Shown here: one piece after another, positions 1-64,000 of the stretch
Numbering within the stretch: the stretch's first letter is position 1
How the letters are laid out: each line of letters starts with the position of its first letter
NCBI RefSeq assembly: GCF_006345805.1
Contig: NC_043002.1
Location: 58,404,001 to 58,468,000 of the forward strand
Length of the DNA: 64,000 nt
From: Octopus sinensis
Taxonomy: Eukaryota
Direction: 5' to 3'
Program-made: the position numbers and the translations under genes
The notes under the pieces: model-generated
Database searches by the model: none
Told to the model about the DNA's origin: nothing
What the model saw: the letters and a program-made list of their open reading frames with translations, nothing else

Positions 1-1179
1 TTTAGTCTGTCTATACATTCTGAGTTCAAATTTTGCCAAAGTCGGCTTTGCATTTAAGGGTCAATAAAATAAGTACCAGTTGAATACTGGGGTCAATGTA
101 CCTTGTGCCGACATTTGAAACTAATATTGTGGTGCTGTGGTCACCCAATGTATGCCATGGCTATCCTGATATGCCGCATCTGTCCAGATAATGCTACAGC
201 TGGATATTACCTGGATATACAACAGCTACCCAGGTATCCCACAGTTACCAAGATGCACAGCACCTACCTGGATACACCAAGGCTATTTACATACACTACA
301 GCTACATATGTATAAGATGACTACTTGGCTACACCATGGGTCTACCCAGGTAGACTACAAAGTCTTGGTGTTAATAGGTAGATAGATGTACAATTTATAG
401 CTTTGCACTTACTTCCAGCCCAATTCCTGCTAACACTTTAATAGTCATCATACATAAATTACTTTGATAGAGAAACAGAGTCAGCAAGGGGAGGGGGGGG
501 GGATACAGACCATCAACTCGATAAAGGGGGAAGAACTCTACAGAAGTTGTATACCTAATAAGGTCAATAGATGAATGGAAGATGTATTCATTTAATTCTT
601 TAACCCAATTGATAACAACCTGGCTGAAACCGGTTCTGGTCTACAAATGTCTTGTTTTCAAAAGTTCTGAAGTAAAAAAACCTTCCACCAAACCTTAGTC
701 ACAATTTATATTCCTAACACTAGCTTAATGGTAACTAAGTTATTTTACTAAATTCTTTGTAATATTTAAAATTAATTGAAAGAAACACAGAGCATCTCAA
801 CAGAAATACAATAACATGAGGTTTAAAGTAAGGACTTTTTAATTATGTTTCATATTTTTAACACTATATAACATCTTAACCTCTTACACATCACCTGCCT
901 TGTTTCTTTTCTTTTCTTCCTCTATCAGTTTTTCTCTTTCCTATTAAATCTTGATTATAAATGTGAGCCGATATTGTCTTGTGTTCCTCATCAGTTGCAG
1001 CCAATTTTTTAATCATAGAATTTTTAAACACTCTCCTGTCTTTCTTTTATTTCTCTTTTGTCAGTTTTTATCCTGAAGGACTGAAACATTGGAGGTTTTA
1101 CTCTTCCTGGCAATTCCACTGTACTCTTTCGGTTGCTTCTTTTTTCAAACAATACAAACCACCACCAGTCTCCCTCCCT

Positions 1180-1214
1180 CTATTCTGTGTGTGGTGCTAG
1201 TTTTATTCTTTCCG
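1180..1214 (-). CDS. lgl: Lgl probable last coding exon (A)ERIKLAPHTE*
   Basis: perfect tactaac branch point then gttcttcag acceptor; phase 1 matches exon M; TAG at 1182-1180. Confidence 0.6.
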
Positions 1215-1355
1215 CTGAAGAACATTGTGTTAGTATAAGGGAAACTATGTAAAAACCAAGCATCTACAAAATATATTTCCAGACCACACAACTCCACCAC
1301 AAGCATGCATCTGATATTAATATTTTCGTAATGTTACATAAACAATGAGCTTGTG

Positions 1356-1700
1356 TACGAGGTCTGATCAAAAAAGCATCAGGACTGGTGCTATGGAAAG
1401 GAAACTACAAAGCATATCAACCTGGCATTTAATCTCCTTTGAAGCTGTCCCCTTCTGAAGCCATAGAAGCATTCCTGGAACTTCTTCTTGGGGGTAATGG
1501 GCAGCTGCCTCATCACTTTCTTTTGAATTTCCTTCGTGTCTTGAAATTTTGTTCCTTTCAAGTGGGATTTGATTTTTGGAAAGATTCTTGATCATAACAA
1601 CCATCAAATCACATATCCTTCTGTGTGCACACATGTACACACGTGTGCACGCACACATTTTCTCTGCCATGGTCACAGATGGAACCTCTTTAGTGTAATG
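1356..1700 (+). mobile_element. mariner-like remnant
   Basis: begins tacgaggtctgatcaaaaaagcatcaggact, a mariner-type terminal sequence; no partner TIR found. Confidence 0.35.
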
Positions 1701-2530
1701 AAATAATCACACTGCTACAAACATCAAAAGTGAGAGAGAATGTTATAACTTAGTGTTCATGCATGACCGAGTTGGAGGTCAATCTGTGTCAAGTGGCTTC
1801 ACTCTGCCTTCTTTAGCTCCATTACCATAGCAACAGTCCTGATACTTTTGATCAGATTTTATATGTGCATATGCAAGTGTAAAGATAACAGAAGCAGCCA
1901 AGGACCAGAAGAGTTGAACAAAAGCATCCAGCCCCAACACAGGATTGAGACATGGGGTAGGATGCTGTGCTGAACCAATAAGCATCTACCCATCTTCTCC
2001 ACCCACTATTCCTAAGAGTGTCACAGGGGTAGAGTCCTCAGGTTCCACCTCCATAAGGTCCCATCAGAAGCAAATTAAACTATGGGTATTATCCAACCAT
2101 TTCATTATATGTGACCAGGACCACATGTGAACTTGTATTCCCACTGAAATTCCAACCATGACCTCTACACATCAACAACAAATGACTATGGCTATGGTGT
2201 CCACACTATACAAGGCAGCTGCTCCCCTAGTGGGGCACTTGTCAAATTTGTAAGCTGGATATCTGGGCTGCAGGCAGAAGCATTACTTTGCCTGTTGGAA
2301 TGTTAAGGCCAGCCATTGGATGTGGTTAGCATTCATGAGATATGGTGAACTTGTTGGTCAGAGCTGGCTCAATCCATCCTGGGAGAATGCCACCACAAGC
2401 AAGCAAGAACCAACCAGCCATCTCGTTTTTGGTCTACCTCAACTGTTCTATTTGAACAGATACAATAAACACACACACATTAAGCTTTAGGTTCTTCTGT
2501 GCTGATCAGCAGATTCCATGTAATGTTGAT

Positions 2531-3095
2531 GGTACATGGACCAGATGCTGAATGCACTTTTGCCAAAGAACAAGAAGCCAAATGGACACAATGCTGAACA
2601 GACAAGATGCTGACAAGACAAGATGCTGACAAAACAAGATGCCAAAAGACATACAAAAATTCAAATATAGAATAACCATTTTATTCCTACAATATGACCA
2701 TTTGACAGGTTAAAATGGTCATTAAACTATGTAGGTAGGAGTGTTTTTTTTTTTTCATTATTCTTTTCTACTCTAGGCACAAGGCCCAAAATTTTATGGG
2801 AGGTGGCCAGTCAATTAGATCGACCCCAGTACGCAACTGGTACTTAATTTATCAACCCCGAAAGGATGAAAGGCAAAGGCAACCTCAGCGGAATTTGAAC
2901 TCAGAATGTAAAGACAGGTGAAATACCACTAAGCATTTCGCCTGATGTGCTAATGTTTTTGCCAGTTCGCCGCCTCCCCCCCCCATTATTGTGACCATTC
3001 AGCTTTATGTCCATTTGGCATTGTGTTAGTTCAGCTTTATGCCCATTCAGCTTCTTGTCCTTTAGCAAAAGTGCATTCGGTATCCTGTCTGCACA
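2531..3095. mobile_element. non-autonomous DNA element with long TIRs, interrupted by a SINE
   Basis: tgcacttttgc.aaag.acaagaagc mirrored by gcttcttgtcctttagcaaaagtgca; uninterrupted relative at about 25448-25685. Confidence 0.6.
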
Positions 3096-3865
3096 TGACA
3101 TTGTCTGTCTTCAGGTCCTTTTAAAATGCTTGCTGTCAAGTGATTTTCAGCCTGACTATACCGAAAGTCAGATGGTATCCAAGTCATGGTTGTTTTCCAG
3201 TGCCATTGATCAGTTAGATCACTGGTTTTCAACCATTTTTTTTTATCTATGGACCTTTTTGATTCCTGTTTTACTCTCCTAGGCACCCCATAGCCATTCA
3301 ATGTTTTTAAAAAAAAATCCTATGGTATTTTTATGATTGAATATTAGGAATTGTATGTAACCAATTCACTGCACATAAATATTAATGAAATCTTATACGG
3401 ACCCCCAATGGTCATATGGACCCTGGTTGAGAACCAATGATTTAAACAGAGAATGTGGCTAACCAGGCAGAATCAGTGCATTGTGACAACTTTTTGGAGG
3501 AGTTGAGACCTTGCTCTTTACACACAATAATTCCTTCTATAACAGCATAGATGAGATTCTACATCTTACAGCTGGATGCCTTCCCTAATGCAGTTTTAAC
3601 AATGGAACAGCAGGGAAACTTCTTAATCTAGTGAAACAAGGCATGCAAAAACCACAATTTGTTCAGCGGTACACAGCACAACTGGCCATATCCTTAGATT
3701 CTATACAAAAGATTTTTTTTATCTAGAATATTATTTTTGAAGAAACCTTAAAGCAATTTATCTCTAAACAATTTACTGATTTACTATTATTCTTCAAGGG
3801 TTGAGGAAAAGAAAGGAAGTGCTTAAAATGGTAACCAGACAAAAAGGAAATGAGATTGATACTAC

Positions 3866-3978
3866 CTTCTGTTGTTGTTGTTGTTGTTATAGTAGTAGTG
3901 GTGATAGTTGTCGCATTTACATTAACAGTCTCAGTTGTGATTGGAGAAGCCGTAGGACTGAGAGTACCAGCTTCGGAT
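3866..3978 (-). CDS. lgl: Lgl exon M (Thr-rich tail)
   Basis: long pyrimidine tract ending cttcctag, donor GAAG|gtagta; SEAGTLSPTASPITTETVNVNATTITTTTITTTTTTE; phase 2 to 1 fits both neighbours. Confidence 0.7.
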
Positions 3979-6900
3979 CTAGGAAGGAAGAAGAAAAGAA
4001 AAAAAAGAAAAGAAAAGTTTTGTCCATTAGAATTGACATAGAAAGACAAGGAAATAAATGTTTATATGAAAATCTCAGCAATCCACAAAGTTTGGTTAGA
4101 AAAATGGTTTCAAATTTTGGCACAAGGCCAGCAATTTTGGTAGGAGAGGTTAGTTGCCTTTGTCGACTCCCCAGTTCTTAACTGGTACATTGTTCTATTG
4201 AACCCCAAAAGGATGAAAGGCAGCATTTGAACTCAGAATGCAAAAAGCTGGAAGAACTGCTGCTAAGAATTGTGTCTGATGCACTAAGGATTCTGTCAGC
4301 CCTACATATAAATGTGCAAACAACAGCAAAACAAAAATTAGCTCCCCATAAACCAAACATTAATTCTTCAGTAGGTGAAGATGAATATAAATCTAATATA
4401 TAAAAAAAGTAACTCAAATGTTATTCTTTATATTATTGATTATCACTAATTAACCCTTTCAATACCAACCCAGCTGAAACCAGACCTGGCTCTGTAGTAC
4501 AAACGTCTTGTTTTCAAAAATTTTGAATAAAAATCTTCCACCAAACCTTAGTCACAATTTACATTCCTAACACCAGCTTAAAGATAATTAACTTATTTTA
4601 CTAAATTATTTTTTATATTTAAAATTAATTGAAAGAAACACAGAGCATCTCAACAGAAATATGACCGCATCTGGCTCTGTAGTACAAATGTCTTGTTTTC
4701 ATAAGTTTTTAATTAAAATCTTCCACCAAACCTAGTCACAATTTATGCTCCTCACACTAGCTTAAAGATAACTAAGTTATTTTACTAAATTCTTTTTTAT
4801 ATTTAAAGTAACTGAAAAAAAAAACAGAGCATCTCAAAATAAATACAGTAATGAACAGGTTAATGTATATCACTTAATTAAGAGACTTTGCATGAAACAC
4901 TTTTCTACGATCTTATGTCAGGAAGGTTTTAGAACTTCCTAACTTCCCCCTCACAAATGGTTACATTAAAAAAAGGCTAACCAAATACTAAGCCCAGTTT
5001 ATCCTGTCTTGCTATCACTGTGCTGCCCCAGACATCACTTTGCTTCCTCTTACTTCATTGTTTATCAAATAAATAAAAATTGAATTACTATTTAAATCTG
5101 TAGACTAATGGAAAACAGTAATTACAGAGTCCAAACTATTTCAACAGAAAAACACTGGGGAACAACACAGTGCTCCCACGACTTCCAGCAAGGGAGAAAA
5201 CACTGGGGAAAGCACAGAGCTCCCACTGCTATCAACATTAAACTGCACCCTACAAATAAAGCCTCTACATACAGCTTGGTGTTTTGTGCTGTTACAAGAG
5301 AACTGATGACAATACACAAATAGGCCAGTTATCAATTTGGCCGATGATGATTCTAAGCATTAAGTAACTGATTGATTGGTATTGAATTATTACTCTCAAG
5401 TCATGTGACTGATTTAACAGTTACCTTACTCTAATAGTAATAAATCCAATGAAGGATATGACTCCTTGCTACCTTCTCCAAGACTATGCTCACGGTGAAC
5501 TTACCTAATAGTATTACATGTTTACAGCTGAATGTAGCAAAACATTGAGTGCAAAGTATCTTTGCTAGGAATTGGTACGAGAGTGTCAAGAGAGCTGAAC
5601 AGTTGAAGGTCTTCAGAGAAGACACATCTTCCAGATAAGTGTTTTGGCCAATCTTACTTTCTAAGAGAGTGGGGCTGGGCTGCATCTATGTCAGGATTCC
5701 TTGGTGTCCTTCTTATGATGCTTTTTAACTACTTGGATATTGGAAACTTGTGTATTAAAACCACTTGAAAATTTCATCTAGCTGGAACTCCTCTCATCTG
5801 ACTCACCTTTCAAACAGTACTTAAAGAAACTAAGTTGGTTGTCATGGTAGCAGTGAAATGTCAATACTACCACAATGACTTACTCAGAGTTACTTCCCTT
5901 AGCATTAAAATACAAAAAATATTGCCTTCAAACAATATGGATATCCCTTTTGTTCGTCTGTCTCCAGATCCAGCTTGAACACCCATCCGCTGTCTCCGAT
6001 ATTTCCTTTAGGGCAAATTATACAATATCAATATTTAGGAATATTATACAATGCTGGTGATATTCAATTCTAGGACTTTCATCAGTAAGTTTCCACCTTA
6101 AAAACACAGAGATTCACAAATCTCTGCTACAGATTACTTAGGAAAAGCATCCATTTTACAGGTAAGTGACCCTCATGAACATTATATCACCAATATTTAA
6201 TGTCCATATAGTATGTTGACATGGATTGGATGGTTGAACAGGATCCGATGAGTCAAAGGGACTGCATTGAGCTCCAGGGTCTGCTTTGGCATGGCTTTTA
6301 TGGTTGGATACCCTTCCTAATGGCAACCACTTTACAGAGGGTATGGAATGCTTTTTACATATCACTGACACTACGGTGGTCACTAAGTACTCATAATATA
6401 AGACCTTCTATCGTGTATTGAGAGGCTATGTATTATGATGGGGGCACAAACAGGTGTCTTACTGTGTAAAGAAATTAGGAAAAAAGATGTATTCCAATAT
6501 TCTATAAAAATATCTGAATTTAAAGAATTATGCAACCCAAAACACATTTCTTATGTGAATTACATTATGAGTTTGCTAATTTACACAAACTTAGATAACT
6601 AAAATAATTAGTGCCTAAATACATGATCTTAAAAAAGGATATAACAGTGGTCTACATATTTTTTGAGGGGAGGGGAAGTTTGTGTTTTTTCCATGTTTTT
6701 TTGACATGGCTACATACAATGTTACATGTGGCAATCTAAAGTCGTTAAAATTTATGAAACATGCCTCAAGTCTAAACTCCCAAGACAAAAGAGTTACTAT
6801 AATGAAGTATCGTTATGCAAGGGTAATTAATTAAGATTGTAACAAATTCTGAAAGGCTCAGTGCAAGTGACTTGGCTATGCTAGAGAAATAGACAAATCA

Positions 6901-9900
6901 TGCAGTGAAATATTGGTTTAAATTAATGGAATCATAAATCAAAGAATTGTGATGAAGTTCTCAAGGTCCACCTGTGGTTGACTGAACTGCTTAATCGGAG
7001 AAACAATTTTAGAATTAATTGGTTTATATCAGACACAATTGGCACGGGGTTTTATAATAGATCCACCCAGATATTCAACACACACCAGCAGGAAGAGGAA
7101 AATGTTAGAAATAGTTCTGGTTATAATTCTATGAAGACATACATTAGATGATAATAATATATCTAGTCTTTCTTAATAAATTTCAGGCAGATTCAAATGA
7201 GAATATTTGGTCAGTGACTCATGTGGGTTATGTCCACAGATCTTTTCAAGGAACATTCTATGATTATGAAAAACAGCAATCAGATCGTCTGAATCTGCCG
7301 GGATATGTTAAGAACGAATAGACAGACTATTGTTTGGATTCTTACTGTTCTGCATGTACCTCATGAACAACAACTATCTGTTTGGCAGACATCAGCAAAT
7401 AATTTGTTTACTGATTCCTGTGCTCTTATTAGACTCATCAGTCCAGGGTTATAGCTTTGACTGAAGAGACACAGCAGGGCTGAAACACTACAGTGACACA
7501 CAAAGTTCCCTTCCACCAACAAATGACAGAACAAGCATTGTTTGAAAGGCGGGAGTGTTGTCCAACGGTGAAAAACAACAGCTATCAGGTATCAACATTT
7601 AAATCTGCATGGTTATGTAGTCAAATGCTTGCTTCCCAACCACATGGTTCTGAGGTCAGTCCCACTTCATGGCACCCTAGGCCAGTGGACTTGGTAGATG
7701 GAAACTGAAAGCCCACCATGTGCACGAGCACACGTGTGTGTGTGTGTGTGTGTGTGTGTACGTGTGTTTATGTCAGTGTCTGTCCCCAACCACTTGCAAC
7801 TGGTGTTGGTGTGTTTATGTCCTTGTAATATAAAGGTTCAACAAAAGAGACCTAAAGAATAAATACCAGGCTTCAGAAAAAGTAAGTACTGGGGTTGACT
7901 CATTAGATTAAACTTCTTCAAGTGGTGCCACAGCAGGGTCGCTATCTAATGACTAAAACAAGTAAAAGACAAGATATGTTACAGTTTGGATTCTTGCTGT
8001 TCTGAATGCACCCCAGCAATTATTTCGCATCGTAAAAAGCACCATCCAAACGTGGTCGATGCCAGGGCCGCCTGACTGGCTCCTGTGCTGGTCGCAAGTA
8101 AAAAGCACTATCTGAATGTGCTTGATGCCAGGACCACCTGACTGGCTCCCATGTTGGTAGCATGTCAAAAGTACTATCCGAATGTGATCGATGCCAGGGC
8201 CGCCTGACTGGCTCCCGTGCCGGTGGAATATAAAAAGGACCCACTACACTCTTGGACGTGCCAGACATCAATTGCTGTCCAACCCATGCCAGCATAGAAA
8301 ACGGATGTTAAACGATAATGATGAGTTAGTTTGGTGCCTTTTCTTCAGCACATAAGTGGTACAATTGACTATGAGGCCCAGTTAAAGTCTACAATCTTTC
8401 TACCTGGTACATAACAACCACTGCAGTTTTGCACCAGACAGAAAAGCAGTGCTCCATGCTGGGGCACCACCTGGAGGAGCTTTAGCCAGACAAATTGACC
8501 CTAGTACCTTTTTTCTTTATTTAAAAAAACAAAAAAAACTGGTACTTATTCTTTTGGACTTTTCTGTCAAACCACTAAGTGTCAGGGATGTAAACACACC
8601 AACACTGGTTGTCAAGCAGGGTTGGGAGGTGAACACAGATACAAAAACATGCATGTATGTATGTATGTATGTAATTATTTAGTTTTATTTCAAGTTTTCA
8701 TGCCAACAGAGAAAAAGCCAATTTCTAACCTAGATCCAAGGCTCCTTCATTGGAATTTCAACATCAACAACAAAGTATTTTTGTTTGTATGTATGGATAT
8801 GCGCTGATTTGTATGTTTTGTTTTATGTATGTATTCTCATGCATATAGTCGCATGTCTTCACATGCTCATATATATTTAAATGATAAACTTCTGGGAAGT
8901 TTTGCAGATTTTTACAGTTCCAGTGATGGATTGGATCTGTAGTCTTCGAATTAGCTTTCTCCTTTCTGCTTTTGAGAAGCCTAATTTCTCATCATCGTTT
9001 TACATCCGCTTTCCATGCTAACATAGTGTTACGTACACACGTATGTATGTATATGCAAAAGGCTTCTTTAAGTTTTTGCCTACCAAATTCACTCACAAAG
9101 CTTTGGTTGGCCCAAGGTTATAGCAGAAAACACTTGCCCAAGGTGCCACACAGTGGGACTGAAACAGGAACCATGTGGCTGAGAAGCAAACTTCTTACCA
9201 CATGGGCACACCATGTTAACCCTTTTGATACCAACTTTCCAATTACATTTCATGCTAATTTATGGTCCAAGCAGCAACTTAGTAATAATTATTATTTATT
9301 TTACTAAATTCTTCGTTATTTTCAAAATTAATTAGAACAAAGGAAATGTATTCCAACAGAAATATGGTAACAAAAACAGTTAAGCACCAAGGAATTTGAA
9401 AACGCAATTCAATATACGGTATATGCACAAAATGACAATCTGTCTGCAAAAGAAAATACCAGAAGCATATCAATGCAGGAAGGTTGCCTAAGATTCAGGT
9501 GAAAGCTATGGCTAACTGAAACATAATCCTGTGTACAGTTGGAATGTCAATTAAAATGGGTTCGTAAAGTGGTTGATATTGATCCTTGGGATGTTTAAGC
9601 CACAACCTAAGGCACTGGTTCACAACCTGCGGTCCACAAACGTACTACTGGGAGTCTGTGAGTGAACATGTTAAGCAGACAGACCTTTCGATATCCTGGG
9701 GTCCATGGGAAAACTCATGGTTGTGAAAAGTTTGGGAACCACTGATCTAAAAGGATCAATAAATACCTGAAACAATTTTGAGCATTAAGGGTCTTGGATT
9801 AATAACAAACTGAATCTGGAAGAGCATAGGTAATTTAAGGCTAAAACACACTAATTCCCAGCCAAATATTATTTAGTATTCAGGAAATACACATTTCATA

Positions 9901-12594
9901 TTAAATATTCCAACTGTATCAACATAATTTCACTGAAATTTTATTGTCTTTTATCAAATCAGTTAAATATTCTCATTAAATTTCTTTAAATATTTCCTGA
10001 AAGCAGTAGTGACACAAAAGAACAAAGAAATTGTTTTTGAAACACAAAATTTTATATTTTAATCCTAATTTACATTAATCTTTCATTACTATATGGCAGG
10101 GCTTGAGTTTTTTATTTTATTTTAAACCCTGTAGCTTTTAATCCAGCCATATCCAAGCTGAAATGTTCTACCTGCTTTATGTTAAGACTGACCAGATCCA
10201 AACTCTCACACCTACCCTACAATGTCATTCTAAAAAAATATACAAACACACCATTGCAATCTTGAAGCTACAAGATAATGTGTGATTAATTCAAAACAAT
10301 GTGGATTATTATAAATAAGCATTACATTCGACAGAATATTCTGAACGCTAACGGGTCAACAGTTGCATGGGCAAAATACAAAAAAAAAAAATCAAAACAG
10401 CTGAATAAAATGGGAGAAGACAAATGTAATTATGTTTCAAAGGTGAAAAAAAAAACAACAACAGTGAACAGGCATAACGAGCATAACGAGCAAAAATTAA
10501 AACGAACAACATAAAACAAGCAAAAAACATGCAAAGTTTGGGTAAAGGAAATATAACAATAATAATTCTTTCTATTTATAGGCACAAGGCCTGAAATTGG
10601 TGGAGCGATGGGGGAGGGGGCTAGTTGACTGTATTAACTCCCAGTACTTGACTGTTACCTATCTTAATGACCCCAGGAGGATAGAATGCAAAGTTGACCT
10701 TGGCAGGATTGAACTCAAAATGTAAAGAGAATTGTTGCAAAGCATTTTCTGTTGCTCAACCGATTCTGTCCTTTATATCGTTTTCAAATTTTAGAGGGAA
10801 GGGTTACATTCGTTATATTGATCTCAGTACTTGACTGCTATTTATTTTACTGATCCCAGGGAGATAAATGTCAAAGTTGGCCATGGCATGATTTGAACTT
10901 GGAATGTAAAGAGTCGGGAGAAAAATTGCTAAGTATTCTGCCAGCTTGCCACCTTAACTGTCAGCTTGTCACCTTGACAGCCATAATAATAATAATAATG
11001 ATGATAATCCTTTCTACTGTAGGCAAAAGGCCTAAAATTTAGGGGGAGGGGACTGGTCGATTACATCAACCCCAGTGTTATACTGGTACATAATTTACCA
11101 GCCACCCGAAAGAATAAAAGGCAAAGTTGGACCTCGGTGGAATTTGAACTCAGAATGTAGCAGCAGATGAAATACCACTAAGCATTTTACTCAATGTGCT
11201 AACAAATCTGCCAGCTCACCTTAACTGCAATAATGATAATAATAATAATCAAAGATAGGCTACAGCAAATATTCTGCTCAATACCACAGATTTGCTTGTC
11301 AGTTGTTTGACCATAACCAGTTGACCATGCTCCTTAGTGGCTGACGATATGTGCATCTCTGATCACGAGCAAAAGTAGTGGGGAAGCATCATAGCTGTGT
11401 GTTAAAAGGTATTCTTAGAGGTTTGGCTAATTCCCCTTTGGAAACGTCGGTGGTTCGTTCAACAACCTTAAACAATCCTTATTCAGTGAACTTTTGAGCG
11501 GGATGGGTTACTCAATCAGAAGAAAATTCTATCTGGGTCCCACCTGCAAGGTCATGTGCTGTTTATCTTGATATGAGATCACCATCTCATGCACATATGG
11601 TTGTGATGCATGTGCCTGGTGTACCCTTATCAGACGGGTAGTCATGATGGGTATACTGGGCTTTGTATATTTTACCCCAGTGTCACTTCGATGGCATGCA
11701 CTGTTCTCTCACTCAATAATAATAATAATCCTCTCAACTTTAGGCATAAGGCCTGGAATTTTTGTTCAACTGGTACTTATTTGATTGACCCCCAAAGGGA
11801 TGAAGGGCAAATATGACTTTGGCAGAAAATGAGCACAGAATGTAAAGATGGACAAAACACTACTAAGCATTTTATCCAGTGTGCAAACATTTCTGGCAGC
11901 TCATTGCCTTTATCATCATCATTGTTTAACGTCCATATTCCATACTGGCATGGGTTGGATGGTTCGACTGGGGTCTGGGAAGTCAGAAGGCTGCACCAGG
12001 CAACAATCTGGTCTGGTAGTGTTTCTATAGCTGGATGCCCTTCCTAACACCAACCACTCTGAGAGTGTAGTGGGTGCTTTTTACGTGCCACCGGCACAGG
12101 GGCCAGAGGAGCTGGCATCGACCACGGTCAAATGGTGCTCTTTATCTAACACCGACACAGAAACCAGAATAATAATTTCAAATTTTAGCACAAGGTCAGC
12201 AATGGGGGGGGGGTTAAGTCAATTAGATCAACCCCAGTACGCAACTGGTAATTATTTTATTGACCCTGAAGGGATGAAAAGCAAAGTCAGCCTTGATAGA
12301 ATTTGGACTCACAGCATGAAGATGAATGAAATGCCACAAAGCATTCTGTGCAGTATGCTAGCATTCCTACCAACTTGCCACTGCCTTAACAACAATAATA
12401 ACAATAATGATGATGGTTTCTTATGTAAACTTGAAACCTTAAATGTTTAGGAAATAGAATTTAACGGCAGGGGGAGATCCAAATCTTTCATTAATAGATT
12501 TACTGGCTCAGACTAAAGGCTTGAAATAGAGTTTAAAACTCAACATTCACTGGAATCATTTACAAAGTATTTTATCTAAGCATAAAGTGTGGGG

Positions 12595-13010
12595 CCATGG
12601 TGCTATTGCAGTGCCTTGCTGTATTCACCATTTGTCAATATATTCCCAGGTCCTCCTGGGCAACCTGTCAAGCAGGGTCCTTTCTCGGCGAGATACCTCC
12701 TCATCTGCCGTGACCATGTGGCATGTGGTCGACCAACACAAACCGCCAACCCAGCCGGATCCTCAATGATAAGAAAATGGTTAGCAGGGTCTGACACAGA
12801 AAATTGAGTAACATGGCCAAACACTCTGATTTGGTGACCCCAAGTCCTACAAGCAACACAACACATCTCAGTTTCTGAGTCATTTGTTGGATATGAAATC
12901 CAACTGGTGGTAACCCATAATTCTGCAGAGTGGCCGAACACCAAAGGAGTTCACATCGATCCTAAGGGCCCTGGACAATGTCTAAGTCTGACATATATAG
13001 AGCAGAAGAG
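12595..13010 (-). mobile_element. decayed RTE-clade LINE 3' fragment
   Basis: translation IRVFGHVTQFSVSDPANHFLIIEDPAG...GRPHATW resembles the LRWFGHV...RGRP..TW C-terminus of RTE ORFs; frameshifted. Confidence 0.65.
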
Positions 13011-14015
13011 TCAGTGCACATGCATACACGGACATTATTTCATCCTCCTCCTCTTCATCATCATCATCATGGATATTAAGTGATGACAATGATAAATTCA
13101 TGCACACAAATACAACCATAAGACTCAAAAATTACTTTTAAACAAGATTTAAAATGCCCAACACACATACACATTATGGTTTCCCTCAGTATATAACTAA
13201 ATTAGGATATAGTCAAAGAATGGCTATATGCTTAAGAGTGCAAAAATGGTTTTGTGGTTATAAGTTCCATCCTATGGCACAGAACTTTGAACAAGTATCT
13301 TCTACCTTAGCCTCAGTTCACAATACCATGTCATATAAATTTGGTAAACAAAAACTGAGGAAACACAGCTTGTGGGTATGAGCAGAAGATACTTTGTTGA
13401 TAAGGATGTCATCAAGGTACTTTTTGAACAGTAGTCCCTTGTTATGTTTGTTCTGCAACAAGCTACAGATACTCCCTTTACCAGAAATACAATAAATCAG
13501 GTTAACTGAAAACCCACAGTCAAGGACATTACATTTTACCAATTGTTATGTTAACTACTTCAGCTAGGGATGATCGTTAAAAAGCTAACAGAAGGCAAGA
13601 CTCATTAGTATAATATAAGAACTGAGAGTTATTTGTTGCTAGCTATAAACGAAGGAAATATAAATTGTTAGAATTAATTTATCAAAGGCACGGGTGTGGG
13701 TGTGTGGTAAGAAGTTTGCTTTCCAACCACATGCTGTGTTTATGTTCCTGTAAGTTAGCAATTTGGTAAAAGGGATCAACAAAGTAAGCATCAGGTTGTC
13801 AAATATATATACTGGGGTCGATTTATATGATTAAAAGTTCTTCAAGGAAGTGCCCCAGCATGGCCACAGTCTAGCGATTGAAACATGTAGAAGATGTCAT
13901 TTTATTATTTTAAGTTATTCATTCATTTATTGCATCCCTGTCTCATTTCACCTCATTCAAAAACACCTTTACATCTTAAAAACTCCATCCTGTCAACACC
14001 TCAAAATGTAAAATT

Positions 14016-14108
14016 CTCCCCTGAAGACAGAGGCGGTGTTATTTGATAATGGATTCAAGTAACTATCATTATTCTGGACAACCAAGCCCTCGGAAACAGC
14101 TGTTGGAT
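14016..14108 (+). ncRNA. hammerhead-like motif
   Basis: ucccCUGAAGA, extended imperfect stem II (gaggc...gcccuc), GAAACAGCUGUU with palindromic ACAGCUGU, then gga; short stem I. Confidence 0.55.
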
Positions 14109-15448
14109 TCGTAAAACTCAACCCATATTATTTATGTTCTGTATAAGTCAGATAATTTTTCATCCTATGTACATTTTTTTATATTAAATGTATTTAATAT
14201 TCTGCATAAATCGACTTGCCTAACTAGCTTGTCCTTACATTTACTCCTCTACCGGCTCAAGTTCAAATCTCTTGAGCACTTCGAAGTGTATTCTATATAG
14301 AGAACACTTGTCTGTAGCCGATAAACTAAATACACTTTTATAATCATACATACAAATACACAGATAGGAACAATGAAGGATTAACAAACAATTAGCCTAA
14401 TTAATTATGAAAAGCTTCATTTATCTCCCATCAACCATATTTTCATAGCGTAATTAAATTTCAGCATAATGCCATCTTCACCACCATTTCCTTTTCAATA
14501 TATGATAATCATATATTTCCCTACAGCAAAATACCTGTTATTATTGCCCCTCTATCACACTTTAACCTCTCATCACCTGGCATAAAGCCACCTTCTTCAA
14601 TACTACATCAGACCTCAGGTGAGGAGAGGAAAAACAAAAACCAGCCAGTACACTCAATAAAGTGGTTGGCATTAATAAAAATATCCAGTCATGGAAACCA
14701 TGCTAAAGCAGAGTTGTTTGGTGCAGTTTTTTGACTTGCTAGATCCAGTCAAACCATCACATGCATACCAGCTGGGAAAACAAATGTTAAATGATGATTT
14801 TAATCATAGTTACCTTCCTTAACTCAGACTATACCCCAGATGGCTAACATTACACCAACATAAAAAGTTGTCCTGACCAATTAGAACACAATATCCCACT
14901 CACCATCTTGCCTGATGACATTTCTCTATCTATCTATCTATCTATCTAGAAGAGTAAGTTGAAGAATCCGATGCATGAAATATAATGCCTGGTGAATGAA
15001 AAGCTCCGATGCCAGCGTTCTGATTGACCAAATTATACAGTACTGTATTTCAGGTATAGAATTATTTTCCCTTCTTTTCATCACAACACACATACACCTA
15101 AACATCTGTATTTGTATATACACACAAATGCACGCACGCTATATACATCTATAGCAAAGAAGTAAAATACAACACAAAGTCCAGGTAAAAAATTAACACA
15201 GAGTTGGAATTAGTTTGACGCTCAGAAGATGGGAAAAAAAGGGAAATATCTAGCACTTTCAATATTCACTCTTTTTCTGAGAGACAAGATAGAGATGGAG
15301 AGAAAAGAATGGAGAAAGAAAACTGGAGAAACAGAAACTCACAACACACACACAAATGCATCTTGGTTTTCAGAACATGTCCACTGTAAATTTGCATGCT
15401 GTAAAAGGCAGCTAAAAGGGTTGACCTCAAGTCATATAACAATACTAC

Positions 15449-15463
15449 CTGAAGAACTCCCAT
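15449..15463 (-). CDS. lgl: candidate 15-nt Lgl microexon WEFF(R)
   Basis: cactaat branch-like motif, aatag|ATGGGAGTTCTTCAG|gtagta; phase 2-2, open. Confidence 0.35.
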
Positions 15464-15609
15464 CTATTTCCATGGAGGAGCAGACGTAAAATTACATGTA
15501 TATTAGTGGGGAAACAAGGCTACTGATGGTTTCACGTTAACTGGAATCTTAACAATTATCAAACCTGACATTGGTATTTGAATCCAAAATGGAGACGAGA
15601 ACCAATGTG

Positions 15610-15647
<38 letters not shown>

Positions 15648-17416
15648 AAATGCAGGGTCTAAGTATTTAATGTTTTAGGAGACTATAACAAAGTATTAGT
15701 TTGAATGTATGTGTAGATTATTTTGTTAAAATATACCAACTAAGAGTAACAGTGAAGCTTGAAGCAAACAATGGAGCAAACTTCTAAACTACACAGCAGT
15801 TGAATATCAAGCAGACTGGCATAAGATTGCATTATTTAATAAATGTACAAGTACAATTAGCAGTGAGAGCATCAAAGAAGAAATGAATTCCTGTAATTAT
15901 CCCAAAAGCTTGATAAATGTAATAGATAGCTTTGTTACCTAGGTAACTTAATTAGCAATGAGGGGGAACTGTGTAAAAGCACATCAACCAGAGTAAGCAT
16001 GGAGGTTGCAAAGAGATAAGGGAGGCGTTAGCTCTGTCACCAACAGAGGGATTGTCACTACAAATAAAGGATAGACTGTATGAGGGAAGCTCGGGTAGAA
16101 ATTGCAATAACAAGAGATTGGCACTGAATATAGAGGTTAAGAAACAAGGCAATGACATGCTCTGTTGTTTATGTAATGTCAGCATGCAGGAATGAGAGAG
16201 ATTTCGAGAGAGAAAAAATGGGCTTCAGAGGGATCTAGCATAGAGCTCAAATGAGAAAACTATAACATGGCTACAACTGGTGGGAAAATATCAAACAGTG
16301 GAGATCCACCCTGATAACTCATCTGTTATTTTTTTCTCTTTTCAGTTACACCTGACCATTCCAACCCGCTTTCCTAAAATCTGAGTAGCCATGTAACTCC
16401 TCTACATCAAGAAACCATTTCTGCTCTGGCCCCTACTTCTTTCATACTTTTACCTCTTGTTTCCTTCTGTAAAGCAATCCTCAAAGAGTTTGGGGTTTTC
16501 CAAGGTGCATGGTGACCTTACTTGTTGGTGACATGAAAAACACACCCAGAACACAGTGTAAACTAGTCGGCAACAGGAAGAGCATCTACCCATAGAAATT
16601 ATGCCAAAGCAGATACTAGAGAACAGTACAGTCTTGTGTTGGCGAGGGACAAAGGATCCTGTCAAAACATCCAACCCACACCAACATGGAACGCAGATGT
16701 TTAATGATGATGACAATGATGAAAAAAGGATGAGATATGAGCCTTATAGCCCCTAAAACAGAACTTTAATTAATCCTAAAAGAACACTCTCAGAACAACA
16801 TAACTAGATTTTCTGTCTACAATCCTAATTTGAATATATATTTTTTATTACAAAAAGTAGAACAGGTGAGTTACTTAGGTCTTAATGATTTTATAAAACA
16901 TTGTTTAGGAATCATCCAGGTCAATTGTGTTGATAAGATTGAATCTACCGAAGGTATATTGTTGTAATTCCAAATGAAACGCAGTAAAACTATGAAAATA
17001 GGGTGAAACTGGAGTGCATAAAAGAAAGTGTGCAGGTGAATATTAGATACAAAAATAAATAAATGAATAGATTTCCGATTGATAAATAAGGCTCAACTAG
17101 CAGGGGTGGAAAACAAATCATGTATTTGAAGAATCATTTTAAACTAGTAAAATTCCTACTGTCTTTTTCTTTTGTCATAAACAAATGTGTGATATTGAAT
17201 TAGTAGATAAAGTGAGTAAAAGCAGAACTGGAAAAACAGCTGAAAACAGAGAGAGGTTAATTAAATGCATTTAACTGACAGCCAGTAAGTTGAGTAATTA
17301 GTCAAGCTAAGATAGATTAGAACCAATGCTATTTGTGAGCAGTAAAAGAACTGAGAAGAAAATGCTGCATGCTGCTTTTTCAGCCAAGCATTGGCCATGG
17401 CTAACAAAATACTTAC

Positions 17417-17578
17417 GCTACATCTATGATACTATCTTGAGAGATATCACCAGTGGTGGTGGTGGTGGTGTCAGCCCGTGAATCATTGTGTTGGGTTTCC
17501 TCAATCAATCCCTCGATATTTTCAGCCACATCATTATTTGTCCCGGTGCCTTCCGGTCCTTCTGCTTCTCCCTCTCTG
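17417..17578 (-). CDS. lgl: Lgl exon L (acidic low-complexity tail)
   Basis: ttttccag acceptor (tandem CAGCAG), gtaagt donor; REGEAEGPEGTGTNNDVAENIEGLIEETQHNDSRADTTTTTTGDISQDSIIDV; phase 2-2; called from splice sites and frame, not homology. Confidence 0.8.
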
Positions 17579-19142
17579 CTGGAAAACATGGCGATAGAGA
17601 GGCATCGAGACCCAATAACCCAATGAATTGATGGCCCTTAGGCAGTGCTATAATTGTAAGTCTTTAAATTTGTCACTTTATATTAAATTAAGCCACCTAA
17701 TCAACCAATGAAATTAATCAAACACTGTACTTTTTCTCCTTTTATCATTTTTTTTCTTTTTACAATAATTTAAGTTTCACTTTTATGCCTTCAATATTTC
17801 AGACACTTTAATGAAGGATTAACAGCTAATTACTATAAAGTAGTGCATGAAAATACACTGAACAGGAATTCTATTTCAAGGAATTTAACATCAAAATGAA
17901 GGAAATTCTTCAGCCAGTTCTTAACTGTGTTGGTAAAAACAAGCCACAGAATGAGGATTTTAAATTCTTTTTTACTGTACAGTATGAAAACCACTTCCAT
18001 CACCTTGTTCAAAAATTAAGCAAATATTAATGGCAATTTCACAAAATTTATGGAACTTTTGGATTTCAGAAGGTCTCGTTTTCCTATCTTACAGTATGAC
18101 CTTGATTGCTGAAAAATATTACACTATTTACTTTCTCCTCTTTCAATGATACCACAGATATACTGGGTCCTGTCCTTCAGACCAGCACCTGCCTCCTCTA
18201 CAAAACAGAAACTATTTGGGTGGAGAAGATAAACTTCAATTATTGTAATTCATCATTTATGTATTCTTCAGATGCCATTAAATTACGATAAAGAAAAAAA
18301 GAGGAATGGGGAGTGGACAAGCTCCTGTAATACTCTTTAAGAGGATAGGAAATAGTTGGAAAAGTTCTAGAAGCATTAGTGATTGATTTGTTAAGAAGCA
18401 TAGTTCCCTTAATCTTTATGGTCAAGTGCAGAGAAAGGCTATATATATATATATACATACATACATACACATATATATATATATATATATATATGCATAA
18501 TAACAACACCAAAAGGAGAGAAGGGAATACCAGGCAATCTCTAAGATGTAATATCCCCATACAGAGAAAGGAACAAAGCTTCACATACAAACATAATAGA
18601 ATATATATATATATATAATACCTACAGAGTAATGAGAACTGGACAAAATCTATACTAAATGAAATGACAAAAACCATGCAATTTCTTCCACAATATTAAA
18701 AACTACAAAATAGTTATATAAAGAATAAAATTATAAATTACATCCGTAATTTTAAAAGAGTTGAAGCTAATTGTTGTAGTTAGGGTTATAGTTTGGCTTA
18801 TTAGTGACATTGAAACAACAGTTTACAATAGAAACATGCAGTTATAACAACAGGTTTATATAGTTACTATGGAAAAAAAAAAGAAAAAATATTCAACATT
18901 TTTACTTTTGTTAAATTTAAATGGATATCACATGGCACCATCTCACAAACTGGAGTGAAATTTGAAAATTTACCATTTAACTGAATTTGATGTGACATCA
19001 ATTTAAAATCCAAGTCAAAGAGACAGAAACACAGAGAGAGAGAGAAAGAATGATTCACTGAAAATTAACCCTTTCATGAACAGACTGATTTAAAATATGA
19101 ATAGTATTTTGAACAGTAATGCTGTAAAAATTCAACAGTATA

Positions 19143-19545
19143 GGCACAAGAGTGGCTGTGTCGTAAGACGTTTGCTTCCCAACTTCATGATTTTGGGTTC
19201 AGTTCCACTCTATGGTACTTTGGGCAAGTGTCTTCTACCATAGCCTCAGGTCAATCAAAGCCTCGTAAGTGGGTTTGGTACACATAGACTGAAAGAAGAT
19301 TGTTGCACCTGTGAGAGTGTGTGTGTGTGTGTGTGTGCGTGTGTGTATGCACATGCGCATCTTTGTGTTTGCCTGCCACCACCACTTGACAACTAGTTCT
19401 GGTGTGCTGCTAACATCCTCGGAACTTAGCAGTTCAAGCACCAGGCTTCAAAAGAACAATTACTGGGGTTGATTCGTTTGGCTAAAATCCTTCAAGGCTG
19501 TGCCCCAGCATGGTCGCAGTCTAATGACTGAAACGAGTTAAAGGT
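19143..19545 (+). mobile_element. tRNA-derived SINE family 2, representative copy
   Basis: gtggctgtgt.gtaaga.gtttgcttcccaac...gggttcagttccac, internal (GT)n, tail ccccagcatggtcgcagtctaatgactgaaac; other copies near 7600-7960, 13690-13890, 30530-30890, 44640-44780, 62465-62620. Confidence 0.75.
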
Positions 19546-20326
19546 AATAAACCAAGTTACTACTATCATTATAAACAAACCACATCAATTAGTGCTATGA
19601 ATGGAAGTATTAGTGTTCAGGGTTTCTAATCATGAAAGGGTTAGTAGCAAACAAGAGATGACAAATTACAACACGTTGGATGCCAAAGAAACAGATATTT
19701 CTTCAGAGATGAAAGAAAAAGACCCCACTAAATGAGAATTGGCTCTGAATGAGGAGTTTCTGGCCGAATGTACTCACGTGAAATACCGTTCCAAATAAAA
19801 TCCCAGAACAATTTGATAGAATTGCAAACCCACAGAAAACCCCTATGATTCTTTTAATTTGTTGAAAATGAAAAATTAGCACATGCAGCCAAAATTAATT
19901 TCTTTAGAGATATAAAGCTCTAAACCTGATAATATTTGTAAAAAATTTAATGTATCCATTAAGTTAATTTAACCCTTTGCCTGTCTTGTGTATCACATGT
20001 GGTACACATGACATATTTTCATGGCATCCATGCATCATGTAGGATACACATTCCCAATTTTTGCTGACTACCAGAGTAACTTGGGACTTATAAAAAGAAA
20101 GCTTTATATTACTCACAATGTAAGAGACAAAGAGAAACTAAAAGTCTGAAAACAAGCAAGGACATTTAGGACAAATTGGTCAAAATGCTTTGGACAGGCA
20201 AAGGGTTAAAAAAAAGGAAAAATAGAAACCTTAAATAGTATTAAATTAATGAAAAGTGGATTTAAATAAACACTCATGCTCCCACTAACAATTTTAGGGG
20301 AACATTGAGCAGCAAACAGATCTTAC

Positions 20327-20572
20327 AGTTCATTAGCAGGGTTCTCTGTGGATGGGGCATTCACTTGTTCTGAAGGTTCTGCAGGCTGTTGTTCTGTTTC
20401 TGGCAAAGCTTCAGGCTCAGCAACTGGTTCAGGTCGCATTCCCTCTGCCAATTCTATGGTGCAGTTTGGTTGTGTGACATAACGTTTTGATAACGATGTT
20501 CGGCAAAACTCAGACGAACAGATCAAATGGAACCCTTGACCATTCTTTGTGAAAATAAAAGATGAAATGCCA
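20327..20572 (-). CDS. lgl: Lgl exon K
   Basis: ttccag/gtaaga; GISSFIFTKNGQGFHLICSSEFCRTSLSKR followed by a P/E-rich tail; phase 2 to 2. Confidence 0.93.
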
Positions 20573-21061
20573 CTGGAAAAGAAAAAAAAAAAGAAAAAGA
20601 CAACAGGTAAGTAACCAAAATGGAAAACACAGGGTTATTGTTTTTAACATACACTTTTCCATGCTTTCATGGATCGGATGGAATTCATAAAGGCAGATTT
20701 TCTACAACCAGATGCCTTTCCTGATGCCAAACCTCACCTGCTTCCAAGAAAAGTAATATTTCTTCATAGTCAGAGACGTTTATGCAGAATATTGGAAATG
20801 GATGACACTGCTTATATAACAGTGACAATCATTTACAACTGTCAGATGATGTCAGCACAAGAAGACACAGACCAACACTCACATATATACACAAACGTGT
20901 ATACATGCATGCATATATACATACACACACACACACCATGCAGCTGTTTTAATTAAATACTGCTATGTCTCAATCATGTATACCAGATTTTTATTATATA
21001 CATAACTGGCTAAAACATATTTAAAATAAAAAGCATAAAAGAATTTCATTTACATTTCATA

Positions 21062-21303
21062 CTTTATGCTCAACAACCGTTTCACAAAGACAGACACACC
21101 ACCAAATGTATGATTACATAATTGTCATACAATTAATGTAATTTAAATTAAGTTAAACCAGTAACAGTTTTCTGATTAACACAACAATACTGACAATTTA
21201 GGTATATACAGTTTTTAAATCAATTTAAATTAATCATGTACACAATTATGTAATTATATATTTGGTGATGCTTGTCTTAATGAAACAGCTGTTGAGCAAA
21301 AGA
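21062..21303. repeat. older imperfect inverted repeat
   Basis: tgctcaaca..tttca..aagaca..caccaaat..attacataattgt mirrored at 21240-21300. Confidence 0.7.
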
Positions 21304-21496
21304 GTGCACTGTGAGATTAATGTTTTTCTTTTACACACACAAACATACACACACACACCAGACTCCATTCACCTTTAAATAAATTGTAAATGACCAATAA
21401 ATAATGCTTTTCTTGAATTTGATAATGTAGGAATTGTTGAACTAATGTTGATTCACATACTGAAAGAAATCATAAAAAATGAAGACTATAACTTAC

Positions 21497-21617
21497 TTTA
21501 GGTCCTCTTTCTTAATGGAATTTTCTGCCAGCTGTAACCGAAGACTTGGTAGAGTGTAGATTCTTAATTCTCCAAGATTGGTCAAGCAAGCTATATCAAA
21601 TTCACTGTAATTTTCAT
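21497..21617 (-). CDS. lgl: Lgl exon J
   Basis: ttttag/gtaagt; DENYSEFDIACLTNLGELRIYTLPSLRLQLAENSIKKEDL; phase 1 to 2. Confidence 0.93.
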
Positions 21618-22224
21618 CTAAAACAAGGGAAAACAAAATGCATAATGCTGACATGCCATACACTACATGCTACAATCAAGGATATGTGCTTACGGGCATT
21701 ACAATTTTGCCATACTTCTTTGGAGTAATGTTACCCAACAGGGTGCACAGCTCAGAGATGAAAGAGTGTCTTTGCGTCTCCACATTGAGAGGTCACAACT
21801 CCAATACTATTGATGTGATTGGAATATTGCTGAAAAGAATCATAAGATGGACTCTTCAAGTCAAGCTAAGCCAACCACAGGGGGAAACCTAAGGGTAGAC
21901 CAGGATCAAGAGGGTTGGATAATATCCATAACCTCAGTTGGTCATGCTTGGGAATGTAACTGGAAATTGTAATGGCAGGTACTTCTTACAAGACTCTATG
22001 GAGGAGGTGTGTGAGGATTTTCCTTCCATGACCATCCAAGAAATAGTGGACAGAGAAAATGGAGGGATGGTCAAAAAGAACCAATGGCGCTGTTTCTTTT
22101 ACATAGCTAAAAAAGCAAGAAATTCAGAGACAAAGTGAAGATGAAATCACAGAGTATTCATTACCTTTGCAAAGTAAATTTGCAACATAAACAGACAATA
22201 ACTGAAGGTTGTATTCCAGATAGA

Positions 22225-22333
22225 ACTATCTTTCTCTTCTAATTAATTATCTTTTTCTTCCAATTAATTATCTTTCTCTTCCAATTAATTATCTTTCTCT
22301 TCCAATTAATTATCTTTCTCTTCCAATTAATTT
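22225..22333. repeat. 21-bp minisatellite, about 5 copies
   Basis: (ttccaattaattatctttctc)n. Confidence 0.9.
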
Positions 22334-23488
22334 TAGACAGCTGCAGGTCTCCCTGATGCTAAACATTTGGCTGTGAGGTTAGAATAAACCAGTACAGCAA
22401 AAGTATGCTAGGCACAAGGCCTGAAATTGTTGGGGGAGGAGGCTAGTTGATTAGATTGACCTCCAGTGTGTAACAGGTACTTAATTTATTGACCCCAAAA
22501 GGATGGAAGGCAAAGTTGACCTCGACAGAATTTGAACTCAGAACATGAAGACAGACAAAATACCACTAAGAATGTTGCTTGGCGTGCTAATGTTTCTGCC
22601 AGCTCACCACCTTAAAAGTGAGATAATAATAATAAAATATACTTTGCACATGAGATGAATACAACTGGAGATGGAAACAGAATTATACATGCATTATTTT
22701 CCCTTCAAGATTTTACCTCAATAATTCATTTAAATACTTCCATGCTACAGGTAATTATTGTTTTTAACTCCACAACATCATCATTGTTTAACCTGTAATG
22801 AGTCATTAATGTAAGTTGGAAGGAATGTCTCCTTTATGTAACATGTTCGTGTTGTAACATGATGTATGTAGAAAGTATTGTCAGAAGGCAGTGCATTTAT
22901 AACAAAGCAAACTTTATTTAATTCAATGAGTGCTGCTAAGTAGTAACAAAGATAAGTGTCCAACTGCAGACAAGTATTGAGAGTTGAGGCCTTTATGTGT
23001 ATGTAAGGTATGTATGTGAATCAGAGAAGCTGAAATAACTTATGTAGGCATGAATGAGAAGCTAGAAGTGGTAAGTTGGTCTGTGTTAGATGGGACAAGA
23101 AAGAATTATTCACGGTATCAGTTGCGTTGAGGGAACTGGACTGTAAAATGTGTCCACAATGCTAAGTTGATGCAAGAAACTAGGAGCTGTTCATGATGAA
23201 GAAAATTCTGAGTTGGTTGTCCCCGCATCCTTCCACTAACCAAATTGAAAATGGCGCACAACATCTAGCTCCAATTGGCTGAAGTGACTACAGCACAACT
23301 GTGCTAATGCGTGGCCACCAAATATGGGTTCCCAGGTGACTACAAACCCTATCATGCCATGTTCTTGGTACAGTGGGAATAGCCTAAATGACATCTCAAC
23401 TAGATTCCCATTAAAATGGTAATGAACAATACATGTAAAATACTCAAAATAGACAGCCAATCATATTGCAGCTTTGTAGTCAATGTGT

Positions 23489-23716
23489 TTAACCCTTTCG
23501 TTACTGTATTTATTTTGAGATGCTCTGTGTTTCTTTCAGTTACTTTAAATATAACAAAGAATTTAGTAAAATTACTTAGTTATCATTAAGCTAGTGTTGG
23601 GAACATAAATTGTGACTAAAGTTTAGTGGAAGATTTTAATTCAAAACTCATGAAAACAAGACATTTGTACACAGAGCCAAAGCCGGTTTCAGCCGGGTTG
23701 GTAACGAAAGGGTTAA
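23489..23716. mobile_element. TTAA-flanked MITE of about 230 bp (piggyBac-like ends), representative copy
   Basis: ttaaccctttcgttac...gtaacgaaagggttaa terminal inverted repeats; further copies near 600-825, 4450-4862, 31606-31833, 41198-41424, 49329-49677, 54594-54695. Confidence 0.8.
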
Positions 23717-24878
23717 GACTCATTGTTAATTGTATCCACAACAGCTGCTTTTTACTTTTGCTTTTAATTAAAAGAAAACATGGATTTTTTTTTTGCAATG
23801 AAATGAATGTGTATGGAACCCTGCACTTCGTCTGGTAAACGAGAAAGGCTTAGACTCGTTACAGTTCAGGAAATTATTGATGATATTTATTCTTTGGATG
23901 AAGAGTTTACTGTTATGCAAACCATCAAACTGAGAGGAGTAAAATAGAGATTTGGGTGAATAAATGAAGAAGTTGAAAGGAGGTAGGCCTATTATTGTTA
24001 TTCTCCTGAATTGTTTTGTGATTCTGTCCATTAAGTTTGCCTGCAATCGTTACTCTTGAGTGCATCTGCAACTATTTATTTTATTTTTGTTGCTCAGGAT
24101 CCCAGGTTAGACAGGAGGCCCAGGTGTGAGAGGGTTAATGTCTTTTCCATGCTGGTATAGGCTGGATAGTTTGAGAGGATGTGGTAGGTCTGAAGATTGC
24201 ATCATGCTCCTACGCCTGCTTTGGTATGGTTTCTATGGCTGGATGCCCTTCCTGACACCAACCACTTTACAGAGTGTACAATGTGCTTTTTATAATGCAC
24301 CAGCACTAGCAGGGTCGCCGTGTAGTCTGCAAAACTAAAAACTCTTTCAAGTAAGTGGGACTACAGCTTTACGTTAGAAGAGGAGGGTTTAAACTATGAC
24401 AGAAGTGGGGAAGAGAAGAACATGTTAGTAGTGTAGAGAAGATGCATATTATCAACATTATTTAATGTCCATTTTCCATACTGGCATGGGTTGGACAGCT
24501 TGGAGCTGGTAATCTTCAGTTTTGGCATGGTTTCTATGGCTGGATGCCCTTCCTAATGCGAACCACTTGTCTATTCACACATGATAGAAAAGAGAGATAG
24601 TCAGAATGACCAAAGTGGAGCTGGAAAGAGAAAAATAGTGATGATGACGTGTCAGGATGGACCTTAAGAACAGACAACTCCATTATAATTCTACAGCCAG
24701 TGTGAGAAATAAAAGAAGACAGTTACAATGGCAACTGTAGCTGGTAATGGCAATAGTAATAATGATGATAATATAGGTCACATCTCAATTTATCACTGTG
24801 GTGGGGTGGGGGTAGTGGTAATAACTATAAGTATGGAAGGTGATAGTGATGATGAAATTTTATTGAGAAGTTACTTAC

Positions 24879-24984
24879 CACTACGACTCCTGAAGTTGAC
24901 AAAAGACACTTTCCGAACCATTGATCCATCTATGACTGTAAGTTTGCGCTTGCACACTGGTTTTAGATTAGGAAGGGAAAATAC
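24879..24984 (-). CDS. lgl: Lgl exon I
   Basis: ccacag/gtaagt; VFSLPNLKPVCKRKLTVIDGSMVRKVSFVNFRSRS; phase 0 to 1. Confidence 0.93.
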
Positions 24985-26250
24985 CTGTGGATGGCAAAAC
25001 AGAGAATGGAAAAAAAAAACTGTACTAAATGTAAAGACCATTTCATAAACAATAAAAAAAAATTCATCAAAGGGATACAATTCCTATTTTAAACCAGTCA
25101 AAGTATTCTATGTAGAGCCGGACACAATTGGTGGAATAAAAACCTCAAATGATATGAATAACATGTCAAATGGTATAAAAATTCAAATGGCATAACTTAA
25201 ACCCAAAATGGTATGAATAAAACCATAAATGCCAGGAACTTCTAAATGGTTACTTATAAATAGCAAGATTCATCAACTGGAGAATATTGATTTCAAAATG
25301 ATACAATTGGGATTATGGCTTTCCACAAATTTGAGAGACATTGTTACAAGTAATCCAAACAGGCATTTTTAGAGATTAGATACCATTTCTACAAGCAATC
25401 CATTCATTCATTTGTCAAAGAGATATTGGAACCTATGTTAACCATCAGGGTACACGGACAGGATGCCAAAAGCACTCTTGCTGAAGGACAAGAAGCCGAA
25501 CAGACATAAAGCTGAATGAACAAGATGCCAAAAAGACATGTGAAAATTAAAATATATGATAACCATTTTATTCCTCAATATGACCATTTGACAGGCTAAA
25601 ATGGCCATTAAATTGTGTCCGAGTGGCTTTATGTCCATTCAGCTTCTTGTCATTCAGCAAAAGTGCACCTGACATCCTGTCCCTGCACAACCCTAAACTG
25701 AGCCTTAAGGTGTGACGAGACACATGAAGGTAACAAGACTGGCAGCAACAGTAGTTGCTGAATCTGCAGTTTTTGCACCAAATGTCACCATTTTTGACTC
25801 CAGCTTTTTACCTTTCTGAGATCAATAAAATAAGCACAACAATATACTACTGGTATAATTAATTTGATTACGTGCTTTTTGGAATAACGTTGCAACTAAA
25901 ATTAGAAGCCATTATTACAATTATACTATGTAACAATTACACAAAGGAGAGGCTTTACCATGTCAGCTTTTCAGACCAGCCTAGGCTGATTGACAGAGAA
26001 AAATAGGCGAGATTAATTCAGCTAATCTAAACATAATTTACACATTTATCTATCCTAAAATATACGCACCAAATAACCTCATGTAGTTTTTAGTTCGTAA
26101 TTTCGACTCTTTTGATACCAACTTGCCTAACACCACTCACTCATTCTATGATACAAACTTCGGGTTTTTTAGTGGTCAACATTAAAAACCTACCAAAATT
26201 TTTCATGTCAATTTGTGTTCTAAACTCCAGCTTATTATTATTATTATTAT

Positions 26251-26283
<33 letters not shown>

Positions 26284-26431
26284 CAGTAGTAGTAGTAGTA
26301 TTTCACTAAATTCTTCGTTATTTTCAAAATTAATCAAAAGAAAAGGCAGTGTATTTCAACAGAAATCTGCCAACAAAATGTGTTTTAAACCCGTTTTAAG
26401 GGCATGAAATTTCAGCCAAGAATTCACCCAC

Positions 26432-26715
26432 CTTGAACTGTTCTTCTGAACAAACAACTAGTTGGTGTTCCCCACTCATATCGGCAGCCTTGGCACGTTC
26501 GTGTAACACTTCAAGTGGCTCTGGTAGCACACGAGCCCTTTTGTCGATAACAGCCATAGAAATGACAGGAGCTCTATGGCGTAGTTTTATTTCTTTAGCA
26601 AGGAATGAACTAACAGATTCAGAGGCACGTTTGTCACTTGGTGGTATTGTTATTGTGTAGATATATACGTATCCAGCATTGGTACCTACCCACAGTGTAG
26701 GTTGATGAGATGTAT
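26432..26715 (-). CDS. lgl: Lgl exon H
   Basis: ttgcag/gtgggt; TSHQPTLWVGTNAGYVYIY...AKEIKLRHRAPVISMAVID...LPEPLEV...HQLVVCSEEQFK; phase 1 to 0. Confidence 0.95.
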
Positions 26716-26802
26716 CTGCAAAAAAAAAAGAAAAGAAAAAATTTAATTTTTGGTCAATGTCATCATTTACAGTTCCATATTTAAGAGATGAGGAATTATG
26801 AA

Positions 26803-27200
26803 CATTATTTACATTAGATGGATATTTATCCTCATCTTGTTTGTTGATAACACGTTTCGGCTGATATACCCTCCAGCCTTCATCAGGTGTCTTGGGGAAA
26901 TTTCAAATCTGGATTCTCATTCCTAAGGTATTTTTTGATGATATTATTATTATTTTTGTTCATAAATAACACGGAATCTTGGGATTAGTAGCCCGCGTTC
27001 TTAACCATTGCGCCAGATACCCATGGGAACGCCACCGCCACCACCACCACCACCACCACCAACGAAAAATACCTTAGGAATGAGAATCCAGGGTCAAAAT
27101 TTCCCCAAGACACCTGATGAAGGCTAGAGGGTATATCAGCTGAAACATTGTGTTAACAACAAACAAGATGAGGACAAATATCCATCAAATGTAAATAATG
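26803..27200. mobile_element. inverted-repeat element with a minimal hammerhead-like motif in each arm
   Basis: arms about 26803-26935 and 27065-27200; each has GACAC-CUGAUGA-a-ggcu(g/a)-loop-cagc(c/u)-GAAAC..GUGUU. Confidence 0.75.
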
Positions 27201-29598
27201 AACATCATCTTTTGTCGTCATCATCAACATCTGTAGAGGTACATGGATTAGTGTATTCAGCTTACAATCATTAGGTTGCAAGTTCAGTTCCTAGTGATGT
27301 GTTATGTCCTTGAGCAGACACTATGTTGTGCCAGTACATTCGACTAGCAAAATATGAGCTGTACCAGTAGTTTGATGTGAGTGAAATCCCCTAACCACTA
27401 AGCCATGAATCTTCACAAAAAAACATGCAATTTTCCTGTCAATATATCCACATTTAATATACAAGTATATTTCACAATCAAATCTACAAACTAGCTAATA
27501 AATTAAAAAATAAAATTTTAAAAAATATATCAACACTTATTAGATAATAACAGTTTAATTAAATACATATTCAAATTTGTAAATAAGTCGCTAATTCACA
27601 AAAAAGATGAAACTCAAAACATCAATATTCTTTGGAAAACTCTGAATGGCGTTTGCGGCAAATTTGTCAAGTGCTAAATATTCCCTTCCTTTATCAAACA
27701 TATCTCTCTCCCTCACACACACACACACACGATAGGTTTCTTTCCATTTCCATTTTTGAAATCCACTCACAAGGCTTTGGTTGGGCACTTGGCAAAGGTG
27801 TTGTACAGTGGGACCGAACCCAAAAGCAGATGGTTGGGAAGCAAGCTTCTAAACTTCACAGCCATGTCTGTGCCTATACAAAGCCACACCTAAACGCTGT
27901 GCATCATTTTTTGTCCACTTTCCATGCTGGCATGAGTCAGAGACAATGTCACAATCCGACTCAGTACTTAATCAGTGTTACTGCCCTCCCAGACAGGTCA
28001 GAAGACCATGTCTTGACATACATTTCCTTTTAGACTGGGCTTCTAAAAAGGGATGCCCTTCCTATCATCAACCACCTTACAGATTGTACCGAGTGTATTT
28101 TATCATGACATCAGCACTAGACAAATAATCAGATCTTCAACAAAAATAAAGGCTCTTATCTCTGCTTGTTTGCCAACCACTTCACAAAGTGCATTGCAAG
28201 CATTTTAGCCTGGCACCAACACTAAAGAGGGTGGCTTGTCTTCAAAAAGACTAAAGAGTCCTTCAGACCATACATTGTCTGTACTCATTTATTAACCACT
28301 TTACAGAGTGCACTGGGTATGTTTCATTAGGGCACCAGCAATGATAAGATTATCTTGTTCCTTGTAAGAGTAAAGAGACTTTTTATCATCATCATCTAAT
28401 GCCCATTCTCCATGCTGGCATGGGTTGGACAGTTTGACAAGAACTGGCAAACTGAAGGGATATGCAGAGTTCTACTGTTTGTTTTAGCATGGTTTCTGTG
28501 ACAGGATGACCTTCTTAATGCCAACCACTTTACAGAGTGCACTGGGTGCTTTTTACATGGCACCAGCTCCAGTGGGGCCACCAAATAACTTGCAAGACAA
28601 GAGAGATTCCTTCTGACTGGAAGGATTCATATTCAAGGCAGTGGCTTTGTGCTAGTTAATGAGAGATTGAAAAAATAATAGAGGGATAGAGGTAGGTATT
28701 TTGCTGTAGAAGAGATAGAAGGACACCCAAGTTGGAGAAGGGAGGAGACTTAGAGTGGGAGAGATGGTGGTGGGTGCATGTCATGACGTACCCTCAAGGC
28801 ACAGAGGGCAGTTGCTTTAAATTTTGAAACAGAAATTCTGCAAGAGTTGATAAAATAAATATCAACTACAGACTGGATCCAATTCTATCACAACTACACA
28901 GTCCTTGCTGGCAGGAATTGCCATAGTGCCCATCATCATCATCTAAATGCCCACTTTTCCATGCTTGTATATGTTACATGGAGTTTACTGATGCAGATTC
29001 TCTATGGCCTGATGATCTTCCTGTAGCCAACCCTCACCTGTTCCTCAACAGTTTCCAAGTGAAAGCAGTATTGCCCCAAGGCCAGACATGTTTTTGAATG
29101 CCACTCATTTATATCAATCATGAAATGTCAGACATGGAGACACAAATATACACACACACACATATATATATATATACACATATATATTACAGGCTTCTTT
29201 CTGCTTCCACCTATAACATTCACTCACAAAGCTTTTGCCAGCCCAGGGCTATAGTAGAAGATACTTTGGGAAAGGTACCACATAGTAGGACTGAACCCAA
29301 AACCATAAGGTTGGGAAGCAAACTTCTTAACCACAGAGCCACATCTATTCACAAAAGAGAAATGTATTACCTAAAACCTGAGTAAGAAAGGAGATTCTCT
29401 TCAAAATGGGAAGACATTCCAAATTCTTCAAACCTTCACCACTTAAATATAGAATCACCAATGCGAAACAAGATTCTCAAGACTGGCCTATCTTCCACTT
29501 CCAAAGTCTTTTCTCTTGTAAAATCCTTCTCAATCAACCCAAAATATTTTTCTATGACAAAGGAGATTCGGATAAAATAATATAAGGAAGTTACTTAC

Positions 29599-29792
29599 TG
29601 TTGATTGCAAAAGTATCAGCGAAATACAAGAATCTCACTATGGAGGCCATGGAATCATCCAAACTCCGGGCTTCTACTTGCCTCTCCATTGGTTTTAGTT
29701 CTGGAGATGATGACAAAGGAGATGCACTAGCAGAAGCACCTTCAGCTGGCGCTGTGCCTTCAGTAGAGACTGCTTCTCCACCTTCAATCTCA
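29599..29792 (-). CDS. lgl: Lgl exon G
   Basis: ttgtag/gtaagt; EIEGGEAV...KPMERQVEARSLDDSMASIVRFLYFADTFAIN; phase 2 to 1. Confidence 0.93.
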
Positions 29793-31859
29793 CTACAACA
29801 AAAAAATTAGTAAAACAAAAATTACAAATTAAACCAAATACAAACAACAACAAAAAAACAAAGACAGGCATCTTTCATCTTTTAAACTTTAAGTGATTTG
29901 TGTTTTTAATTTAGTGATTATGCAAATGAACATTAACGATATAAATCAGTGGTGCTCAACTAGGGTCCACATGACCCTAAGGGATCCTTATACAATCTGG
30001 TTAGAATTTATGCACAGTAAATTGTTTATTCTTCTACAATTTCTTTTATTCTTTCACTTGTTTCACTCATTTGACTGTGGCCATGCTGGAGCACAACCTT
30101 TAGTCAAACAAACTGAACCCAGGAATTATTCTTTGTAAGCCTAGTACTTATTCCATCAGTCTCTTTTGCCAAACTGCTAAGTTACGGTGGGGGGCTAAAC
30201 ACGCCAAAATGGGGGGGGGGACAAATACACACACAAATATACATATATATTTATATACGACGGGCTTCTTTCAGTTTATGTCTACCAAATCTACTCACAA
30301 GGCTTTGGTGGGTCCTGGGTTAGCGTTAGGGTTAGAACCATGTAGTTGGGAAGCAAGCTTCTTACCACACAACCATGCGGCACTTACACAAAATATTTTA
30401 ACCTTTTCTTTGTTTTTTTTTTAATACAATTCCTAAAAAAATTTAATTATACAAAATATATTAGGATTTTTGTTTTTTAATGGCTATGAGGGTCTCCAGT
30501 AGAGTAAAATAGGTGTCAAAAGGGTCCTGCTTCACAACAAACATGGTTCTGCTGGGTTCAGTCCCACTGCGTGGCACCTTAGGCAAGTGTCTTCTACTAT
30601 AGCCTCAGGCTGACCATAGCCTTGTAAGTGGATCTGATAAACGGAAACTGAAGGAAGCCCTTTGTATATATGTGTGTATGGGCATTTGTGTGTTTGACAC
30701 CCACCCACCCCAAACATCACTTGTCAACTGATGCTGGTGTGTTTACATCCCCATAACTTAGCAGTTTGGCAAAAGAAACCGGTAGAAGAAGTACTACGCT
30801 TACAAAGAATAAGTCCTGGGGTCAATTTGCTAAACTAAAGGCGACGCTCCAGCATGACCGCAGTCAAATGACTGAAACAAATAACAGAATAGATATTTCT
30901 TAACCTTTTCAAAACACCAAACAAACTCATTACCGAATTTTCTCTGAAGTCAAGAATTTACCATTTTTTTGCCTTCTCAAACATTTATCATGTGTTTAAC
31001 CTTCACACAAGAAATACAAATGCACACCTTCTGTAATTCTAAACATTGTATGACTATATTCAGAGGTGGGCAGGGATGGAATTTTTTTCTCTCACCTACC
31101 CAACAGAGTTGAATTAAATACTGAATGTGTGCAAGCCAATGAGAAAGCCTCAACTCGACCTGCTAAGAAGTAGCAGCCAAACCACCATCAAATCACACAC
31201 CGTTGTCTTCAATAAGTAAACACACATCAAATAATGTAGTCCAAGACATTTAAAAATAGAAATGGATGGTTACAACTGGATAAGATTTTGATCATAGGTC
31301 TGCTCAATTAAGGTTGACCCGGGGGTTAAATAACAATAACAAAACTACAAAATGCTAGGCTTCGCAAAAGGATAAGCCATTAAAGAACCCTTCATCTCTG
31401 ATTAAACAACCCTTGGTATATTCATTTATAGACCTTTGAAATTATCTGCTTTGTTCCTGGTCATCTTTACTATGATGTAATGAGCTTGTTGTTGAGTAGC
31501 ATTCAGGAGTGACATGGCTTGCCAAAAAAGGTGAGAGAGCAGAGATATAAGTCAGGTAAAGAAAGACAGCAAATGAAAGCCAAAACAACATGCACAGCCC
31601 ACAGAATTAACCCTTTTGATACCAACCCAGCCGAAACTGTCTCTGGCTCTGTACTACAAATGGCTTGCTTTCAAAAATTCTGAATTAAAATCTTCCACCA
31701 AACTTTAGTCACAATTTATGTTCCAAACACTAGCTGAATGATAAAGTTATTTTACTAAATTCTTTGTTGTATTTAAAATTAACTGAAAGAAACACAGAGC
31801 ATCTCAAAAGAAATATGGTAACAAAAGGGTTAAACACAAAAAGACATAGAAGAGTCATA

Positions 31860-32050
31860 AAGAGGAACAGGTGTACAGGTACATCAGGGGAAGTATGGAA
31901 TTTTTGAAGAATGCAGAAACCTGACAGCTAACAATACATGCTAGAGGTCTATTCCATGCTTCAACAATTTTGAGCATGAAAAAATGTTCTTGAAAGTCAT
32001 GGGTGTTGTGTTGTTCTTTGATTATATTATAAGCAAGTCCACAAATGGTA
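31860..32050 (-). mobile_element. decayed CR1/L2-like LINE 3' end
   Basis: HDFQEHFFMLKIVEAWNRPLACIVS...FFK resembles the FF..RV...WN.LP..VV....FK terminal motif. Confidence 0.6.
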
Positions 32051-32265
32051 ACCATAGCACATTCTGCCTCATGCACAACACACAAGACGGCCGAAATGTG
32101 TCTGACGTTCTTATCAGTCAATGCTGGGATGATCTTCACATTGTTCTGGTAACATGTCTTTGAAGATAATTTCTCTCCAACAAAAACCACAGCATCTTGC
32201 CTTTCAATGGTGTATATACATTAAGTAAGATAGACAGATGGCAATTTTCATTTACAATTGCAGAG

Positions 32266-32536
32266 TGGAAGGTGCATAAGCCATTTAAGAACACACAAAA
32301 ACTGTTAGATTCACTTCAGCATTTAAATTTAGTTTGTCACAATATAATTTTGTCGCTTTGTGATCATGACCTGTTCACTGACAAAATTCCATCCATAGAT
32401 GCAGCACAGAATTTTGTCAGTGAACCGGTTGCAGTCTCAAAGCGATGAAAATATGTTGACAAACTAAATTTAAATGCTGAAGTGAATCTAACGGGTTTTT
32501 TTTTGTGTTTCTTAAATGGCTCATACACACCTTCCA
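32266..32536. repeat. foldback element, about 125-bp arms
   Basis: gattcacttcagcatttaaatttagtttgtca pairs with tgacaaactaaatttaaatgctgaagtgaatc; inner ctgacaaaattc/gaattttgtcag. Confidence 0.85.
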
Positions 32537-33821
32537 TGCCACAATCGTTTTTGCTTCAGCACACAATCTTAGATCAGGTCACTTGCTATGCAAGTACATC
32601 TTTGTAATCTTCATTTAATACCACTTCAATTACATATACTGAGTGTTTAGTCAGCTACACTAACTTTCCACAATATCAGTGAATGAATGATTTACTGTTT
32701 CCTATATATCGGAGGGGCCAGATTTCATCTAGGCATGTGACAGCCAGGTATACATCATTGACAAGACTCAAGATATGTAGGTTCAACATTTTCCTTACTT
32801 TGAATCAAAGAGAATCACAGCAAATTTTAACAAACTATAGCAAAACTAAATACACAAAAGAAGAGAAAGAATTGTAATAGTTTGCTAAAAGAAGGAATTA
32901 GACACCACTTTGTGCCAATGAACATATAACGAGCATTCAATGAATGATATTGATCACTGATCACCTGCCAATTAACCCTTTTGATAGTAACTTGTCCAAA
33001 ACTACCTCTGCTTCTTTGATACAAATTTCCTGTTTTAAACAGAGCAAAATTAAAAATTTTCCATAGAAATTTCATGTCCCAAACACCAGCAGAGTAAAGA
33101 CAAAGTCAGTGCTGTTTGAAAGTAATCTAAATTAAAATCTATAAAATTTCTATGTCAATCTATGTTCCAGACATTAGCGCAATACTGACAAAGCTATTTT
33201 ACTAAAGGCTTCACTTTTTTCTAAATGTTTTGACACAAAGTCAGAATATTTCAACAGAAATATAAAAATCAAAGAATTAACCCTTTTGGTAACAACCTGT
33301 CCAAAACAACTCGTGGTTCTTTGATAAAGTTTTCAATTTAAATTGATCTAAATTAAAATTACCTAAAAAAAAAAAAAAATCCATATTGATTTATGTTCTC
33401 AACATTAGGTTAATAATGACAAAGTTAATTTACTAAATTCTTCATTAAAAAAAAAAAAAATAAATTGAAAGAGTGTATTTCACAAATAATATGGGAACAA
33501 AAGAAAGAAAAACTAGTCTAAGACATCTAGTCATCAGCTGCTACTAATGAAGCAGAAGAGGACGATATCAGGAAAAGCTGACAGAGGGACCCCATCAAAC
33601 ATCAGATTGAGAAGAAAAGAAAACAAGAGACAAACTGATAATTATTTGGATGAAAGAGTGGACATCACAATTTTTTTAATTCCTCAATAAAATGATAAAC
33701 ACTGCACTTTATTCTCAAATAAATTCTTTAAAAGACACTGCTGACATGAATCTCCAAAGAAAAATTGATTAGTAAATGAAACAACAAAGAGCATGTGTTT
33801 GAATCATTAACACACGCATGC

Positions 33822-33960
<139 letters not shown>

Positions 33961-33977
33961 ACATTCATGCATATATA

Positions 33978-34088
33978 AAATTATAAGGGTGTTGAATAAT
34001 TACAATACCAGTCTGCTAGAAATAGACCCCAAATGGTCTATTTCTAGCAGACTGGTGTTGTAATCATTCAACATCCCTGTTATAATTT
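33978..34088. repeat. hairpin with 22-bp perfect core
   Basis: accagtctgctagaaatagacc (34007-34028) and ggtctatttctagcagactggt (34035-34056), extending imperfectly to about 50 bp. Confidence 0.9.
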
Positions 34089-34285
34089 TAATACAAATTA
34101 ACTATTATGGTATTTTAGTATGCTGGCCACTGACAAATCATTAAATAAGGACTTTATCCTAATTACATATATATATATATATAAAAATAAATATAGGGAT
34201 GGTATTATTAAATACTGTCACAAGTGGCAAGCGAATTATCAGCCATACAGGCAAATTAATAAAACAGATACATACAATATTAGAT

Positions 34286-34480
34286 ATGTACATATATACA
34301 CAAGGGTACTACATGAGCACCTACATCGCTAAAAATAGAAGTCAAAAATACTTCTGTACCACCGAATAGTCACAAATCAATGTAGCAGATTTGTGACTAT
34401 TCGATGCTGCAGAAGTAATTTTGACTTTTATTTTTAGCGATGTAGGTGCTCGTGTAGTGCCCTTGTGTATATATGTACAT
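34286..34480. repeat. about 90-bp-arm hairpin
   Basis: arms 34286-34378 and 34388-34480 are reverse complements with scattered mismatches. Confidence 0.9.
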
Positions 34481-36991
34481 TATATATATATGTACATTAT
34501 ATATATATATATGTACATTATATATATATATATATACATTATATATATATATATATATATGTACATTATATATATACACATATATATATATATACACATA
34601 TATATATATATTTGAAAAAATTAATAGAGATGGTGTGAAAACAGCTACTTGAAGCTCAAAACTCATATCAGAGTAACCCACTTGTAAACATTATTAAGAT
34701 TAAGATAAAAATTATCCCCCCCACCACCACCACCCAAAAAAGGCCATCTCTACTCATTTTTTACAAATATATATAATACTGTACCAAGAACTTTCTTTTT
34801 ATTATTCTACTACTACTACTACTACACACAATAGATAACAATTTAAGATGTCCCCCCCACTCCAACCCACCACACTTAAAGCTAAGGCTCAAACATAAAA
34901 CCACTGGATTACAACAACCAAACTCATCTTTTGACAGACACTACTACCACAACTGTTGTTGCTACTACTACTACTACTACTACATAACAGATCGAATAAA
35001 GCCCCTGATATCCAGAACTGACACACACACACACACACACACACACCTACACTGCTGAAAGGATTAAAAAGATTATTTGATTAGTCATCTGATTAAAATA
35101 AGTCGTTACAATAACCGGCTTTTAAGTAGATTCACAAAGATAAGAACAAACATTATTTCTTCTGCTAAATCTACCGTTGGCGTCAGCAAAACATGCTAAA
35201 GTTTAAAATGTTAACATTAATGGATTTCAAATGATATGCAATGTGGATATTAATTATCTACATAATCAATACTGTTAGTAACAGACTTAGTAAATTGGAA
35301 TTGGTTCATTCTTTTATTCTTTTACTTGTTTCAGTCATAAGACTGTGGCCATGCTGGGGCACCAACTCGAAGAATTTTAGTCAAATGGATCAACTCCAAT
35401 ACTTATTCTTATTAAGCCTGGTACTTCACTCTGTAAAGTGGTTGGCATTAGGAAGGGCACCCAGCTATAGAAACCATACCAAAACAGACTGGAACATGGT
35501 GTGGCTCCAGGCCTTGCTAGCTCCTGTTAAACCATCCAACCCATACTAGCATGGAAAATGGACATTAAATGATGATAAATGAAGGGCTTCCTTCAGTTTC
35601 CGTCTACAAAATCCACTACAAGACTTTGGCCAGCCTGAGATTATAGAGGAAACCACTCACCCAAGGTGTCACATAGTGGCTGGGAAGCAAGCGTCTAACA
35701 AGAAAGCCACAAATAAGACAACCAGAAGTAATCATAAATTTCTCCTGTTACTACAGCAGGAGTGTTTGAATTGATTCTACAATTTGTTTTAACTAACACC
35801 AGTCATTTCTTCAGACTAAATACATCACTGTATGGACCAGGCTATTGGATGTTGTTATACACCAATAGCCACAGTGCATTTGCTCGCATTGTTGTAACTT
35901 TCAGACGATGCCACCCCACTGGCTAGGTGGGCAGGAGACCATCACAGGGTAACCCATTTTCAGCTGTGTGCAACATAAAATGTTTTGCCCAAGAACACAA
36001 TGCACTGCCCGATCCTAGAATTGAAACCATAATCTTGCACTTGGGATTGTAAAACTAACCACTAAGCCATGCGCCTTCACCTGGTTGTATACGGATTTGC
36101 AGGGTAAATATACGCTGGTGACATGTAAAAAGCACGTCTGGAACATTTATCCCCCTCCATGGACAATAACCCATCCCCAAGGACAGCAGATGATGATTTA
36201 AAACTTCTTAATTTATTGGAGGGGGTAATTAACCAAGTAGGGTAATCATCCTAGGAAGTAGTTGTCGTCAGGGGGAACTGTCCAATGAGGAGAGTGTAAT
36301 TGTCCTAGGGATGTAATTGTCCTGAGACGGTAAAAAGTACCCAATACACTCTGTAAAGTGCAAGGGCATCCAGCTGTAGAAACCATGTCACAATAGACAA
36401 TCAGAGTCTGGACAGCTCCCCAGCTGGCCAAGCTCCTGTCCAACACATGTCAGCATGGAAGATGGACATTAAACAATGATGATGATGATGAGAATTGTGT
36501 GGCTATCACAGAAAGCTCCTGTAGAGGACTTGGCTAATCCAATACAGAAGAGTACAATACAAAGTACCAAGCAGCTGAAATGCAGGAGATCCGACCAATG
36601 AAATGATTTCATGAGGAGTATATAAAAAGTCAGGGGTTATGAGAGGTGGGCCGATGACAATACCGCCTGAATGGCACTTGTGCCAGTGACATGTAAAAAC
36701 CAAAGCACCATTCAAGTGTAATTGTTGACAGTGCTGCCTGACTGGCTCCTGTGCCAGTGGCACATAAAAAGCACCATTTGAGTGTAGTCGATGCCAGCTG
36801 ACTGGTCCCATGCCGGTGGCACGTAAAACGCATCCACTACACTCTTGGAGTGGTTGGTGTTAGGAAGGGCATCCAGCTGTAGAAACCTTGCCAGATCGGA
36901 TTGGAGCTTCAGACAGCCTTCTGACTCACCAGCCCTCAGTCAGGCTGTCCAAGGCATGGAAAGCGGACGTTAAACGACAATGATGATGATG

Positions 36992-37047
<56 letters not shown>

Positions 37048-37280
37048 AAGGCGGTGAACTGGCAGAAATGTTAGCACGCCAAGCAAAATGCGTAGCCGTA
37101 TTTCGTCTGCCATTACGTTCTGAGTTTAAATTCCGCCGAGGTCGACTTTGCCTTTCATCCTTTCGGGGTCAATTAAATAAGTACCAGTTACGCACTGAGG
37201 TCGATATAATCGACTTAATCCGTTTGTCTGTCCTTGTTTGTCCTCTCTGTATTTAGCCCCTTGTGGGTAGTAAAGAAATA
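37048..37280 (+). mobile_element. tRNA-derived SINE family 1, representative copy
   Basis: head aaggcggtgaactggcagaa, B-box-like gagtttaaattcc, central gcctttcatcctttcggggtc..aagtaccag; minus-strand copies near 2765-2975, 11010-11222, 22408-22615, 38000-38205. Confidence 0.75.
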
Positions 37281-38714
37281 TGTGTATATATACATATATA
37301 TATCACACATATATATAACCATTTGTCATCACTGGGATTAAGGCCATTTGGCATACTTCTTCATGTAGTAATAATTTCAGTGTAAAATAAATTATATTTA
37401 CATGTCTGCACTAATATGCATCCTATATATTATATAATACAAATTGAAGGCTGTGAATTGTCTGTAATCCCAAGGATGAAAAGTGGTTAAATATATTCAC
37501 TTCTCATACCTTCTGATATTCATGGTGTATGTATGTATATAACATGTAAATAAACAAGAGGATAATGAACTCTGTAACATGTAAATAAACAAACAAGAGG
37601 ATAATGAACTCAAAACAAAACAGAACAATTTTTTTTGACCTATGTACATCAAAGGCAAATTTTTGAAATTAAAATTGGGATTAATTTTTCTTCGAGTCTA
37701 ATCAATTATAACCAATTAACATGGCAATTAGGTTTGTTTCTAGTTATTCTATTTTCAGTTTCAGCAAGAAGCTGTAGCTATGCTGTGAACACCACCATTA
37801 ATGCTAATGTCTGTGCATTTTTAGCACATTTCCAAACCCTTTTTCCAGAATCAGTCCCGGTAAAGTAGGGACTTGGACTGAGATGCCCTTCTTTGTGTTT
37901 CTAGCCACAGTGTGGGTTCATCTGGTAAATCAGATGAAAGGTTATACTCAGAAGAATTTGGTAAAACACATGATACAATCGAAGTTATAACAATGACTTC
38001 AAATTTTGGCACGAGGCCTGCAATTTTGTAGGGGAGGGGCAGTCAAATTACATTGACCCTAGTACTCGATTGGTACTTAATTGACCCCAAATGGATGAAA
38101 GGCAAAGTCAATCTCAGAAGAATTTGAACAAAGAACACTAAGACAGACAAAATGGCACTAAGCATTTTGTCCAGAATGCCAACCATTCTGCCAGCATCCC
38201 ACCTTAAGAACAACAACAACAACAAAAATGTGTAACATTACATATGGAGTGCAGGCTCTCAAAATGGCTACATTTCATAACACCAATTAAATATTAAAAC
38301 TAAACATACAATGTTCTCATTTCTTCAACAAAAGATCCACCCCCGCACAACTCCACAGATTATTATCATCCTTTTTTATATTTATCTTGTCGATCCAACA
38401 GTGTTCGCTCCTGTATTAAACATGTGAAAGCTGATGAAGCACTGCAATTATTATGCTGATGCATAGAAACACAGAGTCCTGACAGTAAATGTGTCATTTC
38501 CTATATGTAAATGTAGAACGATAAAATGAGTGCTCAAGCCTGCATTGGTGGATAAATAATGTCTTTATTTGTGAATTGTTAAGATACTTGTATATTTTCC
38601 TACACTTCTTAACATGAAACCAATGGTCGCCTTAATTCACAAATAAAGAATATATACATATATATACATATCTATCTGTATATATATATACGTGTGTATA
38701 TAGGAGGAGAGTTC

Positions 38715-39150
38715 ACGAAAAAAACAAAAGACGAAGACAGGTGGTGTACAAAACAAACAGATGTATTAGTATAACACTCAGGAATTGAAAAAGTTATTTA
38801 CGTTTCGAGCCTACGCTCTTCTACAGAAAGGAACACAAAGAAACAAAGAAAGGAAAAACTGTGTGTAGTGGCTACCGATCTATCATGGCAACTGTATATG
38901 TGTATATAGATATATGTATATATATATATCTATATGTATATATGTATATATATCTATATACATATACATATCTATATACATAAATCTATATATATACATA
39001 TATATATAGCTGGAATTTACAAAAAACAAAAACAAAACAAAAGACAAAGGCAGGTGTGTAAACAACAAACAGATGTATTAGTTTAACGCTCGGGAAGTGA
39101 GAAAGTTAAGTTTCGAGCTTATGCTCTTCAACAGAAGGGAACACAGAAAT
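38715..39150 (-). mobile_element. two direct copies of a (TA)n-embedded repeat with variant hammerhead-like core
   Basis: CUGUAGA/CUGUUGA-a-gagc-loop-gcuc-GAAAC at about 38795-38830 and 39105-39140. Confidence 0.5.
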
Positions 39151-39160
39151 AAGCTGAGAG

Positions 39161-39208
<48 letters not shown>

Positions 39209-39209
39209 G

Positions 39210-39500
39210 ATGGGAGCACTCCGTCAGTTACGACGACAAGAGTCCCAGCTAATACGATCAATGGAACAGCTTGCTCATGAAATTAACGTGCAAGTGGCTG
39301 AGCACTCCACAGACACGTGTACCCATATTGTAGTTCTCAGGGAGATTCAGCATGACACAGTGTGACAAGGCTGGCCCTTTGAAATACAGTTACTACTCAT
39401 TTTTGCCAGCTGAGTGGACTGGAGCTACGTGAAATAAAGTGTCTTGCTGAAGGATACGGCACCGATCATTAGCAGAGTGCCCTAACCACTAAGCCACGTG
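39210..39500 (-). mobile_element. third SINE-like family copy
   Basis: head gtggcttagtggttagggc, central ccagtccactcagctggcaaaaatgagta; partial relatives near 27240-27360 and 35940-36075. Confidence 0.5.
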
Positions 39501-40095
39501 TTTTCACATACACATATACATACATATACACACACAAACGTCTAACCCAAGCCAGCATGAAAGAATAGACATACGACAAACAAACGATTATGGCTAAAAC
39601 TGTGCTAGGTTTCATAATAGAAATACCACAAGTCAGTTGCTGATCTATTGCCATAGACTGCATTAATGTGTACAGGGAAAATGGTGTAAGAAATGAACAT
39701 TATCGCTGTGTCTTCTTTGTCTATTTCGTTTGGTGAAGCTGGAATATAAAATGTCTACCCGACCCTGTTCAATATTTGCACTCATTACAGAACATCTTAG
39801 AATTCTATAGTTGTGAGGTGAGGAAATTATAATTATGTAAACCATTTATGTTGGTCTGATTGGTGCTCACCTCATCTTGATTCTTGCTTTTAGATATTTT
39901 GGCTGTTGTGTGCGCCAACCTTCTTCAGGTGTCCAATACAACTGAATTCAACACAAGAACTCTGAGGAAGGCTGGAGCATGCAATAGAATCGATGCCAGT
40001 CAGACTAACATAAACTGTAGACATAATACAGAACATCTTCTGTATGTGCGTGAAATACAGCAAGACATGCATGCATGCACACATACACACAGATA

Positions 40096-40176
40096 TACAA
40101 GGTATCCATAAAACATCTTTACAAATCTTACACTTCCAGACATTAAATTGTAAAGGCAACTTATGGACACCCTGTA
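40096..40176. mobile_element. 81-bp Tc1/mariner-type MITE
   Basis: TA-flanked TIRs tacaaggtatccataa..ctttacaa and ttgtaaag..ttatggacaccctgta. Confidence 0.6.
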
Positions 40177-40190
40177 TGTGTGTGTGTGTG

Positions 40191-40244
<54 letters not shown>

Positions 40245-42657
40245 TACACACATCTACATGCATAAACACATACACACACACATCTACATGCATAAACACA
40301 CACACACACGCACTCGTTTACATATGCAAAAATACATAGGCACACACGTTATCGAAGCTAAGCTAATCCTTTTACGAGTTATTGACTTGTGAAAATTTCA
40401 AAGGAATGAAATTAAACAAAATTTTTTTTTTTAATTGTGAATCGTTGTGCACATTATTACACAGAAATAATTGGATAATCTTTCATCCAATCAAAGTAAT
40501 ATTACTACAACACAAAACTATTAGTGCTACTACTACTACTAATGCTACTACAACTACCATTGGTAAGTAACAAACCACACAGGGATTACATTAAATGCAA
40601 TTAATTGAATTTATTTAAGGTACATCAAGAGAAACAATACTGCATCACTGGATATAATAGGGTGTGCTTGTTTAGAAAGCTTAATTAGTGATAATAATTA
40701 AACTACTTAAAAGAAAAAAAAACTATAACCTTTTTGATACCAACCTACCCCTGGTTATATGATATAAGCTTTCCGTTGTAAAATTATCTAAATTAAGACC
40801 TATTAAAATTTTGTATTGATTTATGTAACAAATACGTGATTAACTACAACAAAAGTTATTTTACTAAATAGATTTTTTTGTTATTTTCAAAATGTATTCA
40901 AATAAAGACAGTGAATTTCATCAGAAATATGGTAACAAACGGGTTAACCGTTTCGATACCAACTCTGTTTCTTTCATACAAATTTCCTCTTTTAACCCTT
41001 TAGTGTTTAACTAGCCATATCCAGCCAAAATATTCAAACTAGCCAAATGTTCAAACTACACCTATATTACAATGTCATTCTAAAAAGTAAAAACTGTATC
41101 ATTGAAACCTTGATCTATGAGAAAAAGTGGGATTAATTCAAAAACAATGTGGATAAATAAGCAATACCTTTGACAGAGCAATCTGACTGCTGAAGGGTTA
41201 ACTCTTTCGTTACCAACTTGGCTGAAACATCTCTGGCTCTAGTACAAATGTCTTGGTTTCCTAAGTTTTGAATTAAAATCTTTCCCCAAACCTTAGCCAC
41301 AATATATGTTCCTAACACTAGCCTAATGATAACTAAATTATTTTACTAAATTCTATGTTATATCTAAAATAATTGAGAGAAAAATAGAGCATCTCAAAAT
41401 AAATACAGTAATGAAAGGGTTAAACTTATCTAAACTAAAACCCTCCATCAAGGTTTTGTGTTAATTTAGGTTCCAAATACTACCTTAATTATGAAAAAGT
41501 TTCTTCACTAAATAAATTCTTCAAATATTTTCATAAATTCCTTAACTCAATGATTAAATTGTGTCTGGAAACTTTGGACATTTGCAGAAGAAATTTTGGT
41601 AACTAATCAATAAATTAAATGAAACAGAGTCATAACTGTGTCATTAAGAAGTTTGCTTCCCAATCACAATGGTTTGGGGCACAGTCTCATTGTGTGGCAC
41701 CTTTGGGAAGGGCCTTTTGCTATAGTCTCTGGCCAGCCAAATTTGTGAGCGAATGTGGTAGATGGGAACTGAAAGAAATCCATTGTGTGTGTGACAAGGC
41801 TTTGGTTGGCCTGGTGCTATAGGAGAAAATACTTGCCCAAGGTACCACACACAGGGACTGAATCCAAAACCATCTGGTTGGGAAGCAACATCCATACCTA
41901 TGCCTTTTACTCATAAAAAATGATAAGAATTATAAGAAACTGACTAATTCCAGGTATTTACAATGTCAACAGCAATGCACTTTTTTTTTTAATGTCTGCA
42001 CAAAAGAATAAAATGGATACTAAATCTGGTGAGATCAATTTGAATCTTCTTGTATCCTTGGCAATCAACAGTAAAATTAAAAAGTTCTAAAAAAGTTTCA
42101 AGCCACATGTGGATATTATAACATGTATTAACATTTGATGATAAATTTGTAACCAAGTAACCAAAATTGGATGACCTCAACATTAAAGACAGAGAAGACC
42201 AAAATAACCCTCTCAACTGCATGCAATAAGAATAACAATAATAGTAATAAAACATAGTCTTTGGTCTAACCCAGGCATGGGCAACCTTTTTCATGAAGCA
42301 GGCCACATGAGACATGGCACATCAACATGTAGGTCACACTACTGAAAAAAATTTCAAGGTAAATATTTGTTAGGCATGCCATTAAGGAAGTCCCACCAGC
42401 TGAAGTCTGCTCCAGACTGGTTTAACCCATTCAAAGAATTATTTGAAATATTTTTATGTGTTTTTTTTAATTGGTATCTAAACATTAATATAGATCTAGT
42501 TGTAACATGGACATATTAACAGCATGCAACTAAAATAATAAAACAGGCATTTGAGTTTTTGGAGGGTCGGGTTGACAAGCAATTATAAATGAAGAATAAA
42601 AATTAAGGGAGTTTTTGAGTTAGTGAAGCTTGGTGGGAGAGGGAGAACTGTACATAC

Positions 42658-42684
42658 CAATTCATTCGTTTATTTCGCCTGGCC
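42658..42684 (-). CDS. lgl: candidate 27-nt Lgl microexon (W)ARRNKRMN
   Basis: tttttccag|GGCCAGGCGAAATAAACGAATGAATTG|gtatgt; phase 2-2, no stop in the frame of exons F and G. Confidence 0.6.
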
Positions 42685-45600
42685 CTGGAAAAATATTTTA
42701 GCATAATAAACATTGCAACAACAATAGCAGCAACAACACAGAAAGCCACATGTTCTCCCAACATGCTTTAGCACCATTTTAGGTCAAATATTCTTTTCTT
42801 TTTTTTTTCAAAAAAAGGAGCAAAGGGGGGAAAAAAAAGACAAAAAAAAACAGCAACAGCAAAAATGAATATAATAATAAAGACAAGATGCAACAGAAAG
42901 AAAAAAAATTTTTCAAAATTAAAAAGGAAATTAAATCACACTCAGACATGCCAGCATGGAACATGGATGTTAAATGATGATGATGATGATATCAGATACA
43001 CAATAGAAAAAAAACCCATCTAACTTCAGACTGTCAAATTCTGAAAAATTAAATACTTTTCTTTTACTAATTAATTGGCAAACATTACAATCTGAACACA
43101 TCCTAAGATGGGAATTAGAAAAAGAAAAAGCAACGTTTTCTCGATCAGATCTAAAACAACTATTCTGTAATTCTTACTACTTTTTCTTCTGTCCTCAGCT
43201 CTAACCATTGTCACCCTCCTTTCACATTCTTGTAAACTAATCATCTACCTGGTCAGCCATGATTTTTTTTTTCTTTTTTTGTCCCTATTCACTCTTTAGC
43301 CACATTCTTGTACTCTGATGGTGGTGTTTCCCTGACATCTCATCACCACGTCTCTTCTCTCTTTCTTGTTGGGTTAGCCATGCATCGCCTCTGTAGCAAA
43401 GCACTTGTTCCCATCCCTCTTTCATATCTCAGCCTCTCAGCATTTGGCACAAAGCCATCTTCTCTTCTTTTCCTCTGTGAAAAACCTTTCTCAGTCAAAG
43501 AGAGTCTTTTCTCTGTCTTGCAAATTACTTGGTGACCTCGCCAGAGCTGGGGTCACAACCCCCACCCCCGGTCCACACTCAGTAAAGTTGTTGCAGTCAG
43601 GAAGAGCATCCAGCAACAGCAGCACTACCGAGGCAGACATTGGAGCTTGGCACTGCCCTCTGGATCATCAGATCCTGTTGACCTATCCAACCTATGCCAG
43701 CATAGAAAAGGGGATGTTAAACAAGAATGATAATAACCGAGTCATTTATCCCAGTTGTTACTGATATCCTTTAAGTATGCTTATCTTCATACCAATATGT
43801 ATACGTTACTTTTTGTATATCTATCATAAGATTCTCTCATTTTTTGAGAAAGTATGATAAAGTCGATGCTTTATTCGAGGACGTCAAAAATAAAACTCTA
43901 GAATATGATCAGAGTTGCTAGCCACACTTGCCAAAATAATTCAAATATAAATTAGTCATGAAGCTAATTGCCGTATAACTATTTTCAATTAACTTAATGA
44001 AAGCTCATTACATTAAATATTACGAGCACATTTGGTCATGGCTGATGCCGTGTAACTAGCATCTGTGCTGGTGGCATGTAAAGAGCACTTTTCAAGCGTT
44101 GGGCCTCACTGAGGCAAAGTGGCTGATGTTGGAGACGTGAAAAGCTCCTTCTGAGTGTTGGGCCTCACAGAGGCAATGAGCAAGAACTTTGGCATTATGT
44201 CGTGCTTGAGAAGGAGATCAAGCCAAGTAAAATCACAGTCATGGCAGATACCGGTGTCACGCAAATAGCACCTGTGCCTATGGCACGTAAAAGCACCCAT
44301 TACACTCTTAGAGTGGTTGGCATTAGGAAGGGCATCCAACCATAGAAACCATACCAAATCAGACTGGGGTCTGGTGCAGTCTTCTAGTTTACCAGCCTTG
44401 GTCAAACTGTCCAACCCATGTCAGCATGGACAACAGATGTTAAATGATGATGATCCAACCGCAGAAAACCTGCCTTGTCAGCTCCTGTCAGCACGGAAGA
44501 CGGATGTTAAAAGATGATGATGACAACCAAGTTATTTATCCTAGTTGTTATTTATGTTTTTTTTTAATTATGTTAATATTCACACCATGGAAGATGGATG
44601 TTGAAGGATGATGATGAATTCTTGCTAGCTATAGACCCAGGCATAGCTCTGTGGTTAAGAAGTTTGCTTCCCAATCACATGGCTTTGAGATCAGTCTCAC
44701 TGCTTGACAGACAACATGGGCAAGTCCCTTCTACTAAAGCCTTGTGAGTGGATTTAGTTGACAGAAACTGAAAGAAGCCCATCATATACGTACTGTATGT
44801 TTGTAGGATGTGAGTGTGTGTATGTTTGTGTCTCTTTGTCTTAACAATGCAGGCTTTTCATAAAAGTCATTCATTTCCAATATTCTGAGAAAGCCTGTCT
44901 GACTATGAGGAAACATTACTGTGCTTGGAATCAGGAAAGAGTCGGTGACAGGAAGAGCATCCAGCCAAAGAAAATCTGCCACAACCTAGTGCATCCAATC
45001 CATGAAAGCATAAAACAGTGGACATTAAAATGATGATTTTCACCATCATCCGCAGTCATCTTTTAATACTGACATCAGATGAAGTCTGTAAACCTTAACA
45101 TTTGCAGAGAAATTGAGCTTTTAAAAGCTGAACGCCCTTGTGAAGAGTAACCATTTCATAAAAAAGAGGTACTCTCAATATTGTTTTAATGCTCCACTTA
45201 TCTATGCTACTATGGGTCAGACAAACTTTATTGAGGCAGATTTTTTTTTTTTTACAGCCAGATGCCCTTCCTGCTATCAACCCTCACCTGTTTCCAAGCA
45301 AAGTAATGACACCAGTACTTGCCATCAGTAAGACTAAAAAATCCTCTCAAGCCCTGTGTTGATGCTATTTGGACTGATTACCAAACACTGGGTGCTTTTC
45401 ATGGCCCCTGCATTGTTGTCTTGAAGAATGCAAAGCGGAAAAGAGAACAAGGGAAAGGAACAGATCTATTGTTGTGAAAAGATGGTAATTGAGTAAATGA
45501 TAATAAACTGGGCATCCAAACCAATTTCTTACATAACAAAATTTGAGAAAAATGAGTCAAAAACATCAAAGTATACAAAACTAATTGCTGCAACTAGAAG

Positions 45601-47043
45601 TAAAAGCTTAGTAATGAAGGGACATGCTCAAGACAATATCTCCACTTTATAAAACAAAAAATACAAAATAAAAACAAAATCTAATAATGATGTGAATCAA
45701 TCAATATGATTGGTGAAATAACTTGTTTTTCATGCAGGGATGTCTTCTGTCCCCATTCACTTTGGCTCAACTTATTGTACATTGAGGACCCACTCTAATA
45801 CCTCATCAACCCCCCATATATACCGCCCTTTCCTATCCCAGACTGTTTTCTCTCGTCTACCCTTGTATAATGTGAGAAGCTATATATATCATCTCTACAG
45901 TAAGAAACCTGTTCCAGTCCATTCATACTCGGACATGCTAACTGCCACAGCTTCTTACTGGAAATATTTAGCGTCGTTGGTAGTGACGTCACATATTTCT
46001 GATCACACTGCATACTGTTCAATTACAAGGAAATATAATATTTTTGCATTTTTACAATATTTCATAATTAAACTTTAACATATAGCACTAATGTTATTTA
46101 AATATTCTCCAAACCATGTCAAAGACACAGAATAAAATATCGTCTCAAATTACAAAACTGTACCAAAAGTCATGCATAAAGATGTTTGCATGAAGTTTGC
46201 AATGAACCACCAGTGGCACGTGTGGCAGTTACTGTGTTAATCTCAAGACACTTAGTATAAAGATACCTCCTTCTTAACTGTAGTCCCACTCAGTCAAAAG
46301 ATACCTTATTTTTTTACAAGGTGACCTCACCAGTGTTGGTGCAGGGAAAAAGTATCCAATATATTCTATAAAATGAATGGTTTTAGGAAGAGCATTTGGT
46401 TGTAGCAATCATGCCAAAGAAGACAGTAGAGCACAACACAGTTCTTGGACCTGCCAGATTCTAATCTATGCCAGCATCTTTCGGATTCCCTCTCATATCC
46501 CCCTTGTATATGGACCTCTCTCTCTAAGTAGGCAAACCATGTATTCTCTCAGCAAGATACCTGCCCTTTTCCTCCTATGATAGTTTCTTATTCCTCCAAC
46601 TCAGTGTCTTGTGGGTGCTTGGTGACCTCACTGGTGCTGGTGCCACATAAAAAGCACCCAGTACACTCTGTTAAAGTGGTTGGTGTTAGAATGGGCATCT
46701 AGCTATTGAAACCAATCTAAAGAAGATGTAGAATCTAGGCACAGCCCTCTGGCTCATCTGTTCTTCTCAAAATGTTAAACAGAAGCCAACACAGAAAAGG
46801 GAACATTAAATGATGATGATGTGTGTATGTGTGTACATGTAATGTGTAGGAGTGCTAATTTATGAATCAAATATAATATTAACAGATAGGATATACCTAC
46901 AGACTATAAGATGATATCAGAAACTCTAAGATATGCACGTTAATTTGACAAAATAGATATATAAAAAAAGTCTTTTCTTGTAAATTAAAAGCATCATAAA
47001 TATTCTGATAAATCAAAAAAAAGTGAAAAGAAGTAATATCTAC

Positions 47044-47176
47044 CATTTTTCTTTTTTCATTTTCTCTCGTCTGTTAGCACGGGATTTTCTTAAGCGCCGG
47101 AATGACTCTCTCAATGATTTTTTGAAAGAAATACGGCGAGAAAGAAGAGAGTCATTCACAACAGCATTGGTCATGT
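47044..47176 (-). CDS. lgl: Lgl exon F, polybasic aPKC-phosphorylation segment
   Basis: tttcag acceptor, weaker gtagat donor; DMTNAVVNDSLLSRRISFKKSLRESFRRLRKSRANRREKMKKEK, carrying the diagnostic Lgl SxxxSxxxS motif; phase 1 to 2. Confidence 0.93.
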
Positions 47177-49741
47177 CTGAAAGAAAAACACAAATACTAC
47201 AGTTATTTATATAAATACTTACTCATGCATACATACATATGTAAAAATCCAGACCTTTGGCATCATGTCGTGCTTGAGAAGACCCATTAAGCCAAGTAAA
47301 AATTGCAGTTGTGGCAGATACTGGTGTCACGTGAAAGCACCCATTACACTCTCGGAGTGGTTGGTGTTAGGAAGGGCATCCAGCTGTAGAAACCATGCCA
47401 AATTAGACTGGAGTCTGGAGCAGCATTCCAGCTTGCCAGCCCCGGTCATACTGTCCAACCCATGCCAGCATGGACAACGGACATTAAATGATGACAACGA
47501 TGATGAGGTACAATAGTCAGAGTTTATTTCCAATTTCTGCTACCTCATTAAACAAATGAAATTACTCTCATCTCATACAGGAAGCAGGTGTATGAGAGAT
47601 AGGTTTTCTCAGATAACTGAATTCAGTACATCAACACTACTTTTTTTTCTCTCTCCCCAGCTCTAAACCCAAATCCCAACCACCCTCTCTTCTATAACGT
47701 GACAAACTATGTAGCTCCTCTACAACAACTATTCCCTTCTCTCACATTTTAAACCCACCATCTGCCTCCTTCTCTACTGAAGCACCACTCACTGAAAGGG
47801 GATCTTAGTCTTGCAAACTACATGGCAACCTCACTAGTGCTGGTGCCATGCAAAAGTCACCCCGTACATATCGTTAAGTAGTGGGTGTTAGGAAGAGCAT
47901 CCAGCTATAGAAACCATGCCAAAGCAACCATTGGAGCACAAATGCTGTCTTTGAACCTGTTGGATGCTGTCCAACCATCCAAACCATACCAGCAGGGAAC
48001 ATGGACATTAAAGGATCAAGCTATCCAAAGTCATCGGCTTAGGGTTAATCATCTGAGAATAAATTCTTCTGGCCACAGACAGAATGTAATATTGGTGACA
48101 AAATATGGACTTTTCCACTGTGACTTGACACAGTCACATATACACACAAACTGAGTAGGATTTTGATTCATCATCATCATCATCATTTAACATGTTTTCC
48201 ATGCTGGCATAGGTTGGATGGTTTGACTGAGGTCTGGAAAGCTAGTGGCTGCACCAGGCTCCAATCTGATCCGGCAATGTTTCTACAGTTGGATGCCCTT
48301 CCTAACACCAACCACTTTGAGACTGTAGTGGGTACTTTTTACGTGCCACCGGCATGGGAGCCAGTTGGTGGGCACTGGCATCAACCATGTTTGGTTGGTG
48401 CTTTTTACATGCCACCAGCACGGGAGCCAGTCAGGGTGAACTGGCATCGAGCACATACGGGTGGTGCTTTTTACGTGCCACCAGCACGGGAGTCAATCAG
48501 GCAGACAGTGCAAGGATAAGAGAATATCTAATTTTTCAAAATGAAACAATACCAAAGAACCAGAGTCATTCAAGAACTCATATTAGATTTCTTAATTTTG
48601 AAACTGGGACCATTCCATTTAGCCCAAGACTATAGGAAGTGAAGGACTACTAAAATGACAATTAAGAATTTCAATTTTTATTCACACAGCCATTTCCAAA
48701 GAGTTTCCTTTAATTCCATCCCAACAAGTTTCTTTCACTCTTCTGATACCAAACTACCAAAGACCACTCCTTGTTGTGTGATACCAAGTTTCTGTTTAAA
48801 TGTGGTTGAGATCAAAACGTTCCCTTAAATTTCCATGTTAATCTGGGTACTAACACCAGTTTAATAGTCCTTTCTACTATAGACTCAAGGCCTGAAATTT
48901 TGGGGGACAGGGTTAGTTGATTACGTCAACCCCAGTGTTCAACTGGTACTTCTTTCATTGACCCCAAAAGATGAAAGGTCAGCTCAACCTCGGTTGAATT
49001 TGAACTCAGAACATTTTGTCCGGTGCATTAACAATTCGGCCAGCTTCACTTCCTTCAACACCCAGTTTAATAATGACAAAATTATTTCATTGAATTCTTC
49101 GTTATTTTCAAATTAATTGAAGCAAAAGCTCTTTTCCCTTGTACAAGTCAGATAAGCAAGCGAATTTATAACATTTGGCTGAATGGATATATATTGTGTC
49201 TCGTAAAAAAATAACCCAAAATTAAGCAGTTAGCTTCTGCAATCTCAGAAAGAAAATAAATGTTACAGTAGACTGAAAAACAATTTTGCAACTGTGTAAA
49301 ACTTCTGCTTAGATAGCAAAGTGGACATTTAACCCTTTCGTTACCAACCTGGCTGAAACCAGCTCTGGCTCCGAGTACAAATGTCTTGTTTTCATAAGTA
49401 TATAAACCCAGTATATATAAAAAGAAACTCAAATGTTATTCTTTATATTATTGATTATCACTACCAGCCCAGCTGAAACTGGTTCAGGCTCTGAGTGCAA
49501 ATGTCTTATTTTCATAAGTTTTGAATTAAAATCTTCCACCAAACCTTAGTCACAATTTACGTTGCTAACACTAGCTGAATGATAACTAAGTTATTTTACT
49601 AAATTCTTTGTCATATTTAAAATTAAATGAAAGAAACAGAAAGCATCTCAACAGAAATATGGTTACGAAAGGGTTACAGAATCATTGATCAGAGGAGTTT
49701 TATACAACATAAATATTGGAATTTTATTCAAATTAAATTAC

Positions 49742-49830
49742 CATTTGGATTTAAAGTGCAGCGATAGAGTACTCCTTTCTTCTGGCAATAATCGAAGAGA
49801 GCAAATCCATGAGCAGTACCAGCAGCACCA
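49742..49830 (-). CDS. lgl: Lgl exon E
   Basis: ttccag/gtaatt; GAAGTAHGFALFDYCQKKGVLYRCTLNPN; phase 2 to 1. Confidence 0.93.
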
Positions 49831-52456
49831 CTGGAATGGAATAAAAATTAAAAACTAATAATAATACTACGAGAAAGAAAGAAAAATTAGACAAACATTT
49901 ATTAAGGATAATTTTAAAATATTGTAACCAAATCATTTACCCTTTCTTTGCCAACCCACTTGAGGCCATCCCCAGTTATATAATATAAATTCACTGCTTT
50001 AAAGTGATCTAAATTAAAACCTTCAATCAAAATTTCATGTTAATTTATATTCCAAACAATAGCTTAATAATGACAAAGCATTTCACAAAATTATCCATTA
50101 TGTTCAAAAATTAATTAAAACAAAAATAGTGACAAAAGGATTAAAGGGATATAAATTAAAATCTTCCATCAAGTCATCATCATCGTCATTTAATGTCTGC
50201 TTTCCATGCTGGCATGAGTTGGACAGTTCAACTGGGGACTGGGAAGCATGGAGGTTGCACCAGGCCCCAATCTGATCTGGCAGTGTTTCTACAGCCGGAT
50301 GCCCTTCCTAATGCCAACTACTCCGAGAGTATAGAGGGTGCTTTTTACATGCCATCAGCACAGGGGCTAGAGGGGGCCAGCATCAACCACGATCAGATGG
50401 TGCTTTTTACCTACCACCAGCACAGGGTCCAGAGGGGGCTGGTATCGACCACGACTGGATGGTGCTTTTTACATGCCACTGGCACAAGAGCCAGTCACGG
50501 CTAGGGTTGACATCAGCCATCAAAATTCATAAAAATTCATTTTCCAAATATCAGCTTGAGTTATCTTCTCAAATTCTTCATCATTTACAAAGTCAACTGA
50601 AATGATCATAAAGTTGGTGCTTAATTGCAGTTTTCCATAATATTGAACAGACAAGAGATCTCTTAATATCAGTGTATGAGAAATAATATTCTCAGAAGGC
50701 CTGTGGCAGGTGTTCTTCAAAGTTGTTTAAATTGAAAAATGCAAAATTAACTGTCCTGCTCATTCAGGCAGCAATTACAGTCAATAACCTGGAAGCTAAA
50801 TACAATGAAGCCTTTGAATAGCATTTTAAATTCTTGTGATACAAATCCACCTATGAGTGCCTCTGGTTCTTTGATACAAACTTCCTCTTTTTAAAATGAT
50901 TTAAGTAAAAACTGTCCAAAATTTCATGCTGATTTCTCTTCCAGATACTAGCCTAGTAAAGTTATTTTCCCAAATTCTTTATGATTTTTGAAATTAAATA
51001 AAATGAAAGCAGTGAAATTTGAGAGAAATACAGTAAGAAAAAGATTAAAATGTCTGTCATATTTTACAAGAGAGAACAGGCTGTGCTAAATACAAAGTCC
51101 CTTCCCCCTCAAAAAAAAAACTGCAGAAGAAAAGCAGTGTCAATAATCTTGAATGGGATCTCTCACTTCTTGGATCATAGTTGAAAGAGAAAGTGGGTAA
51201 GAGTGATGAAGCATAACAAAAGAGCAACACAAAGATTATTAAAAGGAGCATACATCATCATCATTGCTTTAATGTCTATCATGCATGGGTCAGATAGATT
51301 TTGTTGAGGTAGACTTTCTACGGCTGGATGCCCTTCCTGTCACCAACCCTCATCGGTTTCTAAATAAAGTAATATTCATCTTTGACCACACAGGTTCTCA
51401 CAGAAGATTAGAAATGAATGACATTGCTTGTATAACAGTGACATTCACTTACAACATTGCTTGTATAACAAATAACATTCACAAGGTACACACACACACA
51501 CATAAAACAGACTTCTTTCAGCTTCCATCTACCAAAGCCATCACACAACTATAGTATAAGACACTTGCCCAAGGTGCTAAGCAATGGACCTGAACCATGT
51601 AGTTGGGAAGTAAATTTCTTAACTACATGGCCATGCTTACACTTCATTCTAAAAGAAATATTTCAATCTCGCTGCTGCCACTCCACCATGTGGTCTAATC
51701 TAATTCACTACAAGAGATTGGGCCCCTGTGTCTAACTTTATCCTGCAGTTGGGTTCCTGAGTAAAAGAATAAATAGTTGCAGACACAACTCAAGAGTAGC
51801 AATTGCAGGAAAACTAATGGACAGAATCACAAAAAATTTCAGGAATATAACAATAAATAGTATTTCTGAACTATCATACTGGTTCACTCGAATTGCTAAT
51901 TTCCTCATCTCTTTCACCAGTTTGATTGTCTGCATCACTCTCATTGTGTAAGGGTAAACCTTGCATCTGAAGAATAAACATCATCAATAATTTCCTCAGA
52001 TGCAAAGAGTCTAGGCTTTGCTTATTTACTAGACAAAGTGCTGGGTTCATCATGTGCTTATTTCAATGCAAAAATCTGTTGTTTTTTTTTTTCCAATTAC
52101 AAGCAAAAGTAAACAACAGCTAAGGAGGACATCATTAACAATGAACCATAAACACATTTGATTACAAAGATGCAGCATGATCAGTTGTCTATTTTGAGTA
52201 ATTTCTTTTCTTTTTTTTAGGTATGTTGCTCATTACCATTTTACAGGGAATCTGTCAGAGATCATATACTCCTACACAGGAAACACAACATGATAGGGTT
52301 AGAGAAGGTTACAGGAGCAGCAATTATGTTTAAAGAAGTTACAACCAGAAGCTACAAGTTAGGTCATTAACCCTAATGGTAATGAGGTCAAACATCAATC
52401 ATTGCAAACAACATTGACAGGAAAATGAAAAATAATAATAATGTTTGATGACTCAC

Positions 52457-52785
52457 AGTTGCCATTCTGAGTTAATAGCGAGAGATGTACAAGCTGCAGG
52501 GGGTAACAGCTGCATTACACAGGTTGGTTGAAAGCCAGGAGCAAATTTCAGATCTCCTTCTTGGGGTGCTAAAGCTTCATGGCCCTTCCAAACAAAGTTA
52601 TCACTATCTCCGACAATGTTTATGGTGACATGGGTCACCTCTTGCTCTCGTTGTTCTCGTTCCATCTGCAGGACTATGACTTGACCAGCGGTCCCTGCTG
52701 CTATCAAGGTTTCACTAAGAGGGCAAAGAGCAATCTTCTGAATAGCCCAACGAGGATCGTCACTGTAGGGGTCGAAACTGCCAAC
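52457..52785 (-). CDS. lgl: Lgl exon D
   Basis: ttttag/gtgagt; VGSFDPYSDDPRWAIQKIALCPLSETLIAAGTAGQV...FVWKGHEAL...GFQP...SEWQL; phase 0 to 2. Confidence 0.95.
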
Positions 52786-55700
52786 CTAAAAAATTGTTTG
52801 AATAAATACAGATGGATTATTTTTCTAATTACAGTTTAAGAAAAATAAAATATTCATTTGGCAAACATTGATCCCGAGTACTTATGTTTGATAGCATAAA
52901 AGACAAAGAAGCATATTAGACATAACCCCAATTTCAGCAGGGCATATTCAGGTAAAGAGGTTTTAGTGCATTAAAGCTTATGGGAGGCCCAACTTTGCAT
53001 ATAGGACCCAGGATGATTTTATGAAGTATTTTTTGAAGTAGAAAAAAAAAATGTATCTTATGAGCCATCAAATACAGTAAAAGTATGTTCAATCAATGTT
53101 TGACAATTGAACACAACTAGATTCCATTCAAATATGTCAAAGTGGCTGAATGATAGCACTTCCAACATTATAAAAGAAAGACATCTTATGGCAACTTAAC
53201 CAATATTGAAACACACACAGGGAAGCCATTAACTGGGAGTATGCTAAGGTGACAATGATCTTAAAAAAACTAAATGGAGACTGGTATGTCAAAGAAGACA
53301 TAACGTTTCCTATGTGTGCCATAAAAGGCAACTAAAGGAGATTGAGCTAGGATTTGAATTCCAACAGCGTAAAATCCTCACCAACAATGACTACCCCAAA
53401 CAGACCCAGAGGTTAGAGGGTTGTCACCTAAGTGTTGCAAAGGCAGTAGGGAATCACCAACAAAAGGTGGATGCAGCAATGTGCTGTTACAGAGCATGCT
53501 TCCATACTAGTGCTGTTATTAAATTCAATACAAAAACTAATATGTTAATGTAAAGATAGAAAATGGATTTTATTTATGAACTGTACAATGTTGGTAACTA
53601 CAGGAGCAGGTCTCTGTCAATGATTCTTAAGAGGGACAATCTGGTTCAAATTTAGGTAAATTATATTTCCATACAAAGGAAAAATGTCATCATAAAAGCT
53701 ATTAATATGCCTATGTGAATATAGCTCGACCAATTAGCGTAATTGACTTATGGTCAAGTTTTCCCATCAAACAGACTGGCCAAAGATTCTAGAAAGTCTG
53801 GGTCCATCAGTAATAAGTAGCTAAGTGAATTCTGCTTTAGTTGGAGCTGTCCCAGGTTTATAGAGATCATATTGCTTTACTTCTGTATGGTAGTCTCTCA
53901 CCTATTCTCCTCACCAGATTTAACCTACCTAGAGATCCACTAAGGCATCTACAGTTTAGTCAACAAGTTTTTAAGACGAAGTCACTCAATTCACCAAGTT
54001 GGTCTCTCTCCCACCTCTTTCACTTTTAAGTAACACGCTTATGCCATAATCACTGTTGGAACCAAATACTTGTGGATTCTACTGAAGTGACCCAAAGGCC
54101 AATGTTAAAATTAATTCTACCATCCAAGAACAGGATCAGTTCCTAATACAAAATTCTATACACTTTCATCTACTAATTTTTTTTCACAAGACTCACCAGT
54201 GATTACTGCAGGAAACATGGTCAAGCTAATGTGCAGTGGCGTCACTGATCCTTTTGAAATGAAGTTGAGACAGCTCCTGGTTTTTTTATCACACAGACGT
54301 TTTTGTTTTGAAACAATTAAAACCTTCCATCAAACTTATATGTTAACTTGTGTTCTAAACACCAGTTTAATAGTGACAAAATTATTTTGATAAATCTTTT
54401 ATTTTCAAAATTACTTGAAAAACAAGTGATATGTTTCCACAGAGATACTAAGGAAAGAGTTAACCCTTCAGATACCAACCTGCCTTAGACCACCCCTGGT
54501 TCCATGATACAAACTTTCCATTTTAAAAATCATCCACCTTAAAATCTTCCATTTAAAAAGTTGATCTTAATATACATTCCAAACATTAGTTTAAGCCTTT
54601 CATTACCAACCCGGCTGAAACCAGTTCCGGCTCTGAGTACAAATGTCTTGTTTTCATAAGTTTTCAATTAAAATCTTCCACCAAACTTTAGTCAATAAGG
54701 ACTTCAAATTTTGGCACAAGGCCAGCAATTTCAAAGGAAGTTGGTAAGTTGATTACATTGACCCCTCGCCCCAGTTCTTTTATAGATCCCAGGAAAGATG
54801 AAAAACTAAGTTGACCCCAGCAGCATATGAACTTGAAACATAAAGACAGACAAAATGCTGCTAACCATTTTGCCCCGTGCAGTATTGATTCTACCAGCTC
54901 ACCACCTTAACCCTTTAGCATTTAAACTGGCTGTATCCAACCCAAACATGCCTTCTGCTTCGAGTTCAAACTGGCCAGGTCTAGCTTCTCACACCTACCC
55001 TACAATGTCATCTAAAAAATAGGCAACGGCATCATCAAAATCTCAAAGCTATGAGACAATACATGGCTAATACAAAACAATAAGAATAAATAAGTTTTAC
55101 ATTTAGTAGAATATTTTGAACACCAAAGGGCTAAACATCAGTTTAATAATGACAAGACTATTTTTACCAAATTCTTCCATATTTTCAACATTAATTGAAA
55201 CGAAAAAGGTCATATAGTTTAACAGAAGTATGGTGACGAAATTGGTAACTCTGTTCTACAAGCAGACCACCAGTTCTCTTTCATGATGAAAATCAATTCA
55301 TTAAATTGCTACAATAAAACAACATGACAGCAATAAGACTGTCACCAAAATTATTAATGTCAAATATATTTCAGCGCCTCAATAAACAGTTTAGAGCCAT
55401 TATCATGACCAATCCTAAATTACGTTAACTAGACATTTTAGTTTGACGCTCATTTAGACAAACTATCCTCCCTAATTAATTGCTATTGATAATTAAAATA
55501 TCATTTAGACAACTTTTTTCAGCAACGTTCATTAATGTGTTATACTGGAGAGGAGGGCGTAACACTAGATATTTTCATGTACAGAATTACCAGAGGAATT
55601 TCCAGGCAACAATAAGCTGGAGTGGCTCCCATCCATCCACCCAAATCAGAACGAAGCTAAAAAAATGTTCTCTGAAAATCTATTATTGCTTTATTGCAGA

Positions 55701-56892
55701 CAGCTAATTCTTGTTAATTTTTAATTGTCAAATGAAGTATCTTTAGGAAAGAAAAACATAGGCTAAATTAATGATGACCAACACTCAAATTTAAACCCTT
55801 CAGTTAGCAAAATAAAATGAAGTAAAACATCTAGAATTTGATTCAAAACGAAATGTTGTAGAAGCATGACCAGTGACATGAGCTCTAACGGATGTGGGAG
55901 TCATCTTCATCATCTAATGTCCACTTTTCCAGGCTTGCATAGGTCAGTTTGAATTTGTTGAGGCAGATTTTCTTGCAGCCAGTGCCTTTCCTGTCGCCAA
56001 AGCTCACTTCTGTTTCCAAGTAAGATAATATTTCCCCCATCGCCAGACAGGTTTTTCAAACATAACATGATGTCAACACAAGGGTGCACATAAAATATGA
56101 GCTTCTTTCAGTTTCCATTGACCACATCCACTCACAACTTTTGGTGTCCGCCTGAGGCTGTGGTAGAAGACTCTTGACCAAGGTGCTGCGCTGCAGGCCT
56201 GAACCCAAGACCACAAGGTTGGGAAGCAAGCTTCTTACCCACACAGCCTCACCTGCACCTATGTTTAATTAAAAGCTATTTTATGATAATTTAAGATTTA
56301 AAAACATCAGTTTTTCCAGTTAATTATAATTTCCCAGAAAAAAAAAATTTAAAGAAATATTGTATACTAAACTATCAGGTGCAGGATGACCATGAGACAA
56401 AGTTTACTTCCAAACTAAAAGGTTTCAGGTTCAATCTCATGGTGTAGCATTTTAGGCAAGTGTTTTGTACTATAGTCCTGAGTTGGCTAAAACCTAGTGA
56501 GTGGAGTTGGTAGATGGAAACTGAAAGAAGCCCATCATATGAGTGAGCGTATGTTTGTGCTTGTGTACAGACACACACACACACACACACACATAATCAT
56601 ACACACATATACATGTGTTTTTGTGCCCTTCACATTGCATAACAGTTGTAAAGTGGTTGTGCTCATTTCCAATATTGTGTGGAAACGAAGGTTGAAGGTT
56701 GGAAGGGCACCCAGCCATAAAAAATCTGTCTCAATAAACCCTGGCCAAACCATGCAAGGATAGTAAAACAAGAAATCGTATCACAGAACCAGGAACAATT
56801 TAGGATAGTTTGGTATGAAAAGGATTAATGCTGGCAGTTCTGAATATTTCACAGTCCAGTTTAGAAAATCAATAATTATTTTTAGAAATTAC

Positions 56893-57046
56893 CTTTTTAA
56901 AAGGTGGCCATTCTTCTTCAGCCTCTCCTGCGGAATTATCTGGTGGGGAAGTTTCTCCACTGAAGATATTGGCAGTAGAGAGCTTGTATAGGAATGTAAG
57001 ACTTGTGGTTGAAGCATCCCAGAAACGAATTGTGCCATCTTCATGC
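56893..57046 (-). CDS. lgl: Lgl exon C
   Basis: tttcag/gtaatt; GHEDGTIRFWDASTTSLTFLYKLSTANIF...EEEWPPFKK; phase 2 to 0. Confidence 0.95.
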
Positions 57047-58562
57047 CTGAAAAATGTGTTATATAAATTACAATTTTTTTTATCATTAAATACAAAGAAT
57101 CCATGTCTTTCAAACCATCAACTAGTGTTCACCTTCTCATAACAATACTCTTTACAATTATATACACACACAAAGAAGTACTGAAAAGTTCCAGGCTTTA
57201 AAAGTCTCACTAGAAGCCTAACCTTCGGAGTTCTTTAACATGGCTTAGGAAAATTGAAGGGCTGTGTATACTCATAATAAAATGTGGAGTAGCCGTTTAT
57301 CTACACTACAGTGAGACACAGTGCTGGATTAACCATTAAGCAAAATAAGCATGTGCTAAGGGTATCAAGGGAAAGAGGGGGCACCACAGAAATGGTAAAT
57401 GGTTTACAGCACAAAAGAAATCACTTTAAACTTGCTAAAATAATATTCAAAGTGGTTTATATGATTGGAAATATAATTTCAATGCGTCCATGGTATGTCA
57501 TAGTGAGGACCGGATCAAAGACTTTACAATAAAAAAAGTGAAAACTTTTTCAAATATAAATAAAGTGTAAGTATACAAAAATAAACATTATTTCCCATCT
57601 TACTGATTGTTTTGTTTCATTTTGAAGCATAAAAATTTATTTCATGGTTTATTATTGTTTATATTTTGAATTACATATACATGGGGGCCCTAAAATTATT
57701 TTAAGTGCTTAGGGCCTCTATGGGTCTTAATCTGGCCCCAGCAAAACTCTTGTGCATGTCTATCATGAGTTAGCCTTTCAACAATCTGCAGGGGTGGTTG
57801 GTGTTTCACAGGGCATCCAGTCGTAAAAACCCTGCCGAAATAGGCAGTGAAACCTGGTGCAATTTTCTGTCTACCTGCCCCCTGTCAAACTGTCCAACCC
57901 ATGCCAGCATGGAAAGTAGACATTAAATGATGATGAACACCTGACATAAACCCACCTGCTCCTGTCAAATACTCCCCTTACTTAGTCGTGATTGTTTTGT
58001 TTTTTTGTCCATTTTCATTGTTCCTTTTCTGTCTTGAAACCACATCAATACCAGAGGCAGGAAAAAAGCATCCAGTAACACACTGTGAAGTGGTTGGCAT
58101 CGAGAAAGACATTCAGCAGCAAAAACCAAAGCTAATACTGAAGGTCAGTGCAGCCCTGCTGCTCCATGGATCCTGTTAAACCATCCAACCCATGCCAGCA
58201 CAGAAAATGGCTATTAAATGATGAAATCATACGATTAACTCTTTTGATACCAACCTGGCTTAGGCCAATCCTTCTATTCAACAAACTTCCTATTCGAAAG
58301 GGATCTAAATTAAAGCCTTCCATCAAAATTTCAGGTGAATTTATGCTTCAAACACCAGATTAATAACAAAAGTTATTTGACTAAATCTTTCATTATTTTA
58401 AAAATTAATTGAAGCAAATGTGGAGCATTGCAATAGAAATGTGGTAAGAAGTGGGTTAAGGAATTGGATAGAAAAAACAGTGTAATAATTTACATGCAGT
58501 GTGTGTATGTGTGTGTACAAATAAATAAATAAAAATATATATATATATATACATATAAATAC

Positions 58563-58729
58563 ACACTTTATTAAAAAGCAGCAAAAATATCACAAAAACT
58601 GTTACTCAGAGTTTCACGTTCCCATTCAGACAGTTTTATTTAGAATTTTAAACAAGACTGTCAGACGAACAGGAATGTAAAACTGAGTAACAGTTTACAT
58701 GATATTTTTGCTGCTTTTTAATAAAGTGT
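58563..58729. mobile_element. foldback element with decayed hammerhead-like arms
   Basis: acactttattaaaaagcagcaaaaatatca pairs with tgatatttttgctgctttttaataaagtgt; arms combine to CUGU-CUGACGA-stem II-GAAA-CUCUGAG-UA-ACAG. Confidence 0.6.
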
Positions 58730-58800
58730 ATTACTCTACCTCTGGTATTCGAGTACTATTTTTTCCACCTTGTTTCGCATTTATGTGCTTACCCAGGTGT

Positions 58801-58877
<77 letters not shown>

Positions 58878-58878
<1 letters not shown>

Positions 58879-59205
58879 CCTCATCTGGCACCTGTGTCGG
58901 TGGCACATAAAAACACCATCCGAGCGTGGCCGTCTGCCAGCCTCGTCTGGCACCTGTGTCGGTGGCACATAAAAACACCATCCGAGCGTGGCCGTTTGCC
59001 AGCCTCGTCTGGCACCTGTGTCGGTGGCACATAAAATCACCCACTACACTCTCGGAGTGGTTGGCGTTAGGAAGGGCATCCAGCTGTAGAAACACTGCCA
59101 GATCTGACTGGACTGGTGCAGCTTTCGGGCTCCCCAGACCCCAGTTGAACCGTCCAACCCATGCTAGCATGGAAAGCGGACGTTAAATGATGATGATGAT
59201 GATGA
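58878..59205 (+). mobile_element. SINE-like repeat with about 62-bp internal tandem units and (GAT)n tail
   Basis: tggcacataaaaacaccatccgagcgtggccg units, then ggagtggttggcgttaggaagggcatccagc...gcatggaaagcggacgttaaa(tga)n; copies near 8025, 36680, 44050, 47260, 59369, 61250 (+) and 11915, 48170, 50175 (-). Confidence 0.8.
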
Positions 59206-60234
59206 TTATTATTATTATTGTTATAATTATTTTCAGAACCCAATTCAAGTAAAGACTGTGAATTTCAACAGTAGTAAAATAAAACACAAAAGAGTTAAAT
59301 ATTTAATTTTTAGTTCTACCCTATTGTCATCATCATCATCATCACCATCATCATACATATATATACATTGGCACGTAAAAAGCACCGTCCGTTCGTGGCC
59401 ATTACCAGCCATGCCTGGCCCCCGTGCTGGTGGCACGTAAAAAGCACCATCCAATCGTGGCCGTTTGCCAGCTCCGTCTGGCACCTGTGCGGGTGGCACG
59501 TAAAAAGCACCCACTACACTCACGGAGTGGTTGGCGTTAGGAAGGGCATCCAGCCGTAGAAACACTGCCAGATTAGACTGGGCCTGGTGCAGCCTTCTGG
59601 CTTCCCAGACCCCAGTTGAACTGTGCAACCCACGCTAGCATGGAAAGCGGATGCTAAACGATGATGATGATGATGATGATGATATATGATGGGATGATGG
59701 GATGGGGATAGGTGATAAATAAAAATATATGCATACATACAAACATATATGTACGTACCTACATCTACATGTATATATACATGCATATATAAATAATTAT
59801 ACGCGAGTACAGGACACCATATATATATATATATATATTTGTGTATGTGTGTGTGTATGCAAATAAAATATGATTAACTGTAGAGGCACAGTTTAGATTG
59901 ACATCTGTACCTCTACAGTTACTCATTCATATTTATTCACCTGTCTCGGAATCTACTCTTCGTAAATATTATAGACCCTATACTTAATATAATGTACATG
60001 TCTGAATAGCCCAAGAGCAGATTTCTTCACTCAGCTGGGTCTAATTGTCTACATACACTGCAAGAATATCATTCGGCTGCTACTTGTATACCAAGTTTGA
60101 TATTTACATAACATTGGTGTGTATGTGTATACTATTCCGACCTAACGAGGTGCCTCAATTTAAGTACCTAATTCAACTGAATCTTACTTATATTTTATAT
60201 ATATATACAGAAAGTGTGTGACTTAAAAAATATT

Positions 60235-60400
60235 GTAGTAAAGATTGTTTGCCAACATAACACTGCAGTCCTGGTTTAATTTCGAAAATATAAGGACACA
60301 GATCGTATCATAAAGCCAGCTGTCTCCTGGGGCTAAATTACAGCAACATTAGTCCTAAACCAGGACTGGCATGTTATGTTGGTAAACAATCTTTACTACA
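60235..60400. repeat. inverted repeat, about 45-bp arms
   Basis: tgtagtaaagattgtttgccaacataaca...cagtcctggttta mirrored by taaaccaggactg...tgttatgttggtaaacaatctttactaca. Confidence 0.8.
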
Positions 60401-60506
60401 AAGTACTGTTGCTGAATATCTCGCGTTATGAGATTTACAAAGAGTAATTTTCTAATTTAAAAAATATTGTCTGACTTAAAAAGGAAAGAAACAGATTCTT
60501 ACTTAC

Positions 60507-60574
60507 CCAGTCAACAACAAATCCCTGGTTAATGTTTCGGAAGCAAGTGTTTTGCCACCATCAATAGGCCAGGT
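60507..60574 (-). CDS. lgl: Lgl exon B
   Basis: ttaaag/gtaagt; TWPIDGGKTLASETLTRDLLLTG (conserved WPIDGG...DLLLTG); phase 0 to 2. Confidence 0.95.
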
Positions 60575-60810
60575 CTTTAAAAAAAAAAAATTATATTAAT
60601 ATATATAAGGAAATTAATACTGAACTATTATTACACACAAAAATATCTATGCAGTATTTTGCACAGGCAAAGCTGTGTGGTTACGAAGTTCATTTTACAA
60701 TCATCTAGGTTTCAGGTTCACTCCCACTATCTGGCAACTTGAGTTTCTTCAACTAGAGGTCTGGACTAGCCAATGACTTATGTGTGAAACTGTGCAAACA
60801 TTTACGTGTA

Positions 60811-60841
<31 letters not shown>

Positions 60842-61564
60842 TTAAGTGAGCATGCATGCAAGCATGCAAAGTGTCTGCAACAGTGTTCCAGGATTCAAAT
60901 CCTGTCACTTAGTTGAGGTCATCCCCTAAAACCCTATCAGACAGTGCTCCAGCATGGCCACAGTTAATGCTTGAAACGAGTCAGAGAATAATAGGCAAGT
61001 AAATTCAAACAATTCTAGATCACTAATAACATCATCATCATCACCATCAACATCATTTAACATCCATTATCCATGCCGGTATGGGTTGGATGGTTTGACT
61101 GGGGCTGGCAAGCTGGAAGCCTGCAACATTTTTTTTTTTTATCTTTATCTGTGTGGCAACTTGAGTTTCTTTAACTAGAGCTCTGGACTAGCCAATGACT
61201 TCTGGGTGAAACTGTACAAACATTTACGTGTGTGTGTGTGTGTGGTACTGTGTCGGTGGCACATAAAAAGCACCATTCGAGCATGGTCGATGTTAGTACT
61301 GCCTGGCTGGTCCTCGTGCCAGTGGCACACAAAAGACACCCACTACACTCTTGGAATAGTTGGTGTTAAGAAGGGCATCCAGCTGTAGAGACTTTACCAG
61401 ACCAGACTGGAGCCTGGTGCAGCCTCCTGGCCCATCAGTCCTTAGTCAAACCGTCCAACCCATGCCAGCATGGAAAGCGGACATTAAATGACAATGATGA
61501 TGACGATGTCATGCATAACAAATTATTTACAGTATTTATCATGAAGAAATGCCAACACACTTAC

Positions 61565-61782
61565 CCTATGGGAAAATTTTCCGACTTGGGTCTCTCCAGC
61601 ATCAATGATTTTTTGCCATAATTGTTCCGGTACATTGTTAACGTGGTATGAACAGGTAATAGCCGAGGAGTGTAAACTGTTTAAATAGGGGAGTTTGAAA
61701 GCAGGCCAGTTGGGTGAGTCCAAATCAATGACAACAATTTCTTCTTGAACCAAGACAACCAAAGCATGCGGTTCATCGTATT
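61565..61782 (-). CDS. lgl: Lgl homologue, exon A (first exon in window)
   Basis: ttttttag acceptor and gtaagt donor; encodes [59 protein letters not shown], matching the LLGL motif ALVVL.EEELVVIDL...WP....PYL.SLH.SAITC; phase 1 to 0. Confidence 0.95.
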
Positions 61783-61811
61783 CTAAAAAAGAGAAACATT
61801 TCTGGGTACTA

Positions 61812-62346
61812 GTCTATCAGAATCTTAGACTTTGTATGAAAGCAATTCTTCGTGCAATTCTATAAGGAAATTTAACCCTTTCGTTACTGTATTTATTTTG
61901 AGATGCTCTGTGTTTCTTTCAATTACTTTAAATGTAACAAAGAAATAACTTGGTTATTATCATTCAGCTATTGTTAGGAACATAAATTCTGACTAAGGCT
62001 TGGTGGGAGATTTTAATTCAAAACTTATGAAAACAAGACCTTTGTACTACAGAGCCAGAACTGGTTTCAGTTGGGTTGATATCAAAAGGGTTAAGAATTG
62101 TTTCTCTATTATATATTTTAACCCTTTTTTTAACCATATTTCTGTTGAGATGTTCTGTGTTTCTTTCAATTACTTTAAATATAACAAAGAATTTAGTAAA
62201 ATAACTTAGTTATCATTCAGCTAGTGTTAGGAATATAAATTGTGACTAAGGTTTGGTGGAAGATTTTAATTCAAAACTTAGGAAAACAAGACATTTGTAC
62301 TCAGAGCCAGAGCCAGTTTCAGCTGGGTTGGTAAGGAAAGGGTTAA
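61812..62346. mobile_element. two adjacent copies of the TTAA MITE
   Basis: ttaaccctt...aagggttaa ends at about 61812-62094 and 62117-62346; the right copy sits about 320 bp from the ribozyme repeat. Confidence 0.8.
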
Positions 62347-62890
62347 TTAAATATGATTGAGAAGTTTGACGAAATATATTCCTCTAAACAAAAAAATTTT
62401 TTTAAATAATTTTTTTAACAACAATAAGATCAAACAAGGTTTAAGACAAGAAAAACCTTTCCTGTAGCTATGCAGTAAGAAGCTTGCTTCCCAACCACAT
62501 GGTTCTGGGTTCAGACCCACTGTGTGAAACCATGGGCAAGTGTCACCTAATATAACCTCAAGCCAACCAAAGTCTTGTGAGCAGATTTCGTAGATAGAAA
62601 CTGAAAGAAGCATGTTGTGTGTGCGTGTGTGTGTGTGTGTATATATATATAATATATATATATATTAATCAATATAGGGTGGCAAGGAAAATTTTGTAGA
62701 ATTTTATTGCCACCAGCGGCCCAGCGGGAAAAAAATTAAATAGTCATAGACCATTTTTAAGTTCAACATTAACAATTAAGGAACGGCCATAATAGGCCAT
62801 TCACCCACTAGAAATAACAGCCAAAGCTTCTACCGCAAATAAAGATTAATTCCGTAAACAGGAGAAAATTAAAAAAACATTTACCCTGTA

Positions 62891-62997
62891 ATTTCTTGTA
62901 CGGTATACCGTTTCATGCGCTGTTTAATGGTAAACTAACCTGATTAAATTAAATCAAGCCAATCTTCCATAAGCCCTCGGATTCTTCAGCAAGAAAT
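62891..62997 (-). ncRNA. type I hammerhead ribozyme, unit 1
   Basis: AUUUCUUG-CUGAAGA-long stem II-GAAA-CGGUAUACCG-UA-CAAGAAAU: perfect 8-bp stem I, complete core, palindromic stem III, GUA cleavage triplet. Confidence 0.85.
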
Positions 62998-63744
62998 AGC
63001 TCAAGTCGGAACAGATATATACACGAGGCATACCCAATCTTGCCAAGTCAATATCTGACCTAAAATTTTCAAATCGTCGCACTCGCGCCAAATTTATCGG
63101 CAGCAAATAAATATCAGCCGTCGATTCCATTACGGAATTAACCAAAAAATTCATAATTAATCAATATAGGGTGGCAAGGAAAATTTTGTAGAATTTTATT
63201 GCCACCAGCGGCCCAGCGGGAAAAAAATTAAATAGTCATAGACCATTTTTAAGTTCAACATTAACAATTAAGGAACGGCCATAATAGGCCATTCACCCAC
63301 TAGAAATAACAGCCAAAGCTTCTACCGCAAATAAAGATTAATTCCGTAAACAGGAGAAAATTAAAAAAACATTTACCCTGTAATTTCTTGTACGGTATAC
63401 CGTTTCATCCGCTGTTTAATGGTAAACTAACCTGATTAAATTAAATCAAGCCAATCTCCATAAGCCCTCGGATTCTTATTTCTAGTGGGTGAATAGTAAT
63501 ATATATATATATATATATATTAATCAATATAGGGTGGCAAGGAAAATTTTGTAGAATTTTATTGCCACCAGCGGCCCAGCGGGAAAAAAATTAAATAGTC
63601 ATAGACCATTTTTAAGTTCAACATTAACAATTAAGGAACGGCCATAATAGGCCATTCACCCACTAGAAATACAGCCAAAGCTTCTACCGCAAATAAAGAT
63701 TAATTCCGTAAACAGGAGAAAATTAAAAAAACATTTACCCTGTA

Positions 63745-63851
63745 ATTTCTTGTACGGTATACCGTTTCATGCGCTGTTTAATGGTAAACTAACCTGATTA
63801 AATTAAATCAAGCCAATCTTCCATAAGCCCTCGGATTCTTCAGCAAGAAAT
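63745..63851 (-). ncRNA. type I hammerhead ribozyme, unit 3
   Basis: same sequence as the unit 1 ribozyme. Confidence 0.85.
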
Positions 63852-64000
63852 AGCTCAAGTCGGAACAGATTATACACGAGGCATACCCAATCTTGCCAAG
63901 TCAATATCTGACCTAAAATTTTCAAATCGTCGCACTCGCGCCAAATTTATCGGCAGCAAATAAATATCAGCCGTCGATTCCATTACGGAATTAACCAAAA

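What the first reader, a model, noticed from the sequence alone, without database searches (positions are those of the whole stretch)
42658..42684. 27-nt basic microexon candidate directly after the aPKC-target polybasic domain
Seen: strong splice sites (tttttccag, TG|gtatgt), frame-preserving phase 2-2, several UGC motifs upstream, in the 17-kb intron between exons F and G; it adds W-ARRNKRMN. Known: Lgl binds membrane phosphoinositides through this basic segment and aPKC phosphorylation releases it; UGC motifs near the acceptor mark SRRM3/4-type neural microexons. Inferred: a tissue-specific switch adding four positive charges and no phospho-acceptor, tuning cortical retention.
Basis: partly seen in the sequence, partly recalled or inferred. 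Interest (0 to 1): 0.75.

Follow-up and report, generated by a model that had tools for sequence, protein, structure and literature searches.

The report
Basic microexon in cephalopod Lgl switch
A 27-base optional exon in the octopus cell-polarity gene Lgl, also present in a more distant, probably squid-like relative, adds four positive charges to the protein's membrane-gripping loop, which would likely make that form hold the cell membrane more tightly, possibly in nerve cells.

Summary
The exon is real. Window 42684-42658 (minus strand) is a 27-nt, phase 2-2 cassette exon of octopus Lgl. Its peptide WARRNKRMN is in 6 of 15 listed Octopus isoforms, O. bimaculoides included, and absent from 9. 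An unnamed relative, sister to the octopods (78% identity, probably squid or cuttlefish), has assembled transcripts with and without a 9-residue basic insert (RAKKNKDVI) at the same junction, so the exon is conserved. None of 11 other mollusc clusters shows it; 4 of 6 arthropod clusters have unrelated optional inserts in the same linker. The insert extends the aPKC-target polybasic segment from 16 to 20 K/R, upstream of the Par6-binding motif, and adds no S/T/Y. Four UGCs within 50 nt of a weak acceptor and an eMIC-domain exon in the genome fit Srrm234/eMIC neural control, but tissue specificity is untested: four unlabelled runs showed the skipped form. Tighter membrane holding is inferred. 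The exon is already in automated annotations, and my searches found no paper on it. It is a new member of a known kind; the closest analogue is NUMB exon 3.

The parts
42658..42684 (-). 27-nt cassette microexon of Lgl, phase 2-2; inclusion adds WARRNKRMN between K673 and C683 (P0006 numbering)
   Evidence: in 6 of 15 listed Octopus isoforms
42685..42784 (-). acceptor region: weak pyrimidine tract, TGC at -19, -33, -45, -48, -89, 68-nt AG-free zone, CTAA at -17/-87/-98, TTGAC at -103
42520..42657 (-). donor GTATGT and downstream intron: CU-rich run, ACTAAC at +34, TGCATG at +130 (QKI- and Rbfox-like labels are recalled; such motifs also lie below 3 and 2 of the 13 other donors, so they are not distinctive)
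47044..47176 (-). exon F (133 nt): aPKC-target serines S646/S650/S654/S661 and the polybasic segment, ending KKEK
29599..29792 (-). exon G (194 nt): acidic linker and the internal Par6-PDZ-binding motif ERQV (aligns with Lgl2 697-QRKI-700)
   Evidence: PMC12216845 passages
3866..61782 (-). part of the Lgl gene inside the window: 14 coding exons mapped, residues about 344-1093 of P0006; the gene continues beyond both ends

Best explanation
This is an alternatively spliced 27-nt microexon of cephalopod Lgl that lengthens the polybasic membrane-binding segment by four positive charges and no phosphorylation site, so the longer protein would likely bind plasma-membrane phosphoinositides more tightly and be released less fully by aPKC, and its inclusion is likely switched on in neurons by the Srrm234 eMIC splicing factor. 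Shown: the exon, its optional use, its conservation in a distant cephalopod, its position between the aPKC serines and the Par6-binding motif, the charge gain, the UGC cluster, and an eMIC-domain exon in the genome. From literature on fly and mammalian Lgl: the loop binds PIP2/PI4P electrostatically and aPKC phosphorylation neutralises it. Inferred: neural inclusion, eMIC dependence and stronger membrane retention.
For: (1) 6 of 15 listed Octopus isoforms carry the insert and 9 lack it; O. sinensis RefSeq X1, X2, X4, X5, X6 versus X3, and O. bimaculoides X1 (identical peptide) versus X2. (2) Four Logan-assembled full-length proteins of one relative, 99.8-100% identical, split 2 with and 2 without a 9-residue insert at the same site. 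The junction changes S to R...G, as a phase 2-2 insert predicts, and the insert occurs with both lengths of a downstream PE repeat, so it is not an allele. (3) That relative is sister to Octopus+Argonauta within a 100/100 clade. The inserts share A-[RK]-[RK]-N-K: BLOSUM62 score 15, reached by 40 of 6720 composition-keeping permutations and 12 of 6094 loop 8-mers from non-cephalopod Lgl. (4) K+R in the basic stretch rises from 16 to 20 in octopus and from 17 to 21 in the relative. With four Ser set to Glu in silico, the basic-hydrophobic area above 0.6 is 3.9 with the insert and 1.3 without (relative: 3.85 and 1.63; scale recalled from memory). (5) The insert maps to Lgl2 669/670, in the part of the 10-11 loop that touches neither aPKC nor Par6 (PMC12216845 passages). 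The loop's basic residues are needed for PIP2/PI4P binding (PMC4621827 passages). (6) There are 4 TGC in the last 50 nt of the intron, versus 0-1 at the 13 other acceptors; only this one of 65 YAG sites in the intron has 4 or more. A UGC near the 3' site marks eMIC targets. (7) An exon matching SRRM_C (PF15230, 32.5 bits, cut-off 27) is in this genome. (8) A low-confidence model makes residues 644-681, insert included, one helix (pLDDT 54-67 over 651-680). (9) Precedent: the 11-aa polybasic NUMB exon 3 confers PIP2 binding and membrane localisation.
Against: There are no tissue data. All 4 runs laid have the skipped form as their main contig, and none showed an inclusion junction in the rows listed. 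The TGC cluster lies in a (TTG)n-like tract of a kind common in this genome, and UGC is neither needed nor decisive. No CUAAY branch point or UCUC tract was found, and the 68-nt AG-free zone is exceeded by 4 of 13 other acceptors. The skipped form is already strongly basic (net +13) and stays above the membrane threshold after in-silico phosphomimicry, so four more charges may add little. The tryptophan is not conserved, and the relative's insert carries one Asp. The structure model is poor overall (mean pLDDT 53, pTM 0.37).
Confidence: 0.42

Rival explanations
1. The insert tunes the aPKC-Par6 reaction rather than lipid binding. It lengthens the tether from the last aPKC serine to the Par6-binding motif (49 to 58 residues) and puts basic residues near S661, which would change processive phosphorylation, perhaps speeding release.
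For: The loop's two ends bind the aPKC kinase domain and the Par6 PDZ, and that grip sets processivity (PMC12216845 passages). Linker lengths. In the relative, inclusion removes a junction serine. Insects carry unrelated, mostly acidic inserts in this linker, so length as well as charge may matter.
Against: The central loop is disordered and contacts neither partner. Its length varies widely among species (56 to over 100 residues from the SxKKS motif to the PDZ motif). The conserved feature of the insert is its basic residues.
Confidence: 0.2
2. The charge effect is the same, but the switch is not neural or not eMIC-driven: for example muscle, glia or a developmental stage, through QKI-, Rbfox-, CELF- or PTB-type factors.
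For: ACTAAC at +34, TGCATG at +130, a CU-rich run below the donor and a UG-rich run above the acceptor (factor assignments recalled). Tissue is unknown for every RNA record seen.
Against: These downstream motifs also occur at 3 and 2 of the 13 other donors, while the TGC cluster is unique to this exon. Its 27-nt length is close to the 31-nt median of fly eMIC exons.
Confidence: 0.2
3. The insert makes a short protein-binding or nuclear-import motif, as NUMB exon 3 also binds SNX9 and MDM2.
For: A-[RK]-[RK]-N-K is kept in order, not only in charge. NUMB exon 3 has both roles. The isolated mouse Lgl loop fused to GFP is also nuclear.
Against: Only 3 of 8 exon-coded residues are identical between the two inserts. 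The skipped loop already holds many basic clusters. No partner was identified.
Confidence: 0.1
4. A tolerated, near-neutral exon in a disordered loop.
For: The linker is highly variable and gains optional inserts independently in 4 of 6 arthropod clusters. The skipped form dominates the 4 runs laid.
Against: Length, phase and basic core are kept across the octopod and sister-lineage split. The peptide is identical in O. bimaculoides. In the relative, inclusion is assembled as a full-length form on 3 contigs and skipping on 5.
Confidence: 0.08

Closest known systems
Mammalian NUMB exon 3 (PTB insert)
   Same: A short (11 aa) polybasic alternative exon in a polarity protein that confers PIP2 binding and plasma-membrane localisation (bioRxiv 10.1101/2025.08.16.670648, passages). 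That NUMB is also an aPKC substrate is recalled.
   Different: It is an unrelated gene and exon. In NUMB the exon sits in a folded PTB domain and creates lipid binding; here it extends an existing polybasic switch in a disordered loop. Function is shown for NUMB and only inferred here.
eMIC (SRRM3/4, Srrm234)-dependent neural microexons
   Same: 27 nt, frame-keeping, weak 3' site, UGCs close to the AG, located in a disordered interaction region; an eMIC-domain exon is in the genome.
   Different: Neural inclusion and eMIC dependence are untested. No CUAAY branch point or UCUC tract was found. The flanking introns are long (4.4 and 12.9 kb), unlike the short ones of fly targets.
Lgl/LLGL polybasic (10-11 loop) phospho-switch of fly and mammals
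   Same: Orthologous protein (PF08366; E 2.8e-288 to the human LLGL2 chain), with conserved serines and PDZ-binding motif.
   Different: I found no description of an alternative exon that changes this loop's charge in the passages read or the searches made.
Optional inserts in the same Lgl linker of cricket, locust, cockroach and an ambrosia beetle
   Same: Isoforms with and without an insert between the polybasic segment and the PDZ-binding motif.
   Different: They are longer (18-31 aa), unrelated in sequence and acidic in three of the four, so probably of independent origin.
Tomosyn (STXBP5) splice variants in its variable loop
   Same: A paralogue family with alternative exons in a large loop of the second propeller (recalled).
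   Different: Not confirmed here: searches and the passages gave nothing on it. Recalled as long exons, not a basic microexon.

Membership tests
Lgl/LLGL orthologue | WD40 double propeller with LLGL domain | tested here: met
   PF08366, E 4.6e-42; full-length match to human LLGL2 and LLGL1 chains
Lgl/LLGL orthologue | polybasic 10-11 loop with aPKC serines and internal PDZ-binding motif | tested here: met
   S646/S650/S654/S661 and ERQV align with Lgl2 S645/S649/S653/S660 and 697-QRKI-700 (numbering by an offset of 11, checked against residues named)
Cassette microexon | 27 nt or less, AG/GT borders, frame kept | tested here: met
Cassette microexon | transcripts with and without the exon | tested here: met
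   6 versus 9 of 15 listed Octopus isoform models; 2 versus 2 assembled proteins in the relative; skipped form in octopus run contigs. No inclusion junction was seen directly in octopus reads.
eMIC/SRRM3/4-dependent neural microexon | UGC close to a weak 3' splice site | tested here: met
   4 TGC within 50 nt versus 0-1 at 13 other acceptors; lowest pyrimidine count of 14
eMIC/SRRM3/4-dependent neural microexon | long AG-free zone, UCUC-rich tract, strong CUAAY branch point | tested here: inconclusive
   68-nt AG-free zone (4 of 13 others are longer); CTAA and TTGAC only, no CUAAY or UCUC run
eMIC/SRRM3/4-dependent neural microexon | eMIC-domain regulator present in the genome | tested here: met
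   PF15230 over cut-off at G000:C11337, one exon ending at a GT donor; the rest of the gene was not traced
eMIC/SRRM3/4-dependent neural microexon | neural-specific inclusion | not testable with these tools
   runs are coded without tissue and kept as contigs; the annotation file of PMC9699675 was too large to read
eMIC/SRRM3/4-dependent neural microexon | inclusion depends on eMIC | not testable with these tools
   needs a minigene or knock-down

The most novel reading that the evidence does not exclude
Coleoid cephalopods evolved a neuron-specific microexon that gives Lgl a phosphorylation-proof extra membrane anchor, so splicing overrides the aPKC/Par release switch in neurons. With the independent acidic inserts of insects, the Lgl loop would be a charge dial that evolution has repeatedly put under splicing control, in opposite directions.
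Probability: 0.2. Interest if true: 0.7.

Novelty: new member of a known kind. Interest (0 to 1): 0.45.

Why it matters
Lgl's polybasic loop is the textbook electrostatic phospho-switch of cell polarity and of asymmetric division in neural stem cells. A natural splice variant that adds non-phosphorylatable charge, kept between octopuses and a distant cephalopod and not seen in other molluscs, offers a ready test of how charge sets cortical retention. It is also a candidate for the little-studied cephalopod neural microexon programme: searches for microexon with octopus or cephalopod returned 4 and 2 papers. The interest is tempered because the isoform already sits in automated annotations, the class of mechanism is known (NUMB exon 3, eMIC microexons), and tissue pattern and function are untested.

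Tried and rejected
Chance splice signals or annotation artefact: rejected, because assembled transcripts of a distant relative have both forms at the same junction. Allelic indel in the relative: rejected, because the insert occurs with both PE-repeat lengths and the only other differences are junction residues. Paralogue or duplicate copy: one match only for the exon region and for exon F. Direct view of the F-G and microexon-G junctions in reads: not obtained, since only 42350-47260 was laid. That output is dominated by repeats and lists only part of its joints (128 not shown) and pieces (9208 not shown). The bin holding most of the microexon had depth 0 in 3 of 4 runs and 2.2 in the fourth; contigs drop minor forms, so this is no evidence of absence. 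No RNA holder was on record as RNA (guessed labels only). A search for shorter proteins gave no further cephalopod insert among 120 hits, only two genomic exon-G read-throughs that place an intron at the same site in relatives. Argonauta: the one isoform held lacks the insert, which says nothing about its other isoforms. Downstream Rbfox- and QKI-like motifs are not enriched. The amphipathic role of W674 was dropped because W is not conserved. Literature: the 2019 eMIC paper that may list octopus microexons is not held. The supplements of PMC9699675 (annotation file unread, PDF not searched), of PMC8797185 (one table searched, no Lgl gene hit) and of the 2026 bioRxiv cross-species splicing study (not seen; main text has 0 'lgl') may list this exon. 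Earlier scan notes: nothing. The tomosyn parallel was not confirmed.

Full report
Observation. The window holds 14 mapped coding exons of an Lgl (LLGL) gene on the minus strand, in a 2.72-Gb genome whose exons match proteins named Octopus sinensis and O. vulgaris letter for letter. Exon F (47176-47044) ends in TG|gtagat, the candidate (42684-42658) lies between tttttccag and gtatgt, and exon G starts at 29792 after a 17,251-nt intron. Skipping reads K-C-E; inclusion reads K-WARRNKRMN-C-E. The donor is good, but the acceptor has 10 of 17 pyrimidines, the fewest of 14 acceptors of the gene. Signals alone are not proof: a strict filter finds 5 frame-keeping candidates at 3 acceptors in this intron and a loose one finds 23.

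It is a real alternative exon. Of 15 listed members of the 17-member Octopus cluster, 6 carry the insert and 9 do not: O. sinensis RefSeq X1, X2, X4, X5, X6 versus X3; 2 of 9 O. vulgaris models; O. bimaculoides X1, with an identical peptide, versus X2. These are gene models, and the O. vulgaris ones may not be independent of RefSeq. Exon models with and without the exon reproduce P0006/P0008 and P0007/P0010 exactly. In the 4 runs laid (of 24 listed, 19 holding the gene) a long contig ends its match exactly at the exon F donor. It runs on for 951 nt in two runs, which equals exons G-K without the microexon, and 1064 nt in one, which equals G-K plus M; inclusion would give 978 or 1091. The fourth runs on 29 nt, and depth over the microexon bin (2.2 against 12.5 expected) argues that it too is the skipped form. 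So skipping is seen in octopus transcripts. Inclusion in octopus rests on the annotations; I saw no inclusion junction in reads, and tissue is not given.

Conservation. An unnamed Logan cluster has four near-identical full-length proteins on 4.1-4.3-kb contigs. P0020 and P0138 (5 contigs) read KKEK-S-ETAES; P0139 and P0140 (3 contigs) read KKEK-RAKKNKDVI-G-ETAES. The S to R...G change is what a 27-nt phase 2-2 exon does to an AGY codon. The insert occurs with both lengths of a downstream PE repeat, so it is not an allele. Two genomic read-through ORFs begin at this same point after pyrimidine-rich codons, which fits an intron there (P0191, P0192). A tree of 22 rows places this lineage as sister to Octopus+Argonauta (100/100), at about 78% identity; squid or cuttlefish is my inference. 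The two inserts share A-[RK]-[RK]-N-K (score reached by 40 of 6720 permutations). A second unnamed relative (P0021, P0022) and the single Argonauta protein show only the skipped form. No within-species loop variation appeared among listed members of 11 non-cephalopod mollusc clusters (three large clusters were listed only in part: Mytilus 15 of 28, oyster 15 of 41, and among insects Schistocerca 15 of 28). Four of 6 arthropod clusters have unrelated optional inserts in the same linker: acidic 23-31 aa in Gryllus, Schistocerca and Periplaneta, and basic 18 aa in Euwallacea.

Where it sits. Aligned to human Lgl2, octopus S646/S650/S654/S661 match the aPKC-target serines, ERQV matches the internal PDZ-binding motif 697-QRKI-700, and the insert falls at 669/670. 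In the aPKC-Par6-Lgl2 structure paper, residues 627-654 bind the kinase, 696-710 bind Par6 and 655-695 are disordered and free (PMC12216845, passages). The loop's Lys/Arg residues are needed for plasma-membrane targeting through PIP2 and PI4P, and phosphorylation neutralises them (PMC4621827, passages). The insert raises K+R from 16 to 20 (net +13 to +17), lies 13 residues past the last serine and has no S/T/Y. On a basic-hydrophobic scale recalled from memory, the area above threshold rises from 5.9 to 8.9, and with four phosphomimic changes from 1.3 to 3.9; the relative behaves alike. A low-confidence fold (mean pLDDT 53) draws 644-681 as one helix that includes the insert; I give this little weight.

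Likely regulation. There are 4 TGC in the 50 nt before the acceptor, against 0-1 at the 13 other acceptors; it is the only one of 65 YAG sites in the intron with 4 or more. eMIC targets have weak 3' sites and nearby UGCs, and in non-vertebrates the eMIC domain is made neurally from Srrm234 (PMC8797185, section 10 and passages; bioRxiv 2024.09.17.613571, section 10 and passages). An exon for that domain is in this genome. Against this: no CUAAY or UCUC tract, an unremarkable AG-free zone, a UG-repeat context, and UGC is not strictly required or diagnostic. I put neural eMIC control at about 0.55-0.6.

Mechanism. Most likely (0.42 for the whole statement) the exon adds charge that aPKC cannot neutralise, giving an Lgl form that is held more firmly at the cortex, probably in neurons. 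Rivals: changed aPKC-Par6 kinetics through a longer, more basic tether (0.2); the same effect in a non-neural tissue (0.2); a binding or import motif (0.1); near neutrality (0.08).

Novelty. The isoform is in public automated annotation. Searches for microexon+octopus, microexon+cephalopod, llgl+microexon, Lgl+polybasic+alternative splicing, Lgl+isoform+exon+aPKC+neuron and octopus tissue-specific exons showed no paper on it. I saw listings for these and passages of PMC9554796, PMC9699675 and the 2026 cross-species splicing preprint (no 'lgl' in its main text). The 2019 eMIC paper was not held, and unseen supplements may list the exon. The nearest working analogue is NUMB exon 3, an 11-aa polybasic exon that gives PIP2 binding (passages). 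Verdict: a real, cephalopod-conserved microexon in a well-known switch; a new member of a known kind; interest 0.45.

Noticed in passing
window 17578-17417 (minus strand): A second cassette exon (162 nt, acidic) in the Lgl tail, with a tandem CAGCAG acceptor. It is also optional in the distant relative, where the microexon-bearing proteins lack it and the microexon-less ones of that species have it. The coupling is not strict: run X3 and P0021/P0022 lack both.
   Followed up: partly
window 30432-30388 (minus strand): A frame-keeping 45-nt stretch with ttttttag and gtaagt borders in the same intron that would add another basic peptide. It is in none of the 15 listed isoforms and is A-rich, so probably chance.
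   Followed up: partly
P0084/P0100, P0103/P0342, P0109/P0339, P0112/P0367: Independent optional inserts in the same Lgl linker in cricket, locust and cockroach (acidic) and in an ambrosia beetle (basic).
   Followed up: partly
L003:1489-1645 (G000:C11337): An exon encoding part of an SRRM_C/eMIC domain on a small scaffold, ending at a GT donor inside the domain.
   Followed up: partly
window 47044-47176: Octopod Lgl reads RRISF where most other protostome hits read RRKSF or RRKSL, which loses one basic residue before the first aPKC serine. One substitution at 47136 is seen in 3 of 4 runs.
   Followed up: no
window 3978-3866 and L002:2915-2847: Alternative C-terminal ends: some isoforms stop or switch exon after the Thr-rich exon M.
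   Followed up: no
window 44150-44970, 42940-43000, 46610-46700: Short high-copy repeats in the intron draw very large contig depth in the runs laid.
   Followed up: no
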